Positions 1-64,000 of a stretch of DNA of 64,000 nucleotides are shown one piece after another. The translations under genes and the position numbers were made by a program. Each line of letters starts with the position of its first letter. Within the stretch, counting starts at the first letter, position 1. This DNA is from an uncultured Candidatus Saccharibacteria bacterium (GTDB lineage Bacteria; Patescibacteriota; UBA1384; DTJR01). The DNA lies in contig CAZIOI010000001.1 of assembly GCA_964540855.1 (NCBI GenBank), positions 7,081-71,080 on the forward strand, read 5' to 3'. The notes under the pieces were generated by a model, which saw only the letters and a program-made list of their open reading frames with translations, had not been told where the DNA came from and did not search any database.

Positions 1-1311
1 AAGCTCTTCTTGATGAGCATGACCGGAAGTGTGAATATCCATTTGCTTGTAGTCAACAACTTTGGCACCGGCGCGCAAAAGATTGTCATAAACTTCGACA
101 ACTTGGCGTTCATTGCCGGGAATTATCGAACTCGAGAGAATGACCGTATCGCCCGCCTTTATCTTAAAAAAGCGGTGATCGCCGCGGCTCATCCTGGTTA
201 AGGCCGAAGAATCTTCGCCCTGTGTTCCGGTTGATAATACGGCTACTTTCTCGTCAGGGTATTTTGCAGCCTGTTGAGGAGTAATAATCAATCCCTCCGG
301 AAGCTTTAGATAGCCCAATTTACTGGCAACTTCGATAGTGGCAATCATCGAGCGACCGGTAATCGTCAACTTACGATTACAAAATGCCGTAACGTCAATA
401 ATTTGCTGAATTCTGGAGATAAGAGTCGAAAATGAAGAAATAAATATTCTCCCTTTCGATTTGTAGAACAGCTCAGTGAGGTTTGTTTTAATTTCGCTTT
501 CGGAAATAGCGTAGCCACTGTTTCTGGCGCCGGTTGAGTCGATATATAGCGCTAGAACGCCTTTTTTGCCGATTTGCGAAATTTTGCCCATATCAATAAC
601 CGGTTCGTTGATCGGTGTCAGGTCAAACTTAAAATCAGCCGTGTGCACAACCACACCTTCCGGAGTATCGATAACAAGACCAACCGTATCTGGAATGTTA
701 TGATTAACTCTGAAAAAACTAACTGAAAATACACCAAGGCGAAGGTTATCTTTTTCCGGATCGACAACAACTGTTTTCACACGACCAACCAATCCAAATT
801 CTTCGAGCTTCTCTTTTAAGATACCAATTGTCAGATTCGTGCCGTAGATAGTAGGGGAACCAATTTTTTCTATTATATAGGGAATAGCGCCGATATGATC
901 CATGTGACCATGAGTTAAAACTATCCCTCGCACCCTTTGGCGATTTTCGACCAAATACGAAACATCGGGAATAACATAATCAACCCCGGGCATATCATCA
1001 CTGGGAAACGAAAATCCCGCATCAACAACTAAAATATCGTTGCCGTACTCGAGAATACTCATATTCATTCCGACCTGTTCGAGTCCACCCAGGTGGCAAA
1101 GTTTCAGGGTCTTAGATGCCTTAAAATCAATGGTCGTCTGCTGGTTGCTTCTTCCTTCCCTAGGGATTTTCGTCTTCATATTACGATTGTTTGAGCCTTG
1201 GCCGGATTTTCTGACATAATTATTCTTTGCCGGTGACGGCCTAAAATCGTCCAAAGAGGCGTGGTAGGCAGTTTGTTTAACTGCAAGATTTGAATTTCTA
1301 TTATCTTCTGA
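1..1311 (-). CDS. rnj: Ribonuclease J (metallo-beta-lactamase/beta-CASP RNase), 3'-truncated by window edge
   Basis: Reverse-strand translation from the ATG at 1311..1309 reads MSEDNRNS...GIVLTHGHMDHIGAIPYII..., with the HxHxDH metallo-beta-lactamase motif and overall RNase J-like sequence. The frame stays open to position 1. AGGA lies 8 nt upstream of the ATG. The ORF track omitted it because it runs off the window. Confidence 0.8.
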
Positions 1312-1362
1312 CATTGTTTAGTCCTTTTGAATACAAGGCGAACCTAGAGAGGTCGCACCTAT

Positions 1363-1941
1363 TTATTCTCCTTTTTTATTTATTTTTTTTAATGCAACAC
1401 GGATTTTTTTAAAATCGTTAAATAGAGTTTCGCGCATACCGCCGTTATACAGTCCGACCGCCGGATGATATAGCGCCATATAAGCCTGACCGTTTTTTTC
1501 AAATGCCCTACCGTGAACAGCCGATATTGGTCCGACAGAGGGTAAAAATCTACCCAAAGAATGCCTCCCAAGACAAACTATGAGTTTGGGTTTGATAATC
1601 TCGATCTGATTCTCAAGATATGGCCAGCAAGCAGCGACTTCTTCCGGTTTGGGATCGCGATTTCCGGGTGGTCTGTGTTTGACAACATTGGCAATGTACA
1701 CGTCTTCTCTTTTAAGGTCTATGGATTCGAGCATCTGATCCAATAGCTTGCCGGCGGCGCCGACAAAAGGCAAACCCTGAAGGTCTTCTTTTTCGCCCGG
1801 ACCCTCACCGACAAACATAATTTCAGCTTCCGCATTGCCGGCGCCGGCAACCGGATTTTTGGCCAACTTATAAAGAGGACAATTTTTGCACTCCTTAACT
1901 TGCTGACATAAAGCTAAAATTCTTTGCTGTTTGCTTTCCAA
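1363..1941 (-). CDS. Uracil-DNA glycosylase, family 4
   Basis: 192 aa with GEGPGxxED...GLPFVGAAGKLLD...NVVKHRPPGNRDP motifs typical of family-4 UDG (4Fe-4S type; the CKNCPL cysteines are present). Confidence 0.8.
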   Translation of the reverse strand: MESKQQRILALCQQVKECKNCPLYKLAKNPVAGAGNAEAEIMFVGEGPGEKEDLQGLPFVGAAGKLLDQMLESIDLKREDVYIANVVKHRPPGNRDPKPEEVAACWPYLENQIEIIKPKLIVCLGRHSLGRFLPSVGPISAVHGRAFEKNGQAYMALYHPAVGLYNGGMRETLFNDFKKIRVALKKINKKGE

Positions 1942-2020
1942 CTTAAAAACCTTAGAGAACTAAAAACTCTGCAAATATTATACTCTTATTTTGACCGTGT
2001 GTCAAGATCTCTCCTGTAAC

Positions 2021-4180
2021 CTATTCTTTGTTGGTCGTCTCGCCGTTTTGCTTGATCGAAAGAGCAATGCGTCCGCGCTCGCGGTCAACCGACAGAACCT
2101 TTACTTTAACGGTTTGTCCGACAGATAGCACATCGGAAACCTTATCAATTCTCTTGGACGCGACCTCGCTGATATGGACCATTCCGGCTTTTCCGGGCAG
2201 AATTTCGACAATGGCACCGATTTCTTTGCCTGAGTTTCGATCTGTTTGAATGTTGACCACCGCACCCTCATAAATCGCGCCAACCTCCGCTTCCGTGAAT
2301 TGCGCTTGGACTAAATCTTCGGCAATCTTGGCAGCGTCAGAATCAGCCGATGAGATCAAGACTGTGCCGTCATCTTCGATATCGACCGAAACCACGTCTT
2401 TTCCTCCGGCTTGGGTGATAATGTTTTGAACGTTTTTACCGCCCGGACCTATGAGCTCGCCGATTCTGGTCGGATCGATTTGCAGTTTAGTTACCCTGGG
2501 CGCGTAAGATGAGATCTCTTGGCGCGGTTTGGCAATCACCTTTTCAACCATATCCATAATTCTCAATCTACCGGCTTTGGCGCGCTCAACGGTTTCTTTG
2601 ATCATTTCAAGCGACAAACCGTCAATTTTGACATCAAGTTGAATGGCAGTTATACCCTCTCGGGTTCCGGCAATCTTAAAGTCCATATCGCCGCCAAAAT
2701 CTTCCAAGCCCTGAAGGTCGGTTAAAACGGCAAAATGATATTTGTCGTCTTCTTTGACAAATTCGACTTCGGGTTTGGCTGTTGCGTTTGACCTCGTGAC
2801 CAAACCCATGGCAATACCGGTGACAGGTGACTTGATGGGGACTCCGGCGTCTAAAAGGGCCAGAGTTGATCCGCAAGTTGCCGCCATCGAGCTCGATCCG
2901 TTAGAAGATAATATTTCGGAAACTAATCTGATCGTATATGGAAAGTCTTCCTTTGTCGGCAAAACCGGCAAGAGAGCTTTTTCAGCCAGCGCCCCATGAC
3001 CGATTTCACGGCGCGATGTGCTTCCCAATCGTTTTACTTCTCCTGTTGAATAAGGAGGGAAGTTATAAAAATGCATATAGCGCTTGGTCGTCTCCGCTTC
3101 CATCGTGTCAATAAATTGCTCCATTCCCGGGGAAGCCAGAGTTGCGATTGTCAACGCTTGAGTTTGCCCACGCGTGAACAAACCCGATCCATGAGTCCTT
3201 GGCAACAGTCCCACCTCGATAGAAATCGGCCTGATCTCGTCGATTTTTCTGCCATCCGGCCTAACGCCGTCATCCAAAATCATACTTCTGATCTCTTTAT
3301 TGAGGAACTTATTGAATGTTTCCTCAAGATCAGCCTGCTTGAATTTGCCCTCGAAGCTGGCTAAGACATCTTCTTTAAGCGCTTCTATTTCCTGCTCTTT
3401 CTCTTGTTGTTCGGTCTTTCGCATCGCAGATCGCAATCGCGCGCCGATGTGCTCTTTAACGACATTTTGTATCTCAACCGTATGATCTTCGGCTGATAAT
3501 CTATCATCTGCCCAAAAAGACGCTTGAGCATCGATCATCTCGCCGATAAACTTTTTGGAATATTCGATCGCTTCATAAACTTTTTCGTCCGGAACTTCCT
3601 TGGCACCGGCCTCAATCATCAAGACTCTGTCACTAGTACCGCAAACAACCAAGTCGAGGCTGCTTTCGGCCATTTGTGATTTGGTCGGGTTTATAACAAA
3701 TTCATTATTTACGAGCCCAACACGGACAGAGCCGACAGGCCCGGCGTAAGGAGCCGGCGACTGGCTAACTGCGGCCGAAGCGGCCAAGAGCGCCAACATA
3801 TCGGGATCGTTCTCCCTATCATAGCTCAAAACTGTGATAATAACCTGAACTTCGTGACGAAAATACTTTGGAAACAACGGTCTTAAAGGTCTATCGACAA
3901 GTCTCGAGGTCAAGACAGCTTCCTCGGAAGGTCTGCCTTCGCGCTTGACAAATCTGGAACCTGAAATTTTACCCGAAGCGTAAAATCTTTCTTCATAATC
4001 AATCGATAACGGCATATAATCTAACTCTGTTGGTTCTTTACCAACAACACATGTTGCCAAAACGGCCGTTTCGCCGCATTCGGCTACGACCGCACCATCG
4101 GCTTGAAGAGCTAACTTGCCCGAAGAGAGCTTGATTTTTTGACCACCAAGCTCGAACTCATGATTTATTGTTTTTATCAT
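2021..4180 (-). CDS. pnp: Polyribonucleotide nucleotidyltransferase (PNPase)
   Basis: 719 aa. It has two RNase PH-like domains and C-terminal KH and S1 domains (…GGKNVQNIITQAGG…, …GAVVNIQTDRNSGKEIGAIVEIL…). It lies directly downstream of rpsO, as in the canonical rpsO-pnp operon. Confidence 0.95.
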   Translation of the reverse strand: MIKTINHEFELGGQKIKLSSGKLALQADGAVVAECGETAVLATCVVGKEPTELDYMPLSIDYEERFYASGKISGSRFVKREGRPSEEAVLTSRLVDRPLRPLFPKYFRHEVQVIITVLSYDRENDPDMLALLAASAAVSQSPAPYAGPVGSVRVGLVNNEFVINPTKSQMAESSLDLVVCGTSDRVLMIEAGAKEVPDEKVYEAIEYSKKFIGEMIDAQASFWADDRLSAEDHTVEIQNVVKEHIGARLRSAMRKTEQQEKEQEIEALKEDVLASFEGKFKQADLEETFNKFLNKEIRSMILDDGVRPDGRKIDEIRPISIEVGLLPRTHGSGLFTRGQTQALTIATLASPGMEQFIDTMEAETTKRYMHFYNFPPYSTGEVKRLGSTSRREIGHGALAEKALLPVLPTKEDFPYTIRLVSEILSSNGSSSMAATCGSTLALLDAGVPIKSPVTGIAMGLVTRSNATAKPEVEFVKEDDKYHFAVLTDLQGLEDFGGDMDFKIAGTREGITAIQLDVKIDGLSLEMIKETVERAKAGRLRIMDMVEKVIAKPRQEISSYAPRVTKLQIDPTRIGELIGPGGKNVQNIITQAGGKDVVSVDIEDDGTVLISSADSDAAKIAEDLVQAQFTEAEVGAIYEGAVVNIQTDRNSGKEIGAIVEILPGKAGMVHISEVASKRIDKVSDVLSVGQTVKVKVLSVDRERGRIALSIKQNGETTNKE

Positions 4181-4204
4181 GTTATTTATAGAGATCTTCG
4201 GCCC

Positions 4205-4245
4205 TGAGTTTGGAGCAAAAGTTCCGCCGTAGGCGGACTAGCGCC
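4205..4245 (-). terminator. rpsO terminator / pnp leader hairpin
   Basis: A CCGCC-GTA-GGCGG stem-loop at 4224..4236 is nested in an outer GAGCA/TGCTC stem. On the minus strand it is followed by AACTTTTGC. It lies between the rpsO stop and the pnp start. Confidence 0.4.
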
Positions 4246-4286
4246 AATGCTCAAGACCTAAAATCTACTTCCTTTCTATTTACTTA

Positions 4287-4571
4287 TTACTTTTTAAGTT
4301 TCAACTTACCCGAGAGTTCTTCGTATTTTGGCAAGTCAGTTTTTTTGACGTAATTTAAGAGTCTTCTTCTTTTGCCAACCATGATCAAAAGCCCTCTGCG
4401 GGAATCATAGTCATGCTTGTGCTCCTGAAGATGCTTGGTCAACTGAGTGATTTTGTCGGTAAAATTTTTTACCTGAAAAGAAACCGAACCAGTGTCTTCC
4501 TTCGCGATTTTGGGGGTTTTACTCGGTTTAACTTCTTTAATTTCTTTTTCTTTTGTTACTTCTTTTGTCAT
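4287..4571 (-). CDS. rpsO: 30S ribosomal protein S15 with ~25-aa N-terminal Lys/Glu-rich extension
   Basis: C-terminal region LQEHKHDYDSRRGLLIMVGKRRRLLNYVKK matches the S15 signature. The gene sits upstream of pnp. Confidence 0.9.
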   Translation of the reverse strand: MTKEVTKEKEIKEVKPSKTPKIAKEDTGSVSFQVKNFTDKITQLTKHLQEHKHDYDSRRGLLIMVGKRRRLLNYVKKTDLPKYEELSGKLKLKK

Positions 4572-4627
4572 ACGTCCTCTTTAATTACTTAAGAGATGAT
4601 AACAGATTGCGCCAATTTATGCAATCT

Positions 4628-6193
4628 CTACCACTTAGTTTGCTTAATTGTTTTATCCCTCGGGTTTAGGCTCTCTTCGATCTCACTTGTGCCATTATCG
4701 CTATTTTTATAGCCCCCACCGTTTCGTGAATCGTCATTTTGCATCTTTACAAAACCAAGTTCTTCTTCGATTGATTGGGCCGGTGGTAAATCCCGTGCTT
4801 CCAGACCGACGTCAGAAATCGTCTTTTCGGCATTAGGTTTTGGATCCAGATCGATAGGACTACTGATTATTTTTTTATCCTCTGGTTGCTCGGGTTTATC
4901 GGTACGTTGATCAAATACGCTGGTACTTTCATCGTGTGGCGGCGGTACAACTACATCTTTTTTTGCAATTAAATCGTCTTTTGGTCTAGATTGCTGCGAA
5001 ACGACCCGATCTTCAGAAATCTGCTTTTTCTCATTGGCGGGTTTTTTGTAGCCGTTTGATTGGAATTGCCTTATTTTATCCAAAATATTGTTTTGATTCT
5101 CTTTGAGATCACCGTTTAATCTGAAAGCTGCCGCAACTTCATGTCCGCCACCGTTAAACATCTCTGCAACCTGGGCAACATTGAACCCCTTGGCAATTGA
5201 GCGGAGCGAACCGTGAGTATAGCCTTCTCTCTCCGAAAGCAACATCGCAAAATCAACATCCGTGGCCGATTTAAGAAGCTCATCTACCACTCCAGAAAGA
5301 GCGGTTTCATCGGCGCCAACCTTTTCGATATCTGTTTTAGTCACCGCCGACCACAGAAAACGCGAACCGCTGTCCTCTTGGACCGAAGATAAAATAAAAC
5401 CCCAAAGCTTGAGGGTCTCCAATGATTTAGTCTTGTAAAGATTCCTGACAATCCCCTGTTGGTTTGCACCACCGGCCACCAACTGCGCTGCGATTGTTAA
5501 TGATTTCGGCGTAGTGTTAACGTTTTGAAAGCTGGAAGTGTCATAAATCAAACCTGTTAACAGCGCTGTGGCGATTTTTTCGTCAATCAATGGTTTCTCC
5601 TTTGAAAGAGCCTCTATAAGAGAAACTAGAATTTCCGATGTCGATGTTGCCGTTAGCTCAACCCAGTTAACTTTCCCGAATCTTTCGTTTGAAGGATGGT
5701 GGTCGATGTTTACAACAGGAGTTTCATAAAAAATATCTGCCGGCTGAGCAAGTCTGCCCAGTCTCTCGAGATTTGGCGTATCAACGGCAATAATCAGATC
5801 ATAAGTCGGCGCAATTTTTTTGAAACTAATATCCGATTCTTTGAAAACTCCCGATTTTGGTGTAATCACTATTTCAACAGCATTCTCGTTTTCCAGTTTT
5901 TTATAGCCAAGATTTTCGACTTCCGTTAAAGAGGTGTCTAAAATAATAACAAAATCTTTGGAATAACCAATGTTAGTGACTAACTCGGAAATTGATGGTA
6001 AGAAAGTAAAAATTTTTGCAGGCTCATCGGGTACGGCTACGGTTACTTTTTTGCCCATTTTCTCCAAAGCCAGCTTTAGGGCTACGGCGCTACCGAGCGA
6101 GTCCCCATCCGGATTCTTGTGTGACACAACTAAAATATCTGCTGATTGGCGGATTAATTCTGATGCCTGTTGTTTTGGTGATAATTCAATCAT
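4628..6193 (-). CDS. nrnA: DHH/DHHA1-family phosphoesterase (NrnA-like oligoribonuclease/pAp phosphatase) with ~170-aa low-complexity C-terminal extension
   Basis: HKNPDGDSLGS and NIDHHPSN (DHH) motifs are present, together with the GGGH motif of DHHA1. The C-terminal 170 aa are rich in P/E/K/D. Confidence 0.75.
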   Translation of the reverse strand: MIELSPKQQASELIRQSADILVVSHKNPDGDSLGSAVALKLALEKMGKKVTVAVPDEPAKIFTFLPSISELVTNIGYSKDFVIILDTSLTEVENLGYKKLENENAVEIVITPKSGVFKESDISFKKIAPTYDLIIAVDTPNLERLGRLAQPADIFYETPVVNIDHHPSNERFGKVNWVELTATSTSEILVSLIEALSKEKPLIDEKIATALLTGLIYDTSSFQNVNTTPKSLTIAAQLVAGGANQQGIVRNLYKTKSLETLKLWGFILSSVQEDSGSRFLWSAVTKTDIEKVGADETALSGVVDELLKSATDVDFAMLLSEREGYTHGSLRSIAKGFNVAQVAEMFNGGGHEVAAAFRLNGDLKENQNNILDKIRQFQSNGYKKPANEKKQISEDRVVSQQSRPKDDLIAKKDVVVPPPHDESTSVFDQRTDKPEQPEDKKIISSPIDLDPKPNAEKTISDVGLEARDLPPAQSIEEELGFVKMQNDDSRNGGGYKNSDNGTSEIEESLNPRDKTIKQTKW

Positions 6194-6240
6194 ATTTTTT
6201 GACTATTGGGATAAATCAAAGTACCAGAAAACCTCGAGTA

Positions 6241-6269
6241 TTGTCAAGATAAGGGATTTATGGTAAAAA
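6241..6269 (+). promoter_or_regulatory. Candidate sigma70-type promoter for rpsT (TTGTCA-17-TGgTAAAAA)
   Basis: TTGTCA at 6241-6246, a 17-nt spacer, then TGG-TAAAAA (extended -10-like) about 40 nt upstream of the rpsT ATG. Confidence 0.3.
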
Positions 6270-6307
6270 CAACTCAAGGAAATTTTTTTTAAGTCAGGAG
6301 ACAAGAT

Positions 6308-6592
6308 ATGCCAATCACAAAGTCTGCAATCAAAGCTTTGAAGCAGTCGGAAAAGAAAAGAAAACACAATCTTTCTAAAAAAAGAACTCTTAAAGGAGTA
6401 CTGAAGAGTGCCGAAACAGTCGAGGATATGCCAAAGGCGCAAAGCGTAATTGATAAAACCGCCAAAACAGGTTTGATTCACAAAAACAAAGCAAACCGCC
6501 TCAAATCAAGACTCGCAAAGAGATTGACCAGTCAAGCTAAAGAATCTCCTAAAACCGAAACAAAAGCCAAAAGAACTAAAAAAACAAAATAA
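6308..6592 (+). CDS. rpsT: 30S ribosomal protein S20
   Basis: MPITKSAIKALKQSEKKRKHNLSKKRTLKG... is a typical S20 N-terminus. AGGAGA Shine-Dalgarno (SD) motif before the ATG. Confidence 0.9.
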   Translation: MPITKSAIKALKQSEKKRKHNLSKKRTLKGVLKSAETVEDMPKAQSVIDKTAKTGLIHKNKANRLKSRLAKRLTSQAKESPKTETKAKRTKKTK

Positions 6593-6636
6593 TAAATCCT
6601 CTTTAATACAGGGTCTGTTTTTGCGATAATGATTAC

Positions 6637-7272
6637 ATGGACAAAGAGGGGCTGATTTATTGGTCTAGTGTTGCTTATGAACTGGGAAAGTGGGCTTTCG
6701 CCATTTTGATTATCGGCACACTGCTCCATTATTTTATAGCGACGGTTTTTATTATTTCCGGTCCGTCAATGGAACCGTCTTTTCATAGCGGACAGGTCGT
6801 GATGATCTCAAGAATCGGATTGTTCACCGGTAAATACGAACGTGGCGACCCGATGGTAATCAAGTTTCCCGGCGACCCTGAGAAAAGAAAATATATCAAA
6901 AGATTAATCGGACTCCCGGGAGAAAAGCTGACTATCCAGAGCAATAAAGTTTACATAAACGACAAAAGACTCGACGAATCGTATATTACCGCTGTCGCAG
7001 AGCAGTTTTTGCCAAATTATGCTTATGATTATCAGCAGTGGGAGATAGAAGCCGATTTGTTACACTCGAGGGGTTTGCAGCTAATAAAACCCGACATGAC
7101 AACGTATTTAAAATCGGATGATTATTTTTTGATGGGAGATAACAGGGAAAACTCAAATGACTCTCGCAAGTGGTATCCGGCCTCTAAGTCGGATATGATC
7201 GGGCCGGTAAGATTTGTTCTTTGGCCGCTTAGTGACTGGGGACCGGTCGTCAATCCGTATTACGAGGAATAA
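6637..7272 (+). CDS. lepB: Signal peptidase I
   Basis: N-terminal transmembrane (TM) segment, GPSMEPS (catalytic Ser box), KRLIGLPGE (Lys box) and GDNRENSNDSR motifs. Confidence 0.9.
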   Translation: MDKEGLIYWSSVAYELGKWAFAILIIGTLLHYFIATVFIISGPSMEPSFHSGQVVMISRIGLFTGKYERGDPMVIKFPGDPEKRKYIKRLIGLPGEKLTIQSNKVYINDKRLDESYITAVAEQFLPNYAYDYQQWEIEADLLHSRGLQLIKPDMTTYLKSDDYFLMGDNRENSNDSRKWYPASKSDMIGPVRFVLWPLSDWGPVVNPYYEE

Positions 7273-8868
7273 TCACTTATAATTCTGGACTAGACACAAC
7301 ATCTGCGAGCCAGTTTCGGAATCGTTTATAATTCCCGTCGAAGAACCAACCTTACTAAGGTTTGGGGTTATCAAAGTCTCGTAGTGTCCTCTCTGGGCGG
7401 GGTCTGACAGCTCTCTCTCATTAATCCATTGTTGCACCAATGCCTCTATTGACGCACTAGTTGGACCTCCAACCACATTCTCGGTATTGACTGGATTAAC
7501 ATGTCCACAATTATTTGCCGCTGCCATCTTTTGTATTTGTCCCTCGGCATCTTTCTGTAAATCACTATCAAATTCAAGTTCCTTGAGACCCATACTTTTT
7601 CTTAGTTTATTAACAGCGGCAATAGCCTCTTGTCCGTACTGTTCTTGTTGGGTTGATGTTATATTACCGCCGCCGCTGCCACCGGGAACATCGGCGGCAC
7701 CGATCCCGATATTAGATTCCCCTACATTTTGACCGGATCCGCCCGAAGTACTGCCCGACGAACCGGACGAGCTACCACCTGAGGTTTCGTCTGTCTGACA
7801 AGGACCGAGTGAGATAATTCTATCTTTGTCGGCCATTTTATAGGCCTCGGCGTCTGTTTTATCTTCGGGATAAATAAACGTTTTCTTCTCTTTATAATCC
7901 TTGGATTTATCCTTAGAGTGAACGCAAACTTTATATTTGTCGGTGAGACTCGTGTTTGCCTCGGCGTAATTAACGGCAATAAAAGTACTTTCACATTCCG
8001 ATTTGGGACCGGAAAATGAAGGAACCACAAGAGCCTTGCCGGACCAACTCGATGAATACACAAGACCGGAAAGACTTTGTCCTAACGGGACATCATAAAA
8101 CACCGAACCGCTAATCAGGTTTGCTTCGATAATTTTTTCATCGGTTGTGCCAAACACGCTTTCAAGTTTGTTTTCTTTTTTTAGCTTCGCAATTATTGAT
8201 GTTTTAACTTCGGATGAAATATCAAAAACCTTTCCTCTCTTGGTCCAATCCAAACTGTTATAAAAAGCGCTTTGTACAGAACCAGAATCGGCTTTGATAT
8301 TGCTCACCAAAATTATTTGGCCCTTTTTTGTTCCTTTACATTTTGAATCCGAATCAGCCGAAATTATAGAGGTGGCAGAAAAACCCTGATTGCTCATATA
8401 ACTAAAATCGCCACCGGCCGTTTGTGTGTTGCCGGATGAGCTCGCCTGATCACCAGAGGCGGTTTTTTCTTCCGACGTAGTACTCGCCTTTGCCATTTTC
8501 TTGGCCTTTTCGAGTACGGTTTTACACTTTTTGACGGGAGCGGAAAGGACGTCTTCTGCCGTGGTATTTCCGGTTACGTTTTCGGCATTAAATTCAGTTT
8601 GCGCATTGCCGGTTGTAATGAGTTTTTCTAAAGTAATATACTCCGACGCAATTACAGAATTTGCACATTTTTCGTCATAACCCAGTTTTTTGCAGGCTGC
8701 GCTAATATCTTTCATACATGTCTGATATTCGCCTACATAATTTTTTTCGTCGGCGGAAACTTGACTATAAGCCGATATAATCAAAGCAAAACCGGCAGAT
8801 ATCGCCAGAATACAAGCAGGCAAAATCAGATGACCCAGTTTGTGAACATCTACCTTATTCTTGGTCAT
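7273..8868 (-). CDS. Secreted/membrane-anchored protein with Ser/Gly-rich linker and C-terminal CAP (SCP/PR-1) domain
   Basis: N-terminal hydrophobic anchor. A long S/G/T-rich low-complexity region. A C-terminal CAP-like region with a GHY...L motif (…AQRGHYETLI…) and paired cysteines. Confidence 0.55.
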   Translation of the reverse strand: MTKNKVDVHKLGHLILPACILAISAGFALIISAYSQVSADEKNYVGEYQTCMKDISAACKKLGYDEKCANSVIASEYITLEKLITTGNAQTEFNAENVTGNTTAEDVLSAPVKKCKTVLEKAKKMAKASTTSEEKTASGDQASSSGNTQTAGGDFSYMSNQGFSATSIISADSDSKCKGTKKGQIILVSNIKADSGSVQSAFYNSLDWTKRGKVFDISSEVKTSIIAKLKKENKLESVFGTTDEKIIEANLISGSVFYDVPLGQSLSGLVYSSSWSGKALVVPSFSGPKSECESTFIAVNYAEANTSLTDKYKVCVHSKDKSKDYKEKKTFIYPEDKTDAEAYKMADKDRIISLGPCQTDETSGGSSSGSSGSTSGGSGQNVGESNIGIGAADVPGGSGGGNITSTQQEQYGQEAIAAVNKLRKSMGLKELEFDSDLQKDAEGQIQKMAAANNCGHVNPVNTENVVGGPTSASIEALVQQWINERELSDPAQRGHYETLITPNLSKVGSSTGIINDSETGSQMLCLVQNYK

Positions 8869-9047
8869 TCAAATAAATCTTTGTTTAATGGTTCTGAATC
8901 ACCAGAACTTTCGCCCTCGTCAACCACCTGAGAGCTTCGGATACCGGTGCCGGATGTTTGACCTTCTTTTTTGGTTAACAAACTTACCAGCACTACAGCA
9001 ATTATAATAACTGCAGCCAAAACTACAAGAAAAAATTTTTTGTTCAT
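8865..9047 (-). CDS. Small signal-anchored protein (60 aa)
   Basis: MNKKFFLVVLAAVIIIAVVLVSLLTKK. One TM/signal segment plus an acidic tail. Overlaps the downstream gene by 4 nt (ATGA). Confidence 0.35.
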   Translation of the reverse strand: MNKKFFLVVLAAVIIIAVVLVSLLTKKEGQTSGTGIRSSQVVDEGESSGDSEPLNKDLFE

Positions 9048-9057
9048 ACAAATCTAA

Positions 9058-11472
9058 TTAGCTACCGGCAGCCATAGCCTGTGGCGGTCCTTGCGGTTCA
9101 ACCGGCGGCTCCGACTGCTGATCTGCCGGTTGAACCGGCGCAGCTATTCCTGAAGGTTCGGCTGGGTTGTTATTCGGTTTAGGATCGTTTGTGAGTTTGG
9201 CTTGCCCGGTCGCAGCAAATCTAAATTGTCCCGCTTGGTCTAAATCCACCAGAATATTCTGACCACTCTTAACCTCACCCTTGATCAAAGCACTGGAAAG
9301 CGGATTTTCAATCATTTTTTGGATCATGCGTCTCAACGGTCTGGCACCAAAGACGGGGTCAAAGCCAATTTGCGCCATCTTTGTCTTGGCTGGCGCCGAT
9401 AACTCAAGCGTAATTTTTTGTTCCGCCAAAAGCTTTGAGACCTCCGAGATCATAACCGAAACGATAGCCTCCATATCTTGCGGCATTAAACCTCTAAATA
9501 TGATAATGTCATCGAACCTGTTGACAAATTCAGGCCTAAAGAATCTCAGTAGTTCTTCCATCATCTGCTTTTGCAGGTTCGGATCCGAGACATTTGAACC
9601 CTTAATCAGTTGAGTTCCAACGTTTGAGGTGCAAATAATAATTGTGTTCTTGAAGTCAACGGTTCGGCCCTTGCTATCGGTGAGACGTCCCTCGTCTAAT
9701 ATCTGCAAGAATATATTAAAGACGTCTTGGTTCGCCTTTTCGATCTCATCAAATAGCACGACAGAATATGGATTTTTGCGTACAGCCTCCGTCAGCTGCC
9801 CACCTTCTTCGTAACCCACATACCCGGGAGGCGCGCCAATCATTCTGGCAGTCGCATTTTTTTCCATATATTCACTCATGTCGATCCTGATCATCTTGTC
9901 TTCAACACCAAACATCACCTCGGCTAGGGTTTTCGCCAACTGCGTTTTACCGACACCGGTTGGTCCGAGGAAAATAAACGAGCCCACCGGACGTTTGGGA
10001 TTTTTGAGTCCGGCGCGGTTTCTTCTGATTGCCTCGGAAACAGCCTTCACTGCGGGTTCTTGGTCAATCAACCTTTTATGGATTAAACCTTCCAGGTCGA
10101 GTAAAACTTTTGATTCATCTTGGGTAAGCTTAGTAATTGGAATACCGGAAAGAGCGGAAACAATATCTTTAACTATATCCTCACCGACTTCTTTTGGTTG
10201 AATGTTATTTAAAACAACTTTGGCGCAAGCCTCATCGATGACATCAATTGCCTTGTCAGGCAAACTTCTATCGGCAATATATCTTTGAGAAAGCTTAACG
10301 GCAGCTTCAAGCGCCACGGGTTGCACCTTGACTGAATGGTGCTTTTCATACTTTGGCACAATTCCAACCAACATCTTTACAGCCTGCTCAGCCGTTGGTT
10401 CTTCTACATTGACCTTTTGAAACCTGCGTTCAAAAGCAGCATCCTTTTCTATATACTGGCGAAATTCTTTTATTGTAGTCGCGCCAATACATTGCAGCTC
10501 ACCGCGGGCCAAGGCCGGTTTTAAAATGTTCGCTGCATCCATCGAGCCGTCGCCTCCGGCGCCAATAATGGTATGCAATTCATCAATAAATAGAATCACG
10601 CCTCCGGTGGCAAGTTTTATCTCTTTAATTAAATGCTCCAGACGTTCTTCGAATTCGCCTCTATGCTTAGCACCGGCAATCATTAAGCTCAGATCCAAAA
10701 CCAGTATTTTCTTATCTTTGAGCGGATCGGGAATCTGTCCGGAAGCAATTTTTTGCGCTAGGCCTTCTACAATCGCGGTTTTTCCAACGCCGGCGTCACC
10801 AATCAGCGCCGGGTTGTTCTTCGTTCGCCTTGTCAAAATTTCCATAACACGCGCAATCTCTTTGTCGCGCTCGACAACCGGATCCAGCTTGCCATCTCGA
10901 GCTTTTTGGGTCAAATCAATAGTATAAGTCTCTAAAACCGACGATCCGCCATTTGCCAACTCTTTGACTTTTATCTCTTCCTGTACGGCTTTTTCGTTTT
11001 GCGATAATTCAGAGGTTTTCTTTGTATCCAAATCTTTTTGCGCCTTCTGAAGTTTCGCCAAATCTATACCATTTTCCTTGAGAGTCTGTGTGGCAAACCA
11101 ATCATCGTGCTGAAAAAATGACGCAATAACATGATACGCACTAACAAACCCGGTTTTATCGCCCTCTGAAAGCCTTTTCGATTCATCGAAAACTTTTTTG
11201 GTCTTTGATGAAAACTCCGGCTCACCGGTAAACTCGCCTCGTTGAGATTTCGAAAACAATTCGTCCTGAAGCTTCTTTGCGTCAACTCCGGATGTCTCAA
11301 CCAAAGAAAAAACTTCCGGCGACTCAATAAGCGCCATCAACAAATGTTCCGGATCGACATAGGGTGAATTATACTGTCGCGCTTTTTCGGTTGCAGACTT
11401 GACGCACTCCGAAACAGCGGGTGATAGATTAGAAAAAACGTCCTGACTCTGACGACTTGCAAAGATCTGCAT
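9058..11472 (-). CDS. clpC: ATP-dependent Clp protease ATP-binding subunit (ClpC/ClpA-type AAA+ unfoldase) with Pro/Gln-rich C-terminal tail
   Basis: Clp_N-like N-terminus. Two AAA+ modules (GDAGVGKTAIVEGLAQ and GPTGVGKTQLAKTLAE Walker A motifs). A short middle domain, which makes it ClpC-like rather than ClpB. The C-terminal ~70 aa are P/A/Q/E-rich. Confidence 0.85.
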   Translation of the reverse strand: MQIFASRQSQDVFSNLSPAVSECVKSATEKARQYNSPYVDPEHLLMALIESPEVFSLVETSGVDAKKLQDELFSKSQRGEFTGEPEFSSKTKKVFDESKRLSEGDKTGFVSAYHVIASFFQHDDWFATQTLKENGIDLAKLQKAQKDLDTKKTSELSQNEKAVQEEIKVKELANGGSSVLETYTIDLTQKARDGKLDPVVERDKEIARVMEILTRRTKNNPALIGDAGVGKTAIVEGLAQKIASGQIPDPLKDKKILVLDLSLMIAGAKHRGEFEERLEHLIKEIKLATGGVILFIDELHTIIGAGGDGSMDAANILKPALARGELQCIGATTIKEFRQYIEKDAAFERRFQKVNVEEPTAEQAVKMLVGIVPKYEKHHSVKVQPVALEAAVKLSQRYIADRSLPDKAIDVIDEACAKVVLNNIQPKEVGEDIVKDIVSALSGIPITKLTQDESKVLLDLEGLIHKRLIDQEPAVKAVSEAIRRNRAGLKNPKRPVGSFIFLGPTGVGKTQLAKTLAEVMFGVEDKMIRIDMSEYMEKNATARMIGAPPGYVGYEEGGQLTEAVRKNPYSVVLFDEIEKANQDVFNIFLQILDEGRLTDSKGRTVDFKNTIIICTSNVGTQLIKGSNVSDPNLQKQMMEELLRFFRPEFVNRFDDIIIFRGLMPQDMEAIVSVMISEVSKLLAEQKITLELSAPAKTKMAQIGFDPVFGARPLRRMIQKMIENPLSSALIKGEVKSGQNILVDLDQAGQFRFAATGQAKLTNDPKPNNNPAEPSGIAAPVQPADQQSEPPVEPQGPPQAMAAGS

Positions 11473-11759
11473 TGCCCCTCCTTTTTACATTATTATTAAA
11501 CCACTTCTAAGACCAAAAAGCACCATTAATTAACGTATAACGTAAAACTAAAAACGTATAATGACTAAGATACAATCAACAAGTTACAATCACCAAACAG
11601 CCTACAATATTCAATAATACAAACAAGGACTCTTTTCTTTTGTTTATTGAGATTTGTTATTTGTTTGTCCCTTGCTTACTTGTGATTTGTTGGTTGGCAG
11701 TAATTTTTGTTGATGAAATTCTGATATAATTTTGCTAATGGAAATGAATACGGAGGGGC

Positions 11760-14705
11760 GTGAATAAAGCACTGGCGTTTTTATCGTGGGCTGGGCGTGT
11801 TGTCGTTTTGGCGTTTGCGATTATTGCTTTTGTCGGCTCCAGTAAAATCGCTCAGGCGCAAAACATGGGCGCCGGTTCCGCTACAGTTTCCGGCACAACA
11901 ACTACTGTCAATGCCGTAGCATCCGGTACTTGGACTGAAGATATAGAGGTCACTTCTGTCGGTAAGGCAGCCGCACGCGCCAGAGAGTTTCTAAACTGGA
12001 CACTATCCATAAGGGAAGCCGGCTTCTCCAGTGACACCAGTGGCTCTCCTCAAGCGCTCCTCAAATTATGGTCAGCCGTCAGAAATATTGTTGTCTTTCT
12101 ATATATAGGAATAATTATAGTTATCGCGTTTGGACTCATCTTGCATTTAGGCTGGGCAGAAAAATCGAGGCGTACGTTGGTTTCTTTGATAATCGTCTTT
12201 GCTCTCACGTTTTTTAGTTTTTCCGCCGAAGTCCTCACTATCAGGATGACCGATAAGCTGCAAGAATCATTTTTTTCAATTCACAAAAGCGGTCAGAGTG
12301 GTCTGACTGCCGATCAGAAACATTTGCGCGCAGAAGATCTGCTAACCGTCGCCTTCAACTATCAATCGTTCACGGGGTATCGCAAAGCAGGTGTCAAATA
12401 CGACGAGTCGGTAAGCACTCATCTTAGATTGGTACGGGCAACTACATATACCAACTATGCGATCGCTTTTTTGTTGATTTTAAGAATCATTATTTTATGG
12501 GGTCTTGTAATTTTTTCGCCGTTCATCCTGCCGTTTTTCGTTTTTCAGGTCACCAAAAAGGTTGCTATTGTTTGGATTAGGGAATTCTTCCGGTGGCTAT
12601 TTTTAGGACCTTTGTTTGCGCTTTTTTTAACAGCTGTACCGTATATTTGGCAAAAAACATCCGTTAATGTAGCCAATACTTATGTCGGTCAAAATGCCCA
12701 CGAAAGCGGTGTTCCGATCGAAATCAACACGAATGTTTTAAGGGGCAGCGGTGCTGAACAAACCGCCAACAATGTTTATCAATCCGGAACAAATCTTCTA
12801 CTGACACCACCAAAAAATACAAATCTTAGTCTGACCGACCAAGATGTAGTGACTAATGGCAATAATCTGACAGAAACAGACACTTACGCCAGATATATTA
12901 TTGCCCTCATGATGATATGGGGAGCGATTCTGTTGCCATTTTTGTTGCTAAGGATAATTTCCGGCTTTTCGGTTGAGATCGGCAAGAGCGTTTCTAATAT
13001 CTGGAACAAGTCAGCTGCTCAACAATACATAAACTCCGTTCAGACAAAAATCTCTCCGCCGCCCGTGAGACCGTCGCCGCGACCCGGGCCGGGGATATAT
13101 AAGGATTATAGAGAAAAAACAACTACAACAACCGTTCCGGCAATCCTCAAGGATCGTTCGAGACTCATAAAAGATCATACTTCTACGAGCTATATCATGG
13201 GTCTGACGGGGATGAAACAAGCCGCGCCGCAAGCAATGGAATTTTTATCTGCAAACAAAAGAAGCCTTGCTGATCTATCTAAGCTGGAGCAGAGCGATCA
13301 GGAACTTAAAGTGGCAAACGAGCTTTTGGATAAGCTAGCCAAACCGGAAATGGTAAAAGATAAGACCGAAGCAGACAAACTTGCCGGTATAAAGCAGGCA
13401 ATTGCCGATAAAGAGTTGACCGGCGACGAACTAGCAAGGGCTGTTCAGTCGGCATTGGCTAGGGACACAAGCAAAATCTCAAACGAAAATGCGCTTGAAC
13501 AGGCAAAGGAAAATGCTCTGCGAAACGCAGTCGAGCAATTCTACAGTCAAACTCAAGTTCAAAACGGTTTAAGACAAAAATTATCTAGCCAAGCAGATTC
13601 GAATGAGCTGGCTAGAAACGCTTTGTCGGCTCTTGATCAGATTGGTTCGTTGAGATCCGCTCTGTCACAAGACAAACTAAGCGGTGAGCAAAAACGCGAG
13701 ATTGAAAATCAAATCGTTGCTGTCAAACATCCTGAGATGGCGACTGACACCAAAGCCAGATCACAGTTTATAGCTCTCAAAAGCGTTCTTGAGACCGGAG
13801 AAAGACTATCCGATCCCCACGCAATAGCCATCAACAAACAGATTCAGTCCATTGCAAATACCTATTATAGACAGAACCCCGAGGCTCGCGAAAAGGCACA
13901 GCAGGATACAGCGATTAGTTATCTAAACAGCCTCAACGCAATCAGACAAGCTATTGCATCCAAGACCGACAGTGGGGCTCAGGCGGCAGTTCGGGCGATA
14001 GATAAGATTACAGCGAAACTGGGTGATCAAACAGCACTTTTGGGCAATATAAAGACAAACGGATTAAAAATTGTTGCGACAAATGCCCTGAAGACAAAAG
14101 ATCTTGACAAACTGGAGCAGGGGGATAAAGAAGAGTTTACAGCCCTCAAAGGACAAGTCGATCAAGGAATCGCCAGTCAAGACCCAAGATTTACCTCTTA
14201 TCAAAAATCAACCGAAGACGTTATAGAACAATCCAAAGACCTCGATCAGGCCGATGCCGGCAATGTCGAAGACCTTAGAACTTTGATGGGAGCTGATGAA
14301 GATTTCGCTCAAGTCAAAAAGATGTGGGAACAATATTATTCAAGCGCACCCGTACCGATAGACCAAGAAATCAAAACTCGCGCCGACTGGATCGCTAGAG
14401 AGAAATCCCTGATGCAGAAGGCTCTGGATGGCCTTCTGTCCGCCGATGCGACAGAGAGGGAAAATGCCCTTAAAAATATCGGCAAGATACTACCTTTTGT
14501 TCTTATGGGTAAATACAAAAATTCTGAGATAGCAAAGTATCTTTTGGCAAAGTTTGATGCTGCCGATACGGTTTATAAACAAACGACAGAGAAAAAAGAA
14601 GAGACAGAAGAAGATCTTGTACTAGTTAAAAAACAGGCTTTGTCAGATAAAAATGAGAATACCATGACGTTGGATGGACCGGATCAGACCAAGCAGGAAC
14701 TATAG
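11760..14705 (+). CDS. Large polytopic membrane protein (signal peptide + ~5 TM + ~600-aa coiled-coil C-terminal domain); paralog of 47440..50433 and 51790..54639; VirB6/TrbL-like topology
   Basis: GTG start at 11760 preceded by GGAGGGG. The signal peptide ends at AQA. There are several hydrophobic helices. The stretch …FQVTKKVAIVWIREFFRWLFLGPLFALFLTAV… aligns with …ALPQTSKVFSRWARVAVVWLTLPILANFILRVV… in the 997-aa protein and with …LPQTQAFFRKWWSYLLIAIFFAPLANFVFFIL… in the 949-aa protein. The C-terminal region is Q/E/K/A-rich. Confidence 0.6.
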   Translation: MNKALAFLSWAGRVVVLAFAIIAFVGSSKIAQAQNMGAGSATVSGTTTTVNAVASGTWTEDIEVTSVGKAAARAREFLNWTLSIREAGFSSDTSGSPQALLKLWSAVRNIVVFLYIGIIIVIAFGLILHLGWAEKSRRTLVSLIIVFALTFFSFSAEVLTIRMTDKLQESFFSIHKSGQSGLTADQKHLRAEDLLTVAFNYQSFTGYRKAGVKYDESVSTHLRLVRATTYTNYAIAFLLILRIIILWGLVIFSPFILPFFVFQVTKKVAIVWIREFFRWLFLGPLFALFLTAVPYIWQKTSVNVANTYVGQNAHESGVPIEINTNVLRGSGAEQTANNVYQSGTNLLLTPPKNTNLSLTDQDVVTNGNNLTETDTYARYIIALMMIWGAILLPFLLLRIISGFSVEIGKSVSNIWNKSAAQQYINSVQTKISPPPVRPSPRPGPGIYKDYREKTTTTTVPAILKDRSRLIKDHTSTSYIMGLTGMKQAAPQAMEFLSANKRSLADLSKLEQSDQELKVANELLDKLAKPEMVKDKTEADKLAGIKQAIADKELTGDELARAVQSALARDTSKISNENALEQAKENALRNAVEQFYSQTQVQNGLRQKLSSQADSNELARNALSALDQIGSLRSALSQDKLSGEQKREIENQIVAVKHPEMATDTKARSQFIALKSVLETGERLSDPHAIAINKQIQSIANTYYRQNPEAREKAQQDTAISYLNSLNAIRQAIASKTDSGAQAAVRAIDKITAKLGDQTALLGNIKTNGLKIVATNALKTKDLDKLEQGDKEEFTALKGQVDQGIASQDPRFTSYQKSTEDVIEQSKDLDQADAGNVEDLRTLMGADEDFAQVKKMWEQYYSSAPVPIDQEIKTRADWIAREKSLMQKALDGLLSADATERENALKNIGKILPFVLMGKYKNSEIAKYLLAKFDAADTVYKQTTEKKEETEEDLVLVKKQALSDKNENTMTLDGPDQTKQEL

Positions 14706-14713
14706 AACAAATA

Positions 14714-16204
14714 CTATTTAACCAATGGATCGCTGGAGGAATCAAAAGCCTGTGCGATGTAGTCAATGGTCGGTAAAAAGCTCTTGGTGAAGTTCTCGAC
14801 GCCGTTTATGTCCGTAACATAGCCATACCACGCAGGCATAACAAATCGCTCCTCGATGAATCTAGAGGCCCAATCTGACTCAACACCCATAGCAATCGCA
14901 TAAGACAAATATTTTTCAAACAAATATTTGTCGCTGGGACCTATAAGGGCTTTTTCGGTAAGATAATTTTTAAACTTCAACCATTTATTTCTATATTCAA
15001 TTCCACGCGGGGATAAAGATGTAATACTTGGTGAAAGATTAACAATAAGAATGCCAAAAATAACTAGCGATACCCAAAATAACAGAACAAATTTTGGGTC
15101 TGCCGCAAACAACGCGGAAATAAGATAACCTAAAAGACCAATATAAAACACCACTATGCCAGTCATCCTGTAGCGCAGATGAGTCCTCGCCGGCGCATCG
15201 GAAAAATATCCTTTAGTTCTTCCTTCGCCGTATATTTCCAAATATGACAGAGCAATTTTTCGGGAAAATAAGTGCCTCGCCGCTCTGGTTTCCACGTCAA
15301 AAGACCCTACCGCTTTTTGTTTAGGTAAAAAAATCTTGTCCATAAGAACTTCCTCAAAAATCCTGAGGTTCTTCTGTTTCGGATCAAATATCTTTTTGAA
15401 TATTACAAAATCATCTCCTCTGTTATAAATTTCTATACAATCGCGTTGTGCCAAATCAACCAATGTTGCCATTATTGATCTCGGTCCGACCTTTCCATCA
15501 ATTAAGGCACCAACCACCGCCGGAGCTAGATCTTCCGGAGGTTTTTTCGACTTGCCTGCTGGCGCTTGTCCGAGAAAGCCGATTCTAGTTCTGCGAATTA
15601 TTCTGACCAAAATCGCTAAGGCGATAAGCGGTAAAATAAGACTAATCGCTATCCAGTAAGTCGCACTTATAGCTCCGACAGTCTCTTCAATCCTTTTATC
15701 CGTGCTTAAACTGATATAGCCCTTGGGAAACGCGGCTGTGATCGTAACGGTCGCACTGGAACCAATGTTTTTCGCTTGGTAAATTATCCTGTCGCCATAA
15801 AAGGTCGCGCCTATGGGATCGGCACCGTGCACTGCGATAATTTCCGGCTCACGATCAACTTTGGTTATATTTTTGGGCAAAATCAGAACTACCTCTAGTT
15901 CTGAATAGAGTTCATTTGGCTTATCCAGAATAATGTATCTTAGTTCGTCGTAGTCCTTATAGGGCTTAATGCTTTCGGAAATTTTTTTTTCGTCAATTTC
16001 GATAGAACCATCGGATTGCATATCCATCTCGAGATAAAATCGATTAGAGTTGGTACTCATATTTACATTATCTGCAATGTTGGCGATTGCCCTATCGGCG
16101 CTAACGGTCGGCGACAGAAAACTTCCATATTTGTTTGTAAAAAAAACAAATAGTCCCAGAAACAAAAATAGTACAAGCTTATTTTTATAAATTCCTATTA
16201 CCAT
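14714..16204 (-). CDS. DUF2207-like predicted membrane protein
   Basis: N-terminal signal or TM segment, an extracytoplasmic domain, a TM segment, a cytoplasmic domain, then two C-terminal TMs. This matches the DUF2207 architecture. It overlaps holA by 20 nt. Confidence 0.5.
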   Translation of the reverse strand: MVIGIYKNKLVLFLFLGLFVFFTNKYGSFLSPTVSADRAIANIADNVNMSTNSNRFYLEMDMQSDGSIEIDEKKISESIKPYKDYDELRYIILDKPNELYSELEVVLILPKNITKVDREPEIIAVHGADPIGATFYGDRIIYQAKNIGSSATVTITAAFPKGYISLSTDKRIEETVGAISATYWIAISLILPLIALAILVRIIRRTRIGFLGQAPAGKSKKPPEDLAPAVVGALIDGKVGPRSIMATLVDLAQRDCIEIYNRGDDFVIFKKIFDPKQKNLRIFEEVLMDKIFLPKQKAVGSFDVETRAARHLFSRKIALSYLEIYGEGRTKGYFSDAPARTHLRYRMTGIVVFYIGLLGYLISALFAADPKFVLLFWVSLVIFGILIVNLSPSITSLSPRGIEYRNKWLKFKNYLTEKALIGPSDKYLFEKYLSYAIAMGVESDWASRFIEERFVMPAWYGYVTDINGVENFTKSFLPTIDYIAQAFDSSSDPLVK

Positions 16205-17138
16205 CTATCCCCAAAACAAAATCTTTAAGCGCATCGCCTGGATCTATTTTACCACTCTTAATAGACTCATCAATCGATACGAGCCGAGAAAAGATTATAG
16301 ACAAATCCTTAAAGTTTATATTTCTCGTATATCCGATCACTTTCTGAATCTGAAAAGGCTTTAGGCCAAGCAGCCTTGACATCTCAAAACTGCTTTTTAC
16401 GGTTTGGCTCACCTCCATCACATAGGCAATTGTCCTAAACTGATAATTTATCAGGCCTAATATTTTAAGCGGCGGCTCATTCGAGTCCAATAAAGCCTGC
16501 AAATGGTCAAGCGCAACTTTGGAATTTTTTGCCAGAAGCGCATCGACAAATTTGAACGAATTACCTAAAACATTTTTGCTGACAATCTGTTCAATATCAT
16601 CAATTACAATTTCCCGATTCGGCTTATAATCGGCAAGCTTGTGGATCTCGCTATCAAGTCGCCAAAGATCATCCATACAATATTCGACTAGTTGAACCGC
16701 TGCTTCGCTGGAGATGCTATTGCCAAGTAACTTCAGTTGGGAGCGAACAAAGCTGATCTGTTGAGATTGGGAAAAAATGTCAAAATGTTTTGCGTTTTTT
16801 TCCTTGGAAAGTCTCTTGAAAAGCTTGAGTCTCTTGTCCGGCTCCCCTTCCTGAGTAAAGACAACCACAGTTGATTCCGGCAAGCCGTCGAGATTACCTG
16901 CAATTTGCTCAAGCGTATCTTTATTTTTTTGATTAAAAATATTTTTGATAACGATTAATCTCGATGAAGCTAAAAGCGGCATGGCCTGAACCTGCCTGGC
17001 AAACTCTTGGGCCACCAAGTCCTGACCATCGATTGAAATAAAATTCAGATCGCCGACATTTTTGTAGTATCGCTGCTTCAACTGATTGACCGCTTTTTGG
17101 ATCATAAAGACATTGGGCCCGTAGAAAAAAATAAGCAT
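16185..17138 (-). CDS. holA: DNA polymerase III delta subunit
   Basis: 317 aa. The N-terminus MLIFFYGPNVFMIQKAV…QRYY… is typical of HolA (FYGEE…). The size and helical domain III pattern also fit. Confidence 0.7.
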   Translation of the reverse strand: MLIFFYGPNVFMIQKAVNQLKQRYYKNVGDLNFISIDGQDLVAQEFARQVQAMPLLASSRLIVIKNIFNQKNKDTLEQIAGNLDGLPESTVVVFTQEGEPDKRLKLFKRLSKEKNAKHFDIFSQSQQISFVRSQLKLLGNSISSEAAVQLVEYCMDDLWRLDSEIHKLADYKPNREIVIDDIEQIVSKNVLGNSFKFVDALLAKNSKVALDHLQALLDSNEPPLKILGLINYQFRTIAYVMEVSQTVKSSFEMSRLLGLKPFQIQKVIGYTRNINFKDLSIIFSRLVSIDESIKSGKIDPGDALKDFVLGIDGNRNL

Positions 17139-17140
17139 GG

Positions 17141-18061
17141 CTAAAACAAACTTTCTTGTTGGTTGAGTGACCTCTGACTTTTGGGCATGCGTTTTATAAG
17201 TGAAAAAAATCTATATTTTTGCAAAAATTTTTCGGCGACAGCGCGGTCAAAATCGTGAAGCCTGGCGTCTTTGAGCAAAAAATCGATCTCAACGTCGGTT
17301 TTGATAGTCGCAAGCTTCTTTGATAAAAACGCCATATCTTTATGCTCCATCAGAAGTTGTCTTGTTCTCAGCTTGATCGTTTCGCTTTTCGCCTCATCAT
17401 CCAGAGCATGATAAATTCCCTCAATATCGGTAAACCGATTTATAAGATCAATTGCAGTTTTGGGTCCGATACCTTTGACGCCCGGAATATTATCGGAACT
17501 GTCGCCCGAAAGTGCCTTGTAATCAACAACTTGCGCCGGCGTTATGGAAAGTTTGCCCATAACTGCCGATGAATCATAAATAGTTTCTTTTATTTTGCCC
17601 ATCGCAGGCATAGCAACTTTGGTTCGAGAATCGACTAATTGCAGAGTGTCTTGGTCGCCAGTCACAATAATTACTTCGCCCTCGCCAAGGTCGCCGTTAA
17701 CTTTTTTGGCAAGCGTGCCGATAATATCGTCCGCCTCATAGCCCTCTTTTGTCAAAAGCGGTATTTCCATAGCGCGAACAAAATCGTGAACATCTTCGAT
17801 TTGATCATAAAACTCTTGCGGAGGCTTAACACGCTTGGCTTTGTATTCGTCAAAAAGATCATCTCTAAAAGTCGGGCCTTTGATATCAAAAGCAACCGCC
17901 AAATATTCCGGTTTATGTTTTTCTATGGTTGAAAATAAGATTGAAACAAACCCGTAAATCGCGTTGACAAGTCTTCCTGCGACCTCAAAACGCGGCATCG
18001 CGTGGTAGGAGCGATGCAAAATGGCATTTCCATCAATTAAAACAAATGTATTTTTTTTCAT
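17141..18061 (-). CDS. 5'-3' exonuclease / flap endonuclease (Pol I N-terminal-domain-like)
   Basis: LIDGNAILHRSYHA, YKAKR and GDSSDNIPGVKGIGPKTA (helix-3-turn-helix) motifs. The likely start is Met16 of the track ORF (ATG at 18061..18059, MKKNTFVLIDG…). The track ORF extends to 18106. Confidence 0.85.
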   Translation of the reverse strand: MKKNTFVLIDGNAILHRSYHAMPRFEVAGRLVNAIYGFVSILFSTIEKHKPEYLAVAFDIKGPTFRDDLFDEYKAKRVKPPQEFYDQIEDVHDFVRAMEIPLLTKEGYEADDIIGTLAKKVNGDLGEGEVIIVTGDQDTLQLVDSRTKVAMPAMGKIKETIYDSSAVMGKLSITPAQVVDYKALSGDSSDNIPGVKGIGPKTAIDLINRFTDIEGIYHALDDEAKSETIKLRTRQLLMEHKDMAFLSKKLATIKTDVEIDFLLKDARLHDFDRAVAEKFLQKYRFFSLIKRMPKSQRSLNQQESLF

Positions 18062-18188
18062 AATCAAAGACAAAAAAATCATATTCGCACGCACGCTAAA
18101 TGTCAAAATACCCTTTACACGCGACTAAGTTTGCGATAATATTTCGTGATCGCTTTCAAGCGATGAACCTGAAAAAGGAGGATCATCG

Positions 18189-18389
18189 ATGAACCCGCGG
18201 CACATGTGCAGGAGGACAAGCCTGAGCCCCCAGGCAAGAGCTATGCGGCATGTTGTGGTTCTCGTCAAGCGGCATGGTATCAAGCCCCAAGAGGCCTGGC
18301 GCCAGGCTATCGCTTACTTCTCCCCCAAGTTTAAGGGAGACCTCGCGCAGGCATTGACTGCCGATCAAGGCCCCGCCGAGCCGCCCTAG
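18189..18389 (+). CDS. Small GC-rich ORF (66 aa) inside GC-rich island A; hypothetical
   Basis: ATG at 18189 preceded by a perfect AAAGGAGG SD with a 7-nt spacer. The ORF ends inside a strong GC hairpin. Composition is R/A/P-rich. The local GC content is far above the flanks. Confidence 0.35.
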   Translation: MNPRHMCRRTSLSPQARAMRHVVVLVKRHGIKPQEAWRQAIAYFSPKFKGDLAQALTADQGPAEPP

Positions 18390-18413
18390 ACGGGCGAGCT
18401 CGGCGGGGCCTTT
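18369..18413 (+). terminator. GC-rich hairpin (13-bp stem) followed by TTT
   Basis: GGCCCCGCCGAGC…GCTCGGCGGGGCC followed by TTTCCCC. Sits at the end of the small GC-rich ORF, immediately downstream of the pheT stop. Confidence 0.4.
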
Positions 18414-18419
18414 CCCCGT

Positions 18420-20681
18420 TTAGTCCCTTAATTTCGCATTAAATTTTTTTGAAATTGCCTCGATAATTTTTGTAATCTGTCCATCAGCCTCAGCATCCGA
18501 CAAGGTTTTTTCGACATCTTGAAAATAGATATGAAAAGCTACAGACTTTTTGTTTTCGCCGAACTTGTCCGAAACAAACTCATCAAACAATTCTACCAAC
18601 AAAACATTATTGCTCGTTTGATAAATCGCCTCGGCTACAGCTTCATTTTTATGATCTGTGTCCATAACAAACGCCAAATCTCGGCTGATTGGCGGAAATT
18701 TTGAAACTTCGCGATACTTAATCGTTCGATCAATCGTCTTAAAATCCGCGTCTGCCTTATTGTTTCGCATCGCGCTAACCAGCAAAGCACAATCTAGCTC
18801 CGCAACAAAAACGCTTGATTTTTTGACTTTGTAGCGTGTCAAATCATCGCGCGAAAATTCTTTAATTTTAAAGTCTTTCTCGGGTAAGCCTGTTTTTTCA
18901 CAGATATTTTCGACACATTTTTCGATTTCTGTCCTAGCGGATTTTCCGGATGAGAGGATCGCAATATGCGTCTTTTCTTCGGACGTTGAAAATACATTAC
19001 CGAATTCAAAAATCAAAATCGGGTCAAAGATAGGATTTTTAGCGACTGCTCTGACCAGCCCCACCGCCAAAGAATTTCTCATATATTTGTTTTCTTTCTG
19101 AATGGGATTTGCAACTTCGAGCAAGTCCTCCTGTTTTAATCCAAGTGACTTAGCATCGGCTTCGGACAAAAATGGATATGAAAACACCTCACAAAAACCA
19201 TTGTCAACCAAGACATCCTTGAGACATTCCTTGAAATAAAAATCCGAATTTTTTGGCGCCGATAAAGCGGGCATTTCAACCATCGGAATATTTTCAAAAC
19301 CCATCATTCTGGCTATTTCCTCAGCCAAGTCCTGCCAAACAAAGACATCATGGCGATAGCTCGGCGGCACGGCCATTTCTGCTTTGATAACAAATCCAAG
19401 ACTTATAAGATATTGATCAATCTTTTCGCGCTCAAGTGCTGTACCCAAAAGTTCGTTTATTTTTTCGTATTCAATTTTTACAAAATCATTTTTTTGCTCG
19501 ACTGCGATATCAATGGTTTCATCGATTATTTCGCCTCCGGCGATATCGCAAATCATCTTGGCTGCTTTACGCATCGCCTCAACCGTCAGCTCGGCGTCAA
19601 TACCGCGCTCAAATCTATAGCTTGCATCGCTGACCAACCGCAACATTTTTGCGGTTCGACGGACTGATTTGCGTTCAAACACGGCCGATTCCAAAATAAT
19701 CTCTTTCGTCTCATTTGATATTGCACTGTCCGCGCCACCCATCACTCCGGCGACCGCCAAAGCTTTTTTGCTGTCGGCGATCACAAGCATTTGCTGGTCC
19801 AGGGTTCGCAAAGCGCCGTCAATAGTTGTCAGCTTCTCGCCGTCATTTGCCGTGCGGACAATGATTTTATCTTCAACAATTTTAGCTTTATCAAATGCGT
19901 GAAGGGGCTGACCCAAATCCATCATTATATAATTTGTAATATCGACGACATTGTTAATCGGCTTCAAGCCAACGGCTACCAGACGCTTTGCCAGCCAGTC
20001 AGGCGAAGGAGCAATTTTAACCGAACGAATAACCGTGCCGGCATATGCAAAGCAATTTTGGGGCGATTGAATTTCGATCTTTAATTTGTTTGTTGGCTTG
20101 TTTTTTGCGTCATCTGAAAAACCGGACGCGAACTTTATCTTTTTGCCAGTCAAGGCCGCAACCTCTCGAGCCACGCCAAGATGCGAGAGGCAATCTCCTC
20201 TATTTGGAGTGATCTCGAGTTCAAAAACAGAATCCGAATTCAAATATTTGCATAGCGATTCTCCAAGCGCATATTCGTCGGGTAGAATATAAATTCCCTC
20301 GTGACTGTCGCCTAAGCCCAGTTCCCGTTCGCTGCAAAGCATACCGAAAGATTTTTCGCCTCTGATTTGTGCCTCTTGAATTTCAATATCACCCAACTTG
20401 GCGCCAATCGTCGCTAACGGCACAATTTGACCCGGTTGGATGTTTGGGGCGCCACAGACAATAGCATATTCTTTTTGACCATCGGTTACGCGAGCCAATC
20501 TCAATCTATCGGCATTCGGGTGCGGTTTTACCTCGAGAATTTTTGCGACAATTACCCGCGGATCGAGACCTTTTGTGACATTTTCGACCAGCGTCCCCGA
20601 AAAAGTAAGCAGATCGTCCAGTTCTTGATCCGTCTGATTTATATCGACATAGTCTTTTAGCCAACTTTTTAAAATTTTCAT
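18420..20681 (-). CDS. pheT: Phenylalanine--tRNA ligase beta subunit
   Basis: 753 aa. The N-terminus MKILKSWLKDYVDI… and the B3/4, B5 and C-terminal anticodon-binding-like domains match PheT. Directly downstream of pheS. Confidence 0.95.
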   Translation of the reverse strand: MKILKSWLKDYVDINQTDQELDDLLTFSGTLVENVTKGLDPRVIVAKILEVKPHPNADRLRLARVTDGQKEYAIVCGAPNIQPGQIVPLATIGAKLGDIEIQEAQIRGEKSFGMLCSERELGLGDSHEGIYILPDEYALGESLCKYLNSDSVFELEITPNRGDCLSHLGVAREVAALTGKKIKFASGFSDDAKNKPTNKLKIEIQSPQNCFAYAGTVIRSVKIAPSPDWLAKRLVAVGLKPINNVVDITNYIMMDLGQPLHAFDKAKIVEDKIIVRTANDGEKLTTIDGALRTLDQQMLVIADSKKALAVAGVMGGADSAISNETKEIILESAVFERKSVRRTAKMLRLVSDASYRFERGIDAELTVEAMRKAAKMICDIAGGEIIDETIDIAVEQKNDFVKIEYEKINELLGTALEREKIDQYLISLGFVIKAEMAVPPSYRHDVFVWQDLAEEIARMMGFENIPMVEMPALSAPKNSDFYFKECLKDVLVDNGFCEVFSYPFLSEADAKSLGLKQEDLLEVANPIQKENKYMRNSLAVGLVRAVAKNPIFDPILIFEFGNVFSTSEEKTHIAILSSGKSARTEIEKCVENICEKTGLPEKDFKIKEFSRDDLTRYKVKKSSVFVAELDCALLVSAMRNNKADADFKTIDRTIKYREVSKFPPISRDLAFVMDTDHKNEAVAEAIYQTSNNVLLVELFDEFVSDKFGENKKSVAFHIYFQDVEKTLSDAEADGQITKIIEAISKKFNAKLRD

Positions 20682-20682
20682 A

Positions 20683-21363
20683 TTAAAACTGCTTTAAAAA
20701 TCTTAAATCTCCCGATCTGAACAATCGAATTTCATTGACGCCGTGTTTGATCATAACCGCCCGCTCAAGCCCGGGACCAAAGGCGTAGCCGGAATACTTG
20801 TCGGGATCAAGACCCATATTAGAAATAACCTGAGGGTGAACCATTCCCGCGCCGCCAAGCTCAAACCAACGAGCGCGAAATTTCATCTCGAACTCAATCG
20901 ACGGCTCCGTAAATGGAAAATGATGCGGTCTGAAACGCATTTTTGTATTTGGTCCGAAGAGTTCTTTGTACAACTCCTCCAGAACCCAAAATAGCTGTCC
21001 CATTTTCACCTTTTCGTCAACATAGAGACCCTCTAGCTGATAAAACGCCGCTTCATGGCCGGCATCCGTGGCTTCGTTGCGATAGCAAAGACCCGGGACA
21101 ATAACCTTAATAGGCGGTTTTTTGTCCTCGCCGTAACGGACTTGAGAGTTTGAAGTCTGAGTTCTAAGCAGCCGTCCATCTTTGAGCCAAAATGTATCCT
21201 GTACATCGCGCGAAGGATGGTCTGAAGCAACATTTAGCGCATCGAAGTTATACCACTCTGTGTCAACCTCGGGGCCCTCATACACATCGAAACCATAAGT
21301 TTCAAAAAATCTAACCGCCTGACGAATTAACTGAGTTGTTGGATGAAGATGACCTTTTTGCAT
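20683..21363 (-). CDS. pheS: Phenylalanine--tRNA ligase alpha subunit (catalytic core only, 226 aa)
   Basis: The HPTTQ motif is followed by class II motifs (FRPHHFPFTEPSIE, GGAGMVHPQV) and FDALNVASDHPSRDVQDTFWL. No N-terminal helical extension. The upstream gene ends 3 nt before the start. Confidence 0.9.
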   Translation of the reverse strand: MQKGHLHPTTQLIRQAVRFFETYGFDVYEGPEVDTEWYNFDALNVASDHPSRDVQDTFWLKDGRLLRTQTSNSQVRYGEDKKPPIKVIVPGLCYRNEATDAGHEAAFYQLEGLYVDEKVKMGQLFWVLEELYKELFGPNTKMRFRPHHFPFTEPSIEFEMKFRARWFELGGAGMVHPQVISNMGLDPDKYSGYAFGPGLERAVMIKHGVNEIRLFRSGDLRFLKQF

Positions 21364-21366
21364 AAC

Positions 21367-22662
21367 TTATCTCTTGTTATATCCTAACCTTTCAAGCTCC
21401 TGTTTGACAACCTTTTTTTCAATCCACGGCAAATGTTTCTCGCCTACAACACGAAATTCTTGAGCACCCATACCGGTAATCACAACAAGATCGTTTCTAC
21501 CGGCAAGAGTGAGCGCCTTGGCAATAGCTTTGCGGCGATCCATAATCTTAAAAAAGTTTTCATTTTCTTTTATTTTATTTTTCGTCTTATCCGAGATAAC
21601 GCCGGAGGCAACCTGCTCGATTATCTCAATCGGATCTTCGCTATAAGGCTCCTCATCGGTCACAACAACGAGGTCGGCGTATCGAGCAGCCAGCGACCCC
21701 ATAATCGGTCTCTTAGACTTGTCACGATCGCCGCAAGCGCCCAAAACAGCGATCATTTTACCTTTTAGAGTTTTTGTCAACTCGTCATAGACCTTTTGCA
21801 GAGCATCCGGTGTATGAGCATAATCAATGATTACCGTGAAATCTTGTCCGGCATCGACTTTTTCCATTCTTCCCGGAACCGATTTGATGTCCTCGAGACC
21901 GTTTTTGATCGTTTCGGGTGAGATACCAAGACCGGTCGCGACCGAGGCGGCACAAAGAGCGTTGGAAATATTAAACATTCCGGGCAACTTGAGGTTGACT
22001 GTTATCTGAACACTGGGAAGAACAATTGTAAAAGTCGAACCTTTTTCATCTATTAAAATTTTTCTCGCGACCACATCGGCTCGCGATTCCACCGAGTAGC
22101 CGATGTGTCTGCCAGCCGGATTTGAAAGAAACTTCAAACCGTTCGGGTCGTCGAGGTTGGCAACCGCTAATTTCGGTTTGTTGGAAAATAATTTTAGTTT
22201 TTCACCCAAATAGACTTCAAACGTCCCATGATAATCAAGATGATCGTGGGTCACATTTGTCATTGCAACCGCATAATATGTTATGCCGTAATTTCTGAAC
22301 TGGCTGATTGCGTGAGTGGTCGTCTCAACTATCGCGTATTCACAACTGGCAGCGGCCATTTGGCGCAATAGTGATTGCAGCTTAAACGCACTCAATGTTG
22401 TCATGTTGGTAGCGTTGGACCATACCTTCTTGTCAACCTTGAAAGTTGTGGTAGTCGCCATCCCGACTTTTGCGCCGGAAGATTCCAGAATACTGGCTAT
22501 CAGATGGCAAGTTGTGGTTTTGCCGTTTGTTCCGGTGACACCGATTATTTTCATTTTACGGCTCGGCTGGCCATAAATGTAATGCGCTGAGACACCACGC
22601 AGCCTGTGCGAGAATGGCACAAGAGCGGGAAATTTTTGTTTAAGTGTTTTTTTGACTGACAT
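21367..22662 (-). CDS. murE: Mur ligase, MurE-like (UDP-MurNAc-tripeptide synthetase family)
   Basis: GVTGTNGKTTT P-loop, DYAHTPDAL and LGACGDRDKSKRP motifs characteristic of MurE/Mur ligases. 431 aa. Confidence 0.75.
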   Translation of the reverse strand: MSVKKTLKQKFPALVPFSHRLRGVSAHYIYGQPSRKMKIIGVTGTNGKTTTCHLIASILESSGAKVGMATTTTFKVDKKVWSNATNMTTLSAFKLQSLLRQMAAASCEYAIVETTTHAISQFRNYGITYYAVAMTNVTHDHLDYHGTFEVYLGEKLKLFSNKPKLAVANLDDPNGLKFLSNPAGRHIGYSVESRADVVARKILIDEKGSTFTIVLPSVQITVNLKLPGMFNISNALCAASVATGLGISPETIKNGLEDIKSVPGRMEKVDAGQDFTVIIDYAHTPDALQKVYDELTKTLKGKMIAVLGACGDRDKSKRPIMGSLAARYADLVVVTDEEPYSEDPIEIIEQVASGVISDKTKNKIKENENFFKIMDRRKAIAKALTLAGRNDLVVITGMGAQEFRVVGEKHLPWIEKKVVKQELERLGYNKR

Positions 22663-22667
22663 TTTAT

Positions 22668-23570
22668 TTATTTTCTTCGCATTTTTTCGGCGAGTTTAAA
22701 CACACTATAAGCGGATTTCTTTCCGATCAAATCGAAGCTACCTGCAATCTCGACCGCTTCGCCGCCAAATTGCTCCTTGAACCTCGTAACGCCCGCCCAT
22801 TTGCCGGAATTTCCCGGTTCGTCGCGGCCGATCATATCGTATGCGCCGCATCCGCGAGATTTTGCGTCTTTGATGATTTGCCAATGCATCAAATAAGGAG
22901 CCATAACCTCCTTATGCCTCCTTGATGATCCGCCATATAGATAGCTTGCGACACCGCTATAAAAACTCACTACGGCGGAAGCGATAGCTTCGCCGTCGCA
23001 AGAAGCAGTGTAGATCTCAAGATAATCCGTATCGGAAAACTTGTCAACCATATTTTCAAAGTATTCTCGACTTCGCCCCGTGATCTTTTCGCGTTCGACC
23101 GTCTGGTTATAAAGATCGTGAAAAGTTTTGATGTCTTTTCGATCACGACCCGTGGTCACTTTGACGCCCTTTCGCTCGGCAAGCCTAACGTTGTAACGGC
23201 CTTTCGGGTGCATTTTCGAGATAATTTCTTGTTCCTCCGACGAAATATTAATAATTTGGCGCCATTTGGGCTGAACTTGCTCAAAGGCCCTGACAAAGCC
23301 GGCTGAGAGCATTTTTTTGGCGATTTGTTCGCTCCCCGGATTGATGATTTCTGCTCTGACAAAAATGCAATTGTTTTCGCTCATCAATTGCTTTATCCAA
23401 TTTATCAAGCGCTCATTTACGAGTTTGAAATCAACTTCCGGAATATATAAAAAAGATTGCGATAACGGGAGATTTCTTTTGTGGATATAAACCCCCGAAT
23501 TTTCAAAAACTTCCCATCCGGTAGATTTTTTAAAATTCGCCCATTGGCTAGTTTGCAAGATTGATTTCAC
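22668..23570 (-). CDS. FemAB-family peptidoglycan interpeptide-bridge aminoacyltransferase (FemX-like)
   Basis: 300 aa with a FemABX-type GNAT-like fold signature (…YLYGGSSRRHKEVMAPYLMHWQIIKDAKSRGCGAYDMIG…). It has no coiled-coil insert, so it is FemX-like rather than FemA-like. Confidence 0.75.
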   Translation of the reverse strand: MKSILQTSQWANFKKSTGWEVFENSGVYIHKRNLPLSQSFLYIPEVDFKLVNERLINWIKQLMSENNCIFVRAEIINPGSEQIAKKMLSAGFVRAFEQVQPKWRQIINISSEEQEIISKMHPKGRYNVRLAERKGVKVTTGRDRKDIKTFHDLYNQTVEREKITGRSREYFENMVDKFSDTDYLEIYTASCDGEAIASAVVSFYSGVASYLYGGSSRRHKEVMAPYLMHWQIIKDAKSRGCGAYDMIGRDEPGNSGKWAGVTRFKEQFGGEAVEIAGSFDLIGKKSAYSVFKLAEKMRRK

Positions 23571-23599
23571 AAGTCAAGCTTAACACAATTACAGGTTAA

Positions 23600-23794
23600 A
23601 TGACATGGTACCGCTCTAGTAAAAAAGATGTCAAAATGCTAGTATGTCTTGCTATGAACAAAAAAATCATATTAGCGATAGAATCAAGTTGTGACCCCAC
23701 ATCGCAGCTTACTGTAAAACGGGCTTCGCCCTGTTATTACAGTGCGCCGGATAGCGGGGCAAGCGAGACAGATTGTTATTGTTATGGAAAGTAA
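23600..23794 (+). other. Decoy/duplicated tsaD 5' end: a short ORF whose central residues MNKKIILAIESSCD copy the tsaD N-terminus, then diverge and stop
   Basis: ATGAACAAAAAAATCATATTAGCGATAGAATCAAGTTGTGAC at about 23662 nearly repeats the real tsaD start ATGGAAAGTAAAACTATATTAGCAGTAGAATCAAGTTGTGAC at 23784. About 27 nt are shared with 2 mismatches. A hairpin (ACTGTAA…GGGCTTCGCCC…TTACAGT) lies between the copies. Confidence 0.3.
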
Positions 23795-24860
23795 AACTAT
23801 ATTAGCAGTAGAATCAAGTTGTGACGAAACCGCCGCGGCGGTTGTTCGTGTTGGCGAAGGCAAATCGGGATATGATTTTGAAGTCGTCTCAAATGTTGTT
23901 GCCAGCCAAATAGACCTGCACAAAAAATGGGGCGGCGTCTATCCCGAGTTGGCATCCAGAGCCCACCTTGAAGCGATGATTCCGGTTTTGACCGAGGCGA
24001 TTGAGCCGCTTGGCGATGGTTTCAAAGGATTAGAAAAAATTGATGCTATAGCTGTAACTGCCGGCCCGGGCTTGATCGGGTCTTTGCTTATGGGATTCGA
24101 GGCAGCCAAGATAATTTGCGCCTTATATAAAAAACCGCTTATTGCAGTTAATCACCTCGAAGGACATATATACACCTCATTTGCCCACAAAGAAAAGTTC
24201 TTGGTGCCAAAGGACGCGATCTTTCCTTGTATTGCTCTGATTGTATCCGGCGGTCACACGAGTCTCGTGCTGATCAGAGACCACCTGCAATATAAAAACG
24301 TTGGCGAGACAATTGATGATGCCGCCGGCGAGGCCTTCGACAAGGTCGCGCGTATTTTAGATCTCGGCTATCCCGGCGGGCCGGTCGTAGAAAATTTGGC
24401 AAGCCAAGGCGACGACAGCGCTTATGATCTACCTCTGTCAATGCTTAGCTCAAAAGACCTAAATTTCTCCTTTTCCGGTCTTAAGACAGCCGTTTTATAT
24501 AAAACAAAAAATCCCGCAACCGGGGAGAAAAGAGAATTTGATCGCGCCGGCCTTGCGGCAAGTTTTCAAAAAACCGTCAGCAAAATCTTGACGCAAAAAA
24601 CCATCAAAGCGATTAACGCCCACAACGCTAAAACAGTCATCTTGTCGGGTGGAGTAAGCGCCAATGGCTATTTGCGATCATACTTTCAAGAACAAATATC
24701 TAAAGACACAAAAGCAAAAATCTTAATACCGCCGAAAAATCTTTCGACCGATAATGCGTTGGGTATAGCGGTCGCCGGCGCACTACGTCATTTGAGAAAA
24801 CAAGACAATCCGGTTTGTAAATCGGCTAAACCAAACTGGAAAATCGACGAGAACTATTGA
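23784..24860 (+). CDS. tsaD: tRNA N6-adenosine threonylcarbamoyltransferase
   Basis: MESKTILAVESSCDETAAAVV… is the Kae1/TsaD/Gcp signature N-terminus. ~359 aa. The true start is the internal ATG at 23784 of the track ORF. Confidence 0.9.
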   Translation: MESKTILAVESSCDETAAAVVRVGEGKSGYDFEVVSNVVASQIDLHKKWGGVYPELASRAHLEAMIPVLTEAIEPLGDGFKGLEKIDAIAVTAGPGLIGSLLMGFEAAKIICALYKKPLIAVNHLEGHIYTSFAHKEKFLVPKDAIFPCIALIVSGGHTSLVLIRDHLQYKNVGETIDDAAGEAFDKVARILDLGYPGGPVVENLASQGDDSAYDLPLSMLSSKDLNFSFSGLKTAVLYKTKNPATGEKREFDRAGLAASFQKTVSKILTQKTIKAINAHNAKTVILSGGVSANGYLRSYFQEQISKDTKAKILIPPKNLSTDNALGIAVAGALRHLRKQDNPVCKSAKPNWKIDENY

Positions 24861-24934
24861 TTTTAGAGTAAAAATAGCATACGATCTCGTGTCGCTTGGT
24901 TTTCCAAGTGATTAATACAGAGGGGGTCGAAGAT

Positions 24935-25414
24935 ATGTGCAAGCCAGAACAGATCAAGATTCCACCGGCAAGCCTCATTTACGCACTAGGCATTGCCATC
25001 GCTGTGGGTGTTTTTGTGGGGCCAATCCTACTCGCAAGACAACCAACTAGCTCCACCGAGATTGCGAGCAGGACGAGGGACATCCAGGTCGGCGCCGTAG
25101 AGGCTGAGGAAGCGCGTCCAGACCAGGCCGTTGCCGTCCTCGACGACCCCTCAGGCCTCGGTCTCTTCCAGCTCAAGCTGGAGGGAGACGATTTCGAGCA
25201 GGTTGCAACCCTTGTGATGAGCGAGGGGTGCAAGTTCCGCGGCTGTCAGATGTTAGTTGGCCACGACAGCTGCCTGGTTTACGTTTGTACAGTCGAGCGC
25301 GACGCACGACTGTACGTGGTGCCGTTGCAAGGGAAGCAGCGGTTTCCCCACAACGGACGGTGGCATTGGATGGGGATCATCGCGCTAGTGACCCCCGTCC
25401 CCACCTCCGGCTGA
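24935..25414 (+). CDS. GC-rich hypothetical ORF inside GC-rich island B (may be spurious)
   Basis: ATG at 24935 is preceded by GAGGGGG, 8 nt upstream. Contains one hydrophobic helix (LIYALGIAIAVGVFVGPILLA). A GC hairpin (GTGCCCC…GGGGCAC) follows the stop. High GC inflates ORF length, so coding status is uncertain. Confidence 0.25.
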   Translation: MCKPEQIKIPPASLIYALGIAIAVGVFVGPILLARQPTSSTEIASRTRDIQVGAVEAEEARPDQAVAVLDDPSGLGLFQLKLEGDDFEQVATLVMSEGCKFRGCQMLVGHDSCLVYVCTVERDARLYVVPLQGKQRFPHNGRWHWMGIIALVTPVPTSG

Positions 25415-25457
25415 CACCGTGCCCCGCCGACTGCACATGCGATCGGTGGGGCACCAC

Positions 25458-26336
25458 CTACATTAGACTTTTTAAATTAGTTCCCGGATTTATTCTATAT
25501 CGTGGAATCTCAAACGGTTCGTTTGTCGAAAATGGCTTGCCTTTTTGTGTCGTCACAGCAATCTTATAGCCAGCTTCGCTAGCCAGCTTTTTCGTTTCAG
25601 CGGAAAATTTCCCTGCCGGATAACAAAATGAATAGATTTGTTGTCCGGACAAGTCTTCAAGAGCTTTTTTTGAGTCAGCCAGCTCCGCCCTCGCCCGATC
25701 GGCATTTAATTGATCCATATTCAGATGAGCCACTGAATGACTGGCAATCTCGTTTGAGCCACTAGCGAGTACCTTTATTTGATCCTCGTTCATATATTCG
25801 TTCTGCCCAATTTTGCCGGAAATTATAAAAAATGTACCCTGCATTTCATATTTTTGCATTGCGTTCCATGCATAGTCAAAGTTGTCCGAATATCCATCGT
25901 CAAAAGTCAAAACAACCACGCGGCTCGTATCCTCGCCGCGCGCCACCATTTCATAAAGCTTCTTGAGTGTGACCACAATATATTGGTTGTCCTTTAGATA
26001 TTTAAGCTGCGAGTCAAAATTCTCTACAGAAACAGTCAATCCTTTTCTGATATCATCCGCATTTTCAGGCAACGGCCCAACATGGTGGTACATCAAAATT
26101 TTGGCCAAAATCGTCTGATTTTCGGGCCAAGCGAGGTCTGAAAGAGGAGTCTCTTGCTCAACAGCTGACAATGAAGCCATTGGGCTGGAAACGACTAAAT
26201 TAGTATCCGGCGCTTTGCTTTTCCTGGGTAAAACAACAAGGGCCAAGATAACAACCAAAATAAAAAGATACAAAAACCTGCGGCTAATTCTTCTGGTCTT
26301 GTTTTGGCTACGCGGTTTATATGATTTTATATTCAT
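25458..26336 (-). CDS. Polysaccharide deacetylase (NodB-homology, CE4) with N-terminal TM anchor
   Basis: TFDDGYSDN (NodB motif 1), HSVAH-like and GTFFIISG motifs. N-terminal TM segment. Confidence 0.8.
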   Translation of the reverse strand: MNIKSYKPRSQNKTRRISRRFLYLFILVVILALVVLPRKSKAPDTNLVVSSPMASLSAVEQETPLSDLAWPENQTILAKILMYHHVGPLPENADDIRKGLTVSVENFDSQLKYLKDNQYIVVTLKKLYEMVARGEDTSRVVVLTFDDGYSDNFDYAWNAMQKYEMQGTFFIISGKIGQNEYMNEDQIKVLASGSNEIASHSVAHLNMDQLNADRARAELADSKKALEDLSGQQIYSFCYPAGKFSAETKKLASEAGYKIAVTTQKGKPFSTNEPFEIPRYRINPGTNLKSLM

Positions 26337-28169
26337 CTACTGTGCCGGCGTTGTTTGTTGATCGGTCACTTGCGGACCACGAAGATACTTAGCCGGCCAT
26401 GCTACATATGAAGACAAGAACTTCTGTTCATTGGTTTTCCCATCCTTTGTAACCCTGTAGTAGAAAACAGCTTTTGCGCCTGCATGCGCCCTATCTATTC
26501 GCTTAACCTCGCCTGCGGCGAGACCCGGATCATCAATGTATATATCGGCCGGCGGCTCGGTAATGTCATACACATACGGGTCAGTAATTTCGACTGACCG
26601 ACCATCCTTTGTGCCATAAATATCAAAAGTTATTTTAGTTCCTTCGACCCGGCCCTGGATTAAGATATAGCCGGAATAGTCATTTTTAAATTTAAAATCC
26701 GGTTTTGGCGAATAAATTGTAGCGTCCATCCCAACCGGCGGCTCATAATAACTCACGCGATAAGAGTGATTGTGTCTTTCGGTAACTTCCATGCCGGCGT
26801 TCATCACCGATCTAAAAAGCGTAGTTGAGACCTGACACAGGCCGCCACCAAATTCGGGAATTGTTTGGTTATCCTTGATGACCAATTCTTGCAAATATCC
26901 GCTACTGCCGTCTATTGCGCCCAGATGAGAAATGGTAGAAAATTCTTCGTCCGGTTTGACCAAAGTGCCGGAAATAAATCCTACCCCGGTTTTGATATTT
27001 TGAATACGGTTAGAAGGGCTACCGGAAAAACTTGTCGTCGCCGTACCAATAAGCTCCTTAATAGCATATTTTTCAATATCCGAGACATCATCCGCCGAGA
27101 TAGTCGCCTTCTTGACCTCTGTCGGCAACTCAATTTTTTTTTGCTCTCCCGCCTCGAGCGCTGCAACAATTTGTTTTACGGCATCATCGGTTTTTACAAC
27201 TTTTCCATCCGAAGAAGCCTGCAAAATCGAGACTTTACCGTCCGTTATAGTAAATTTCGCGTCTACCGCATCAATATTAACGCGGTCAGCTTCGTCATCT
27301 AAAACTTCCCTGATTTCATCTTCATTAAACGAAACGTACGCCTCGGAATACTCGCTCTTGGTTCCAAAAAGACCTTTTTTAGATTGAACCGTTTTTTTAA
27401 GCTTTATCATCAGCCCAAGCTCCGATGGTGACAGTTTAATTTCACCCTCAGGGGCAACAAGTGTAACCCCTTCGGATGTCAATTCTTTTGCTCTGTCTGA
27501 AAGCGCCTCGGCTTCGCTATGAGATATAATCGCATTATCATCCGTCAGTTCCAGCGTGATCGCGTCTTTATTTTTTAGAGCAAAAGTATCCTCAATTACA
27601 CTTGTGAGCTTTTCGAGATCAATTGTCTTGCCTGCTTCAGGTTCTATAACTTGTAATGCTCCATTTTTGATCTGAAGATTTGCCTCCTTTTTCGGCGTGC
27701 CTATCTCGCCATTTATTGAGCTGACCCAATCCTCAATCTTTTTTTCATCAAATTCATATTTGAGAGCAAAATTCTGCCGCGAAAATATGCGACGAACGAG
27801 CGGCCAGATATTTTTATACCACCTGCCTTGATGCCCAACGGCAAAAACTTCGTCTGCTTGATCTCCATGTGCTTTCCAGCTGGCTGATTCTAGCGTCATA
27901 TCCCAAGTCTTGTCTTCAAATTTGAGTATGATTTTATTTTGTTTGTTTGTCTCGAAAATCTGAGCTAGGCTGGATGACAAATCCTGTTTTGACAAACCGG
28001 AAATATCCTGCGAAACAATAAACGATTTCGGTAAAACCTTTTGATCAAACTCAATATAATATGCAATGAATGCCGCGACCAAAACAACAAAAGCCAACAA
28101 AAAAACGATCAGAGCGTTCTTCGCATTTGCCCTAATTTTTTTTAGTAAATTCCTTTTAGTCATCCTCAC
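26337..28169 (-). CDS. VanW-family protein (TM anchor + peptidoglycan-binding-like repeats + C-terminal VanW domain)
   Basis: N-terminal TM segment. The C-terminal region GGGLCQVSTTLFRSVMNAGMEVTERHNHSYRVSYYEPPVGMDATIY matches the VanW/YoaR-type domain. Confidence 0.75.
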   Translation of the reverse strand: MRMTKRNLLKKIRANAKNALIVFLLAFVVLVAAFIAYYIEFDQKVLPKSFIVSQDISGLSKQDLSSSLAQIFETNKQNKIILKFEDKTWDMTLESASWKAHGDQADEVFAVGHQGRWYKNIWPLVRRIFSRQNFALKYEFDEKKIEDWVSSINGEIGTPKKEANLQIKNGALQVIEPEAGKTIDLEKLTSVIEDTFALKNKDAITLELTDDNAIISHSEAEALSDRAKELTSEGVTLVAPEGEIKLSPSELGLMIKLKKTVQSKKGLFGTKSEYSEAYVSFNEDEIREVLDDEADRVNIDAVDAKFTITDGKVSILQASSDGKVVKTDDAVKQIVAALEAGEQKKIELPTEVKKATISADDVSDIEKYAIKELIGTATTSFSGSPSNRIQNIKTGVGFISGTLVKPDEEFSTISHLGAIDGSSGYLQELVIKDNQTIPEFGGGLCQVSTTLFRSVMNAGMEVTERHNHSYRVSYYEPPVGMDATIYSPKPDFKFKNDYSGYILIQGRVEGTKITFDIYGTKDGRSVEITDPYVYDITEPPADIYIDDPGLAAGEVKRIDRAHAGAKAVFYYRVTKDGKTNEQKFLSSYVAWPAKYLRGPQVTDQQTTPAQ

Positions 28170-28408
28170 TTTTCTAATATCTCTTCCAGGACAGCTTGTG
28201 CTACATCTTCCTTATTTTTTTGTAATTCGCTTTCTGAAAGCAGGTTGAGATAAACAATATCACCCTTATTTATATCGGAAGGCAGAAATTTCGGATGAAT
28301 CGATATTTGTTGATCATCCGGCAAAGCCAATACAGCTTGAGTTGACGATATTCCGGACACCTTGAGCCTAAGCGGTTTCTCGCTTGTTAAAAGCGAAGGA
28401 TTTATCAT
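28166..28408 (-). CDS. Small hypothetical protein (80 aa)
   Basis: Overlaps the downstream gene by 4 nt. The acidic C-terminus and beta-rich N-terminus give no confident family. Confidence 0.4.
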   Translation of the reverse strand: MINPSLLTSEKPLRLKVSGISSTQAVLALPDDQQISIHPKFLPSDINKGDIVYLNLLSESELQKNKEDVAQAVLEEILEK

Positions 28409-28435
28409 TTGTCCTACTTAGAATAATACTTGTAA

Positions 28436-30439
28436 CTAGACAATAAATGAAATTATCAAAAGAGCGATGATATTCAATATTTTGATCATGGGATTAATTG
28501 CCGGACCTGCTGTGTCTTTGTATGGGTCGCCGACAGTGTCGCCTGTTACCGCTGCCTTATGGGCATCGCTTCCCTTGCCGCCGAAATTTCCTAGTTCAAT
28601 ATATTTCTTGGCGTTATCCCAAGCGGCGCCACCGGATGTCATAGAAATCGCTACAAAAAGCCCTGTCACAATCGATCCGACCAAAACACCGCCCAAGGCT
28701 ACGGGTCCAAGAGTAAATCCGACTAAAACCGGTACGAGAACCGGCAAAAGTGCCGGAAAGATCATTTGTGTTATGGCCGCCCTGGTCACAATATCCACGG
28801 CGGACGAATAATCGGGCTTTGCCTTCCCCTCCATAATACCGGGGATCGACTTGAACTGTCTGCGGACTTCCTCAACAACGGATCCCGCAGTTTTTCCAAC
28901 TGATTCCATCGACAGCGCACCAAACCAATATGGCAAAAGACCGCCAATAAACAGACCGACTAGTACTTTCGGATCAGAGAGTGAAAATTGGATTTGTCCG
29001 CCAAGTCTTTCGATTTCTTGGGTGTACGAAGCAAATAAAACGATTGCGGCCAGTCCTGCTGAAGCAATAGCGTAACCCTTAGTCACCGCTTTGGTAGTGT
29101 TTCCAACAGCATCCAAGGGGTCAGTGACATTGCGAACTTTTTCCGGCAAGTTTGCCATTTCGGCAATTCCGCCAGCATTATCCGTGATTGGTCCATAAGC
29201 ATCTATCGCAACAATAATTCCGGTCATTGAAAGCATCGCAAACGCCGCAACGGCGACTCCATATAATCCGGCAAGTTCATACGAACCTAGCGTTCCGGCA
29301 GCAATTATCAAAACCGGCCAAACAGTAGCTTTCATCGATACCGCCAAACCCGTGATGATATTTGTTCCATGTCCGGTCGTAGATGCCTGAGCAATCTGTC
29401 TCACCGGACCGTAAGCGGTCGAAGTGAAATATTCGGTGATCAAAATCATCGCGCCGGTTACGACCAAGCCGATTAAGCCACTATAAAATAGCTTCATAGG
29501 TTCATAGTCTGCCATGATCCAATTTGTCGCGAAATAGAACCCAACAGCGGCAATGAGACCGGAGGCAATGAGTCCTTTGTACAGAGCCGCCATAATCTTC
29601 TCACCGCTAAGACGTACAAACAATGAGCCCAGAAGGGACGCTATAATAGATATTCCACCCAAAACTAGGGGGAAAATGATGGCGTTAATATTGCCACCAA
29701 AAACCAATTTACCCAAAAGCATGGTCGCAATCGCCGTCACGGCATAGGTCTCAAACAAGTCCGCCGCCATACCGGCGCAGTCACCAACGTTATCACCGAC
29801 ATTATCGGCGATAACGGCCGGATTCCTTGGGTCGTCTTCGGGAATTGAAGCTTCGACTTTGCCAACCAAATCTGCTCCCACGTCAGCCGCTTTGGTGAAT
29901 ATTCCACCGCCCAAGCGCGCAAAAACCGAGATCAGAGATCCGCCAAAACCCAGTCCGATCAGCGCATCAATCTCGTACCCCATCGCTTTTGATACAGCAT
30001 AAAAACCCGCTACACCAATCAGGCCGAGACCAACAACCAAGAAGCCTGTGACAGCACCACCTTTAAACGCCAGATCAAGAGCGCTCTTGAGACCACTCTT
30101 AGCTGCTTCGGCAACTCTAACATTCGCTCTAACAGAAATTGTCATACCTATGAAACCGGCGAGTGCCGACAAAATAGCGCCAACAATAAAACCGGCGGCC
30201 GTAATCCAGTTTATAAAGAATCCAAGAATTAACGCAACTGCAACAGCCACAATCGCAATCGTTTGGTATTGTCTTTTTAAATATGCGTTTGCGCCTTGTT
30301 GGATAGCATCTGCAATCTCCTGCATTTTTTTATTACCGGCAGGTTTCGCGAGTATCCACCTGACCAAAAGCAACCCCCAAACTATTGCCAAAACCGATGA
30401 TCCGATTGCAAAATAAACACCGATGCTTTCAATCCCCAT
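28436..30439 (-). CDS. hppA: Membrane-bound H+(or Na+)-translocating pyrophosphatase
   Basis: 667 aa and polytopic. [37 protein letters not shown] and [12 protein letters not shown] motifs are diagnostic of H+-PPase. Confidence 0.95.
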
Positions 30440-30511
30440 AAAACCTCCAAAAAATTATAAAGTGATTTGATATTTTGACAGTTTACGCCAAAAGACGAAC
30501 TGCCAAATTAC

Positions 30512-31678
30512 TTATTTATACAGAATTTCCCTGTAAACTTCAAGGGTCTTTTTTGCCGTTTGCTCCCACGTAAACCTTTTTGCGTTCTTCAAACCGTTAT
30601 CGGAAATTTTTTTACTCACATTCGCATCCGACAAGATAAGGGCTAACTTCTCACTCATGTCATGTGAATCTTCGGGATTAAAATAAACCGCACCATCGGC
30701 ATATATCTCCGGCATGCACGTTCGGTCACTTGAAGCGACCGGCGTGCCGCAAGCCTGTGCTTCCAGCCCGGGAAGCCCAAAACCCTCCGAAAGCGACGGA
30801 AAGCAAAAAACACCGGCTCCGGAATAAATTGCCGGTAAATCGTCATCGGAAACAAAGTCTGTAAACCTGACGCTTTTGGTCAGGTTTCTCTCTTTTATTA
30901 GATCGGGAAGCTGGGGATACTTGGGATCTTCGCGACCAACAAAAACCAGCTTGAGATCGGAAAATATTTTTTGTTTTTTTAAGATTTCAAAAGCTTCAAC
31001 CAACCTGGGCAAATTTTTATGCGATCGCCACTGACCAACAGACAAAATATAAGGTGAACTTATCTTATATTTTCTAAGTGCCGCTTCGATAGTGGCTTTT
31101 TGCGAACGGCTAAACCTCTCGTCGATTGCATTGTAAGTTGTAACTACCTTATCGGGGCGCAAATGAAATTCGTCTATGATTTCTTCTTTGACATAATCCG
31201 AGACTGTAAAAACCTTTTGCGATGAAACGGCGGCATGGTTAATAACATGCTTATAAATCTGTCTTTTAATAATCGATCTCCTTTCAGCGTATTGACCCAG
31301 AGTCAGATCGTGGATTGTTACCACAAATTTGCCACCATAAAACACAGGATGATTAAAATGAGGAAAGTGAACAAGATCCGGCGCGGCCTCTTTTATTTGT
31401 TTTAAAAGAACTGTTTGTTCTTTGAGACTATAATGCGAAGCGGTTGTCCTAACAATTTCCACTCCCCCCGGACGCTTCTCGATAGCAGAGAGAAAGTCTT
31501 CATCTAGCGGAGCGCCGTCAACGACTAGCAAGGCCAAGTCAAGTTCTTTATCTAGTTGGCATATCGATTTAAAAAGCTCGCACGAGTAACGACCAATCCC
31601 CGCATGTGACAGCGACAAGAAGCGACCATAAAACAAAACTTTTTTTCGTTTCAAACTATCTCCTTCGCAATTAATCAA
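30512..31678 (-). CDS. Glycosyltransferase family 4 (GT-B, group 1)
   Basis: C-terminal EGFGLPGLEAQACGTPV motif (E-x7-E region of GT4). Confidence 0.85.
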   Translation of the reverse strand: MINCEGDSLKRKKVLFYGRFLSLSHAGIGRYSCELFKSICQLDKELDLALLVVDGAPLDEDFLSAIEKRPGGVEIVRTTASHYSLKEQTVLLKQIKEAAPDLVHFPHFNHPVFYGGKFVVTIHDLTLGQYAERRSIIKRQIYKHVINHAAVSSQKVFTVSDYVKEEIIDEFHLRPDKVVTTYNAIDERFSRSQKATIEAALRKYKISSPYILSVGQWRSHKNLPRLVEAFEILKKQKIFSDLKLVFVGREDPKYPQLPDLIKERNLTKSVRFTDFVSDDDLPAIYSGAGVFCFPSLSEGFGLPGLEAQACGTPVASSDRTCMPEIYADGAVYFNPEDSHDMSEKLALILSDANVSKKISDNGLKNAKRFTWEQTAKKTLEVYREILYK

Positions 31679-33123
31679 TCTTTTAAAAGACTTTTTAACG
31701 TGCTCTTATCTATGACCTTGAGACAATACAGTCCCAAGATAAACATTATTATCCCAAATGGTATTGTCATAAAGATGCTAAATGATTTTGCAAAATAAAG
31801 CACAAAACTAACTATAATGGCAACTGAAAGGCCTTTAAAAAAGCTCACAAAATTGAGTTTGACTGGTAACTCTTTCCTCATAATCATATAACAAGCCACC
31901 AGAATTATTATTTCTGTCACGACTGTGTTCAAAGCTGCTGCAAGATAAGAAAATTTAGGAATCAAAATAAAATTCGCAGAAAGATTAAAGATTGTAGCAA
32001 GACAATATGGGAGAATTAAATTTTTCTGACGGCCGAAAATGACTACGGAGTTGGTAAAAAGAGCGTTTAAAAAAGAAAGACCCACAGCAAAAATCAAAAT
32101 TTGCAAAACAACATCGGCTGAAATTGCCGTTCCGGCAAAGTTTATCGTTGACGCGTTGAGATACTCATCGCCCGCAATGATATTCGTGATTGGTTTGGCT
32201 AAGGCTAGGGTTATCGAGACAACCGCAAAAGCGCCAATCGACAATAGATCAAAAGATTTTTGGAAAAGAGTTGTTATTTTCGAGTTGTCTTTTTGCTCAA
32301 AAGCAGATGTTAAAGCCGGAAAGACCGAACCAAAAAACATAAGCGGCGTTGCCATCAAAATTTCTAATATTTTATACGGCGTGCCATATATTCCAACATC
32401 TGTACTCGTTTTAAAAACGGATAGAATCAATGTGTCGGTCTTAAAATATATCAGCCCCAAGATGCTTATTATGCCTATCGGTAGAGCCTCTATCATAAAT
32501 TTTTTCGCAAATTGCCAGTCGAGACCAAATCTTGGTTTGACAAATTTTAGGCTGAAAATAAAACTGATCAGAAAATTCAAGAATGTTCCGAATATCGAGG
32601 CCGCCATGACATAAACAAGACCCAAATTCATCTTCACAGCCAGTATGATAAGACCCATCGCTACAATTCTGGCGGCAACTTCGCTGATTGAAGCCAAATC
32701 CATCTTTAGTTTAGATTGGAAAAGAGCTGTATAAACACTGGTTTGGCTTGACCAGAGAATTGATAGTGCACCTAGCATTACCACTGTCTTTAGCTGTGGC
32801 GAATATGGTAAGAATGCAAGTAAAATTAGAGATGATACAAAAACAACCGATGAAAATATCAGCCTAATAGACGTAACATTTTTGACAATCGTAGCTTCAT
32901 CTTGACCAGCCGTTATTCTTCTCACGATCACCCAGAAAAAACCAAAGTCCGAGATTGCGGAGAAAAATGTCATAAAAGCAAACGCGGTCGTATAATCGCC
33001 GTATCCTGCGACACCAAGATATCTGACGATAATAGCAACATTAGCCAAACCGATAATCACATTAATGAATTTTCCAACCATTTGGACTGAAAAATTGTAT
33101 GCAACTTTTCGTGTTAGGCTCAT
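31675..33123 (-). CDS. wzx: Oligosaccharide/polysaccharide flippase (MOP superfamily, Wzx-like)
   Basis: 482 aa with ~12-14 TM helices. The N-terminus MSLTRKVAYNFSVQMVGKFINVIIGLANVAIIVRYLG is typical of Wzx/PST-family flippases. Confidence 0.75.
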   Translation of the reverse strand: MSLTRKVAYNFSVQMVGKFINVIIGLANVAIIVRYLGVAGYGDYTTAFAFMTFFSAISDFGFFWVIVRRITAGQDEATIVKNVTSIRLIFSSVVFVSSLILLAFLPYSPQLKTVVMLGALSILWSSQTSVYTALFQSKLKMDLASISEVAARIVAMGLIILAVKMNLGLVYVMAASIFGTFLNFLISFIFSLKFVKPRFGLDWQFAKKFMIEALPIGIISILGLIYFKTDTLILSVFKTSTDVGIYGTPYKILEILMATPLMFFGSVFPALTSAFEQKDNSKITTLFQKSFDLLSIGAFAVVSITLALAKPITNIIAGDEYLNASTINFAGTAISADVVLQILIFAVGLSFLNALFTNSVVIFGRQKNLILPYCLATIFNLSANFILIPKFSYLAAALNTVVTEIIILVACYMIMRKELPVKLNFVSFFKGLSVAIIVSFVLYFAKSFSIFMTIPFGIIMFILGLYCLKVIDKSTLKSLLKD

Positions 33124-33124
33124 A

Positions 33125-33568
33125 TTAGGTTTTAAACGTCCATCTTTTGTTGATAAAAAAATTCCAAAATGTTGCTACGGCCGTTGCGGCAGCAAGACCG
33201 AAGATGTCTCGCCAACCAAATTTTGCGGTCATCGCAAAAAATACCGTCTGATTAATAAGCATACCACCTAGCGAAACCAGTAAAAACTTAGTAGCCTCCC
33301 TCACAATATTCTTGTTTGACGATCTAAATGTCCATTTTCGGTTCAAGATATAGCCGGAGCTTGCTGAAACAATAAAGGATAGCGCCTTTGCAACTTGGCG
33401 AATCGTTTGGATATCCGGCAAACCTAGTTTCCCCAAAAGCAAAAATTTAAAAAGATAGAAAAATAACCAATCTACCAAAGTATTAAATGACCCGACAATT
33501 GCAAATTTAACAAACTGTCGGTGAGCTTTATTTTTAGGGACTAAGCTAAAGATAGTTTTTTTTTCCAC
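33125..33568 (-). CDS. GtrA-family membrane protein
   Basis: 147 aa with 4 TM segments. FVKFAIVGSFNTLVDWLFFYLF matches the GtrA signature. Confidence 0.75.
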   Translation of the reverse strand: MEKKTIFSLVPKNKAHRQFVKFAIVGSFNTLVDWLFFYLFKFLLLGKLGLPDIQTIRQVAKALSFIVSASSGYILNRKWTFRSSNKNIVREATKFLLVSLGGMLINQTVFFAMTAKFGWRDIFGLAAATAVATFWNFFINKRWTFKT

Positions 33569-33683
33569 AAAATCACTCCTAGAGATATTGAAATATTTCT
33601 AAATTGCTGGGATAAAAAATTAGTCAGATACCCACATCAAAAAAATACATTTAATCCGCGACAGTGTAAAGGGACGCAACAAT

Positions 33684-35096
33684 ATGCAAGCTACAAACAA
33701 AAAAATTAAATCCAGTGATGCCTCGAAGCTCTTTTGGCAAGCTTTGACGACCTTTGTTAGCACATACTGGCCACATCTGCTGGTCTTCGGAATGATCTTG
33801 GTCTCCGCATTCCTGAGGTTTTACGGCCTAAGAGAAAATTTGCATTTTAACATTGATGAGACCCACCATCTAGAAACCATCACCAGCATTTACAAAAATA
33901 ATGTTTTTGTACTGAAGGGACCACCGGCCTCCGGTGGAACCGATCTTTATCACGGCGCTTATTATTACTACCTATATCTTTTGCCTACATGGCTCTCAGA
34001 CGGCAACCCCCTAGCTCTGGGCGTCTTTACATTATTGCTCAACACTCTTTCTTTGCCACTTTTGTTTATCGCAACAAAAAAGAGCTTCAACATACAAATA
34101 GCTCTTTGGACAACACTTTTTGCCGCCACCTCCTCAACCGTTATATATTACAGTCGTTGGGCATGGAATCCCAATCTGGTGCCATTTTTCTTTATACTGG
34201 CATTTTTTGCCCTGGCGCGTTTTGAAGCAAGAAGACCTTGGTGGTTGGCGCTTTTTGCTTTCTCGCTTTCCAGTATCTCCCAACTACACATTGGCGCCAT
34301 CTACTATATGCCCATATTTTTCTTGATGACTCCTTTGTTTTGGCGCGTCACAAAAAATATAAAAGTCTGGTGCGGATCAATCCTCGCTCTGATTATTCCT
34401 TGGTTACCGACTATTATCTACGAAGCAAGCCACGGCTGGTCCTTACCGCGTAGTTTTCTCAGGGCAGTAGGAATTACTCAATCTACGTCAGTAACATTTT
34501 TGATTCATGTCACCAATGGGTGGAAATTTTTCTCTCAACTATACTCGGCAATAATTCACTTGCCACAAATAATTTTAGTTATAAGCCTTCTGGCGTTGTT
34601 AGGCTATTTGATATTCAACGTTAAGTGGCGCAACAAACAAAAAAGGCTCATACCGATTTTTATTACAGTCAGTTTAATATTCTCCTTTTGCTCATGCGCG
34701 TATTATAATGGGACACTTTTCACACACTATGCGGAAGAATTTTTCATAATAATGCCACTGATTACGGCCCTCTTAATAACTACTTTAATGAAACAGAAAA
34801 TTTTTTATTTTGGCTCATTGACCATTGCGGTCGCCTTTACAATCGCAAATTGGTTCTATTTAAAAAAAGATATCATTGCCGGCGAACATATGTACGGTGC
34901 AACACACGAAATATGCCAAACTATACAAAGTAAAAAGTTGAATAATGTCAGCATTGTGCTTGACGGACAAAATAATCCCGAGCACACAAAATATATTTGT
35001 CAAAAATATTATTCTATCAGTTTTGGTGGCGACAATGAGATAGTAGCCAGTACAGACAAAAACGGTGGTATTGCCTACAATATCTCGGACGAATAA
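33684..35096 (+). CDS. GT-C fold glycosyltransferase (PMT/ArnT-like, dolichyl/polyprenyl-phosphate-sugar dependent)
   Basis: 470 aa and multi-TM, with an early extracytoplasmic loop holding a DE-type motif (HFNIDETHH). The overall ArnT/PMT_2-like architecture. Confidence 0.6.
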   Translation: MQATNKKIKSSDASKLFWQALTTFVSTYWPHLLVFGMILVSAFLRFYGLRENLHFNIDETHHLETITSIYKNNVFVLKGPPASGGTDLYHGAYYYYLYLLPTWLSDGNPLALGVFTLLLNTLSLPLLFIATKKSFNIQIALWTTLFAATSSTVIYYSRWAWNPNLVPFFFILAFFALARFEARRPWWLALFAFSLSSISQLHIGAIYYMPIFFLMTPLFWRVTKNIKVWCGSILALIIPWLPTIIYEASHGWSLPRSFLRAVGITQSTSVTFLIHVTNGWKFFSQLYSAIIHLPQIILVISLLALLGYLIFNVKWRNKQKRLIPIFITVSLIFSFCSCAYYNGTLFTHYAEEFFIIMPLITALLITTLMKQKIFYFGSLTIAVAFTIANWFYLKKDIIAGEHMYGATHEICQTIQSKKLNNVSIVLDGQNNPEHTKYICQKYYSISFGGDNEIVASTDKNGGIAYNISDE

Positions 35097-35840
35097 CTAT
35101 CTTTTACTGTGTCCACCTTGGCGAGATCTTCTATTTAAGGCTATCTTAAATATGACACTGATTGAACGAAATAACTCCCCGGAAATTTTCGATTCTCCGG
35201 CAACTCTGTCTATAAAAACGATGGGGATCTCCTTGAATACAAAACCCGCGTCCTGTGCAAGCAAAAGCATCTCAACTTGGAAAGCATATCCGGAAGAAAT
35301 AACCTTATTGAAATTTACCTGCTTTAAAAAATCCGCAGGGTAGCATTTATATCCGGCTGTCGCATCCTTTGCCTTTATAGACAATATGGATCTCACCGCC
35401 CAATTGGCACAATAGCTATTAAGATACCTGTTAAATGCCCAGCCTTCGATTCTTCCACCCTTAACGTATCTGGAGCCTATAGCCACTGTTTTGCGGTCAC
35501 ACGCTTCAATTAAGGCATCAAGCTTTTCAATAGGATGCGAAAAATCCGCATCCATTGAGATAATTTTTTCGTACCCATGTTCCAGCGCCCATTTAAAACC
35601 GGCCATATAGGCAGCACCAAGCCCCTCCTTCTCCTTCCGATGCATCGTAAAAACCCAATCATTTTTTTTTGAAAAACTTTCTGCAATTTCTCCGGTACCG
35701 TCCGGCGAATCATCATCAACAACAAGAACGTCGGCATTAATGGTGAGTTCGCCGATTCTATTTAATAATTTTGCGATGTTATCTTTTTCGTTGTATGTGG
35801 GGACAACTATAAGGCATTTACTCATACGCAAAACATACAA
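35097..35840 (-). CDS. GT2 polyprenol-phosphate glycosyltransferase (DPM1/GtrB-like)
   Basis: VVPTYNEKDNI, VVDDDSPDGT and SMDADFSHP motifs (GT-A DxD family). Confidence 0.85.
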   Translation of the reverse strand: MYVLRMSKCLIVVPTYNEKDNIAKLLNRIGELTINADVLVVDDDSPDGTGEIAESFSKKNDWVFTMHRKEKEGLGAAYMAGFKWALEHGYEKIISMDADFSHPIEKLDALIEACDRKTVAIGSRYVKGGRIEGWAFNRYLNSYCANWAVRSILSIKAKDATAGYKCYPADFLKQVNFNKVISSGYAFQVEMLLLAQDAGFVFKEIPIVFIDRVAGESKISGELFRSISVIFKIALNRRSRQGGHSKR

Positions 35841-35975
35841 TAACAGACTATATTTGTAAATCTCCTGTATCCGTTGAATGCGTCAGATGACTTATTTTTA
35901 ATTTAAAAATTGAATAAATAGGATATAATTTTCTGAAGATCATTTTTAGCTTAGCGGATAATGGATTAAAAACTA

Positions 35976-37073
35976 ATGAATAAAATAAAACTGTTGTTTT
36001 GCTTGGCTTTGGCTTTTTGTATTGTAGCGGGGGCTGTGATCTATAAGAATTACTTGCAAAAACCAAATGCAGTAAACCGCGAATTTGTATGGGGCATCAG
36101 CGCACCAGTTTATCAGCCGAACGGCTATTCCGACCAGACAGCCGAAAAAGAGCTGCGGTTGCTGGATGAATTAGGTGTGAGCGCCGTGAGAGTTTTTCTC
36201 GAAAGATCGGTAAGGCTTAACCCCCTAACCTTTTCATTTGACGAAGTCGCAAACGACGGGTTTATCAAAAAGCTCAATCAGCACAACAAGGATGTACTAC
36301 TCATACTAGACGGTGATATTATTAATTCTATTGATATACCTAATTTTGACTACGAGTCCGCCGGATACAAACTCGGCTCCTACGCTGCAAAAAGATACAA
36401 AGGACAGGTGAAATATTATCAGCTTGCTAATGAATTAACCGGAACAATAGTAAAGCCCTCCGACCCAAATTTTAACGGGGCGACCTTTGACGGCGGATAT
36501 GGTTTGAAATATTCGATCGATCGATACAAAGCCACGTTAGGCTGGACAAAAGGAATTGCCAAAGGCATAAAGGACGGCGATCCGGATGCAAAAACCGTAG
36601 TGACGGGACACTGGATTTTGTACGATATAATTACAAAAGTAATGAAAGATGGTCTGGATTTTGATGTCCTAGGGTGGGCATGGTACAGCGCAGATGGCAG
36701 CAACATATCAACTAGAGAGATCGATGGTCGGGAGCCTATTGATTTAGCCAAGAAACTTGAGGAGCTGGGAAAGCCAGTCTGGATAATAGAATCCAATTAC
36801 GATCACGGCAGCTATACCAAGCTCACCAACGACGGCTCGAATGAAAACGAACAAGCTGATTATATTTATAAAACCGCAAAAGATATTTATGACAACGGTC
36901 TTCTTAAGGGGTATTTTGTTTACACTCTATTTGACGATCTTGGCAACAAAGACATTATGAGCCGTTATTGGGGAATATGCGGGTACAAAGTTAATGACGA
37001 CGGAACATACGAACCGGTTAAGAAAGCTGCTTTCGACAAATACAAAGAAGTAATTAACCAAACGAACAACTAG
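35976..37073 (+). CDS. Secreted/anchored TIM-barrel glycoside hydrolase, clan GH-A-like
   Basis: N-terminal signal or anchor. Candidate acid/base QLANELTG (NE) and candidate nucleophile WIIESNYD, spaced as in GH-A (GH5/GH39-like) enzymes. Confidence 0.45.
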   Translation: MNKIKLLFCLALAFCIVAGAVIYKNYLQKPNAVNREFVWGISAPVYQPNGYSDQTAEKELRLLDELGVSAVRVFLERSVRLNPLTFSFDEVANDGFIKKLNQHNKDVLLILDGDIINSIDIPNFDYESAGYKLGSYAAKRYKGQVKYYQLANELTGTIVKPSDPNFNGATFDGGYGLKYSIDRYKATLGWTKGIAKGIKDGDPDAKTVVTGHWILYDIITKVMKDGLDFDVLGWAWYSADGSNISTREIDGREPIDLAKKLEELGKPVWIIESNYDHGSYTKLTNDGSNENEQADYIYKTAKDIYDNGLLKGYFVYTLFDDLGNKDIMSRYWGICGYKVNDDGTYEPVKKAAFDKYKEVINQTNN

Positions 37074-40000
37074 CGATTTTTTTCGATTTCAATATAATCG
37101 AGTTCTACGATGGCCCCACCGGTGGCGTTTACTCTAAATTCAAAATCATCACCGTGCTCCGAAAGGGAAAAATTCAGTTGTTTTGTAATATAAGTATTTC
37201 TCTGTAAATCTGAGGGCGAGAATTTTTCTCCGGCGTGTATTTTTGCCCCCTTTTGACTCGCCACGTCCAAGTTAACCCCACCGTTGCCAGATACAACCTT
37301 AAATGCAAACTGGGTCGTATAGTCACCCGCTTCCAGAGACATGTAAGGACCGCCATTGACAAAAACGTCACCATCTCTTTTTTTGTTGACTAACACCTTG
37401 GCGTTACTTGCCGAACGATCATCGAGAACTCTACTATACTCACCTGAAAAAGATTCTCCCTCTATCCTGTTACTCGTCTTAGGAGAAATTTTGAATGAAC
37501 ATAGGTCAAAGTAACTATTACGAGCAAAAACGTAATATGAATTATCTTTTGAAAGTGCGCTTACCTTCTCTTTTAAACTGGTTAAATCAATATTTTTTTC
37601 GCACTTTTGCTCTTCTGCCGTAAGCGACTGATCAGCATAAAATTTGTTTAACACATTGCTACTATTTGTGGAGGTACTTGACAAACCGATTGCAAGTCGA
37701 GGATTCTCTTCCCTCGTCTTCACAAAAAAGTCGCCGTTCGTGTCAGAAAGTGTCCACGAATCAAAATATCGCTCATCGGTTATATTGTTAACGAGGCATC
37801 TCATAAAATCATATCTACCAATATTATCTGTGCTAACTCTGCAAAAATTTGTCCCCTCTATCCCTATAGAGGCAGACCTAACCGGAAAGGAGTCGTTTTT
37901 TAAGCGACCAAAAACAAAATTGGACTGTTGGCTTAATTTATCTATTTTATTTAAGTCAAAAGCGCTAGCTTCGCTACTAACCGAATAAATCATATCTAGA
38001 TAATTATTATCCACCATACTCTCTGGCCGAACAGCGTAATTATCAAACACATCGCTCAGCATGCTTGAAAATTGATATATATCGCCCTTACTATCGGAGC
38101 GAATATCAAAATATGCACCATCATAGCGCCTATTGGGATAGCTAATGGCATCGCGCCCGAGAAACACTTTTTTTTCGGTCTTGAGAGTTTGGCTAATTTT
38201 TTCCATTACTAAGCCAGCACCGGACCCAACGTCACCGAAACTGATATATTCTCCGTCATACACATTCCAAGTTTTTACTGTAGCCGAACCGACATATAGC
38301 CCGCCCGGGGGAAGCTTTTTTTGGGCGTTAGCCACAGCCTCGTTAGCCGCAGGCAAAGTCTTATATTTAGCAACAGCTGGGACAGTGATAAAAAGCAACT
38401 GGACAAAAACCAAGAGTGCCAGAGCCACCTTCCATCTTTGCGATCTGATTCCAGCGATTAATATTGCCGTACTGGCTACAACAGAAACCGTACCAATCAT
38501 CAGCGCTCTTCCGTGTAAATTTTCATATACATAAGGTGCAACTATCACGGACGGAACAAACCAAAGCAACACAAATAAAAACTTCGAAAAAATTTTCTCT
38601 TTCAGCATTTTAACCATTCCTAAAAACGCCGTTATCAAAAGAAGCCAGCTAGTCAAGAAGCTCATCTTCGAGAAAACTTCCGGTAGACTAAGAGCTTTTT
38701 TATCGGAAACGTTTCCTAAAGCCAAATATTTTAGTGCCTCCCTTGCGGTTTTAAATGGGAGATCGTCTCTATAAGTTGCCGCATAGACTAAAAGTTTCAC
38801 ATATAAAAAAACAAACAAAAGACCGCCGAGGATAAAGAGTAATATTTTCATAACCAGCCTCAGCCTTTTTGTTTCTATCTTGCCCCTCCATCCAACCAAA
38901 AAGACCGGTATTAAAACAAAAAGCCACAGACCGACCTGAGTATGAGCAAAAGCAGATAGTCCGAGTGATAATCCGGCAGCAAGCGCCAATACCAAACCGC
39001 GCCAATCATTTTTGTTCAAGCATAGTGCGAAAAGATAAACACCGATAAAAAAGAATGCGTGCATTGTCGCATCTACCAAAATAGTCGTCTGCGAAATAAA
39101 CACAAACGGCAAAAATGCATACATAACGGTCGCATACCAAGCAATCTTGTGTCCAAAAAAATTTTTTATTAAAAGAAACACAAAAATGACACTAACCGTG
39201 CCCAAAATGACTGATGGTATCGCTGCAACCAATATATTATCTTTAAAACCCAGTTGATAAAGAATATTACAAAAAAATAAATACAGAGGATGAAATGGTG
39301 GATGACCTTGAGAAATAGCCCTTAGAACAGTTTCGCTCACTGTGCGCCACAAGTACTGATTCGAATCAAAAAAATCTGCTGATCGACTCATCAATAATAA
39401 GCGAGATAAAAGTAAAATCACTGATGAAATGGCAAACACAACAATACTTCTAGATTTGACAAGTCTCGTTTGTGTTAAATAAAAACCATAGAGTTCTTTA
39501 AACCCTCTGGCTATCACAGACAATTTTGAGCCTGTTGGGCTACCACAGGTACGTTTGAAATGTTTTACCGGTAACTCAGCAATTAACGCACCTGTTTCCT
39601 TAAAACTATATAGCAACTCTGCCGAGAATGCCGCGCCTTTCGAATTAACTTTTAAATTTTTAAGAGTACTTTTTTTCATTAATTTAAAAGCGCAATCAAT
39701 ATCTCTGAATTTCATTTCAAGCATCGTCCTGCATACTAACGACCAGCCGAAAGCATTTATCTTTCTCAACCATCCTTCGCTCCTATGTTTTCTGTAGCCG
39801 ATAACTACGTCATACCTATCAATCTTTTTTAGAAAATTATCTAATTCGTTGATGTCGAATTGGCGATCAGAGTCGGTAAAAAAGATAAGTTCATTTTTAG
39901 CGGCACGCAAACCATCATAAACCGCTGCGCCATACCCCATATTTTTTTCGTGGCATATAACAATTAGGTTTTTATGCAACTTTTTAAGTTTCGATAAGAT

Positions 40001-40168
40001 ATCGACTGTTTTGTCCGCGCTGCCGTCGTCAACGACTACAACCTCGCCGCTAATATTTCTTTTTTTTAGAAAATTAAAAGCACATCCGACTGCTTCTTCG
40101 ATATTCTCCTGCTCGTTGTAGGCGGGCAATACAATACTAAGTGATTTTTTATCGCCCTTCTGTAGCAT
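37070..40168 (-). CDS. Fusion protein: N-terminal GT2 (DPM1-like) glycosyltransferase + polytopic GT-C-like membrane domain + C-terminal beta-rich extracytoplasmic domain (1032 aa)
   Basis: N-terminal LPAYNEQENIEEAV…VVVDDGSADKT…FTDSDRQ (GT2). At least 12 TM helices in the middle. The C-terminal ~430 aa are hydrophilic with Asn/Ser/Asp-rich beta-like segments. Confidence 0.7.
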   Translation of the reverse strand: MLQKGDKKSLSIVLPAYNEQENIEEAVGCAFNFLKKRNISGEVVVVDDGSADKTVDILSKLKKLHKNLIVICHEKNMGYGAAVYDGLRAAKNELIFFTDSDRQFDINELDNFLKKIDRYDVVIGYRKHRSEGWLRKINAFGWSLVCRTMLEMKFRDIDCAFKLMKKSTLKNLKVNSKGAAFSAELLYSFKETGALIAELPVKHFKRTCGSPTGSKLSVIARGFKELYGFYLTQTRLVKSRSIVVFAISSVILLLSRLLLMSRSADFFDSNQYLWRTVSETVLRAISQGHPPFHPLYLFFCNILYQLGFKDNILVAAIPSVILGTVSVIFVFLLIKNFFGHKIAWYATVMYAFLPFVFISQTTILVDATMHAFFFIGVYLFALCLNKNDWRGLVLALAAGLSLGLSAFAHTQVGLWLFVLIPVFLVGWRGKIETKRLRLVMKILLFILGGLLFVFLYVKLLVYAATYRDDLPFKTAREALKYLALGNVSDKKALSLPEVFSKMSFLTSWLLLITAFLGMVKMLKEKIFSKFLFVLLWFVPSVIVAPYVYENLHGRALMIGTVSVVASTAILIAGIRSQRWKVALALLVFVQLLFITVPAVAKYKTLPAANEAVANAQKKLPPGGLYVGSATVKTWNVYDGEYISFGDVGSGAGLVMEKISQTLKTEKKVFLGRDAISYPNRRYDGAYFDIRSDSKGDIYQFSSMLSDVFDNYAVRPESMVDNNYLDMIYSVSSEASAFDLNKIDKLSQQSNFVFGRLKNDSFPVRSASIGIEGTNFCRVSTDNIGRYDFMRCLVNNITDERYFDSWTLSDTNGDFFVKTREENPRLAIGLSSTSTNSSNVLNKFYADQSLTAEEQKCEKNIDLTSLKEKVSALSKDNSYYVFARNSYFDLCSFKISPKTSNRIEGESFSGEYSRVLDDRSASNAKVLVNKKRDGDVFVNGGPYMSLEAGDYTTQFAFKVVSGNGGVNLDVASQKGAKIHAGEKFSPSDLQRNTYITKQLNFSLSEHGDDFEFRVNATGGAIVELDYIEIEKNR

Positions 40169-41300
40169 CTTCTATCACCCTTAAAGTTTCTCGAGCACAA
40201 GTTCGCCAAGAAAATTTTTGAGATTGTTGCAATGATTGGCGAGACATTTTTTTGCGCAGTTGATCTTCTTCCATAATTCGTAACATTGCATCCGAAATTG
40301 ACTTCGGCGAAGACGGATCTATGAGTAGTCCGGCGTCACCAGCTGCCTCCGGCATCGAAGAAATATTGGACGTAACCACTGGAAGGCCAAAACTCATAGC
40401 CTCGATGACCGGCAGACCAAAGCCTTCGTACAACGAAGGATATATAAATAAAAATGCATCTTCATAAAGCTTCGCCAAATCACGATCGGAAACAAAACCT
40501 GTAAAAACAAGTTTTTTAGCATCTACCAGAGGCTTTGCCAATTCATATATCTCGGAATCATTCCAACCCTTGCCGCCGCAGACAACCAACTTATACTTTC
40601 TTTGAACGTCCTCCGGCAATAATACATAGGCCTTAAACAAACCCCCGAGATTTTTTCTAGGCTCAACTGTCCCGACACATAATATATATTGCTTTTGTTC
40701 AAGCTCTAGCGGCAAAGATATTGACGGTTCGCTCAATTCATTTAGCCCGGGATATGTCCGATGAACAAGATCTTCTGAGAGCTTGAGATATTTGACAATA
40801 TCCCGCTTCGTTGAATCAGAGACGCTCAAAATACTTTTAGCCTTTTTGCACACAGCCACCGTTCTTTTGGAAAGATATTTGGATAGTCTGCGCCCCCTTT
40901 GCTCGGGAAAGATAAACGTCGCCATATCGTGAATCGTTACAACTTGAGGAATTTTCAAACCCAACTGCACCTCAAAAAAGCTTGGGGCAAACAAAACATC
41001 AGCGTCCTCTAAAAATCTACCCAGAATATTTAATGGGATCCCCCACCAAAACTCCTTGCACTTCCCCGGAATTTTTAGTCTTTTGAGTTTAACATTTTTG
41101 CGGGCAAAGCTTTCAAACCTCTCTGTTTTTTCGGCACTGTCGTTAAAATGAGTCGAATATATCAAAAACTCGCACTCCTGAGAATCTCTTACGAGAGCAT
41201 GCGCCAACTCAAAAGTATAGCGGCCAATACCCGCGGATTCTATAATCGCTCTGGTTACATCAATCGCTATTTTCATTTTTTGTATTTTTTTGGCTTGCAA
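40149..41300 (-). CDS. Glycosyltransferase family 4
   Basis: EGFGLPVIEAMSFGLPVVTSN motif. Typical GT4 size. Confidence 0.85.
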   Translation of the reverse strand: MQAKKIQKMKIAIDVTRAIIESAGIGRYTFELAHALVRDSQECEFLIYSTHFNDSAEKTERFESFARKNVKLKRLKIPGKCKEFWWGIPLNILGRFLEDADVLFAPSFFEVQLGLKIPQVVTIHDMATFIFPEQRGRRLSKYLSKRTVAVCKKAKSILSVSDSTKRDIVKYLKLSEDLVHRTYPGLNELSEPSISLPLELEQKQYILCVGTVEPRKNLGGLFKAYVLLPEDVQRKYKLVVCGGKGWNDSEIYELAKPLVDAKKLVFTGFVSDRDLAKLYEDAFLFIYPSLYEGFGLPVIEAMSFGLPVVTSNISSMPEAAGDAGLLIDPSSPKSISDAMLRIMEEDQLRKKMSRQSLQQSQKFSWRTCARETLRVIEDATEGR

Positions 41301-42432
41301 TAGCTATAATCAGCCAGAAAAACGCCGCCAAGTCGTTTCGAAAAAACGGCGTGTCTATCACACCATATATAAGAAGAGACATCAGGGCAAATTTGAGATA
41401 ATTATCGGATCTATTAAAACCGCTTTTATACACTAAAAAGATAAACGCCAGCAGTAAAACAGGACCCCCAATTACAAGCAAGTGCAAATACAGATTATGG
41501 GCCGTTAAAGCCTGGGGTGAAATATATTCGGGAAAATTAATCCTGTCTCGGGTCAGCTCGGTGAAGTAAGTTTGGTAATTATTCAACCCAACGCCAACAA
41601 TCGGATTTTTTTTAACTATTTCAAGCGACGTTTCCCATATATAAAACCTAATATTGGATGAATTTCCGACCCTGCCGTAAGCGCCAAAATCTGGTTTAAA
41701 TAGGGTGTATCCACCGATAAGAAAAACAATCACAAGTAGTACATAAATAAGGTTTTTAAATTTGTTCTTTTTAAAAAATCTGGACGCCAGATAAAAAGCT
41801 ATTGCAACAACAATTGCGACAACACCGCCCCTAGAGTAGGTCAGGTAAAGTGCAATCAGCATTAAAAAAGTGGAGCATATAAGAACCGTATTTTTTTTCT
41901 CAACTTCCGCAATGTACACAACGGCGAGAGTTATTATCGAAGATAAATATAATGATAAATAATTCGGGCTTATTTTGTCCAAGTCCAAAAGCCGCCCGTC
42001 CACCGTTTGAGTCCCAAGCGCGAACATAATTAGAGCGATCGTAGCAACTGCAGCCGAAGAATAAATGATCGTGCGAATAATCACTTTGGTGTCTAAGCGA
42101 TCTTTTAAGAGTATATAATTTGCCATTAAAATCAGCCCGTCAAAGAAATAGGAGCGCCAAATTCCAAGTGCTCTCGCCGAACCATTGGGGTAAAAAGCGC
42201 TGAGAAGCGCAATGGCAACCAAGATCGCTCCGGCTATGATTATCGGTTTATTTAGCTTGTCGCGAGAAAAAGACAAATAGGCAGAGATGGCAAAGCTGAA
42301 ATAAAGTACAATTTCATACAACGTGGTTGGAATGGAGAATATATTAAATCTAAAATAATAAAACGGGATGAGTATCACGCTCAACAAAAAAAGCATAACA
42401 GCTATATTTTTAGGATTTAATTTTTTTTGCAT
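41260..42432 (-). CDS. O-antigen ligase/polymerase-like (Wzy_C) membrane protein
   Basis: 390 aa with ~10 TM helices. A periplasmic loop carries the RxxxG…H pattern of Wzy/WaaL-like proteins (…TYSRGGVVAIVVA…). Confidence 0.55.
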   Translation of the reverse strand: MQKKLNPKNIAVMLFLLSVILIPFYYFRFNIFSIPTTLYEIVLYFSFAISAYLSFSRDKLNKPIIIAGAILVAIALLSAFYPNGSARALGIWRSYFFDGLILMANYILLKDRLDTKVIIRTIIYSSAAVATIALIMFALGTQTVDGRLLDLDKISPNYLSLYLSSIITLAVVYIAEVEKKNTVLICSTFLMLIALYLTYSRGGVVAIVVAIAFYLASRFFKKNKFKNLIYVLLVIVFLIGGYTLFKPDFGAYGRVGNSSNIRFYIWETSLEIVKKNPIVGVGLNNYQTYFTELTRDRINFPEYISPQALTAHNLYLHLLVIGGPVLLLAFIFLVYKSGFNRSDNYLKFALMSLLIYGVIDTPFFRNDLAAFFWLIIAIASQKNTKNENSD

Positions 42433-43858
42433 TGATTATTTGTCTTGAGCCAATATTGCAAACAGCACCAATCAAACCGATGAGATACCAAATGTGCGTT
42501 ATATAGAGCGTTGAAAAGGTCGCATATTGGATAAGAACAGCAATAAAAGCGAAAAGTAAGGCGAGAGAAATATTCGACAGCAGTTGATCGGCGGAATTAC
42601 GATAAACAAAGATCAATCTCGAAATAACAACTATGATCAGCAGCAAGAAACCAAAAATCCCAACTACACCCTGCTCGGCGGCAATTTCAAGATATTCGTT
42701 ATTAACGATCGGCCACCCACCTTCCGGAGCCTCGGCGGGGTAGTTCTCTCTGGCCGGTCCAAAATTACCCGGTCCGACACCTAGGAGCGCATTTTCACCG
42801 AACATATCTATCGCCTCCGAGCTGGTCGAAAGCCTAAGCACAACCGACTCGCCGTTATCGCGATCCTCAACCATCAAATGCGAGACAAACTCGTCAACAG
42901 CCCTTGGCTCGCTGCGCAAAAGCGCGAGATATACTCCGCCGATAATTAACAGGGCAAAACTCGAGGCGATAATCACGTTTTTTGTTGTCAGGATTCTTCT
43001 GGCTTGAATAATAACTAAAATTAACCCCGTTATACCGGCAGCCAAAAACGCGCCTCGAGAGATTGCAAGGACAAAATTAATAGCCAATAAAATTGCTATT
43101 GCGATAGATAGCTTTTTGTCGAAAACTTCCTTAATTTTGCCGGAAAGGTTTAAAAACAAAATCAAAAACATTGGTATAAACATGTAATTGGCAAAATAAA
43201 GCGGTTCATAGGCGCCGGCCTGAACCCTAGCAAAGCCGAATGTCGAGCTATCATAGCCGACCTTAAGCAAGGTCATCGAAATCGGAAGACCGATCATATC
43301 ACCAAAAAACTGATACAAACCAAAAATCGCCGAAGCTAGTGCGCCCCACAGGAGCCCCTTGAGCGCAAAAATAAGGTCTTCCTTTTTTTCCAAAATCATA
43401 CTCATAACTAGGTAAAGGCACGCCATCAAGCCCATCGAAATTACAACCATAATCGCCCTGTTAAGATTGATTGCTTGGGTGGCAGACACAAGCATAAAAA
43501 TCAAAAACAAAATCACAGAGGACCTTATGGGATCAAATTTGAATTTTAATTTTTTTTGATATAACTTCGAGGACAAATATATAACAAGCGTCAAAAATAT
43601 GATTAAAAAGTTGATTCTTATATCAAGCCCTCCTATTTCAACAGACGGCACTCTCTCAAACGTCAAAAAAAATCCTATCAACATCGGACCGATTGACGGT
43701 TTTTTTATAATAGCCGGCACAAGAGCAACGCAGATTAAAACAAATAAAAGAAAGCCCGCCGGTATCCACGAATTAAAAAACCAAGACACCACTGCGCTAG
43801 CCAACAGCAATATCAGAGTATAAATCGCGAACCTAGTTTGTTTTTTTGTAATCTGCAT
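42410..43858 (-). CDS. O-antigen ligase/polymerase-like (Wzy_C) membrane protein
   Basis: 482 aa and polytopic. …ISRGAFLAAGITGLILV… and LGVGPGNF match the Wzy_C-type loop. Overlaps the previous gene by 23 nt. Confidence 0.6.
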   Translation of the reverse strand: MQITKKQTRFAIYTLILLLASAVVSWFFNSWIPAGFLLFVLICVALVPAIIKKPSIGPMLIGFFLTFERVPSVEIGGLDIRINFLIIFLTLVIYLSSKLYQKKLKFKFDPIRSSVILFLIFMLVSATQAINLNRAIMVVISMGLMACLYLVMSMILEKKEDLIFALKGLLWGALASAIFGLYQFFGDMIGLPISMTLLKVGYDSSTFGFARVQAGAYEPLYFANYMFIPMFLILFLNLSGKIKEVFDKKLSIAIAILLAINFVLAISRGAFLAAGITGLILVIIQARRILTTKNVIIASSFALLIIGGVYLALLRSEPRAVDEFVSHLMVEDRDNGESVVLRLSTSSEAIDMFGENALLGVGPGNFGPARENYPAEAPEGGWPIVNNEYLEIAAEQGVVGIFGFLLLIIVVISRLIFVYRNSADQLLSNISLALLFAFIAVLIQYATFSTLYITHIWYLIGLIGAVCNIGSRQIINAKKIKS

Positions 43859-44927
43859 AAGCCTTTCTATATACCTCGACGGTTTGATGCGCGGTGCGTT
43901 CCCACGAAAAGTTTTTGATTTGCTGCTTGTTCAGCTCAATATATTTTTTACGCAAACTCTCATCGTTATTTAATCTGCCGATAGCCTTGCTCCATCGTTC
44001 GGCATCGTTTGGCGGCAGCAAAATACCGGCGTCCCCTATAACCTCACCCATAGAAGAAGTATCAGAAGAGATAACCGGCACGCCCGAGGCCATCGCCTCC
44101 AGCGGCGGCAGCCCGAATCCTTCATAAACCGAAGGAAACGCAAAAATCTTAGCGCCTTTATAAATAGCCGGTTTGTCGAGCTCATCAACATAACCGGTAA
44201 AAATGACTTTTTTCTCCAGCCCGAGCTCTCTGACTCGCTCAAAAAGCCCCTCATAATACCAGCCCTTTTTGCCGGTGATTACCAAGTTTAAATCAACATT
44301 TTTTTCGCTTTTTATTACATCGTTGAAAACATCGATTAAGAATTTTAGATTTTTTCTAGGCTCAAGTGTGCCGATATGTAAAATATACTCTTTGGGCAGA
44401 CCATACTTCTTCCTTACTCTCCCAACCTCCTCTAACTTAATCGGCTGTTCAAATTTTTCATCAACAGCCAGAGGAATAACAGTAATTTTTTCCTGAGGAA
44501 TTTTTAAAACCCTCGTAATATCGTTTTTTGTTGACTGCGAGATCGTGATTATCTGATTTGCTTTGTGATATGTAAAAGGCATCCATTTTGAATAAAACAT
44601 CCTTGAAGCAAAGGGGATATTTTCAGGAAACAAAATACTTATTATGTCATGAATGGTTATGACAATGGGCCCCCTAAATAGAAGCGGCGCCGAAAAACAA
44701 GGCTGATGAAGAAGATCGACTTTCGCCGATCGCGCCTTTGCCGGATAGACAAATTGATCCCAATAAAATCTTTGCGGCGTGGAAAAGTCCCTCTCGGCAT
44801 CAGGTCTTATAAGCTTGAATTCATCACCGGCAGAAAATTTTTTAAGAGCTTTGGTTAAATTGGAAACGTAAAAACCAAATCCCGTGGGCTGACCCAAAGT
44901 TGTTTGAACGTCAATTGCGATTTTCAT
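43833..44927 (-). CDS. Glycosyltransferase family 4
   Basis: EGFGLPPLEAMASGVPVISSD motif. Confidence 0.85.
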   Translation of the reverse strand: MKIAIDVQTTLGQPTGFGFYVSNLTKALKKFSAGDEFKLIRPDAERDFSTPQRFYWDQFVYPAKARSAKVDLLHQPCFSAPLLFRGPIVITIHDIISILFPENIPFASRMFYSKWMPFTYHKANQIITISQSTKNDITRVLKIPQEKITVIPLAVDEKFEQPIKLEEVGRVRKKYGLPKEYILHIGTLEPRKNLKFLIDVFNDVIKSEKNVDLNLVITGKKGWYYEGLFERVRELGLEKKVIFTGYVDELDKPAIYKGAKIFAFPSVYEGFGLPPLEAMASGVPVISSDTSSMGEVIGDAGILLPPNDAERWSKAIGRLNNDESLRKKYIELNKQQIKNFSWERTAHQTVEVYRKAYADYKKTN

Positions 44928-46390
44928 TTGCTCCTTTGCAATACTTCTCTTATTGTACCAAGACTAACGGCTTTTGTTGCCAGCACCAATAATGTGTAGC
45001 AAGCGGCTGCAACAAAGATATTTACAAATAAATTAACACCTATTTCCCTAAAAAAGTAAATGATCGCAGCCATCATGACTGCACAAAGAGCAATCACAAA
45101 GAAATTCTTAAATTTAACCGGCAGATCAATGATCGAGTTTACAAATTTTGCATATACTGTCAAAACAATTATTTCTGTGATTACCGTGGCAAACGCTGCG
45201 CCAACATAGCTGAATCTAGGAATAAGGATCAGGTTTAGAATGATGTTTATTAAAGCAAAAACGATTGTTGGCACAATCATCTTGTTTTGTTTGCCAAGCG
45301 AAACGATAAAATAGTTGTACAGACAGGTGAAAAAGTTCATGGCAACAACAAAGATCAGAATTTGTAAACAAGTAACGGAAGTTGCCGGAGCGTTAAATAG
45401 TGTCACGGTATATGTTTGGGTAAATTCGTTACCCTTGGCACCGCTGATAAATTCTATGATCGGCTTTGCCAGCACAAATGTTCCCGTCAGAATCGGCCAT
45501 GCCAGAAGCGACAAAAAATCAAATTGCTTCTGAAAGGCCGGCTTCACTCGCTCGTCAAGCCCAACCGCATATTGCGTTATGAGCGGAAAAGCCGCCCCCA
45601 AAAACATTACCGGAATTGTTTCAAGGACCTCTAACAGCTTGAACGGAGCACCGTATATGCCGACATCCGACATGCCTTTCATCATCGAAAGCATCAGTGA
45701 ATCTATTTTGAAATATATGAGGGCGAAAACAAGAACTATACCGATAGGAACGGCTTGAAAAATTACATATCGCCAATATTTTAGATCAAACTTCAGCCCG
45801 AGAGAAACATAGCGACGCAAAAACAGCAGGTTAAGCGCAAAATTGACTATGTTTCCAAAAAGATATGCGCACATTACAATAGGAAAAGACAAATTCATTT
45901 TGGTAAAAAGCCACACCAGAGCGAGAATGAGAACCCGTCCAACAACCTCCGTGGCAACGGAAATGCTAAGTTTGTAGTTTCTTAAATAAACTCCGACCAC
46001 AACAGTGTTAATCGTCGTAAAAAAGCATGCAGCGCTTATCGCCGCGACCGCGTATTTGACGTCAAGTGGATAATCAAAAAACCAGACCACGCCAAAGGCA
46101 ATCGCATGAACCGCTAGGGCCAAGATCAGCCTCAACGCAAAGATATTTGAAAAGACCTTGTTGTGATCGTTGTTGACAGATAACTCGCGAATCAGCGTCC
46201 ACTGGAGACCGAAGTCTGCTAAAATCGAGAAAAGACCGACAAACGCAGTTACCGTTGTGTATTTTCCGACGCCCTCGACGCCCAAATAGCTAAATAAAAT
46301 AGCGATCGTGGCAATTGCAAAACCGGTACCGATCAATTTACCGGTCATTTGAGCGAGCGTGTTGGCCGCGATTTTCTTGGTGTGACTCAT
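44924..46390 (-). CDS. wzx: Oligosaccharide/polysaccharide flippase (MOP superfamily, Wzx-like)
   Basis: 488 aa and polytopic. The N-terminus MSHTKKIAANTLAQMTGKLIGTGFAIATIAILFSYLG is flippase-like. Confidence 0.75.
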   Translation of the reverse strand: MSHTKKIAANTLAQMTGKLIGTGFAIATIAILFSYLGVEGVGKYTTVTAFVGLFSILADFGLQWTLIRELSVNNDHNKVFSNIFALRLILALAVHAIAFGVVWFFDYPLDVKYAVAAISAACFFTTINTVVVGVYLRNYKLSISVATEVVGRVLILALVWLFTKMNLSFPIVMCAYLFGNIVNFALNLLFLRRYVSLGLKFDLKYWRYVIFQAVPIGIVLVFALIYFKIDSLMLSMMKGMSDVGIYGAPFKLLEVLETIPVMFLGAAFPLITQYAVGLDERVKPAFQKQFDFLSLLAWPILTGTFVLAKPIIEFISGAKGNEFTQTYTVTLFNAPATSVTCLQILIFVVAMNFFTCLYNYFIVSLGKQNKMIVPTIVFALINIILNLILIPRFSYVGAAFATVITEIIVLTVYAKFVNSIIDLPVKFKNFFVIALCAVMMAAIIYFFREIGVNLFVNIFVAAACYTLLVLATKAVSLGTIREVLQRSK

Positions 46391-46489
46391 TATTCGAGCT
46401 TACTGCAAAAGAAGTCTTATAACAATAATTCAAAAGTAAAATTGTTAGTCAAAATTCTCCAAGTTTAGTCATTCGCGATTTGTTGTGCC

Positions 46490-46612
46490 CCGCGTAGCCC
46501 TGCCTACCGGCAGGCAGGCTTGGCGAGGTGGGGTCAATTCCTACCCCACCTCTCGACAGTCATTCCCGCCCCATCAATTCGTGGGGTAAACTACAGCGGG
46601 AATCTTTTTTAT
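46490..46612 (+). ncRNA. Candidate small structured RNA ending in an intrinsic terminator
   Basis: GC-rich block with consecutive hairpins (CCTGCC…GGCAGG and GGTGGGG…CCCCACC). It ends with the ATTCCCGC…GCGGGAAT stem followed by CTTTTTT at 46604-46610. It is non-coding-looking and lies in a 470-bp divergent intergenic region. Confidence 0.25.
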
Positions 46613-46656
46613 TCAGGCTTCGCTTGAAAGATATTTGCAAGCTAAAGCTTGCTTTT

Positions 46657-46775
46657 ATTTTGCGGTGGTCAGGGGGCTTAATTGCGAAGCAGCCCCCTAG
46701 ACCCCCGCACCCCCTTACCCCTGCACGCTTCATACCAAGGTGTCGCTTTGCGACGATATCTTTTAAATTTTTTCT
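46657..46775 (+). ncRNA. Candidate small structured RNA with SRP-RNA (ffs) domain-IV-like motif
   Basis: Long imperfect GC hairpin at 46661-46709 (UGCGG-U-GGUC-AGGGGGCU…AGCCCCCU-A-GACC-CCGCA). It contains GGUCAGG…GAAGCAGCC, which resembles the conserved GGUCAGG / GGAAGCAGCC elements of bacterial 4.5S/SRP RNA. It ends with the GTCGC-TTT-GCGAC hairpin plus a T-rich tract. Confidence 0.3.
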
Positions 46776-46879
46776 TTATCATTTTAATCTTTAACTTTTG
46801 ATATTTAATTTTGCGTTAACTTGTTCCCGTGTTTTTTAATTCGCATTATTTGGTAGAATTGTAATAGAAAAGGAGGGGT

Positions 46880-47461
46880 CTGTCGCTTTCTAACAGAGGA
46901 AAAATTATCCTTCTATTTTCCGCAGTTATAGTTGTCGGGATTATTGTTTTTGCCTATTTTTACCTTAATCGCGAGGGCTCAAATACTACGACAAACGGGA
47001 CATCTCCCGCAGCCGAAGAGAGTAAAATCGTACTTCAGAGGATTTACGAAAGTCCCCAAGCTTTAAGTTCCGAGACAATCACTCCAAGTAGCGGCGCAAC
47101 CCAGATAGCACCAACCACCAGCCCGACAACAACAGCAGCCAAGCCGACTGCGACCCCGGGGATTTTTGATTATACTGCGAGAGATACCGCCACAGCCGAT
47201 AAAGACACTGTCAAACTGGTTGATGAAATTAAAAAAGAAATCGGCGATAAAGACGTCTGCCAATTGGCAAATATTTCCAATAGCTGGTCAAACCCTGTAG
47301 AGAAAACTGTATGCGGGACAATGAAGTTTGCGGCTGAAAAAGTTTTGGTTCCGATGCTAGAATTTTCCTGTTTCATGTATGCAGGAGCGATGAATCTAAA
47401 TTATGACGCAGATATAACGGCAAATTTTAAGGACAATCAATGCAATTTACAAGACAGATAG
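46880..47461 (+). CDS. Small signal-anchored secreted protein with Thr/Pro-rich linker and 4-Cys C-terminal domain; no in-frame ATG start
   Basis: Open frame from 46868 to 47461. AAAGGAGGGG at 46869-46878 lies just upstream. The only nearby in-frame starts are non-canonical (CTG 46880, ATT 46904). It encodes …IILLFSAVIVVGIIVFAYFYL (anchor), a T/P/A-rich linker and …DVCQLANISNSW…CGTMKF…FSCFMY…NQCNLQDR. The stop overlaps the start of the next gene. Confidence 0.45.
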   Translation: MSLSNRGKIILLFSAVIVVGIIVFAYFYLNREGSNTTTNGTSPAAEESKIVLQRIYESPQALSSETITPSSGATQIAPTTSPTTTAAKPTATPGIFDYTARDTATADKDTVKLVDEIKKEIGDKDVCQLANISNSWSNPVEKTVCGTMKFAAEKVLVPMLEFSCFMYAGAMNLNYDADITANFKDNQCNLQDR

Positions 47462-50433
47462 TCAAAGCATTTATTACTGTAATTATAGTTATAATTGTGG
47501 CATTGGCCGCGCCGAACTTTTTTGGCAAAGACGACAAAATAAATGAGAGTGTATTCCACAAAGAAGATATGCATCTTTCAATTGCATACAGCAGAGCATC
47601 TGCGTACCAATATGGCGACACAACAAATGTAACAAAAGTGTTGGCAAAGCAGTCCGGTAAAAATGGGGAATGGGTCTTTACGATATACAAAATAGCTCTA
47701 TCGTTTGTAAATATTATTGTGGTTTGTTTTTTAATATTTGTCGCTCTTGCCAATATCCTACAGTATGACATTAAAAATTATGCGATAAAGGCTGTCTTGC
47801 CAAAGCTCGTAGGATCAGTCATAGCAGCCAATTTGTCAATGACTATTTTTGTCTTTGCGTCAAAGATCATCGACTCTATGATGGGAATATCAATTTTTAA
47901 ACCGCTCGGGTGGGATTGGTTTTCTTTTATTATTGGGGGGCACGGTTGGCAAATTGGCACAGCCGGAACAATAGGGGTACTCATTGGTCTTTTAGCAAAA
48001 ATTTTTTTGGGTGTCTTCGGGTGGGTTAGCGTGGTCATAGTAGTTATAGGCTTGCTAGCGGCGCTTCTTCTGGCACTATTTGTGTCATTGATCCTTGCGT
48101 TCAGACCGTACGTCGTTCTACTGTGCGTCGCAGTTGCCCCAATCGCGATTGTTTGCTACGCGCTCCCGCAAACCTCAAAAGTATTCAGTAGATGGGCCAG
48201 GGTCGCTGTTGTATGGCTTACCCTGCCAATCCTGGCTAATTTCATCCTACGAGTCGTCATGTTAATCCCCTCTGGAACAAAAATGACTTTGACTTTGGGG
48301 GAATTTGGTCCTGTCAGCGGTATCGTAGGCTTTTTAGTTCCGACAATAGTTAGAGGCGCAGCTCTCCTATTTGTCGCCAGGCTCCCATTTAAGCTTGGGG
48401 ATGATGTGAGCGGATTAATTTCCACATATGGTCGCAAACTCGGGCGTGGCGCCATGGTCGCCAGCGGCCAACTCGCTTATTGGTCTGATCGAAAACAAAA
48501 ACAGAAAGAAGTCGAGGCCGATAATAGAAGCAGGGGGAACACACGCAAAGCATATGAAAGCGGAAGTATTGGTGAAATAGCAAATTTTTATATGGAAAGA
48601 GAAAAGGAAAAAAGAGCAGAAGCATTGAAAAAGCAGGCTGATGGTAAAACTCTAACCAGAGATGAATATGCATATACCATGCTAACTGATCCGGATATCC
48701 GAGCAAGCGCAGAACAAAAAGCGCGAAGCGGTTTGGCAGCTCAAGTCCAATATACGAATCCTAGCGATTACAATGACGCGCTAGTAGAAATGCAAAGCGA
48801 GCAAACCGCACTTCAAAACAAGATTGCAACAAACAAAGCGTTGAATGAAAGAGAGAAAATATTGAGAAAACAAGGCTTCCACACTTTGTCATTAGGCGAC
48901 CTTGAGAAGAAGGCAAAGGAAGAAGTCGCACAACGAAACCGAGAAACAATTTCCGATGAAATTAGCAGAAGAGATGTGGCTGCACAAAAGGAAACCGGAA
49001 CACACAGGGCTTTGGAATATGTCAAAAAAAGCAATTTGTATGGTGTTATGAGCACAATCAAAGAAAACCTTGACTATGACGAAGCAGAGCGCGGTAAAAC
49101 ATTTGCAAAATATTCGTGGTTTGCTGAACAAACCAGAGGTCGATATGCACAAGGAAAATATATGTCGGCTGTTGTCAAGGAAGATCTCGCTGATCTTGGA
49201 ACATCGGAAGAAATGGCGGAATATTTGAAGCCGGCTTTCCAGGCTTTCTACGAGAATGTAGCCAGCGCGATGGGGCAGACAACCGTCACTGATGCTGTAA
49301 AGCTGGAAGCTAACGCTATGTTAAGAAGATACAGGACCCAAGTTAAGGGGCTTAAAGATTATATGCAACACCCATATTTTGATAATATAAAACCCAATAC
49401 AGCGGCAAACATTGTTCAGGGCGATTATGCCCTCAATCAACAATTGGCCAGAGAAGCGCGCGGACGTAACCGACCCGGTCAAGATAGAATTATCGAGGAA
49501 CGCAAACGTGAAATATTTGGCTCCGGCTCGCCAACTACACCGGAGCAAAAACGTATCACCGCGCTGGAACAGCAAAACCAGAGGAGAAGCTTGCTGTTAT
49601 TACAACAGATAGCGAGGCAAACTACCGGTGTCACGCAGAAACAAGCATTTGCCAGGGCAATTGAGTTAGCAGACGAGATGGGCCATGGTCTGGGCGTCGA
49701 TAGTATTGAAGATCTGCCTAGAAGTCACTCCGAATTAAAGGATGTTTCTCACGAGAATATCTATATGACAAAAGTTGCCCTCGCCGCAAGATCAGAAGAA
49801 GGAAGGCGCGTTGCTGCACTTACAGAGAGAATCAGCGGCCAGGAAGATGTCGATGCAATCATGCAATCGCATTATGTTCTGGGTCAAGCCGCAACTAATC
49901 CAAGCAGCGTTTCGCCGGAACTAATCTCTAGAGCAAAAACTGTTATTGGTCAAAAAATGAACATTAACCCCTCTTTGGTTGATGTGGCCAACAGCAATAC
50001 ACTTCTAAAAGCAGCCGAAGCCGCGACCGTTTCTGACCTAGCGGGTCAAAGAACAAAGATTACTGACCCAATAGAGGTTCAATACAGGATTGGCACGCAG
50101 GTCATGAGAGATCGTGCCGTCACCGATACAGAGGCTATTTTACAAGACATCAGGACACAAATCGCAAGTGGCATACAGTCAACGGACATTGATCTTGGAT
50201 CTATTGACACACAGGTTCGCGCCCTCACAGATCCTCACTTGCAACTAGAATTCGGATCGGCATGGACCGGTCAAACAGTAGCTCTAAAAGAACAGGTTAT
50301 TGCCGAGACCTCCAAGCAGTTGCAACAAGCTGTAGCATCCGCTGACTCTGCCCTAGTCGCAGAAGCTGAGTCGCAAGTTCCGATAATGATCTCAGAAACA
50401 TTTAAAAAAATAGCTTCCCAACCAAGGAGTTAG
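47440..50433 (+). CDS. Giant polytopic membrane protein (997 aa): signal peptide, ~6 TM, ~620-aa charged coiled-coil C-terminal domain; VirB6/TrbL-like topology; paralog of 51790..54639 and 11760..14705
   Basis: The signal peptide MQFTRQIVKAFITVIIVIIVALAAPNFFG is followed by several hydrophobic helices. The motif …NYAIKAVLPKLVGSVIAAN… is shared with the 949-aa paralog (…NTYAIKKALPSIIIAIIGG…). The C-terminal half is E/K/Q/R/A-rich. Confidence 0.6.
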   Translation: MQFTRQIVKAFITVIIVIIVALAAPNFFGKDDKINESVFHKEDMHLSIAYSRASAYQYGDTTNVTKVLAKQSGKNGEWVFTIYKIALSFVNIIVVCFLIFVALANILQYDIKNYAIKAVLPKLVGSVIAANLSMTIFVFASKIIDSMMGISIFKPLGWDWFSFIIGGHGWQIGTAGTIGVLIGLLAKIFLGVFGWVSVVIVVIGLLAALLLALFVSLILAFRPYVVLLCVAVAPIAIVCYALPQTSKVFSRWARVAVVWLTLPILANFILRVVMLIPSGTKMTLTLGEFGPVSGIVGFLVPTIVRGAALLFVARLPFKLGDDVSGLISTYGRKLGRGAMVASGQLAYWSDRKQKQKEVEADNRSRGNTRKAYESGSIGEIANFYMEREKEKRAEALKKQADGKTLTRDEYAYTMLTDPDIRASAEQKARSGLAAQVQYTNPSDYNDALVEMQSEQTALQNKIATNKALNEREKILRKQGFHTLSLGDLEKKAKEEVAQRNRETISDEISRRDVAAQKETGTHRALEYVKKSNLYGVMSTIKENLDYDEAERGKTFAKYSWFAEQTRGRYAQGKYMSAVVKEDLADLGTSEEMAEYLKPAFQAFYENVASAMGQTTVTDAVKLEANAMLRRYRTQVKGLKDYMQHPYFDNIKPNTAANIVQGDYALNQQLAREARGRNRPGQDRIIEERKREIFGSGSPTTPEQKRITALEQQNQRRSLLLLQQIARQTTGVTQKQAFARAIELADEMGHGLGVDSIEDLPRSHSELKDVSHENIYMTKVALAARSEEGRRVAALTERISGQEDVDAIMQSHYVLGQAATNPSSVSPELISRAKTVIGQKMNINPSLVDVANSNTLLKAAEAATVSDLAGQRTKITDPIEVQYRIGTQVMRDRAVTDTEAILQDIRTQIASGIQSTDIDLGSIDTQVRALTDPHLQLEFGSAWTGQTVALKEQVIAETSKQLQQAVASADSALVAEAESQVPIMISETFKKIASQPRS

Positions 50434-50434
50434 T

Positions 50435-51793
50435 TTGGAAACAGAAGAGCAAACAACAGACTCCACAGAACAACAGCCGGAAGCAGATTACGGAGTCGGT
50501 CGAAGTGTCGCCGACAGAGTCAGCGAATCAAATGATACTTTTCGTGCCGCCGACAAATTATCCGGTGGTCGTATTGGCAGCGCTACTAAAAAAGCTGGAG
50601 AGGCTTTTGACAAGACAGGATTGGGACAAGGTATTAACAAAGCCCGTCAAGCCGCCAGCAGTGCCAAGAGTGCCGCAACCAAGCAAGTTACCGAGGCAGG
50701 CAAAAAAGTCGCCGGCAAAGCAGTACAAAAAGGCGCCGAGCTTGCTGCCAAAGCAGGAATTTCTGCTGCTACCGGCGCCGCAACAGCTGGCGTCTCCACT
50801 GCTGTTCAGGCAGGATTGGAAGGCATTCAGAAAGCCGCTCAAATAAGCGACAAAATTAGAAAAGCTGTTAAAAGCGCTACCGGCGGACTCATCGATCCGG
50901 ACATTTTTGGTGATCTAAAAGACAAATTAAAGGAGTATTGGAAACAAAATAAATGGAGAATTATCGGCGGCTCGTGTCTTGTTTTCGCTCTTTTGGCGAT
51001 CGCTCCATTTATTATCATGATCGTGATGATTTCAAAATTCTTGTTTTCCGACAATACGGAGCCGACTAATAAGGCGATAATAAACAGCATCAGCTCCCTC
51101 TCATCATCACAAAGGCTATTTTTCACAGGTTCCGGTGATCTGGACGCTATAAAAAACGGCGAGATATCCCAAAACTCGCTCAAGATGATCAATTATTTAG
51201 CCAAAAAACATCAGAGGATAGAGATCAATTACTCGCCCAAGACCGACGAGACATCGACCGGCGCCAACGAACCTTATGAGTTTGATATTGTTTCGGTCGA
51301 TGAGATTCGCTGCAGCGTAAACGGACAAAAAGTCGGATCCGTGCCGATTTATCTTAACTCCAATTACGATTTCGTCTCAGCCGCCAAAAACATCCCCTCA
51401 AACGCCATCTGCGCCAGCGGCTATTACCCGAACATCGAAGCGCAAATAAAATCGGCTTATTTCGACCAGTTTTCGCCGGGCGAATTTCTCGCCGGCGAGA
51501 TCGCAACTCGCGGCAAAATGGTCGCGCAAGAAAAGCTGGCGGAGATCACAGAGGATATATTTAAAGCAAATTCAAACCTTAAAATCAATAGCAGTTCTGA
51601 TGATAGCGTTTTGCCGGCAGCTATCACCATAGACGATAAATACGCTACAATAAATCAGAAGGACAATTCGGCCGGCGTTTTGGTGGTGATGAAAGATAAA
51701 ATTGCGCACTACTATCCAACCGCCGATTCATCAAGCACGGGTGTTCTTAAGTCGACCGGACAAAAATATGGAATACATATAAGTTTCTTATGA
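50435..51793 (+). CDS. Bitopic membrane protein (452 aa): acidic N-terminus, Ala/Lys-rich repeats, single TM, ~240-aa extracytoplasmic domain
   Basis: The N-terminal ~185 aa are low-complexity (KAGEAF…KQVTEAGKKVAGKAVQKGAELAAKAG…). One TM segment (WRIIGGSCLVFALLAIAPFIIMIVMISKFLF). The C-terminal domain has 3 Cys. The start is adjacent to the previous stop, and the stop overlaps the next start (ATGA). Confidence 0.55.
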   Translation: METEEQTTDSTEQQPEADYGVGRSVADRVSESNDTFRAADKLSGGRIGSATKKAGEAFDKTGLGQGINKARQAASSAKSAATKQVTEAGKKVAGKAVQKGAELAAKAGISAATGAATAGVSTAVQAGLEGIQKAAQISDKIRKAVKSATGGLIDPDIFGDLKDKLKEYWKQNKWRIIGGSCLVFALLAIAPFIIMIVMISKFLFSDNTEPTNKAIINSISSLSSSQRLFFTGSGDLDAIKNGEISQNSLKMINYLAKKHQRIEINYSPKTDETSTGANEPYEFDIVSVDEIRCSVNGQKVGSVPIYLNSNYDFVSAAKNIPSNAICASGYYPNIEAQIKSAYFDQFSPGEFLAGEIATRGKMVAQEKLAEITEDIFKANSNLKINSSSDDSVLPAAITIDDKYATINQKDNSAGVLVVMKDKIAHYYPTADSSSTGVLKSTGQKYGIHISFL

Positions 51794-54639
51794 TCAGATT
51801 GATCAAATTTACAGTTATAGTTACGGCAGCTATCGGACTGCTTGTTTTGCCTGCGACAGCCAAGGCAATTCCTTCCGATATAAATTACAAATGGGATAGC
51901 AATGAGTCTCCATTGACCGATGGAGTGAGTGGCACGACCACCAGTGAACAGATATGCCAAGATTTGTTCGCCGCGGATAGCACAAATATTTTTAAAGAAG
52001 TGGTTTGCTCTTTTACTCGACTTGCCGCTTTGTCAATTGCCGACCTCGCCACAGACATTACCTGCTCAATCCAGCAGGTAGGTAACGGCACAAATTATAA
52101 AAGCACTACTTTCTCAAGTAGCTCGGGCAAATGTGAGGAGTCGCCAACAAACCCCTTGGGCGATAAATCCCAAAAAACCGGTTTCTACAGCGACGAACTT
52201 GCGAATTCGACAAGCGCCCTGACTGACTCCCTTTCACCGAGTCAGTCAGCTACTCCATCAGCGGCTTACAAAGGCTTCACAATCGCCAGAAATATTATGG
52301 GGCTTATGGCCGTAGTAGCACTATTTGTCTTTGCCTTTGCTAATATTTTGCACATCGAAGTTAATACATATGCGATCAAAAAGGCTCTCCCATCAATCAT
52401 TATCGCCATTATCGGCGGTGCGCTTTCGATTTATATTGTGTTTTTGCTGTCCAGATTTGTCGATTTCACGTACAGGCTCAATATCTTTTCGCCTTATCAG
52501 GCCTACCATCCAATGCAAAATATCTTCGGCGGATATTTTAATCTCGGGTCGGTTGACCAACTCAAAGATGATAGTGTCAAACTGGTATTCGATGTGGGAT
52601 CAAGCCTGATCGGCGCAAGCGGCGTCAGTTTTTTTGCCGGCGTCTTGGGTTCAATTATGCTGGTTATCCCCGCTCTAGCGACATTTGCCTTCGAATACGT
52701 TCTTTCGCTCAGAGCCTTCGCCGTTCAGATTTTGACAATAATAGCTCCGATCGCCTTCGCTTGCTTGATTTTGCCTCAAACACAAGCGTTTTTCAGAAAA
52801 TGGTGGTCATATTTGTTGATTGCAATCTTTTTTGCACCACTGGCGAACTTTGTATTTTTTATTTTAAACCTTTTTGGATCTTCTTCGAGCGATGTAACAT
52901 CTCTGATGGCACTCTGGTTTTTAAAAACCGTTGCTATTATCTTTTTGATCCGCTTCCCCTTCACGGTCGAAGCAGACACGAAAAAAATTCTTGCAGCCGT
53001 TTCGAAAACAAGCTTTGGCGCGGCGCTTGGACTTAACAGGATTGGCGGCACCGATGTGAAACCACAGAACAAAGAGCAACAGGTTAAATTTGCCAGTATC
53101 GACAAGATAAAAGATATTTCAAAAAATAATCCAAGGGTACTCGCCCCCGCCATAAGGACAAATCAAGCCGGTCAGCTAAGATCGGCCGCGATCGGCAAGC
53201 AAGGCAGACAAGCGATCGCGCCCGCCGGACTGAATAGCTCCATCGAAAAGGCCGTCTCGCAAGCTGCTCAAGACAATGCAAGCCGTTCCGATAATCTGCT
53301 GGTCAAATCTTCGGCAAGTATTGCCAACAGAGCATTCAGAGCCGTTGTGGATCAATCCGATCTTAAACTATGGCGAGATACGAGGCTCATAGAACAGCTC
53401 AAAAATCATAACGGGCAAGTCTTGGACGAACAGGGTGCTGCTATGCGCGCCGATTCGGCGCGCAAGTTGATGAGATTATCGCAGGTCGTGGAAAACGACA
53501 AAATCGCTAACCCCGAGGCGCTAAAAGTGTTGGCGACAAAGGGTGTTCTCGATAATATCCCTATGTCGATAATAAAAAAAGCGATCGATGACGGAATTCT
53601 GCAAAAAAGCGATCTTGCGACAACCTTTGGAGACAACACTAGCAAGGTTATAGAATATATCGATAGCAGCAAACAAACCAGGCAGGGCTTTCTAACCGAT
53701 ACCCAAGCAAAAACATTGATGACTCGAGACCAGAGTGATTACGCAACCGGCTTCAGGGATTTAACTAAGCTTTTCACTGACACGATCAAAGACCCTTCAA
53801 TCTTTCCTCCCCCACCTCCGCCAGTTATAAAAAACATCATTTCACAGATGAGATCGACCGACTCTGATATTTTTGAAAAAAACGGGATGTATTACCTCAA
53901 CCGTCTTGCCCAAATTCAAAAAGCTTCGACAAAAGATATTAGCTCCACCCTTACAAAAACCGGCGTCCAGAATCAGACCGCTTTGGCAATCGCCAAGAAC
54001 CCACGAATCGACTTTTCTGATGCCAAAAAATACACCGACAAGGGTAAGCTAGACTCAAACAGCCTTTCGTTACTCAGAGAAGGATTTTTAAATAGAGACT
54101 TATCCGATAATCTCATCGGCAGTATATCCGCCCTGATGAAAGAGCAAAAAACACTGATTGGCAAAGGGATAACTCAAAAAATTTCCGAGAGCATAAGCAA
54201 AAATCCCGATGGACTTAAACTGTCGGATATCGGCGAAAATATGCGAAAAGTCATTCAGGGGCTACAAAAACCGGCAACGCCGCAGGATATTCAGAAGCTT
54301 GCGGGAGAAGTCGATAAATTTTATCCCGGTGCCGCCCTTAAATCCAGTCTGACCTTAAGCCATGATGACATCCAAGACACATCCAAAAAAGCCGCTGGCA
54401 TATTGGAAACTGTCGAAACTCTAATCCGCTCGGGTATGGATGAAAAATCAATCAACAAAAATCCACAGAAAGCTGTAAATGAAATAGAAAAATCCGTGGC
54501 ACAGGAGATCGAACAAGCGGCTTCCGGCCAAATCGCCAAAGACAGTGAATTTGATACAAAATTATCTAACATATCCAAAAACACGCCGTCTAATACCGGC
54601 TCAAGCATTGCAGACGCTATAACCGCCGGAGCCAAATAA
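51790..54639 (+). CDS. Giant polytopic membrane protein (949 aa): signal peptide, ~140-aa Cys-containing ectodomain, ~6 TM, ~580-aa hydrophilic C-terminal domain; paralog of 47440..50433
   Basis: Signal peptide MIRLIKFTVIVTAAIGLLVLPATAKA. Ectodomain with 5 Cys. The TM block is homologous to the 997-aa protein (…CLILPQTQAFFRKWWSYLL…). The long C-terminus is K/D/S/Q-rich and includes a PPPPPV tract. Confidence 0.6.
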   Translation: MIRLIKFTVIVTAAIGLLVLPATAKAIPSDINYKWDSNESPLTDGVSGTTTSEQICQDLFAADSTNIFKEVVCSFTRLAALSIADLATDITCSIQQVGNGTNYKSTTFSSSSGKCEESPTNPLGDKSQKTGFYSDELANSTSALTDSLSPSQSATPSAAYKGFTIARNIMGLMAVVALFVFAFANILHIEVNTYAIKKALPSIIIAIIGGALSIYIVFLLSRFVDFTYRLNIFSPYQAYHPMQNIFGGYFNLGSVDQLKDDSVKLVFDVGSSLIGASGVSFFAGVLGSIMLVIPALATFAFEYVLSLRAFAVQILTIIAPIAFACLILPQTQAFFRKWWSYLLIAIFFAPLANFVFFILNLFGSSSSDVTSLMALWFLKTVAIIFLIRFPFTVEADTKKILAAVSKTSFGAALGLNRIGGTDVKPQNKEQQVKFASIDKIKDISKNNPRVLAPAIRTNQAGQLRSAAIGKQGRQAIAPAGLNSSIEKAVSQAAQDNASRSDNLLVKSSASIANRAFRAVVDQSDLKLWRDTRLIEQLKNHNGQVLDEQGAAMRADSARKLMRLSQVVENDKIANPEALKVLATKGVLDNIPMSIIKKAIDDGILQKSDLATTFGDNTSKVIEYIDSSKQTRQGFLTDTQAKTLMTRDQSDYATGFRDLTKLFTDTIKDPSIFPPPPPPVIKNIISQMRSTDSDIFEKNGMYYLNRLAQIQKASTKDISSTLTKTGVQNQTALAIAKNPRIDFSDAKKYTDKGKLDSNSLSLLREGFLNRDLSDNLIGSISALMKEQKTLIGKGITQKISESISKNPDGLKLSDIGENMRKVIQGLQKPATPQDIQKLAGEVDKFYPGAALKSSLTLSHDDIQDTSKKAAGILETVETLIRSGMDEKSINKNPQKAVNEIEKSVAQEIEQAASGQIAKDSEFDTKLSNISKNTPSNTGSSIADAITAGAK

Positions 54640-54640
54640 T

Positions 54641-56098
54641 ATGACAGAACAAGAACAATCAGGACAAACTCCGCCGCCGGAACAAGAAAATCCTCCCGAG
54701 GCAACGCCTACGGTTGAGCCCGAAGAAGCTGAGAACCTGACGCAAGAAAACCAAGAAGGGCTGGGTGATCAAAACGAAAGCGAGGTAACGCTAGCGCTTC
54801 GCGAAGCGTTTTTATCCAAAGCGGAACAAGATACCGATATGGAGGGGCTTGCTGGTGCAATGGATTCCTTTATCGACAAAGGTGGTTTCTCTCCAGGTGA
54901 GCTGGACTCTCTGGTGCGAGATGTCTTGGAAGAAAAATCTGCAGTCCTAGGCATAGACAAAGCGCAAGCTGAAACTCTGGCAGGGGAAATTATCTCGATT
55001 GAAGAAGCACTCATTACTCCCTTAAAATCCGAGTTGCCTGACACAAAAGCAATTTCATCTGTCAGAGAATCTTTGTATCAATTAGCATTAAAAAATATAA
55101 TCTCCGGAGAAAAAGTCTGTAGCTTGGTTACATCGATAAAGTTTAGAGAGAATCCGGGGGAAGAAGTTGGTGAACATGCCCAAGCGCTCCACGGTATGTC
55201 GTGCGTATATTTGGTCAATGGTAATTCGCGAGAAATCTATATCTACGGTCCATTTATAAAAGAGAGTAAAACCGCCCAGAGAACCATCATTAGCCACGAA
55301 ATCGGTCACCTTTTGGCGGAATCGACGAATCTTTTTGATTTTGAGCAATATGCAAAGTTTAAGGAATTTGCTCAAAATCCGACTGATGAAAATATTGCTC
55401 TTATGCAAGCGGAAAATCCGCAATTTGCGTATCTTCTACAGGTCATCAAAGAACCAACCGCTCATCTGCCGATGTGGAACCAATATATTAGGGGAAGACT
55501 CAAAAAACTCGAGACTATTTCGCAGCCCGATCAGTTGGCAAAAGAAAGAGTTGCTGTTGCAAAGGAGCTGGTCGCCGAGATGATCGGATCATACCTCTGC
55601 GCCGGTGAAAGCAACGAGGCTTATTTTATAGATCAAATAAAATATTCAAAACCCGAGGATGTTATCGCTTACATTAAGGGTTTGTGCGGCTGTGATCAGG
55701 ATGATCAATTCGTAGCATTTTGCCGACAAAACGGCGTTGATCTTGCCGCCTTAAGAGACGGTAGTTCATCCGAAATCATCAGAAAGCTCTCAGAAATCCC
55801 GCAATTGCAGATAGTATTTAAGTCGAGCGCTTCTTGGCGCGAGATGCTTGCAAACAGTCTATCGGACAGAGGCACGAGACTGGAAACTAACGGAAAGACG
55901 GATGCTATTGGGGAAGATTATGATGATGACGGATTTATAGGAACAGATGGGGAAAGTCTGGCTCAATCCTATACTATGGCGCAGCGCGCCGGCGGCACTC
56001 AAGCCGGAGAAAAATCGGAAAACGCTTTTGAAAAAGTGTGGGATTTTCTGACAGGAAACGCCGCAAGAACACCCGGTGCGACTAAGAAGGCCGCCTAG
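54641..56098 (+). CDS. Acidic soluble protein (485 aa) with HEIGH (HExxH) zinc-metallopeptidase-like motif, ImmA/IrrE-like context
   Basis: No TM segment. The N-terminus is E/P/Q-rich. The motif …QRTIISHEIGHLLAEST… fits the R-x-[FT]-x3-HE-x-GH-LL pattern of ImmA/IrrE (COG2856) zincins. The start is 2 nt after the previous stop. Confidence 0.5.
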   Translation: MTEQEQSGQTPPPEQENPPEATPTVEPEEAENLTQENQEGLGDQNESEVTLALREAFLSKAEQDTDMEGLAGAMDSFIDKGGFSPGELDSLVRDVLEEKSAVLGIDKAQAETLAGEIISIEEALITPLKSELPDTKAISSVRESLYQLALKNIISGEKVCSLVTSIKFRENPGEEVGEHAQALHGMSCVYLVNGNSREIYIYGPFIKESKTAQRTIISHEIGHLLAESTNLFDFEQYAKFKEFAQNPTDENIALMQAENPQFAYLLQVIKEPTAHLPMWNQYIRGRLKKLETISQPDQLAKERVAVAKELVAEMIGSYLCAGESNEAYFIDQIKYSKPEDVIAYIKGLCGCDQDDQFVAFCRQNGVDLAALRDGSSSEIIRKLSEIPQLQIVFKSSASWREMLANSLSDRGTRLETNGKTDAIGEDYDDDGFIGTDGESLAQSYTMAQRAGGTQAGEKSENAFEKVWDFLTGNAARTPGATKKAA

Positions 56099-56107
56099 GA
56101 GATTTCC

Positions 56108-57331
56108 TTATTTAAGTCTGTTGATTACCTCTTCCAACCCCAATATCTGCGTACTTTCGTCGCCTCTTCGTTTGAGTTCGATTTTTCCGTCTGTTTTTTG
56201 TGAAATTACAGCCCTGTACGGGATTCCCATCAGATCGGCATCGGCGAACTTTTCGCCGGCCGAGACTTCTCTGTCGTCAAATAGTACATCAATCCCCTGA
56301 TCTTTGAGTTTTTTGTAAATTTCCTCGGCATCCTTTTCCTCCGCCCCAAGACCAATAAGATAAACGCTATAAGGAGAAACACTCTCGGGCCACGCAAGAC
56401 CCTTGTCGTCGTGTGAAACCTCAGCCACAGCGCCCATTAAGCGCTGAACACCGATTCCATAACAGCCCATGATCACACTTTGGCGCTTGTCTTTTTCGTC
56501 AACATACTCCAGCTCAAACGGCTTGGAAAATTTGGTCTTTAGCTTAAAAATATTGCCGACTTCGATCGCCTTTTTTAACTCATAATCTTTTGATTTACAC
56601 TTGGGGCATTCGTACTCGCCCTCAACGATTTCGCGATTGGCGCCCGTAAAGCACGATCGGCATACATAAATTTCATCCTCCCCCGCCTCGGTCTCGGTTT
56701 GAAATTCATGAGAATATTTTGCAAATGTTCCACCCGAGGCATAGACAAAATATGTTTTGTCTTTTATGCCAACGCGCTCAAATATTTTCCAGTACGCCTC
56801 GGTCGCCTTCTCATAATACTCGTCCAAATCCACTTCGTCCTTGTGAAACGAGTATAAGTCCTTCATCAAAAACTCTCTGGTTCGCAAAACACCCGATTTT
56901 GCCCTCAGCTCGTTTCTAAACTTGTTTTGAATTTGAAAAATAGAAAATGGCAGGTCGCGATATGATAGGGTGAATTTCTTAGCCAAAGGAGAGACAACCT
57001 CTTCATGCGAAGCGCCAAGTCCGTACTGCTTTTCGTCGGCGCCATCGAGCTTGAAAAGTACATCCAAATTCGTCCAGCGACCGGTAGCAACCCAATTTTC
57101 TTTGGGAATAAGAGCCGGCATTAAAATTTCTTGGCCTCCGATAACCTCCATCTCTTCGCGGATAATCTGAGAAATCTTGTTGACCACTTTTAAGCCCATC
57201 GGCAAGAGCGTATAAACTCCGGCCGCGAGCTTATCGACATAGCCGGCGCGCAACAAAAGCTGGCACGAAATCGAAGTTTCGTCCTTGGGGTAGTCGCGAG
57301 ATGTTTTTGTAAAAGATTTTGAAAGTCTCAT
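56108..57331 (-). CDS. proS: Proline--tRNA ligase (short, editing-domain-less form)
   Basis: 407 aa. The N-terminus …SCQLLLRAGYVDKLAAGVYTLLPMGLKVVNKISQIIREEM…GGQEILMPALIPKENWVATGRW is ProRS-like. Class II motifs are present. Confidence 0.9.
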   Translation of the reverse strand: MRLSKSFTKTSRDYPKDETSISCQLLLRAGYVDKLAAGVYTLLPMGLKVVNKISQIIREEMEVIGGQEILMPALIPKENWVATGRWTNLDVLFKLDGADEKQYGLGASHEEVVSPLAKKFTLSYRDLPFSIFQIQNKFRNELRAKSGVLRTREFLMKDLYSFHKDEVDLDEYYEKATEAYWKIFERVGIKDKTYFVYASGGTFAKYSHEFQTETEAGEDEIYVCRSCFTGANREIVEGEYECPKCKSKDYELKKAIEVGNIFKLKTKFSKPFELEYVDEKDKRQSVIMGCYGIGVQRLMGAVAEVSHDDKGLAWPESVSPYSVYLIGLGAEEKDAEEIYKKLKDQGIDVLFDDREVSAGEKFADADLMGIPYRAVISQKTDGKIELKRRGDESTQILGLEEVINRLK

Positions 57332-57426
57332 CGATGCTTAGTTTACCAAATCAACAGGCAAAAAAAAGAGGGTCGATACGACATTACACGCTCGACCCGT
57401 GAGCCCCCCTACTGCTTCGCGCGGGC

Positions 57427-58005
57427 CTAGCCCCGCGCCTCTTTCGCCAATCCGGCGATCTGAAGAGGATTGTCTATGCGTCGTTCGCCAGGCAACCGGC
57501 GTACAGCCACGTGAGTGGCGCGTGACCGGCTCGCCAGAAGGTCGATGACAACTTCCATGGCGGCGCCCGTGACACACAGACGCTCGTCAGTGTCAGCTAC
57601 CCAGCCTATGAGGCGCGGCCCCTCCAGCGGACACCCCCTTGGAATGTCCACCCTAACTTCAACCAACTCATATTCGGGCCACCCGACCTCCAGTCGCCTC
57701 AAGCCACTAGAATGAAGACACCAGTGACCGTCTCGCCGAACAAGTTCGGCGTGCACCTTGAGAACAGTTGGCAGCAGACCCGCCTGATCAGCGAGATTCT
57801 GGCGCGCACTATCACCTATATGCACGCGTGTGCCATTCTCTACCATCGTGGCGGCCTTAACTCCGCCGTGCCGACCAAGATGGACCTGAACCACGGCATT
57901 CATCTTGGCCGGAGCTTGCGCAGTGCTTGCAGACACAAAACCGCCTCCCAATGGATACAACGTATTAAGGTGCGTCCGAAAACTCAGATCACGACAAGAT
58001 AACAA
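57427..58005 (-). CDS. GC-rich ORF inside GC-rich island C (hypothetical; possibly spurious)
   Basis: 192-codon open frame beginning at a TTG, with no ATG until codon 35. High GC suppresses stop codons in several frames (overlapping + strand ORFs 57515..57715 and 57712..58002). No recognisable family. Confidence 0.2.
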   Translation of the reverse strand: MLSCRDLSFRTHLNTLYPLGGGFVSASTAQAPAKMNAVVQVHLGRHGGVKAATMVENGTRVHIGDSARQNLADQAGLLPTVLKVHAELVRRDGHWCLHSSGLRRLEVGWPEYELVEVRVDIPRGCPLEGPRLIGWVADTDERLCVTGAAMEVVIDLLASRSRATHVAVRRLPGERRIDNPLQIAGLAKEARG

Positions 58006-58076
58006 AACAAACTGTCACAATCAAGAGCTAAGCAGCAATAAATATGAGATTGCGCACAAGATTTTTGGTCAAGCCT

Positions 58077-58104
58077 TGATTTTTCGCCAAAAATCCCTAT
58101 AATA
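58077..58104 (+). promoter_or_regulatory. Sigma70-type promoter of rpsF operon (TTGATT-16-TATAAT)
   Basis: TTGATT at 58077-58082, a 16-nt spacer, then TATAAT at 58099-58104, about 75 nt upstream of the rpsF ATG. Confidence 0.45.
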
Positions 58105-58177
58105 TACTCAAATTAATTAACTTTTCCCCACCAAGTGGGGACGAGGTCCGAAAACGGACTGGGCCAGAAAGGAAAAA
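58105..58177 (+). promoter_or_regulatory. rpsF 5' leader with two small hairpins (possible S6:S18 autoregulatory element)
   Basis: Hairpins CCCCACC-AAG-TGGGG and GTCCG-AAAA-CGGAC are followed by AGAAAGGAAAAA and the ATG. In several phyla the rpsF-ssb-rpsR leader is bound by the S6:S18 complex. Confidence 0.3.
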
Positions 58178-58753
58178 ATGCAAAATCGCTACGAGATCAC
58201 TTTTTTAGTCAAACCCGGCACAACCAACGAGGATGTGCTCTCTGTGTTGGCACAAAATAACGCTACTATAGACGCCACCAACGATATAGGAGAAAGAGAA
58301 CTCGCCTATACAATCACCAAGCACGACCGCGCTCACTATTGGTCCGTGTTGTTCGCCTGCGACCCATCCGTGCTGGTAAAGATCGAAAAAGCGCTGAGGA
58401 TCAAAAAGGATCTTTTGAGATTTTTGATAATCTCCAGATTAAGAGAAGCCGAGAAACCGATTGCCAAGCCCAAAGTGGAAACCGCCAAGGTTGTCAGCGC
58501 CGACGAGACGAAACCTGCCGTTAAAGAAGAAGTTGCAGCCCCGATTGAAAAAGTCGAAGAGAAAAAAGAAGTTGAACCGGTAGAGGTTCCAAAAACAGCC
58601 AAAAAAGTTACTAAAACCAAAAAAACAGCGGAAAACGCTTCCGAGATTAAAACAGTGTCAGAGAAAAAGTCCGCTAAACCAAAAGCAAAAAAGAAAGAAT
58701 TTTCCTCTGAAGAGCTTAACAAAAAACTTGAAGAGCTCGTCAAGGAAGATTAA
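58178..58753 (+). CDS. rpsF: 30S ribosomal protein S6 with ~90-aa Lys/Glu/Ala-rich C-terminal extension
   Basis: MQNRYEITFLVKPG…HYWSVLFACDPSVLVKIEKALRIKKDLLRFLII matches the S6 fold signature. The C-terminal low-complexity KE-rich tail is long. Confidence 0.9.
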   Translation: MQNRYEITFLVKPGTTNEDVLSVLAQNNATIDATNDIGERELAYTITKHDRAHYWSVLFACDPSVLVKIEKALRIKKDLLRFLIISRLREAEKPIAKPKVETAKVVSADETKPAVKEEVAAPIEKVEEKKEVEPVEVPKTAKKVTKTKKTAENASEIKTVSEKKSAKPKAKKKEFSSEELNKKLEELVKED

Positions 58754-58762
58754 AGGAGGCTC

Positions 58763-59230
58763 ATGTTAAATTTAAACCGAGCAATGGTCATCGGCAACGC
58801 CACCAGAGACGCCGAATTGCGTACCACCCCTAACGGACATTCTGTCGCATCATTTGCCATAGCGACAAACCGCCGTTGGAGCGACAACGGAGAAACCCGA
58901 GAAGAAGTGCAATATCATGAGATAGTCGCTTGGGGAAAATTAGCAGAAATTGCCAACCAGATCATAAAAAAAGGTACAAAGGTTTATGCCGAGGGTAGAT
59001 TGCAGACCAGATCATGGGAGGGCCAAGACGGCGCCAAGAGAGAAAGAACCGAGATCATAGCCGAAAATATTATTGCCCTTTCCGGTCGCCCGGGATCGGG
59101 CTCCGGTGGAGATTATCAGGCACCCAACGCGCCGACAGCCTCCGATAAGCCGGAGAAAAACCCTGTAAAACCTAAGGCTAAAGAAGAACCAATCGAAGAC
59201 GAGATAAACTTGGACGATATCCCGTTTTAA
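58763..59230 (+). CDS. ssb: Single-stranded DNA-binding protein
   Basis: OB-fold N-terminus (MVIGNATRDAELRTTPNGHSVASFAIATNRRW). A Gly-rich linker. An acidic C-terminal tip …DDIPF. Confidence 0.9.
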   Translation: MLNLNRAMVIGNATRDAELRTTPNGHSVASFAIATNRRWSDNGETREEVQYHEIVAWGKLAEIANQIIKKGTKVYAEGRLQTRSWEGQDGAKRERTEIIAENIIALSGRPGSGSGGDYQAPNAPTASDKPEKNPVKPKAKEEPIEDEINLDDIPF

Positions 59231-59249
59231 TAATTAGAGGAATCAAAAA

Positions 59250-59444
59250 ATGAGATGCTACGCATGCAAAAACAACATTGTAGATTTTGATCACAAAGAA
59301 TCAAGCCTCGGAAGGTATCTTTCGGGTTGGGGCAAGATTAAGACTCGCAGAGAGACCAGATTTTGCTCGAAACACCAAAGAAATCTTGCAACAGCAATAA
59401 AAAGGGCTCGTTTCTTGGCAATTTTGCCGTACACCAATAGATAA
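59250..59444 (+). CDS. rpsR: 30S ribosomal protein S18
   Basis: 64 aa. …IDFDHKESSLGRYLSGWGKIKTRRETRFCSKHQRNLATAIKRARFLAILPY matches the S18 signature. Confidence 0.9.
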   Translation: MRCYACKNNIVDFDHKESSLGRYLSGWGKIKTRRETRFCSKHQRNLATAIKRARFLAILPYTNR

Positions 59445-59488
59445 TAACTTAATCTAGCTGTAAAATAGCGAGGGAGCTACGTTTTATT

Positions 59489-60058
59489 ATGCTAAATATC
59501 AGTGATCTTCAGGTTGGCACTTTTCTCATATACAATGGCCAGCCTCACCAGTTGGCATGGAAAGAACATTCCAAGCTCGGTCGGGGCGGGGCGATTTTGC
59601 GAAGCAAACTCAAAAACCTCATCTCCGGTGCGCTTTTTGATATCACCTTCAAAGGCAACGAAAAGCTTGAAGAGGCTGATATTACGCGGGCCAAAGCGCA
59701 ATTCACCTATCGAGATCAAGGTGGGCACCATTTTATGAATATGGAAACCTACGAACAATATGATCTCTCGGATTCGGTTGTCGGTAAATCCGGAGAATTC
59801 CTCAAAGAAGGCATGGAAGTCGATGTATTAAATTGGAACTCTAACCCGATAAATGTCAATTTACCCATCAAGGTCGATCTGGAAGTCACCCAAGCGGAAC
59901 CGGCGACCAGAGGGAATACCGCTCAAGGATCGGTCAGCAAACCGGTCACGTTGGAGACCGGCGCCAAAATCCTCTCGCCTATTTTTATCTCGGTTGGCGA
60001 CATCGTCAAAGTAAACACCGAAACCGGCGAATACGTTGAGAGGGTGAGCAAAAGGTAG
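59489..60058 (+). CDS. efp: Elongation factor P (Arg at the modification-loop position)
   Basis: 189 aa with three OB/KOW-like domains. The loop HSKLGRGGAILRSKL aligns to E. coli VKPGKGQAFARVKL, placing Arg where E. coli has Lys34. Confidence 0.9.
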   Translation: MLNISDLQVGTFLIYNGQPHQLAWKEHSKLGRGGAILRSKLKNLISGALFDITFKGNEKLEEADITRAKAQFTYRDQGGHHFMNMETYEQYDLSDSVVGKSGEFLKEGMEVDVLNWNSNPINVNLPIKVDLEVTQAEPATRGNTAQGSVSKPVTLETGAKILSPIFISVGDIVKVNTETGEYVERVSKR

Positions 60059-60064
60059 AAAAAT

Positions 60065-61324
60065 ATGTTGAATTACAATCTTAAAACTCTCCCCAACGGT
60101 CTGAGATTGGCCAGCGCGCCGGTTGACTCTACCGAGGCAGTCACGATTTTAATCTTGGTGGGAACCGGAGGGCGATTTGAGACAGCCGAGCAATCGGGAA
60201 TCTCTCATTTTCTCGAGCATCTATTTTTTAAAGGTTCGAAAAAATATCCAAGCGCATTCGAGATTACAAGCGAACTCGAATCAATCGGCGCGGATTACAA
60301 TGCTTTTACCGGAGAGGAAGAAACGGGGTTCTACGTCCAATCGAATGCCAGCGATTTTCCCAAGGCGTTTGATGTCATATCGGACATGTTTCTAGAGCCG
60401 ATTTTCGATCCCAATGAGTTGGAGAAAGAGAGAGGAGTCATTTTGCAGGAAGCGAATATGTATCGCGATACTCCTCAGGCGCATGTCCAGAATCTCAACC
60501 AGCAACAGCTCTTTTTAGGCCAACCGCTCGGAATGGATCTGATCGGCAGCACCAAAAATATAAAAACAATCAGCGTTGATGAGATTAAAAACTATCGCGA
60601 GTTACAATATAGTGCTAAAAATACCATCGTCGTTATTTGCGGCAAAGCCGCCGACAAATACGAAAAAATTGTTGAACAAAAGTTTTCCGCGGTGAAATCC
60701 GGGCAGAAAAATGCCTTTAAACCGTTTGATAACACAACCAAGCCACAAGATTTTCTTAAAGAAAGCCGCAAGGTTGATCAAACGCATTTCGTGCTGTCTT
60801 ATCTATCTTGTGCCAAAGACAGCCCAAAGAAATATCCTCTGGCAATTCTAAATGTCATCTTGGGCTCCGGTATGTCCAGCAGACTCTCGATCGAAATCAG
60901 AGAAAAAAGAGGGCTTGCCTATTATATATATTCGAGTGTTTCGCAATATTTTGATACCGGTTCATTTACAATATCCGGCGGGATTAAACCTGATAAACTC
61001 GACGAAACTCTCGACATAATCAACCGCGAGATAGAAGACATCAAAAAAAACGGACCAAGTGCAATCGAACTCGAGAGAGCAAAGGGTAACTTGCGCGGTC
61101 AATTGGCCCTGTCTTTAGAGCAATCATTTAAGATTGCTTCTTACATAGCCGAAAATCTTTATTATTATGGCGAAGTCAGGGATTTGCAGGAAACAATCGA
61201 GAGACTAAACCGCGTAACCATCGGCGATGTACAGTCCTTGGCCAATGAGATTTTTAACCCCAACAAAAAAGCCCTCTCGGTCATAGGGCAGGGTAACGCA
61301 AAACGTAAAACGTATAGCGTATAA
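60065..61324 (+). CDS. Peptidase M16 (pitrilysin/insulinase-like) family protein
   Basis: HFLEHLFFKGS (HxxEH inverzincin motif) with the downstream Glu (…EETG…). 419 aa. Confidence 0.8.
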   Translation: MLNYNLKTLPNGLRLASAPVDSTEAVTILILVGTGGRFETAEQSGISHFLEHLFFKGSKKYPSAFEITSELESIGADYNAFTGEEETGFYVQSNASDFPKAFDVISDMFLEPIFDPNELEKERGVILQEANMYRDTPQAHVQNLNQQQLFLGQPLGMDLIGSTKNIKTISVDEIKNYRELQYSAKNTIVVICGKAADKYEKIVEQKFSAVKSGQKNAFKPFDNTTKPQDFLKESRKVDQTHFVLSYLSCAKDSPKKYPLAILNVILGSGMSSRLSIEIREKRGLAYYIYSSVSQYFDTGSFTISGGIKPDKLDETLDIINREIEDIKKNGPSAIELERAKGNLRGQLALSLEQSFKIASYIAENLYYYGEVRDLQETIERLNRVTIGDVQSLANEIFNPNKKALSVIGQGNAKRKTYSV

Positions 61325-61373
61325 CTGTTGTGTCGCTACGCGACGATTATGAATAAGTTTTTGAAATATACGC

Positions 61374-61431
61374 TGTGGTTATACGTTTTTCGTTTTACGT
61401 TATACGTTAACTTGTTGTGGTTATACGTTTT
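61374..61431. repeat. Direct repeats TGTGGTTATACGTTTT x2 flanking ACGTTATACGTT (TATACGTT/AACGTATA motif cluster)
   Basis: An exact 16-nt direct repeat at 61374-61389 and 61416-61431. The internal GTTTTACGTTATACGTT (61392-61408) is the exact reverse complement of AACGTATAACGTAAAAC at 11532-11548. Confidence 0.4.
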
Positions 61432-61507
61432 GATTTAATATATCGTCTTTTATCTGTCCTGTTTTTTTGGTAAAATCGATCCAATAAATAATAAATTCAG
61501 GAGAACT

Positions 61508-61975
61508 ATGGAGAAAACACTCGTTATCATCAAACCGGACGCAGTCAACAGAGGTTTGACCGGCGAAGTCATCACTCGTTTTGAACAAAAGGGACTTAAA
61601 CTTGTAGCGATGAAAATGAAGGTCCTGCACGACAAAGAGCTAGAGGAACACTACGCTCATCATAAAGCAAAGCCTTTTTTCAAAGATTTGGTTGATTTTA
61701 TGAAACACGCTCCCGCAATCCTTATGGTATGGGAGGGCGTGCGGGCTGTTGACGCGGTCAGATTTCTGACCGGTTCAACTTACGGTGTTGAGGCCGCGCC
61801 CGGTACGATAAGAGGAGATTTATCGCTCAGCCGCTCAAACACCATCATTCACGCGTCCGATTCGGCAGAAAATGCCAAGATCGAGATAAATAGATTTTTC
61901 AGCCCGACCGAGATAACTGATTACACCAGAATAGATTGGACCGAAGTTTATTCGACCGACGAACGAGAGGATTAA
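61508..61975 (+). CDS. ndk: Nucleoside diphosphate kinase
   Basis: MEKTLVIIKPDAVNRGLTGEVITRFEQKGLKLVAMK… and the NIIHASDS active-site His region. Confidence 0.95.
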   Translation: MEKTLVIIKPDAVNRGLTGEVITRFEQKGLKLVAMKMKVLHDKELEEHYAHHKAKPFFKDLVDFMKHAPAILMVWEGVRAVDAVRFLTGSTYGVEAAPGTIRGDLSLSRSNTIIHASDSAENAKIEINRFFSPTEITDYTRIDWTEVYSTDERED

Positions 61976-63081
61976 TGATTTTTTTGTGGCTTGTCATCGC
62001 CGCAATTGCAAGCTCTATCGGATCATTTGCTTTTTTTCGTTGGTCGCAAAAGACCGGTTTAGGACAACAAAAACCGCGTTCTCGTGATATTCACAACAGA
62101 CCGACTCCGCGAATAGGCGGTTTTGGTATAGTTGGAACTTTTTTAATCCTGATGGTCGCTGTCATAATTCTATTTGGCGATCGGTCTTGGGGCGATTTTG
62201 GCTTCCCTTACAAAATTTTTTCTGTTGCCGCCGACAAAAGATTACTCGGAATACTTCTCGCCACTATCGTTCTCTCGATCATTATGGTTTACGACGATCT
62301 CAAGGGCGCTTCCGCGCCGGTAAAGCTGATTTTTCAAATATTCTCGGCTGTAATTCTGATTTTTGCCGGCGTGGGCTTGGTTTATTTCAATAATCCGTTT
62401 GGCGATACTATTTATCTAAACTCGCTTAAAATCCCCCTGCAGATCGGAGCAGACATATATCATCTGGTTTTTTGGGCGGATCTGTTTTTTGTTCTCTGGG
62501 TTCTGATGCTCACCAACGCAACTAATTTTATCGACGGTCTCGACGGACTGGCTGCAACATTGAGCCTTATCTCAATTTCGATAATAGGTGTTTTAAGCTA
62601 TTCGATGGGACAAATGTCAACAGCGCTTATGTGCGCCATTCTGTCAGGTGCGATAATCGGCTTTTTGCCCCTTAACTTGCCCATAGGAGGTCGCGCCAAA
62701 ATGTTCCTCGGCGACACGGGGGCGATGTTTTTGGGATTATTGCTGGCAATTTTAACCGTTATTAGCGGAGGCAAGCTGGCAACGGTCTTGTTGGTCTTTG
62801 GTCTCGCCATACTTGACGCCCTTTATGTCATAGCAAAACGCCTTATCGGGGGTAAAAACCCTCTAACCACCGCCGACCAAAGCCACCTTCATCACCGATT
62901 CATTCGCGCCGGCTTCTCAAAGCTGGCAACGCTCGGCATAATCACCGGATTTTCTTTACTGTTTGGTCTGTCGGGACTGGTGTTTACAGGGAGAATAAAG
63001 ATATATCTTTTGATCGCCTTAGTTGCAGGGGCGTTTATAATGTTTTATTCATTAGATAGAAAAATTACAAAATCAAAATAA
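61975..63081 (+). CDS. Polyprenyl-phosphate N-acetylhexosamine-1-phosphate transferase (MraY/WecA/TagO family, WecA-like)
   Basis: PTPRIGG motif (Arg form, which is WecA/TagO-like), NATNFIDGLDGLA and DTGAMFLG motifs. ~10 TM segments. The start ATG overlaps the ndk stop (TAATG at 61973-61977). Confidence 0.8.
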   Translation: MIFLWLVIAAIASSIGSFAFFRWSQKTGLGQQKPRSRDIHNRPTPRIGGFGIVGTFLILMVAVIILFGDRSWGDFGFPYKIFSVAADKRLLGILLATIVLSIIMVYDDLKGASAPVKLIFQIFSAVILIFAGVGLVYFNNPFGDTIYLNSLKIPLQIGADIYHLVFWADLFFVLWVLMLTNATNFIDGLDGLAATLSLISISIIGVLSYSMGQMSTALMCAILSGAIIGFLPLNLPIGGRAKMFLGDTGAMFLGLLLAILTVISGGKLATVLLVFGLAILDALYVIAKRLIGGKNPLTTADQSHLHHRFIRAGFSKLATLGIITGFSLLFGLSGLVFTGRIKIYLLIALVAGAFIMFYSLDRKITKSK

Positions 63082-63099
63082 TAGACTAAGATTAATTGT

Positions 63100-63576
63100 A
63101 TGATAATAGATTCGTTTGACGGGCAAAGACCTGATGAAAAAATAATCGCTGTTTGGCGGCGCCATCCTTTTGTTTTATCCAAAGCCGGATTTATTATAGT
63201 CGGTCTGGCATTATTGGGCTCCGTGCCCCTAGCTATGGACTGGGGCAATTGGGCTGTAGGCTTTCTGATTTTTGTCTTAGCGTGCACAGGGCTTTATGGT
63301 TTGATAAATTACTGGCTCTGGCTAAATACCATATTTATCCTGACAAACCAGAGGGTTTTCGCCATTTACCAAAAACGATTGCTCTTTAGAACAAATAATG
63401 AAGTGCCGCTGGAAAACATCCAAAATGTTTCGCACGCGAAGCACGGTGTATTCGAGATGCTGATGGATTTTGGTGACGTCGAGGTTGAGACCTCCGGTGC
63501 AAAAACGGCAATGGAGATCAAAGATGTTCCAAACCCTTACTTTGTCCAGCAAAAAATTTTGAGCAAAGAAAAATAA
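63100..63576 (+). CDS. Bacterial PH-domain (bPH_2/YdbS-like) membrane protein
   Basis: 158 aa. Two N-terminal TM helices followed by a ~90-aa beta-rich domain (…ILTNQRVFAIYQKRLLFRTNNEVPLENIQNV…), as in DUF304/bPH_2 proteins. Confidence 0.6.
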   Translation: MIIDSFDGQRPDEKIIAVWRRHPFVLSKAGFIIVGLALLGSVPLAMDWGNWAVGFLIFVLACTGLYGLINYWLWLNTIFILTNQRVFAIYQKRLLFRTNNEVPLENIQNVSHAKHGVFEMLMDFGDVEVETSGAKTAMEIKDVPNPYFVQQKILSKEK

Positions 63577-63603
63577 GAAAAATAAATGACAGGGTTATGA
63601 ATT

Positions 63604-63633
63604 ATATCTTTTTCACGATCGTGAAAAAGATAT
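63604..63633. terminator. Perfect 30-bp palindrome between convergent genes (bidirectional terminator candidate)
   Basis: ATATCTTTTTCACGA|TCGTGAAAAAGATAT is a 15+15 perfect inverted repeat centred on GATC. It lies between the stop at 63576 (+) and the stop at 63656 (-). Both arms are A/T-rich. Confidence 0.5.
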
Positions 63634-63655
63634 AAAAGCCAACTTTCTTAAAACC

Positions 63656-64000
63656 TTATAATCCAAATCTTTTTCTAAGCGAAGTATCATCATCGTTTTT
63701 TACGCTTGTCGCTTCTAGAAAATTCACATATTTTTCCACGCCACATGCATAACGTAGATCATCGAGGGCGTCAAAATCCGCAAATGGGCAGACAAAGACA
63801 CTGTTTTGGAGCTTTACAAATCCATTCCTCATCAAATGAGATCTAAGCATGTCTCGGCCGCCTCTCAACCTTTCTGGGATATCAAAAATGACAACTCGCC
63901 ACTTTCCATCCCATTTGCCATTTTTTTGAGATTTATTTTGAAAATTCAAAAATTTGATTTTTCTTTTGCCTTTGGGGGTGATTAAAAAACCACTCTCCTG
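63656..64000 (-). CDS. PaaX_C-like domain protein (N-terminus beyond window edge)
   Basis: …WDGKWRVVIFDIPERLRGGRDMLRSHLMRNGFVKLQNSVFVCPF… matches the W-G-W…FDIPE…R..LR..L…GF…SVW/F pattern of the PaaX C-terminal domain. The reading frame stays open to position 64000. The track start is a TTG. Confidence 0.5.
   Translation of the reverse strand, partial: QESGFLITPKGKRKIKFLNFQNKSQKNGKWDGKWRVVIFDIPERLRGGRDMLRSHLMRNGFVKLQNSVFVCPFADFDALDDLRYACGVEKYVNFLEATSVKNDDDTSLRKRFGL

What the first reader, a model, noticed from the sequence alone, without database searches (positions are those of the whole stretch)
11760..14705. Third paralog of the giant membrane-protein family, 33 kb away from the operon
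This 981-aa protein has the same build: signal peptide, ~5 TM helices, and a long Q/E/K-rich coiled-coil C-terminus. It shares the motif …F..W…L.PL.A.F.L…. with the 997- and 949-aa proteins. It starts with GTG. It sits divergently next to clpC and is followed by a DUF2207 membrane protein. Multiple dispersed paralogs with divergent C-terminal domains suggest diversifying surface or host-interaction functions, as with VirB6 expansions in Rickettsiales or variable surface proteins.
Basis: seen in the sequence. Interest (0 to 1): 0.55.

Follow-up and report, generated by a model that had tools for sequence, protein, structure and literature searches.

The report
Divergent extended VirB6-like membrane protein
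This 981-residue gene of an ultrasmall (Candidate Phyla Radiation) bacterium encodes a highly diverged relative of VirB6, the inner-membrane platform of type IV secretion systems, and its wider family is almost always encoded next to a pilin gene and a Clp-type unfolding ATPase inside the heat-shock gene cluster, a link that has apparently not been described.

Summary
The ORF at 11760-14705 is real (GTG start, GGAGG ribosome-binding site, conserved TGnTATAAT promoter). It encodes a signal peptide, five TM helices and a roughly 500-aa helical C-terminal domain.

It is a genuine but distant paralog of the 997- and 949-aa proteins, through the TM core only (hhalign E = 2.4e-10, 96.8%; reversed controls 15-20%). 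All three belong to the TrbL/VirB6 superfamily.

The C-terminus is not a coiled coil: it is three tandem helical repeats of about 130 aa plus a conserved cap module, probably cytoplasmic. It is also under strong purifying selection (dN/dS about 0.05, like neighbouring housekeeping genes).

The 981-aa protein is the Berkelbacteria-type ortholog of a family found in 249 species-level genomes. Across 80 loci the usual order is hrcA-grpE-dnaK-dnaJ-[VirB2-like pilin]-[this protein]-[Clp ATPase]. A pilin gene is adjacent in 61 of 74 loci and a Clp gene in 49 of 64; no VirB4 lies within 10 kb.

In nine species the neighbouring Clp ATPase carries the same repeat module as this protein's cytoplasmic domain.

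Best reading: an "extended VirB6" membrane platform, probably coupled to the adjacent non-canonical Clp ATPase. This is a new variant of a known kind.

The parts
11722..11730 (+). Extended -10 promoter element TGATATAAT of the 981-aa gene
   Evidence: Conserved as TGnTATAAT at the same distance from the start codon in all orthologous loci: L006, L089, L001 and L086-L088.
11752..11756 (+). Shine-Dalgarno GGAGG, 3 nt upstream of the GTG start
   Evidence: Sequence; conserved in orthologs.
11760..14705 (+). Gene for the 981-aa extended VirB6/TrbL-like membrane protein (stop codon included)
   Evidence: ORF. 56 homologs. 249 species genomes encode a relative. dN/dS 0.04-0.065.
11760..11858 (+). 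Probable Sec signal peptide (aa 1-33, AQA|Q), or an N-terminal anchor
   Evidence: Hydropathy and sequence. No dedicated signal-peptide predictor was available.
11931..12005 (+). Highly conserved extracytoplasmic N-terminal helix (aa 58-82; family consensus VTxVGKxAARAREFLNW)
   Evidence: Conservation 0.75 in block 61-80, with invariant V64 and R73. Helix H62-82 in the model.
12054..13004 (+). VirB6/TrbL-like five-TM core (aa 99-415), including a 73-aa outside loop (aa 300-372)
   Evidence: hhalign against the 949 family covers aa 97-298. Pfam TrbL maps to the equivalent region of family members, three of them above the gathering score. Foldseek matches TrwI/VirB6 chains 7o3v and 8rt9 with probability 0.84-0.87. 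Topology.
13005..13175 (+). Proline- and K/R-rich disordered cytoplasmic linker (aa 416-472)
   Evidence: pLDDT below 50 over aa 417-472; 11 K/R residues.
13176..14279 (+). Three tandem helical repeats of about 130 aa (aa 473-840). The first holds the conserved 'modN' unit (aa 479-565) with the motif L..K(I/L)..PE....D......F..(I/L)K.......GD
   Evidence: Internal hhalign: 571-700 against 701-840, 98.7%, E = 2e-16; 473-570 against 571-700, 94.8%. The motif is visible three times in the sequence. No PDB relative by sequence or fold.
14280..14603 (+). Conserved C-terminal cap module 'modC' (aa 841-948; invariant W856, P912, Y927, A930)
   Evidence: It is the part of the C-terminal domain that carries the matches to 287 cluster representatives in the exhaustive search. 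It accompanies the TM core in every full-length member and occurs 3-5 times in giant members. Conservation.
14604..14702 (+). Variable, disordered acidic tail (aa 949-981)
   Evidence: pLDDT about 30. The fastest-evolving part of the protein.
9058..11472 (-). Divergently transcribed non-canonical Clp/Hsp100 ATPase (804 aa): Clp_N plus two AAA+ modules, no ClpB M-domain, no ClpP-docking loop. It is the ortholog of the Clp gene adjacent to this family in other CPR lineages
   Evidence: Pfam. NCBIfam aligns it colinearly with ClpA and in two pieces with ClpB. Ortholog assignment: 48% identity and 713 bits to the adjacent Clp type, against 37% and 360 bits to the distal type. Loop check.
47440..50433 (+). 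997-aa distant paralog (VirB6-like TM core, unrelated C-terminal domain)
   Evidence: BLASTP against the 949-aa protein E = 2e-22. hhalign of the 949-family profile against it E = 1e-24; of the 981-family profile E = 1.1e-4, colinear.
51790..54639 (+). 949-aa distant paralog (VirB6-like TM core, unrelated C-terminal domain)
   Evidence: Pfam TrbL E = 2.6e-4. Comparisons. One homolog is named 'type IV secretion system protein' by NCBI.

Best explanation
The gene encodes an 'extended VirB6': a TrbL/VirB6-superfamily inner-membrane protein with a cleaved signal peptide, an outside N-terminus and five TM helices.

Fused to this core is a cytoplasmic domain of about 500 aa, made of three helical repeats of about 130 aa plus a conserved cap module.

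By analogy with VirB6 in solved type IV secretion systems, the TM core most likely oligomerises into the membrane platform on which VirB2-type pilin is assembled and/or through which substrate passes. This step is inferred.

The cytoplasmic repeat domain is most likely a docking scaffold. Its best candidate partner is the neighbouring non-canonical Clp/Hsp100 ATPase, which has no M-domain and no ClpP loop. This is inferred from conserved gene pairing and from domain sharing.

The window's copy is the Berkelbacteria-type ortholog. It keeps the Clp neighbour (inverted) and has its own conserved promoter, but it has lost the adjacent pilin gene and the dnaK-operon context seen in most other lineages.

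It is an ancient paralog of the 997/949 pair, not a recent or diversifying copy.
For: VirB6 superfamily:
- 21 of 57 family members hit Pfam TrbL. Three exceed Pfam's gathering score of 25.9 bits (31.6, 27.0 and 26.0) over TM1-TM4.
- The only high-probability PDB fold hits are TrwI/VirB6 of R388 (probability 0.84-0.87, target TM-score 0.41-0.43).
- The predicted topology is N-out, five TM helices, C-in.

Paralogy.

T4SS link: a PF18895 VirB2-like pilin gene lies immediately upstream on the same strand in 61 of 74 loci.

Clp link:
- A Clp ATPase lies immediately downstream in 49 of 64 loci, and within 1.6 kb in 54 of 64.
- The window's ClpC is the ortholog of that adjacent Clp.
- In Berkelbacteria the pair persists in both divergent (window, L006, L089, L001) and co-directional (L009) arrangements.
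- Nine adjacent Clp ATPases carry C-terminal extensions built from the same modN repeat (E from 1.7e-6 to 2e-25). Nothing else among 3661 ORFs matches, and the reversed database gives no hits.

Constraint:
- dN/dS is 0.013-0.043 in the TM core and 0.045-0.061 in the C-terminal domain.
- Housekeeping synteny is retained at about 40% protein identity.

Domain anatomy.
Against: - The query protein itself has no Pfam or NCBIfam hit, even at E <= 1.
- Foldseek E-values to VirB6 are weak (0.6-0.7), and the PDB sequence-profile search finds nothing.
- No VirB4, VirD4 or pilin gene exists in the 64-kb window. No VirB4 lies within 10 kb in any of 80 related loci. Participation in a T4SS machine is therefore inferred, not shown.
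- The Clp link could partly reflect inherited gene order within an old heat-shock cluster.
- The window's own ClpC has no modN repeat.
- The topology rests on the positive-inside rule only.
Confidence: 0.6

Rival explanations
1. A proteostasis factor rather than a secretion component. The protein would be a membrane anchor or adaptor that recruits the Clp ATPase (and possibly DnaK) to the membrane for quality control or extraction of membrane proteins. Its VirB6-like fold would be an evolutionary relic.
For: - The family sits inside the hrcA-grpE-dnaK-dnaJ ... clp cluster, behind a CIRCE operator in 30 loci.
- It shares a repeat module with the Clp ATPase.
- No VirB4 lies nearby.
- The window's copy keeps Clp but not the pilin.
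Against: - A VirB2-like pilin gene is the tightest neighbour (82% of loci, overlapping or less than 30 bp away). That is hard to explain by proteostasis alone.
- The conserved extracytoplasmic helix and the 73-aa outside loop suggest a function that extends beyond the cytoplasmic face.
Confidence: 0.2
2. One reading: one of several dispersed paralogs whose divergent C-terminal domains are surface-exposed and evolve under diversifying selection for host interaction or antigenic variation.
For: - Three paralogs with unrelated C-terminal domains exist in one genome.
- The middle of the C-terminal domain (aa 561-840) varies in length and sequence across the family.
- Family members range from 700 to 3266 aa through module duplication.
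Against: - dN/dS of the C-terminal domain is 0.045-0.061, equal to that of DUF2207 and holA.
- The C-terminal domain is predicted to be cytoplasmic.
- The modN and modC modules are conserved across phylum-level distances.
- The gene sits in conserved housekeeping synteny rather than a variable region.
- Caveat: gene-average dN/dS cannot exclude a few positively selected sites.
Confidence: 0.05
3. No real homology: the resemblance to the 997- and 949-aa proteins comes only from the shared composition of polytopic membrane proteins.
For: - Pairwise BLAST against the 997-aa protein is marginal (E = 0.007 over 59 aa).
- The motif as written does not match literally.
- The whole-length HMM gives no useful score against the paralogs.
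Against: - Composition-adjusted BLASTP against the 949-aa protein gives E = 6e-5 over 234 aa.
- hhalign scores 99.5 against 41-43 for the reversed profiles.
- Invariant columns of one family align with invariant columns of the other.
- Both families independently hit the same Pfam family over the same region.
Confidence: 0.03

Closest known systems
VirB6 / TrbL (Pfam PF04610), for example TrwI of plasmid R388 (PDB 7o3v, 8rt9) and A. tumefaciens VirB6
   Same: - A polytopic inner-membrane core of about five helices with a large outside loop.
- Family members reach Pfam's threshold.
- It is the best-probability fold match.
- It is paired with a VirB2-type pilin gene in most lineages.
- From my own knowledge: VirB6 topology (periplasmic N-terminus, five TM helices, cytoplasmic C-terminus) and its proposed role as the pilin assembly platform in R388.
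   Different: - About three times larger.
- The query itself is undetectable with Pfam or NCBIfam.
- It has a signal peptide and a cytoplasmic repeat domain of about 500 aa with no known relative.
- It is not encoded with VirB4, VirB3, VirB8 or VirD4.
- It is chromosomal, vertically inherited, and lies in a housekeeping or heat-shock context.
'Extended VirB6' proteins (as defined in the review PMC12857230), such as the multiple RvhB6 paralogs of Rickettsiales and the TraG N-terminal domain of F-like plasmids (examples from my own knowledge)
   Same: - Five or more hydrophobic helices plus a large hydrophilic C-proximal domain whose function is unknown.
- Several paralogs per genome, each with a different extension.
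   Different: - The extension here is a defined repeat array (modN-type repeats plus a modC cap) that is shared with a Clp ATPase.
- There is no evidence of surface exposure or diversifying selection.
- The paralogs are not all arranged in tandem.
The Patescibacteria T4SS (Quinonero-Coronel et al. 2025, PMC12102498; Wang et al. 2023, PMC10633639)
   Same: - The same superphylum.
- A monoderm T4SS that unusually has VirB2-like pilins (PF18895).
- VirB6 homologs are known there, and some lie far from virB4 (480 were detected, 304 of them near virB4).
   Different: - That work centres on virB4 neighbourhoods near dnaA. It reports VirB6 as 'scarce or absent' in Microgenomatia and attributes this to extreme divergence.
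- The family described here is abundant in Microgenomatia-type genomes (Levy-, Roizman-, Davies- and Gottesmanbacteria) and sits in the dnaK-clp cluster.
- The papers I read do not mention that context.
ClpV (TssH) of type VI secretion systems. This is a functional analogy only
   Same: A Clp/Hsp100-family ATPase without ClpP coupling that is dedicated to a secretion or filament machine rather than to general proteolysis. The window's ClpC scores 726 bits against the ClpV model but stays below its cut-off.
   Different: There are no T6SS genes here. The Clp ATPase lacks an M-domain. The coupling is inferred from gene adjacency and a shared repeat, not demonstrated.

Membership tests
TrbL/VirB6 superfamily (PF04610) | Significant match to the family profile | tested here: inconclusive
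   The query itself has no hit at E <= 1. However, 21 of its 57 family members hit at E < 0.01, and three exceed the gathering score (31.6, 27.0 and 26.0 bits against a cut-off of 25.9), covering profile positions 7-182 of 215. Membership therefore holds at family level by transitivity.
TrbL/VirB6 superfamily (PF04610) | Polytopic inner-membrane protein with about five TM helices, N-terminus outside and C-terminus inside, and a large extracytoplasmic loop | tested here: met
   Hydropathy, AF2 helices and the positive-inside rule. This is a prediction only.
TrbL/VirB6 superfamily (PF04610) | Fold similarity to a solved VirB6 | tested here: inconclusive
TrbL/VirB6 superfamily (PF04610) | Encoded together with other T4SS genes (VirB4 signature ATPase, VirB2, VirB3, VirB8) | tested here: not met
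   The 64-kb window has no VirB4, VirD4 or pilin gene, and no VirB4 lies within 10 kb in 80 related loci. Partial exception: a VirB2-like pilin is adjacent in 61 of 74 loci of other lineages. Whether VirB4 occurs elsewhere in these genomes could not be tested.
Extended VirB6 (definition quoted in PMC12857230) | Five or more hydrophobic helices plus a large central or C-proximal hydrophilic domain | tested here: met
   Five TM helices plus a hydrophilic domain of about 510 aa (aa 473-981).
The window's 997/949-aa protein family | Positional homology of the TM core | tested here: met
   hhalign E = 2.4e-10, probability 96.8%, against 15-20% for reversed profiles. HMM hit on the 949-aa protein at E = 1.7e-6. 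BLASTP E = 6e-5.
The window's 997/949-aa protein family | Shared C-terminal domain, or membership of the same orthologous group | tested here: not met
   C-terminal profiles are unrelated (E = 0.34). modN and modC are absent from the 997 and 949 proteins. The two families coexist on the same contigs, so they are separate groups.
Coiled-coil proteins | Long uninterrupted helices with heptad packing | tested here: not met
   27 helices, mean 14 aa and longest 28 aa, in a confident compact model (pTM 0.73); tandem repeats of about 130 aa. No dedicated coiled-coil predictor was available.
Variable surface proteins under diversifying selection | Elevated dN/dS in the variable domain, and surface exposure | tested here: not met
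   dN/dS is 0.045-0.061 in the C-terminal domain, against 0.02-0.07 in neighbouring genes. The domain is predicted to be cytoplasmic. Site-level models were not run.

The most novel reading that the evidence does not exclude
The trio of VirB2-like pilin, extended VirB6-like protein and non-canonical Clp/Hsp100 ATPase is a self-contained pilus or secretion module that does not need VirB4. It would be expressed from the HrcA/CIRCE-controlled chaperone operon. In it, the AAA+ unfoldase docks onto the cytoplasmic repeat domain of the membrane platform through the shared modN repeats, and either powers pilin extraction and polymerisation or threads unfolded substrates into the channel. That would be a new way of energising a T4SS-derived machine. 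The window's Berkelbacteria version would be a reduced form that keeps only the platform and the ATPase.
Probability: 0.2. Interest if true: 0.85.

Novelty: new variant of a known kind. Interest (0 to 1): 0.6.

Why it matters
Candidate Phyla Radiation bacteria depend on other cells, and in the one genetically tractable species their T4SS and its pilins are essential. Even so, VirB6 has been reported as nearly missing from whole classes such as Microgenomatia.

This family is a strong candidate for that 'missing' VirB6, and it shows up in an unexpected place: between dnaJ and a Clp ATPase in the heat-shock cluster, always beside a pilin gene.

The repeat module shared between the membrane protein and the Clp ATPase gives a concrete, testable hypothesis about what the cytoplasmic extension does. 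The field says the role of extensions in 'extended VirB6' proteins is unknown. It also raises the possibility that an Hsp100-type unfoldase serves a T4SS-derived apparatus.

For the window itself, the result turns three anonymous giant ORFs into identifiable T4SS-related genes and removes a mistaken coiled-coil and variable-surface-protein reading.

Tried and rejected
- **Whole-length HMM.** The 981-family HMM run against the paralogs was uninformative because glocal scores were swamped. I replaced it with hhalign and a TM-core HMM.
- **Sequence searches with no significant result.**
  - PDB sequence-profile searches with the full family (A1) and with the C-terminal domain (A3) gave only chance GPCR, spike and designed-protein hits.
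  - NCBIfam gave nothing for any of the five operon or paralog proteins.
  - tblastn of the TM core against 72,556 plasmids gave no match.
- **Pilin in the window.** A 6-sequence and then a 95-sequence HMM found none in the window or in Berkelbacteria/WS2-type loci.
- **Regulatory and RNA elements in the window.** No CIRCE operator, no Rfam hit and no tRNA. The generic promoter/terminator scan was no better than shuffled sequence.
- **Length correlation.** VirB6-like protein length against adjacent Clp length is not significant (Spearman 0.135, p = 0.37). The real signal was the shared repeat in the subset with long Clp genes.
- **Last homolog search.** Searching with the Clp extension returned a single hit because of the word index, so the wider distribution of Clp-repeat fusions stays unknown.
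- **Clp fusions among representatives.** None of the 141 listed C-domain representatives contains a Clp domain.
- **Literature.** I found no description of the dnaK/pilin/VirB6/Clp linkage. The library searched is incomplete.
Full report
**1. The observation**

Three things support the start codon:
- a GGAGG ribosome-binding site three bases upstream;
- agreement of the N-terminus MNKAL with the family consensus MxKxL;
- a TGnTATAAT extended -10 element (window 11722-11730), conserved at the same distance in every orthologous locus.

Upstream and divergent lies an 804-aa Clp/Hsp100 ATPase (9058-11472). Downstream and convergent lies a DUF2207_C membrane protein (Pfam E = 1.5e-32). The '997- and 949-aa proteins' are at 47440-50433 and 51790-54639.

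Hydropathy and an AlphaFold2 model (mean pLDDT 74.8) give:
- a hydrophobic N-terminus ending in AQA|Q;
- five TM segments at about 110-128, 143-161, 234-252, 276-297 and 379-397;
- a Pro- and K/R-rich disordered linker (aa 416-472);
- an all-helical C-terminal domain.

**2. Is it a paralog of the 997/949 pair?**

Yes, but a distant one, and only in the TM core.
- The 997 and 949 proteins are clearly related to each other (BLASTP E = 2e-22 over about 290 aa).
- The 981-aa protein matches the 949-aa protein at E = 6e-5 (24% identity over 234 aa) and the 997-aa protein at E = 0.007.
- I built family alignments: A1 (981 plus 56 homologs) and A2 (949 plus 37 homologs). hhalign of A1 against A2 gives probability 96.8%, E = 2.4e-10, score 99.5, colinear over aa 97-298 of the 981 protein and aa 156-360 of the 949 protein.
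- Reversed-profile controls score 41-43 (probability 15-20%) and fall outside the TM core.
- Invariant columns align with invariant columns: R242, P254 and W272 with R308, P320 and W337/W338.
- A TM-core HMM of the 981 family hits the 949-aa protein at E = 1.7e-6.
- The C-terminal domains are unrelated (E = 0.34).
- The two families coexist on the same contigs in at least four other genomes (contigs of 148,086, 262,783, 60,987 and 64,892 bp appear in both hit lists). They are therefore old paralogs with separate roles.

**3. What family is it?**

The query has no Pfam or NCBIfam hit. The family-level evidence nevertheless points to TrbL/VirB6:
- 21 of its 57 family members hit Pfam TrbL/VirB6. 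Three pass Pfam's own gathering score (31.6, 27.0 and 26.0 bits against 25.9) over TM1-TM4.
- The 949-aa protein and its family hit the same model. NCBI names one of that family's members 'type IV secretion system protein'.
- Foldseek of the model against the PDB gives high probability (0.69-0.87) only for TrwI/VirB6 chains of the R388 T4SS stalk (target TM-score 0.40-0.43), although E-values are weak at 0.6-1.3.
- The predicted topology (N-out, five TM helices, C-in) follows the positive-inside rule. The two short inside loops and the linker carry 3, 5 and 11 K/R residues, while the 73-aa outside loop carries 2. This is the topology I recall for A. tumefaciens VirB6.
- With its hydrophilic domain of about 500 aa, the protein fits the 'extended VirB6' class. 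A 2025 review says the extra domains of that class have unknown function.

**4. The C-terminal domain is a repeat array, not a coiled coil**

- A domain-only model is confident (pLDDT 82.2, pTM 0.73). It consists of 27 short helices, mean 14 aa and longest 28 aa.
- Profile self-comparison shows tandem repeats: aa 571-700 against 701-840 (98.7%, E = 2e-16, 120 columns), and aa 473-570 against both at 85-95%.
- Each repeat carries a motif visible by eye, for example LAKPEMVKDKTEADKLAGIKQAIADKELTGD and VKHPEMATDTKARSQFIALKSVLETGERLSD.
- A distinct, highly conserved cap module, 'modC' (aa 841-948; invariant W856, P912, Y927, A930), follows.
- An exhaustive search of 1.84 billion representatives with the C-terminal domain found 287 proteins. 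The conserved piece is modC.
- Among the 141 listed representatives, modC accompanies the VirB6-like TM core in 98. Larger members (1100-3266 aa) have 3-5 copies of modC and up to 18 modN-type units. Those lacking the core are mostly short sequences, probably fragments.
- Neither sequence nor fold searches find any solved relative.

**5. Selection**

I compared the window gene with orthologs at 97%, 93% and 81% identity using Nei-Gojobori estimates. dN/dS values are given only where dS is not saturated.

| Region | dN/dS |
|---|---|
| Whole gene | 0.041-0.065 |
| TM core | 0.013-0.043 |
| C-terminal domain | 0.045-0.061 |
| DUF2207 (neighbour) | 0.02-0.06 |
| holA (neighbour) | 0.04-0.07 |

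In the 93% pair the C-terminal domain accumulates amino-acid changes several times faster than the TM core (dN 0.053 against 0.007), yet it is strongly constrained. At 39% protein identity the gene still sits in the same housekeeping neighbourhood: UDG, PNPase, S15, DHH, S20, LepB, CAP, Clp, this gene, DUF2207, holA, exonuclease, PheT. This, together with the predicted cytoplasmic location, argues against a diversifying surface function.

**6. The wider family and its gene context**

A scan of one genome per species found 249 genomes encoding a relative. They are labelled Berkelbacteria, WS2, Levy-, Roizman-, Davies- and Gottesmanbacteria, Saccharimonadales and other Patescibacteria. Many record titles reading 'uncultured Gammaproteobacteria' are evidently placeholder labels.

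I called ORFs in 80 loci and classified the neighbours:
- A PF18895 VirB2-like pilin gene lies immediately upstream on the same strand in 61 of 74 loci.
- A Clp ATPase lies immediately downstream in 49 of 64 loci, and within 1.6 kb in 54 of 64.
- dnaK lies upstream in 47 of 64 loci.

The typical order is hrcA-grpE-dnaK-dnaJ-pilin-VirB6-like-clp, with gaps of a few to about 100 bp. CIRCE-like operators lie directly upstream of hrcA at 30 sites. No VirB4-like gene recurs within 10 kb.

The 2025 survey of Patescibacteria T4SS reports VirB6 as 'scarce or absent' in Microgenomatia and suspects extreme divergence. It does not mention this context. This family is a plausible candidate for that missing VirB6.

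**7. The link to the Clp ATPase**

- The window's ClpC is the ortholog of the adjacent Clp type (median 48% identity and 713 bits), not of the second, distal Clp found in those clusters (37% identity and 360 bits).
- Within Berkelbacteria-type genomes the pair persists in both divergent (window, L006, L089, L001) and co-directional (L009) arrangements.
- This ATPase is not canonical. It aligns colinearly with ClpA and in two pieces with ClpB. Its Walker A spacing is about 280 aa, so it has no M-domain. None of the 40 parsable adjacent copies has the [ILVM]-G-[FLM] ClpP-docking loop.
- Most tellingly, nine adjacent Clp ATPases (1057-1513 aa) have C-terminal extensions built from several copies of the same modN repeat as the VirB6-like cytoplasmic domain (full-sequence E from 1.7e-6 to 2e-25). 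Among 3661 ORFs, modN hits only the VirB6-like proteins and these Clp proteins, and it hits nothing in a reversed database.
- This domain sharing is the strongest evidence that the two proteins work together. It remains indirect, and the window's own ClpC lacks the repeat.

**8. Mechanism: what is shown and what is inferred**

Shown by computation:
- homology of the TM core to the paralogs and, at family level, to TrbL/VirB6;
- the domain anatomy;
- purifying selection;
- conserved adjacency to pilin and Clp genes;
- the shared repeat.

Inferred:
- The TM core forms the oligomeric membrane platform for pilin assembly and/or substrate passage, as proposed for VirB6 in R388.
- The C-terminal domain is cytoplasmic.
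- The C-terminal domain docks the Clp ATPase.

Unknown:
- whether a VirB4 elsewhere in the genome takes part;
- what, if anything, is secreted;
- why the Berkelbacteria lineage lost the adjacent pilin gene.

The main rival is a membrane-tethered proteostasis role in the chaperone cluster.

**9. Verdict**

The finding is real and is more specific than stated. The protein is a divergent extended VirB6, a distant paralog of the operon pair, and the Berkelbacteria-type member of a large CPR family. That family has a previously unreported linkage, as far as the accessible literature shows, to a pilin gene, the dnaK operon and an unusual Clp ATPase. I rate it a new variant of a known kind, with interest 0.6.

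Noticed in passing
window 46880-47461 (+): An apparent 1-kb 'gap' upstream of the 997-aa gene holds a 193-codon ORF with a probable CTG start preceded by AAGGAGGGG. It encodes a single-pass membrane protein homologous to the first gene of the syntenic operon in L090 (tblastn E = 5e-19). The ORF lister misses it because it accepts only ATG, GTG and TTG starts. It overlaps the start of the 997-aa gene by 22 nt, so the operon has five genes.
   Followed up: partly
window 54641-56098 (+), about aa 215-220: The last operon gene (485 aa, no TM helix) has an HEIGH (HExxH) zinc-metalloprotease-like motif and a weak Peptidase_M78 hit (E = 0.17). It could be a secreted or regulatory protease linked to the VirB6-like pair.
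   Followed up: no
window 9058-11472 (-); adjacent Clp genes in L009-L085: The Clp/Hsp100 ATPase next to the gene has neither a ClpB M-domain (Walker A spacing 278 aa; colinear with ClpA) nor a ClpP-docking loop. The same holds for 40 of 40 parsable orthologs. It scores below the NCBIfam cut-offs for ClpA, ClpB and ClpV.
   Followed up: partly
L016, L020, L023, L035, L037, L039, L042, L045, L071 (the Clp gene immediately downstream of the VirB6-like gene): These Clp ATPases (1057-1513 aa) carry C-terminal extensions made of 4-7 copies of the same helical 'NPE' repeat (modN) as the VirB6-like cytoplasmic domain, followed by a Pro/Ala/Gln-rich tail.
   Followed up: yes
window 11532-11562 (clpC / VirB6-like intergenic region); L087 1-60: Direct repeats AACGTATAA(CGT) occur two or three times near the clpC side of the intergenic region. 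L087 has similar ACGTTATACGT repeats. They may form an operator. They resemble neither CIRCE nor the CtsR box as I recall it.
   Followed up: no
L086, L087, L088 (contig ends): Three independent Logan assemblies of close relatives end 46-141 bp upstream of the gene, inside the clpC / VirB6-like intergenic region. This suggests strain variation or a repeat there that breaks assemblies.
   Followed up: no
window 30512-33123 and 35097-46390 (-): There are two polysaccharide-type clusters (Wzx flippase plus GT4; and GT2, GT4, two Wzy-like genes and a Wzx). The second lies immediately upstream of the VirB6-like operon, and the same arrangement is conserved in L090.
   Followed up: no
L038, L058, L066, L080 and L015, L025: Variant arrangements of the cluster. 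In some loci the Clp gene lies upstream of an array of 3-4 divergent pilin genes that precede the VirB6-like gene, with a SpoIID-domain protein downstream. In others, pilin arrays lie about 5 kb away on the opposite strand and no Clp gene is adjacent.
   Followed up: partly
window 1-64000: No tRNA, tmRNA or Rfam family at gathering threshold anywhere in the 64 kb. Gene content is housekeeping and cell-envelope (PNPase, PheST, MurC-like, FemAB, TsaD, H+-PPase, ProS, EF-P, S6).
   Followed up: yes

Follow-up and report, generated by a model that had tools for sequence, protein, structure and literature searches.

The GC-rich islet lying between a 5'-3' exonuclease gene and pheT in an uncultured Candidatus Saccharibacteria bacterium is probably an orphan gene resident in the lineage, present here as a divergent or replaced allele; it would have come from a foreign source long ago and be slowly losing its GC. 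We examined it within the window, that is, the whole 64,000-nt stretch of DNA that was analyzed (contig CAZIOI010000001.1, assembly GCA_964540855.1), and the weight of this reading lies in comparison with related loci, where the same position holds a GC-rich small gene and where the signals bordering the islet, rather than its interior, are conserved.

Anatomy of the GC-rich segment

Nucleotides 18144-18419 of the window are ~60% GC in a genome of 43% GC. Sliding 100-nt frames across 18150-18449 yielded GC fractions of 0.57-0.65 vs 0.32-0.47 in the 250 nt on either flank, which bears out the original prediction of a segment rising above its surroundings. With 150-nt frames, whose mean over the window is 0.433 (sd 0.060), the island reaches 0.667 and is one of the three strongest GC peaks in the 64 kb; ordinary intergenic spacers of the window are 31-38% GC. 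The elements of the locus are as follows.

17141-18061, minus strand: 5'-3' exonuclease gene, flanking anchor gene (PF02739, PF01367)
18078-18106, minus strand: promoter-like site of the exonuclease gene (TTGACA, 17-nt spacer, TATGAT; 11 of 12 consensus positions)
18114-18142, plus strand: promoter-like site of the minigene (TTTACA, 17-nt spacer, TAATAT)
18148-18169, plus strand: conserved leader GATCGCTTTCAAGCGATGAACC, with a small stem-loop (TCGC/GCGA)
18170-18367, plus strand: window-specific body, holding the SD (18174-18181) and ORF codons 1-60
18189-18389, plus strand: 66-codon ORF encoding protein A (P0001), from the ATG at 18189 to the TAG stop at 18387-18389
18367-18412, no strand assigned: 20-pair GC hairpin whose loop contains the TAG stop, from folding and alignment
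18420-20681, minus strand: pheT, flanking anchor gene (Pfam B3_4, B5, tRNA_bind, FDX-ACB)

The perfect SD and the 66-codon ORF proposed earlier are both present in the sequence, with AAAGGAGG placed 7 nt ahead of the ATG, and the ORF is annotated as a gene by NCBI and Logan alike. It does run on the strand opposite to both neighbors, the exonuclease gene and pheT being minus-strand genes whose identities Pfam confirmed. Its GC content by codon position is 0.63/0.49/0.73, and the third-position value (GC3) compares with a mean of 0.445 (sd 0.040, maximum 0.553) over the 42 long ORFs of the window. A search for target-site duplications or flanking repeats at the island retrieved merely short repeats at chance level. 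ATG-initiated ORFs of at least 66 codons arose in 14% of Markov simulations of matched composition (six frames, 313 nt), and ORFs of at least 60 codons preceded by an SD-like motif in 1.2%. Since 14% of simulations yield an ORF that long, the ORF by itself is weak evidence, and the comparative data therefore carry the weight.

The minigene would be transcribed from its own sigma-70-type promoter, set back to back with that of the exonuclease gene, which points away from it. An alignment of six lineages supports both sites: the exonuclease promoter has invariant hexamers and a variable spacer, the minigene −35 element (CCCTTTACA) is invariant, and its −10 hexamer is TAATAT except in L190, one of the six lineages, which has TAGTAT. 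Judging from the −10 position, the leader should sit at the 5' end of the predicted transcript, which would thus open with a conserved stem-loop before being translated from the perfect SD. In the same alignment the leader follows the consensus GATCGCTTT(C/T)AAGCGA and is the last stretch common to the window and its relatives before the replaced body.

Downstream, the minigene is predicted to finish in a conserved GC hairpin that abuts the pheT stop codon at a distance of 7 nt. The GC hairpin followed by TTT that had been described earlier is there, although it is larger than the 13 bp then proposed: 15 perfect pairs (18367-18381 with 18398-18412) are extended by five inner pairs with one bulge, and folding gives −46.7 kcal/mol (z = −6.3). 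L166, L170, and L190 match the window hairpin at ~85-90% identity, and the structure is preserved in six alleles, with four pairs altered on both sides. The stem is followed by no more than TTT on the plus strand or TT on the minus, and a terminator scan made no call; the L167, L168, and L180 alleles have TTTTTT or TTTTTTT after the equivalent hairpin. This conserved structure is the minigene's putative terminator and is likely to stop pheT transcription from the converging side as well. The ORFs run into the GGCCCCGCC...GGCGGGGCC hairpin and acquire a GPAxPP-type tail: GPAEPP in the window, GPAGPP in L166, L170, and L190, and QGPANH or QGPADQ in L180 and L183, while the hairpin of L167 and L168 has diverged (GGACCCCC...GGGGGC) and their tail is GPPDPPN. 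The G/P/A-rich character of all these tails arises because each ORF extends across the 5' hairpin arm to a stop in the loop.

The gene family of the pheT slot

Proteins that cluster at 90% identity with the pheT and pheS products of the window served to find relatives, through the contigs that encode them. This yielded 18 loci from other digester metagenomes (L166-L169, L170-L175, L177, L190, L193-L195, L180, L181, and L183), all of which reach the pheT 3' end. In every one (18/18), pheT is followed by a GC-rich small ORF on the opposite strand. The slot so defined lies between pheT and the 5'-3' exonuclease gene, and its gene converges on pheT; the L180 and L183 contigs end before any exonuclease gene, and L181 offers a partial match to the exonuclease start alone, at its very end. 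The 18 loci encode seven distinct proteins of 88-97 aa, one allele being identical in ten contigs from different projects. The slot genes are 57-65% GC with a GC3 of 0.67-0.72, in loci of 40-47% GC. In L180, L181, and L183 the slot gene is the second of a GC-rich operon encoding 140 and 88 aa, in which stop and start overlap. The slot position is kept across lineages whose pheT proteins are just 61-77% identical.

Substitution patterns clearly point to a protein-coding family under purifying selection. The dN/dS ratio was 0.23 in three comparisons, L170 with L167 and with L168 (p = 6e-6) and L183 with L180 (p = 2e-4); L167 and L168 gave 0.27. The corresponding values for pheT are 0.07-0.09, which indicates a weaker constraint on the family (0.23-0.27) than on its neighbors. 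These figures were obtained among the 88-97-aa relatives, the window allele being a single copy. Neither Pfam nor PDB returned a match to the 88-97-aa proteins, and the best PHROG hit had E = 0.11. Scans with the exonuclease protein over genome and metagenome contigs gave, among the matches listed, relatives no closer than 56% identity (50% for the genome contigs), none of which was seen to share the gene order, and exact-protein look-ups of PheS and the exonuclease led back to the same sample only. All source samples are anaerobic digesters. The slot houses an unannotated, clade-specific family of small proteins that is conserved in position.

These comparisons bear on two further readings of the island. 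An assembly chimera, or contamination from a high-GC organism, had been raised early, and the abrupt change of composition in a metagenome-assembled genome would fit it. We find it hardly credible: a 4484-bp Logan contig of SRR8925806 is identical to window positions 15938-20421 and spans both junctions, so that two assemblies agree base for base, the same architecture was assembled in the 18 loci across many samples and assemblers, and the breakpoints described below fall exactly at functional boundaries. A GC-rich structured RNA was likewise proposed; such a non-coding element could be an RNA gene native to the genome or could act in regulation from the pheT 3' untranslated region. Structural RNAs are typically GC-rich in AT-rich genomes, and the whole intergenic region folds better than shuffled sequences (z = −5.6 and −5.8 on the two strands). 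However, this signal comes entirely from the hairpin, as the 217-nt body without it folds no better than shuffles (z = −1.07 and −0.62). An Rfam scan of the whole window returned nothing at the gathering score, and relaxing E up to 10 added only miRNA-precursor-like matches to the bare hairpin, noise that scored far below threshold; ARAGORN found no tmRNA or tRNA. The island does recur in relatives, yet as a protein-coding slot gene, with ORFs kept at a dN/dS of 0.23 rather than RNA covariation, and not as the conserved ncRNA that had been envisaged. A structured RNA is accordingly a very improbable account of this segment.

Replacement of the body in the window

The 198 nt between leader and hairpin have no detectable DNA similarity to the relatives, and local alignments against seven of them matched the SD and the hairpin and nothing else. 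The closest relative, L168, shares 95% (PheT) and 97% (exonuclease) protein identity with the window at a pheT dS of 0.25. The two can be aligned through the leader as far as 18169 and again in the hairpin from 18368, with no match in between. Divergence in place does not account for this lack of alignment at a pheT dS of 0.25, and we conclude that the body was replaced. A second exchange is visible between L166 and L167, which are virtually one strain, with identical PheS and a pheT dS of 0.01: the first 41 codons of their minigenes are common, and the 3' half, the hairpin, and the last pheT codon differ, the 3' half and hairpin completely. No sequence comes closer to protein A than the new 3' half of L166. 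Intact ORFs of 66, 89, and 97 codons all start from one SD position and end at a stop in the hairpin loop, although the alleles cannot be aligned to each other. No second copy of the window allele was found by the 5.8-billion-protein search, the exact look-ups of PheS and the exonuclease, or the search of IMG/VR.

Protein A resembles the family faintly. It has 66 residues, ~30 fewer than the 88-97 of its presumed relatives, and lacks their N-terminal module P(N/D)xYFxIPDPxGP (PNRYFxIPDP). BLASTP aligned it to the C-terminal half of the L166 protein (E = 0.002, 33% identity over 49 aa), gave no significant match to L167, and on the 97-aa alleles matched the hairpin-encoded tail only. Comparison with the family profile by hhalign returned E = 1.2e-3 with a probability of 19%. 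When the hairpin-encoded tail was removed from the family HMM, protein A still scored 7.8 bits, a value reached by 7 of 5000 shuffles (p ~1.4e-3). The core compared, AM..M..VV..G..P..AE...F..F, thus yields a weak likeness, at p of about 1e-3. In the window, everything between leader and hairpin has been exchanged, and what the protein retains of the family is this weak C-terminal resemblance. The most likely route would be recombination with a very divergent allele from an unsampled lineage, either via the conserved leader and hairpin or via the flanking genes.

The resident body may instead have been overwritten by fresh, non-homologous DNA from a high-GC donor, with the family likeness being due to chance or shared composition. 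The absence of DNA similarity between 18170-18367 and any relative, a GC3 of 0.73 that is the highest among all alleles, the missing PNRYFxIPDP module, and the restriction of BLASTP matches with the 97-aa alleles to the hairpin-encoded tail would all be expected of such an event. Nevertheless, the likeness is colinear and in the right place, and it persists without the tail (p ~1.4e-3; hhalign E = 1.2e-3); the new body begins with an SD at the family position and runs in frame into the conserved hairpin; and no donor turned up among 5.8 and 1.8 billion proteins, phages, plasmids, or viral contigs. We regard a fresh import as rather unlikely. Specifically, the word-index search of 5.8 billion proteins with protein A retrieved itself only, and the exhaustive search of 1.8 billion representatives gave two matches sharing a short KRHGI-type motif repeated 5-7 times, which we rejected as homologues since such tandem repeats inflate the E-value. 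Blastn and tblastn of the island against phages and plasmids and the comparison with IMG/VR viral contigs returned nothing. Searches of protein A against Pfam (E up to 0.1), NCBIfam, PDB sequences, and PADLOC were equally negative, and the best PHROG hit had E = 0.34. An HTH_23/homeodomain-like helix-turn-helix assignment (match P0007) was also dismissed, as what is common is the motif LxKRHGIKxxExW alone and not the whole three-helix domain.

Alternatively, the island could be a decaying remnant, that is, a truncated, nonfunctional slot gene whose ORF persists as stops are rare in GC-rich DNA and whose hairpin is kept as the pheT terminator. An ORF 30 residues shorter than the family and devoid of its N-terminal module fits this notion, as do the frequency of ORFs of such size in random sequences of the same composition (14%) and the additional ORFs of 61 and 52 codons on the minus strand. 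A codon model trained on the two other GC-rich islands of the window (B and C, see below) did not favor the ORF frame, which scored −0.2 bits against +4.0 bits for one antisense frame. On the other hand, the perfect AAAGGAGG, its 7-nt spacer, and the ATG are all retained inside the replaced segment, a combination of ORF and SD-like motif that chance produced in about 1% of simulations, and promoter and leader are intact. Moreover, a remnant of the local 97-aa gene should align with it as DNA at a flank dS of 0.25, and the window body does not. The single-sequence AlphaFold model is also confidently helical over residues 14-44. Decay is, in our estimation, improbable. The model has a mean pLDDT of 72, with ~90 over residues 21-40, and helices are predicted at residues 14-29, 33-44, and 51-59 of this basic protein (pI 10.9); Foldseek of the model against PDB and BFVD gave no match with E < 0.85. 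Our guess is that the window allele, if expressed, yields a small helical protein, regulatory or partner-binding, in an accessory role with fast turnover.

Origin of the GC richness and relation to known systems

The GC contrast is probably old because it is shared by the whole family and not confined to the window genome. There is general documentation of genes moving horizontally into Patescibacteria and between them (PMC12455944). When substitutions were polarized with outgroups, the family showed 29 GC-to-AT vs 15 AT-to-GC changes, a small sample of 44, while pheT showed 124 vs 160; by our own estimate, a 63% GC sequence drifting toward an equilibrium of ~43% is expected to show a ratio of ~2.3 to 1. 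Ancient acquisition from a GC-richer source followed by slow amelioration fits these counts and is the most likely origin, and a force that maintains high GC fits them less well. The family would then have entered the clade ancestor, most likely from a higher-GC source, and would now be slowly ameliorating. The view of the island as a horizontally acquired mini-cassette thus survives in part: an SD, an ORF, and a hairpin do form a self-contained unit of foreign-looking composition with a swappable body between conserved flanks, and the 29 vs 15 substitutions fit a decaying GC-rich import. A recent acquisition specific to the window does not agree with a GC-rich gene in the slot of 18/18 related loci. 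The actinobacterial donor found no support, as the island and its protein met no homologue in 5.8 or 1.8 billion proteins bar the two repeat-inflated motif matches; the samples are anaerobic digesters, and nothing points to Actinobacteria.

Two other GC-rich islands of the window provide further context.

24935-25414, plus strand: island B, encoding 159 aa with a membrane helix at the N terminus; flanked by tsaD and a polysaccharide deacetylase gene
57427-57936, minus strand: island C, encoding 158-169 aa; flanked by rpsF and a class II aminoacyl-tRNA synthetase gene

Each is ~60% GC, has a 3' hairpin, and lacks a Pfam match. Their homologues were found in sister genomes only, with the same gene order; the flanking proteins are 86-99% identical there, compared with 85% for B and 68% for C. 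Islands B and C are inherited protein-coding genes, since their homologues are syntenic and C has a dN/dS of 0.33 with a dS similar to that of its neighbors. The AlphaFold model of the island C protein has a pLDDT of 35, too low to be of use. We may speculate, as a long shot, that the clade keeps a pool of GC-rich orphan genes between housekeeping operons, made up of the pheT-slot family, islands B and C, and the L180 genes for 140, 136, and 122 aa, and exchanges them between lineages as modules bounded by a conserved leader and hairpin, in effect a system of cassette exchange or hyper-recombination without a recognizable integrase, possibly in connection with epibiont interactions with host or phage.

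Patescibacteria have tiny, streamlined genomes, and we are aware of almost nothing reported on their lineage-specific small proteins. The slot family shows that some of their orphan genes are real, in that they are selected, keep their position across species, and carry promoters and terminators that leave a footprint in alignments, and that such genes can be replaced wholesale between near-identical strains. Slot genes that are GC-richer than their genome reverse the usual AT bias of acquired genes. Should the small proteins act in interactions of the epibiont with its host or with phage, the slot would serve to mark strain-level conflict. On the practical side, GC-rich islets in metagenome-assembled genomes of the CPR (Candidate Phyla Radiation) should not be discarded as contamination. 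The locus is moderately interesting for CPR genome evolution and small-protein discovery; on present evidence, it does not reveal a categorically new mechanism.

Several known systems resemble the slot in part. Like integron cassettes, it combines a resident promoter and leader with an exchangeable ORF and an imperfect, bulged GC hairpin at the 3' end, and different bodies occur in one slot. Unlike in integrons, the hairpin is conserved with the slot instead of traveling with the cassette, and the slot alleles resemble diverged homologues rather than unrelated genes. The attC core pair RYYYAAC/GTTRRRY is absent from the outer ends of the hairpin, where the stem reads AAGGCCCCGCC/GGCGGGGCCTT, and the GTTTAGT downstream of it does not fit GTTRRRY. 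No recombinase, integrase, transposase, or reverse transcriptase was found in 20 window ORFs (1363-46390) or the scanned flanking genes, nor were domains of these types present in the annotations of orthologous neighbors; scanned and annotated genes together make up almost the whole window, several large ORFs of which have no Pfam match at all. The lack of core sites and of an integrase among these genes, together with the slot-bound hairpin, sets the locus apart from integron gene cassettes. Phage 'morons' and other autonomous accessory units are likewise single ORFs with their own promoter and hairpin terminator, inserted between conserved genes, with atypical base composition and content that varies between close relatives. 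The minigene differs from them in residing in a bacterial chromosome with no phage genes nearby, in a slot that is filled in every relative. Promoter, leader, and terminator are features of this slot and not of the insert.

At the protein level, the N-terminal part of the 88-97-aa proteins (xYFxIPxP ... A..G.S.A..I..A) recalls the strand, helix, helix order of ribbon-helix-helix regulators and antitoxins (CopG/Arc/ParD), and the slot gene of L180, L181, and L183 is the second of an overlapping two-gene operon. An hhalign comparison of the family profile with four ribbon-helix-helix sequences fell in the expected register without reaching significance (E = 0.33). The family stands apart from these regulators in having no Pfam or PDB match, and the window protein in lacking the whole N-terminal part. 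ORFans are short, fast-evolving, compositionally atypical genes restricted to one lineage, and they are usually AT-richer than their own genome. The minigene is similarly short, has no homologues beyond a narrow clade, and belongs to a family under weaker constraint than its neighbors; in contrast to ORFans, the slot family is 17-23 percentage points GC-richer and holds a position that is stable across lineages.

Leader and start region of the protein A gene

Near the start of the 66-codon GC-rich ORF between pheT and the 5'-3' exonuclease gene, whose product is protein A, a 9-nt string, CGATGAACC, is present at both 18161 and 18187 (region 18161-18195). The upstream copy, at 18161, harbors the beginning of a 9-codon upstream ORF (ATG at 18163), whose TGA stop shares bases with the protein A start codon in the configuration ATGA. 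Nucleotides 18161-18170 are also able to pair with 18179-18188, a helix that would cover part of the SD. As read from the nucleotide arrangement, the ORF overlap and the SD pairing may reflect translational coupling or control, or may have arisen by chance. At the protein level, the database entry P0007 matched protein A only because of a repeated ILKRHGIKTRE motif. This 367-aa protein, encoded outside the window, has the odd architecture of ~7 tandem HTH_23-type helix-turn-helix units.

GC-rich orphan genes at two further loci

Two other GC-rich orphan genes, islands B and C, lie within the window:

24935-25455: island B, 159 aa, between tsaD and a deacetylase gene
57371-57936: island C, 158-169 aa, flanked by rpsF and a gene for a class II aminoacyl-tRNA synthetase

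Island B encodes a protein with an N-terminal membrane helix, and the gene carries a hairpin at its 3' end. Comparison with the relative L083 revealed a single base difference across the 3' 360 nt, whereas both the 5' membrane-helix part (55% amino acid identity) and the surroundings (dS of 0.16 for tsaD) are far more diverged. Because near-identity is confined to the 3' segment, these alignments suggest its recent exchange between lineages. A very divergent homologue of 155 aa is present in L190, and island B is missing in L166, in L167, and in the L170 group, where the gap between tsaD and the deacetylase gene is 1-2 nt.

Island C is kept in the relative L082, with 68% amino acid identity and a dN/dS of 0.33; its dS (0.68) is similar to that of the neighboring synthetase gene (0.58). 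The TAG stop sits in the loop of a small hairpin, and a canonical terminator with T8 follows downstream. The AlphaFold model of the protein was unusable (pLDDT 35).

Genomic surroundings and local rearrangement

A large surface polysaccharide cluster, with glycosyltransferase, Wzy, and flippase genes, occupies 30.5-46.4 kb. The longest stretch of the window without a long ORF (46391-47439; 1049 bp, 43% GC) immediately precedes a run of four large genes (47440-56098). Of these, one yielded a weak TrbL-like match in the orthologous contig L082, and the remaining genes had no Pfam matches. Neither tRNA, tmRNA, nor any Rfam family at gathering score was found across the whole 64 kb (1-64000), and integrase, transposase, and reverse-transcriptase domains were absent from the ORFs scanned or annotated.

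In the ERR7570002 relative (L168), the region preceding the FemAB gene (1-2068) encodes two proteins without annotation, 417 and 396 aa long, whereas L166/L167 (1-1904) have tsaD and the deacetylase gene there. The relatives are colinear apart from this local rearrangement.

Orphan genes in more distant relatives

Further GC-rich orphan genes were evident in three contigs from more distant relatives, L180, L181, and L183, with 56-60% GC in contigs of 45-47% GC; the L180 loci are as follows:

75-967: GC-rich orphan genes
6330-7015: GC-rich orphan genes

The 88-aa gene that occupies the slot next to pheT has its start overlapped by a 140-aa gene, and the pair forms a two-gene operon. Genes of 136 and 122 aa lie upstream of the FemAB gene. 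Searches of Pfam and PHROG gave no match for any of these genes. In this clade, orphan genes rich in GC seem to recur.

Follow-up and report, generated by a model that had tools for sequence, protein, structure and literature searches.

The operon at positions 46880-56098 (+ strand) of the window, i.e., the whole stretch of 64,000 nucleotides analyzed here, holds two copies of one unit made up of an ectodomain, a VirB6 membrane block and a large tail. This operon (g1-g5) is probably the VirB6 module of a Patescibacteria-type type IV secretion system (T4SS)-like apparatus, related to the MPF-FATA conjugation machinery of single-membrane bacteria. A T4SS-like system is among the few machines proven essential for the epibiotic life of Patescibacteria (PMC10633639, PMC12857230). 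The locus adds a compact and conserved module to this picture, in which two VirB6-like giants and three fixed partners are encoded apart from ATPase genes.

A coupled operon in a conserved setting

The five ORFs run in one direction and are tightly coupled, and both the ORF listing and the distances at the junctions bear out the co-directional, coupled operon proposed in a preliminary description of this DNA. The overlaps of 22 nt between g1 and g2 and of 4 nt (ATGA) between g3 and g4 stand as described, whereas the g2/g3 and g4/g5 junctions, given as 0 nt, are really 1-nt gaps. The start of the operon had been placed at 46868, which is merely the first codon after a stop codon; the real start of g1 is a CTG at 46880, located 3 nt past an AGGAGG. 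No in-frame ATG, GTG or TTG is available to g1 before 47264. We accepted the CTG as the start codon because the same AGGAGG-N3-CTG arrangement is kept in three related loci (L025, L026 and L003); in other clades, a TTG or GTG stands at this place. An extended -10 promoter-like element, TGGTAGAAT, can be read directly before the g1 ribosome-binding site (46851..46859, + strand) and is a putative promoter, and loci L032 and L038 carry TGGTATAAT at the matching place ahead of g1. An alternative genetic code was considered and is unneeded, as table 11 reads all genes through with intact reading frames and TGA serves as the stop codon in 7 of 47 ORFs.

All related loci with enough flank preserve the order wzx / g1-g5 / proS, and both the flanking genes and the gene order remain the same in relatives down to ~36-40% protein identity. 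The convergent proS downstream, described earlier, is present and lies only 9 nt from the operon. Beyond proS, locus L001 encodes a pair consisting of an ABC ATPase and an FtsX permease. A large surface-polysaccharide gene cluster adjoins the operon.

Upstream of the promoter-like element, a cluster of GC-rich hairpins occupies the divergent intergenic region at 46478..46745 (no strand assigned); we do not claim that it belongs to the operon. The structured nature attributed to this block is real, as its predicted folding is far more stable than that of shuffled sequence (+ strand, z = -6.2; - strand, z = -4.6). Neither the remainder of the window nor the orthologous loci contain another copy of the block, which is unique to this genome. 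Rfam searches of the whole window and, with permissive settings, of the intergenic block yielded no family, only a tmRNA match (E=0.23), and ARAGORN reported no tRNA or tmRNA. The block and the convergent proS had both been taken as signs of accessory status. We dropped that reading because the wzx / g1-g5 / proS synteny is conserved, while the GC-rich block is peculiar to this genome. These data show that g1-g5 form a core locus passed on vertically in this ultra-small, CPR/Berkelbacteria-like lineage and not an accessory island.

The giants g2 and g4 and their VirB6-type relatives

Both giants are extended VirB6/TrbL-like proteins. The 997-aa g2 (47440..50433, + strand) begins with a TM segment and a short ecto segment; its polytopic block spans ~60-340, and its C-terminal domain of ~650 aa is charged and lacks Cys. 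The 949-aa g4 (51790..54639, + strand) has a signal peptide and a 4-Cys ectodomain (~26-165) ahead of its polytopic block (166-391), and its C-terminal domain, of ~550 aa, is likewise charged and devoid of Cys. The range of 580-620 aa given earlier for the two C-terminal domains therefore needs correction. The proposal that the giants are paralogous holds for the membrane block and fails for the C-terminal domains: BLASTP aligned g2 and g4 over ~290 aa with 24% identity (E=2e-22), in the membrane block alone, and similarity between the C-terminal domains was undetectable. An HMM of the g4 family matched g2 with E=6.4e-45 over HMM positions 145-495. The shared motifs noticed earlier in the TM block, N.YAIK..LP and LPQT..F.RW, occur in both giants and fall on invariant columns of the family (Y194, K197, P201, P329, F335 and W338).

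The VirB6/TrbL-like character suggested for the giants was supported by several comparisons. Pfam TrbL (PF04610) matched residues 254-370 of g4 with E=2.6e-4 and 21.3 bits, which is below the curated cut-off of 25.9 bits; g2 gave no direct Pfam match. TrbL was matched at E<=0.01 in 28 of 38 g4 orthologues and was the sole recurrent family among them. Several orthologues bear precomputed PF04610 or PF19590 matches, including the g2 orthologue in L001 (PF19590, TrbL_3). The family profile also matched the solved R388 VirB6 protein TrwI (7o3v_F), weakly (E=0.0058), with profile positions 265-406 aligned to TrwI 110-263, and homologues in Saccharibacteria lie beside genes for PrgI/VirB3 and VirB4. 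In a tblastn search of PLSDB with the g4 membrane block, the best matches (E=0.6) fell on genes whose annotation reads 'type IV secretion system protein'; they are non-significant and were not counted as evidence on their own. Judged by sequence similarity, g2 and g4 belong to the TrbL/VirB6 superfamily, remotely but reproducibly.

Family-averaged hydropathy of g4 placed hydrophobic segments at 166-188, 198-226, 281-331 (one or two TM), 342-361 and 372-391, with a 54-aa loop at 227-280. Read from hydropathy, with a TM count of 5 or 6, this is the topology of VirB6, namely at least five TM segments, an N-terminus outside and a central extracytoplasmic loop. In g4, the signal peptide and the Cys ectodomain precede the polytopic block. 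The tails contain no Cys in 549 aa (g4) and 652 aa (g2), and Lys and Arg residues flank the last TM segment. The side of the membrane on which the C-terminal domains lie hinges on whether there are 5 or 6 TM segments; they are probably cytoplasmic. The last 130-210 aa of g2 form a separate ORF in six related loci.

Compared with TrwI (R388, PDB 7o3v; PF04610, PF19590), the giants share a polytopic inner-membrane build in which the N-terminus and a central loop lie outside the cytoplasm, and the profile similarity spans the last TM segments. They are, however, three times larger, with a Cys ectodomain and a tail of 550-650 aa as additions, and do not reach the curated Pfam threshold; they are also chromosomal, in a monoderm and unlinked to genes for VirB4, VirB5 or VirB8. 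PrgH (pCF10), TcpH (pCW3) and ConG (ICEBs1) are large VirB6-like subunits of monoderm systems with an added hydrophilic domain; we set these proteins beside the giants by description. Patescibacterial VirB4 groups with the MPF-FATA class, and the PrgH profile is matched by just 12 of 480 patescibacterial VirB6 homologues (PMC12102498).

The closest layout is found in Southlakia epibionticum ML1, whose T4SS cluster comprises SEML1_0004-0019 (Wang et al. 2023, PMC10633639). There, SEML1_0013 (1088 aa, annotated TrbL/VirB6), the NTF2-like 0012 and 0011 (998 aa, 'T4SS protein') are encoded beside PrgI and VirB4 (PMC10633639 Tables S1, S2), and Tn-seq found SEML1_0013 and 0011 both essential and the NTF2-like middle protein non-essential (PMC10633639). 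As in our operon, the gene of a small wall-side protein separates those of two ~1000-aa VirB6/TrbL-like giants, whose C-terminal domains are large and helical, at a chromosomal locus of monoderm Patescibacteria, so that the giant-small-giant order here mirrors SEML1_0013-0011. Homology of the membrane block was demonstrated with giants of Saccharibacteria loci, and the SEML1 proteins were compared by annotation and layout. In contrast to our operon, PrgI, VirB4, wall hydrolases and a pilin array are immediate neighbours of the S. epibionticum giants; none of them occurs here within 64 kb. The middle protein is NTF2-like in S. epibionticum, whereas g3 lacks NTF2 similarity and extends into the cytoplasm with 175 aa. 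Neither a split ectodomain gene like g1 nor a zincin like g5 is reported for S. epibionticum.

The likeness to Rickettsiales is one of description: several tandem, much enlarged VirB6 paralogues in a reduced genome with host dependence, and T4SS genes that in both cases are scattered over separate islands. Ehrlichia chaffeensis has four VirB6 paralogues (cited in PMC12857230). Rickettsiales are, however, an unrelated, diderm lineage with an MPF-T type system, and the extensions are non-homologous as far as compared. The cited literature gives the role of VirB6 extensions and the cargo of the patescibacterial T4SS as unknown (PMC10633639, PMC12857230). In lineages such as this one, VirB6 homologues do not reach the standard thresholds of profile searches, and part of them bear the annotation 'DMT' or 'ABC' permease, so that surveys of virB4 neighbourhoods under-count VirB6.

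The partners g1, g3 and g5

The proteins g1, g3 and g5 are lineage-specific partners of the giants. In agreement with its description as a small signal-anchored Cys protein, g1 (46880..47461, + strand; 193 aa, CTG start) has a TM segment near its N-terminus, from which a Thr/Pro/Ser-rich linker leads to the 4-Cys ectodomain at the C-terminus. In an hhalign comparison, this Cys domain aligned to the N-terminal ectodomain of g4 over 92 columns with all four of the Cys residues matched (probability 85%, E=6e-6), and in the reciprocal search the A1 HMM matched g1 orthologues with E=1e-5 to 5e-3. The Cys-rich ectodomain fused to the N-terminus of g4 has in g1 a counterpart with a gene of its own. 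It follows that g1 and g2 together represent a split copy of g4 and that, with an ectodomain able to exist as a protein by itself, the unit is modular.

The bitopic g3 (50435..51793, + strand; 452 aa, TTG start) consists of an Ala/Gly/Lys-rich cytoplasmic region (1-175), a single hydrophobic segment (TM 181-199) and an alpha/beta ectodomain of ~250 aa. Residues H259, D289, C293 and C326 are invariant, and conserved Cys pairs occur solely after the TM segment. The VirB8/VirB10/TcpC-like topology proposed for g3 stands insofar as the protein has a cytoplasmic N-terminus, one TM segment and its bulk outside, an arrangement that defines neither VirB8 nor VirB10. The likeness goes no further, as the ectodomain showed no VirB8/NTF2 similarity or NTF2-like fold (VirB8/TcpC/PrgL), and g3 no similarity to any T4SS component; no known fold could be assigned to it. 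Membership in the LAS / Hedgehog-DD-peptidase wall hydrolases was considered for g3 by fold and by H-x(3-6)-D ... H zinc-binding motifs. The structure models of g3 and g5 were built from shallow alignments and are of moderate confidence.

As described earlier, g5 (54641..56098, + strand; 485 aa) is an acidic, soluble protein with an HEIGH motif (219-223) and no TM segments; it is cytoplasmic, with E309 as candidate third ligand. Its N-terminus and a C-terminal linker are both disordered, and a conserved W-x-F-L-T-G motif closes the linker. The g5 family is tiny; HExxH is invariant in it and HExxH...E is conserved. In the model, HExxH lies on a helix after a mixed beta-sheet and is followed downstream by the candidate third zinc ligand. 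These features show a predicted zincin-type metallopeptidase fold with an intact HExxH. Searches of g5 against Pfam, NCBIfam and PDB sequences assigned no sequence family, and the named peptidase families M34, M78, M13 and M35 gave no match at curated thresholds. Isolated weak matches were to M78 (E=0.17) and, for one member each, to Aspzincin_M35 (3e-4) and M13 (0.016). Weak matches to OSCP and to a T7 capsid assembly protein were judged compositional and rejected.

We compared the g5 fold with zincins of the anthrax-lethal-factor-like and minigluzincin types, i.e., the lethal factor N-domain, PPEP-2, PPEP-3, proabylysin and a type III secretion protease. Unlike these, g5 belongs to no sequence family in searches of Pfam, NCBIfam and PDB sequences, has long helical N- and C-terminal additions with the conserved C-terminal W-x-F-L-T-G, and is cytoplasmic and operon-coupled to a VirB6-like gene. 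With its conserved zinc-protease-like domain and conserved terminal peptide, this new zinc-protease-like protein is a candidate processing enzyme, adaptor or cargo.

Linkage to secretion genes and competing explanations

A family scan of the 64-kb window that included every ORF of at least 200 aa found no VirB4, VirB3/PrgI, TrsD, VirD4, relaxase or VirB2-like pilin, which agrees with the absence of ATPase, relaxase and pilin noted before. In ~15 Berkelbacteria-type loci, VirB4, PrgI and pilins were never adjacent to the operon, and no VirB4, VirB3/PrgI, TrsD, VirD4 or VirB2-like pilin was found in any of these loci. Linkage to T4SS genes is thus lacking in the window and the orthologous loci and was found only for the homologous giants of six Saccharibacteria-type loci (L009, L012, L013, L014, L048 and L051) and of L044, whose lineage is unassigned. 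In Saccharibacteria, these giants form tandem arrays of 2-5 copies. Genes for PrgI (VirB3-like, E=1.7e-14) and a VirB4-type ATPase (TraG P-loop, E=2.5e-26), or else for wall hydrolases of the M23 and lysozyme types, come after some of them. Because the ATPase is absent from the Berkelbacteria-type loci, the link to a secretion ATPase comes solely from homology with Saccharibacteria. It is plausible that secretion ATPases are encoded elsewhere in the genome, since 2,417 of 3,035 Patescibacteria assemblies (~80%) are reported to contain VirB4 and more than a third of patescibacterial VirB6 homologues (176 of 480) are not near virB4 (PMC12102498).

As part of such an apparatus, the membrane blocks would probably form or line a channel or platform in the cytoplasmic membrane, by analogy with VirB6/TrwI at the base of the R388 stalk, and the Cys ectodomains would project into the wall or the zone of cell contact. 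The Cys-free, Lys/Glu-rich C-terminal domains, if cytoplasmic as is probable, could dock a VirB4-type ATPase encoded elsewhere, or substrates. By its position, which matches that of the small NTF2-like protein between the S. epibionticum giants, g3 may be a membrane-anchored wall-side partner. The protein g5 may be a protease that its conserved C-terminal motif tethers to the giants, or else cargo that the machine transports.

VirB6-derived proteins might instead have been repurposed without VirB4 into a stand-alone envelope complex, a surface or host-contact structure or passive conduit with g1 and g3 on the wall side and g5 as a cytoplasmic maturation protease. The self-contained, coupled operon with no VirB4, PrgI or pilin gene next to it would suit such a complex, as would the neighbouring surface-polysaccharide cluster, the want of counterparts to g1, g3 and g5 in known T4SSs, and the orphan giants elsewhere in Berkelbacteria (L010, L019 and window positions 11760-14705). 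However, the sister lineage has the same protein family inside a VirB4 cluster, where it is essential together with VirB4; dispersed T4SS genes are known, e.g., in Rickettsia and among the patescibacterial VirB6 homologues cited above; and our literature search found no VirB6 acting without VirB4. We consider a stand-alone complex rather unlikely. Less likely still is a bolder version, in which the Berkelbacteria VirB6 is an autonomous, duplicated ectodomain-channel-tail machine with a new wall-side protein and a new cytoplasmic zincin as its own partners. The zincin would dock on the tails of the giants via W-x-F-L-T-G or pass through the giants into the host bacterium, there to act as a protease effector. 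If this were true, the apparatus would be a VirB4-independent or loosely coupled host interface, and g5 would be the first candidate effector or processing enzyme of an essential patescibacterial T4SS.

Annotation points in another direction, toward ABC-2 or DMT solute transporter permeases and an operon for uptake or export: NCBI names one orthologue (P0011) 'DMT family transporter', KEGG assigns the S. epibionticum giants to K01992 (ABC-2 permease), and L001 has the ABC ATPase and FtsX pair past proS. Against this, Pfam and NCBIfam searches at E<=1 found no ABC-2, DMT or other transporter family in g2 or g4, the 38 orthologues likewise yielded none, with TrbL the only recurrent family, the operon lacks an ATP-binding-cassette gene, and tails of 550-650 aa and Cys ectodomains are atypical of transporters, which makes a permease highly improbable. 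Conjugative elements typically carry VirB6 genes, and the unusual and unique intergenic block upstream could also hint at an accessory island that is a remnant or cargo of an integrative conjugative element. Such an origin is hardly credible given the constancy of flanks and gene order down to ~36-40% protein identity, a GC content resembling that of the remainder of the window, the absence of integrase, relaxase, tRNA and repeats, and the reported vertical inheritance of the patescibacterial T4SS (PMC12102498). A VirB6 module of a T4SS-like apparatus is the explanation we retain.

The window encodes a further 981-aa protein (11760..14705, + strand) with a build as in g2 and g4. BLASTP aligned it with g4 (2e-4) and with the giant of L044 (6e-8), which is followed by PrgI-like and TrsD-position genes. 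The g4-family HMM and jackhmmer failed to reach this protein, and its relationship is seen in pairwise BLAST alone; we tentatively regard it as a very divergent and probably third VirB6-like giant. PADLOC anti-phage models matched neither it nor the five operon proteins. Further orphan giants lie among Berkelbacteria housekeeping genes in L010 and L019.

Operon layout and the start of g1

ORF calling with translation table 11, together with orthologue alignment for g1, resolved five genes on the + strand: g1 (46880-47461, 193 aa, CTG start), g2 (47440-50433, 997 aa), g3 (50435-51793, 452 aa, TTG start), g4 (51790-54639, 949 aa) and g5 (54641-56098, 485 aa). The five co-directional, coupled genes of the preliminary description were thereby recovered. 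Of the junctions it gave as overlaps of 22, 0, 4 and 0 nt, the 22-nt overlap of g1 and g2 and the ATGA overlap of g3 and g4 stood, but both "0 nt" overlaps (g2/g3 and g4/g5) are 1-nt gaps. Its start for g1, at 46868, was not upheld. The frame ahead of g2 is open over 46868-47461, with the first in-frame ATG, GTG or TTG only at 47264, and the start position conserved among orthologues is a CTG at 46880, 3 nt downstream of AGGAGG. The AGGAGG-N3-CTG arrangement recurs in related loci (L025, 952; L026, 3049; L003, about 4923), in other clades that codon is TTG or GTG, and the CTG is kept across four lineages. The alignment and the conserved CTG therefore define g1 as the 193-aa frame with a conserved non-canonical start codon, which may serve to hold the g1:g2 ratio low.

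An extended -10-like element, TGGTAGAAT, lies immediately 5' of the g1 ribosome-binding site; loci L032 and L038 have TGGTATAAT in its place at the equivalent position. RNA folding placed a GC-rich hairpin cluster at 46478-46745, in the divergent wzx/g1 intergenic region (z of -6.2 on the + strand and -4.6 on the - strand), including a hairpin at 46637-46652 followed by a T-run. An Rfam search of this cluster matched no family, a second copy was found neither in the rest of the window nor in orthologous loci, and the wzx/g1 spacer is much shorter in those loci than in the window. At the other end of the operon, g5 and proS are convergent, with stop codons 9 nt apart (56099-56107) and no terminator-like hairpin between them.

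The giant membrane proteins g2 and g4

BLASTP of g2 against g4 (E=2e-22, 24% identity, ~290 residues) confined the paralogy to the membrane block; the relationship proposed earlier thus holds for the block and not for the C-terminal tails, and the two motifs named with it fall on invariant columns of the family alignment. The g4-family HMM matched g2 at E=6e-45. Against Pfam TrbL (PF04610), g4 scored 21.3 bits (E=2.6e-4), under the 25.9-bit cut-off, and 28 of 38 homologues drawn from a 5.8-billion-protein database matched TrbL at E<=0.01, with no second recurrent family. Some homologues are already annotated with PF04610 or PF19590 (TrbL_3), the g2 orthologue of locus L001 carries PF19590, and one homologue bears the NCBI name "type IV secretion system protein". 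The g4-family profile also matched TrwI, the R388 plasmid's VirB6 protein of solved structure, across the last TM segments (E=0.006), and the best tblastn matches to plasmids, which were non-significant (E=0.6), were located on annotated T4SS genes. The VirB6/TrbL likeness first read from the sequence is thus borne out as a remote one by the sub-cut-off g4 match, the homologues and TrwI.

Family-averaged hydropathy gave the order signal peptide, Cys-containing ectodomain, 5 or 6 TM segments and tail, with a 54-aa outside loop between TM segments. Because the tails hold no Cys in 549 and 652 residues and Lys and Arg flank the last TM segment, we favour cytoplasmic tails, as in classical VirB6. 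Inside the C-terminal tail, residues 690-841 of g4 (window about 53857-54312) weakly resemble metal-binding adhesin lipoproteins of streptococci (7lm7 and its relatives; family profile, E=0.002), a match that may be compositional.

The smaller proteins g1, g3 and g5

In hhalign, the g1 family aligned with the first 165 residues of the g4 family (probability 85%, E=6e-6, 92 columns), with all 4 Cys and an N-Y motif in register, and reciprocally the g4-family HMM picked up orthologues of g1 with E-values from 1e-5 to 5e-3. As g1 is homologous to the g4 ectodomain, g1 and g2 together amount to the g4 architecture split in two. In six related loci (L004, L027, L028, L032, L036, L038) a distinct ORF encodes the final 130-210 residues of the g2 tail; that split and the g1/g4 fission or fusion show the giants to be made of separable parts.

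The g3 family is restricted to loci of this operon type. It had been compared with VirB8, and it resembles VirB8-type partners in bitopic topology and in its position between two giants, but only in these; no match was found in Pfam, NCBIfam or PDB sequences. H259, D289, C293 and C326 are invariant; their spacing does not fit the LAS wall-hydrolase motif.

The zincin family of g5 is small: when 1.84 billion representatives were searched exhaustively with a profile, only 37 relatives came up. H219 and E220 show no variation across the family, and H223 and E309 almost none. Named comparisons, with their figures, were Certhrax (7.7), proabylysin (7.0), BlaR1 (7.0), a type III secretion protease (6.7), PepO (6.6), PPEP-3 (6.4) and PPEP-2 (6.4). 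Family members share a conserved W-x-[FWL]-[LIV]-T-G motif 3-15 residues from the C-terminus (window 56030-56095), preceded by a disordered Ser/Gly-rich linker. The motif resembles a peptide for docking or export; it is also present in a distant g5 copy beside a giant in L008, labelled Saccharibacteria. In other Berkelbacteria (L010, L046) a giant at a different location has a remote g5 homologue (HELSH, 406 aa; HMM E=1e-5) encoded after it, and therefore the pairing of giant and zincin recurs outside the five-gene operon. This g2-like giant (~1040 aa) lies between RNase J and DUF2207 genes (L010:9455-14328, L046:7440-12352, L045), and after it come a 170-aa protein and then the HELSH protein.

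Related loci and interpretation

Scans of genomes and metagenomes yielded 50 loci. Among public sequences, the nearest relatives are MAGs that carry the label Candidatus Berkelbacteria, along with a few deposited as Saccharibacteria. Berkelbacteria-type loci show wzx(-), g1 to g5 and proS(-) in this order whenever the contig is long enough, down to ~36-40% g4 identity. It follows that the block belongs to the core genome, is passed on vertically and is not an island, and the accessory status once suggested for it does not hold. A Pfam scan of every window ORF of at least 200 aa assigned the neighbours to housekeeping or envelope biosynthesis: RNase J, PNPase, Clp ATPase, PheS, PheT, Mur ligase, FemAB, TsaD, H+-pyrophosphatase, a large cluster of glycosyltransferase, Wzy and flippase genes, and ProS, S6, SSB, EF-P and Ndk. 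GC content is uniform throughout, and the window holds no tRNA gene.

Loci of the Saccharibacteria type carry this membrane block in 2-5 giants arranged in tandem (640-1270 aa), with variable N-terminal ectodomains and C-terminal tails. After the array come, in L012 and L013, a PrgI-family (VirB3-like) protein with a VirB4-type ATPase and, in L015, M23 peptidases with a lysozyme. Arrays of 3-5 giants (L015, L017, L018, L020-L022, L049, L051, L052) vary widely in the position of the membrane block, with N-terminal ectodomains of 100-530 aa, and recall the variable pilin arrays reported for such systems.

The giant arrays beside T4SS genes match the published Southlakia epibionticum cluster, where SEML1_0013 (1088 aa, TrbL/VirB6-like), SEML1_0012 (NTF2-like) and SEML1_0011 (998 aa) adjoin PrgI and VirB4 and epibiotic growth requires both giants (PMC10633639). 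They also match a phylum-wide survey that found VirB4 in 2,417 of 3,035 assemblies, 480 VirB6 homologues (304 near virB4) and VirB8 almost absent (PMC12102498). What "extended VirB6" domains do is described as unknown in a review from 2025 (PMC12857230).

Among window ORFs of at least 200 aa, Pfam detected no VirB4, VirD4 or VirB11 ATPase, relaxase, integrase or pilin family, in agreement with the absence of ATPase, relaxase and pilin noted previously. We consider it likely that the operon is the VirB6 module of a patescibacterial T4SS-like machine, in which the giants would form the VirB6 part and the ATPase gene would lie elsewhere. The main rival, an autonomous VirB6-derived envelope complex, is appreciably less probable. 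A transporter, as "DMT" and KEGG ABC-2 annotations on relatives would have it, is very improbable, and Pfam and NCBIfam give those labels no support. Equally slight is the chance of a mobile element, a reading that the conserved synteny speaks against. For the favoured T4SS-like module, the system type and giant VirB6 homologues in Patescibacteria are already published; new here are the fixed five-gene Berkelbacteria operon, the split/fused ectodomain (g1 vs g4), the g3 family, the zincin family with its terminal motif and the conserved CTG start.

Elsewhere in the window, a 981-aa protein (11760-14705, + strand) is probably, by pairwise BLASTP, a third and very divergent VirB6-like paralogue. 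Like the operon's giants, it is built of a signal or TM segment, a short ecto stretch, a polytopic block (here carrying ...FFRW...) and a charged, Cys-free tail, of ~550 aa, and it matched g4 at 2e-4 and the giant of metagenomic locus L044, which precedes PrgI-like and TrsD-position genes, at 6e-8; the g4-family HMM did not reach it. At the very end of the window, its gene neighbourhood falling beyond the edge, lies a small PaaX_M/Cas2-like protein (63659-63949, - strand, E=1.7e-22).
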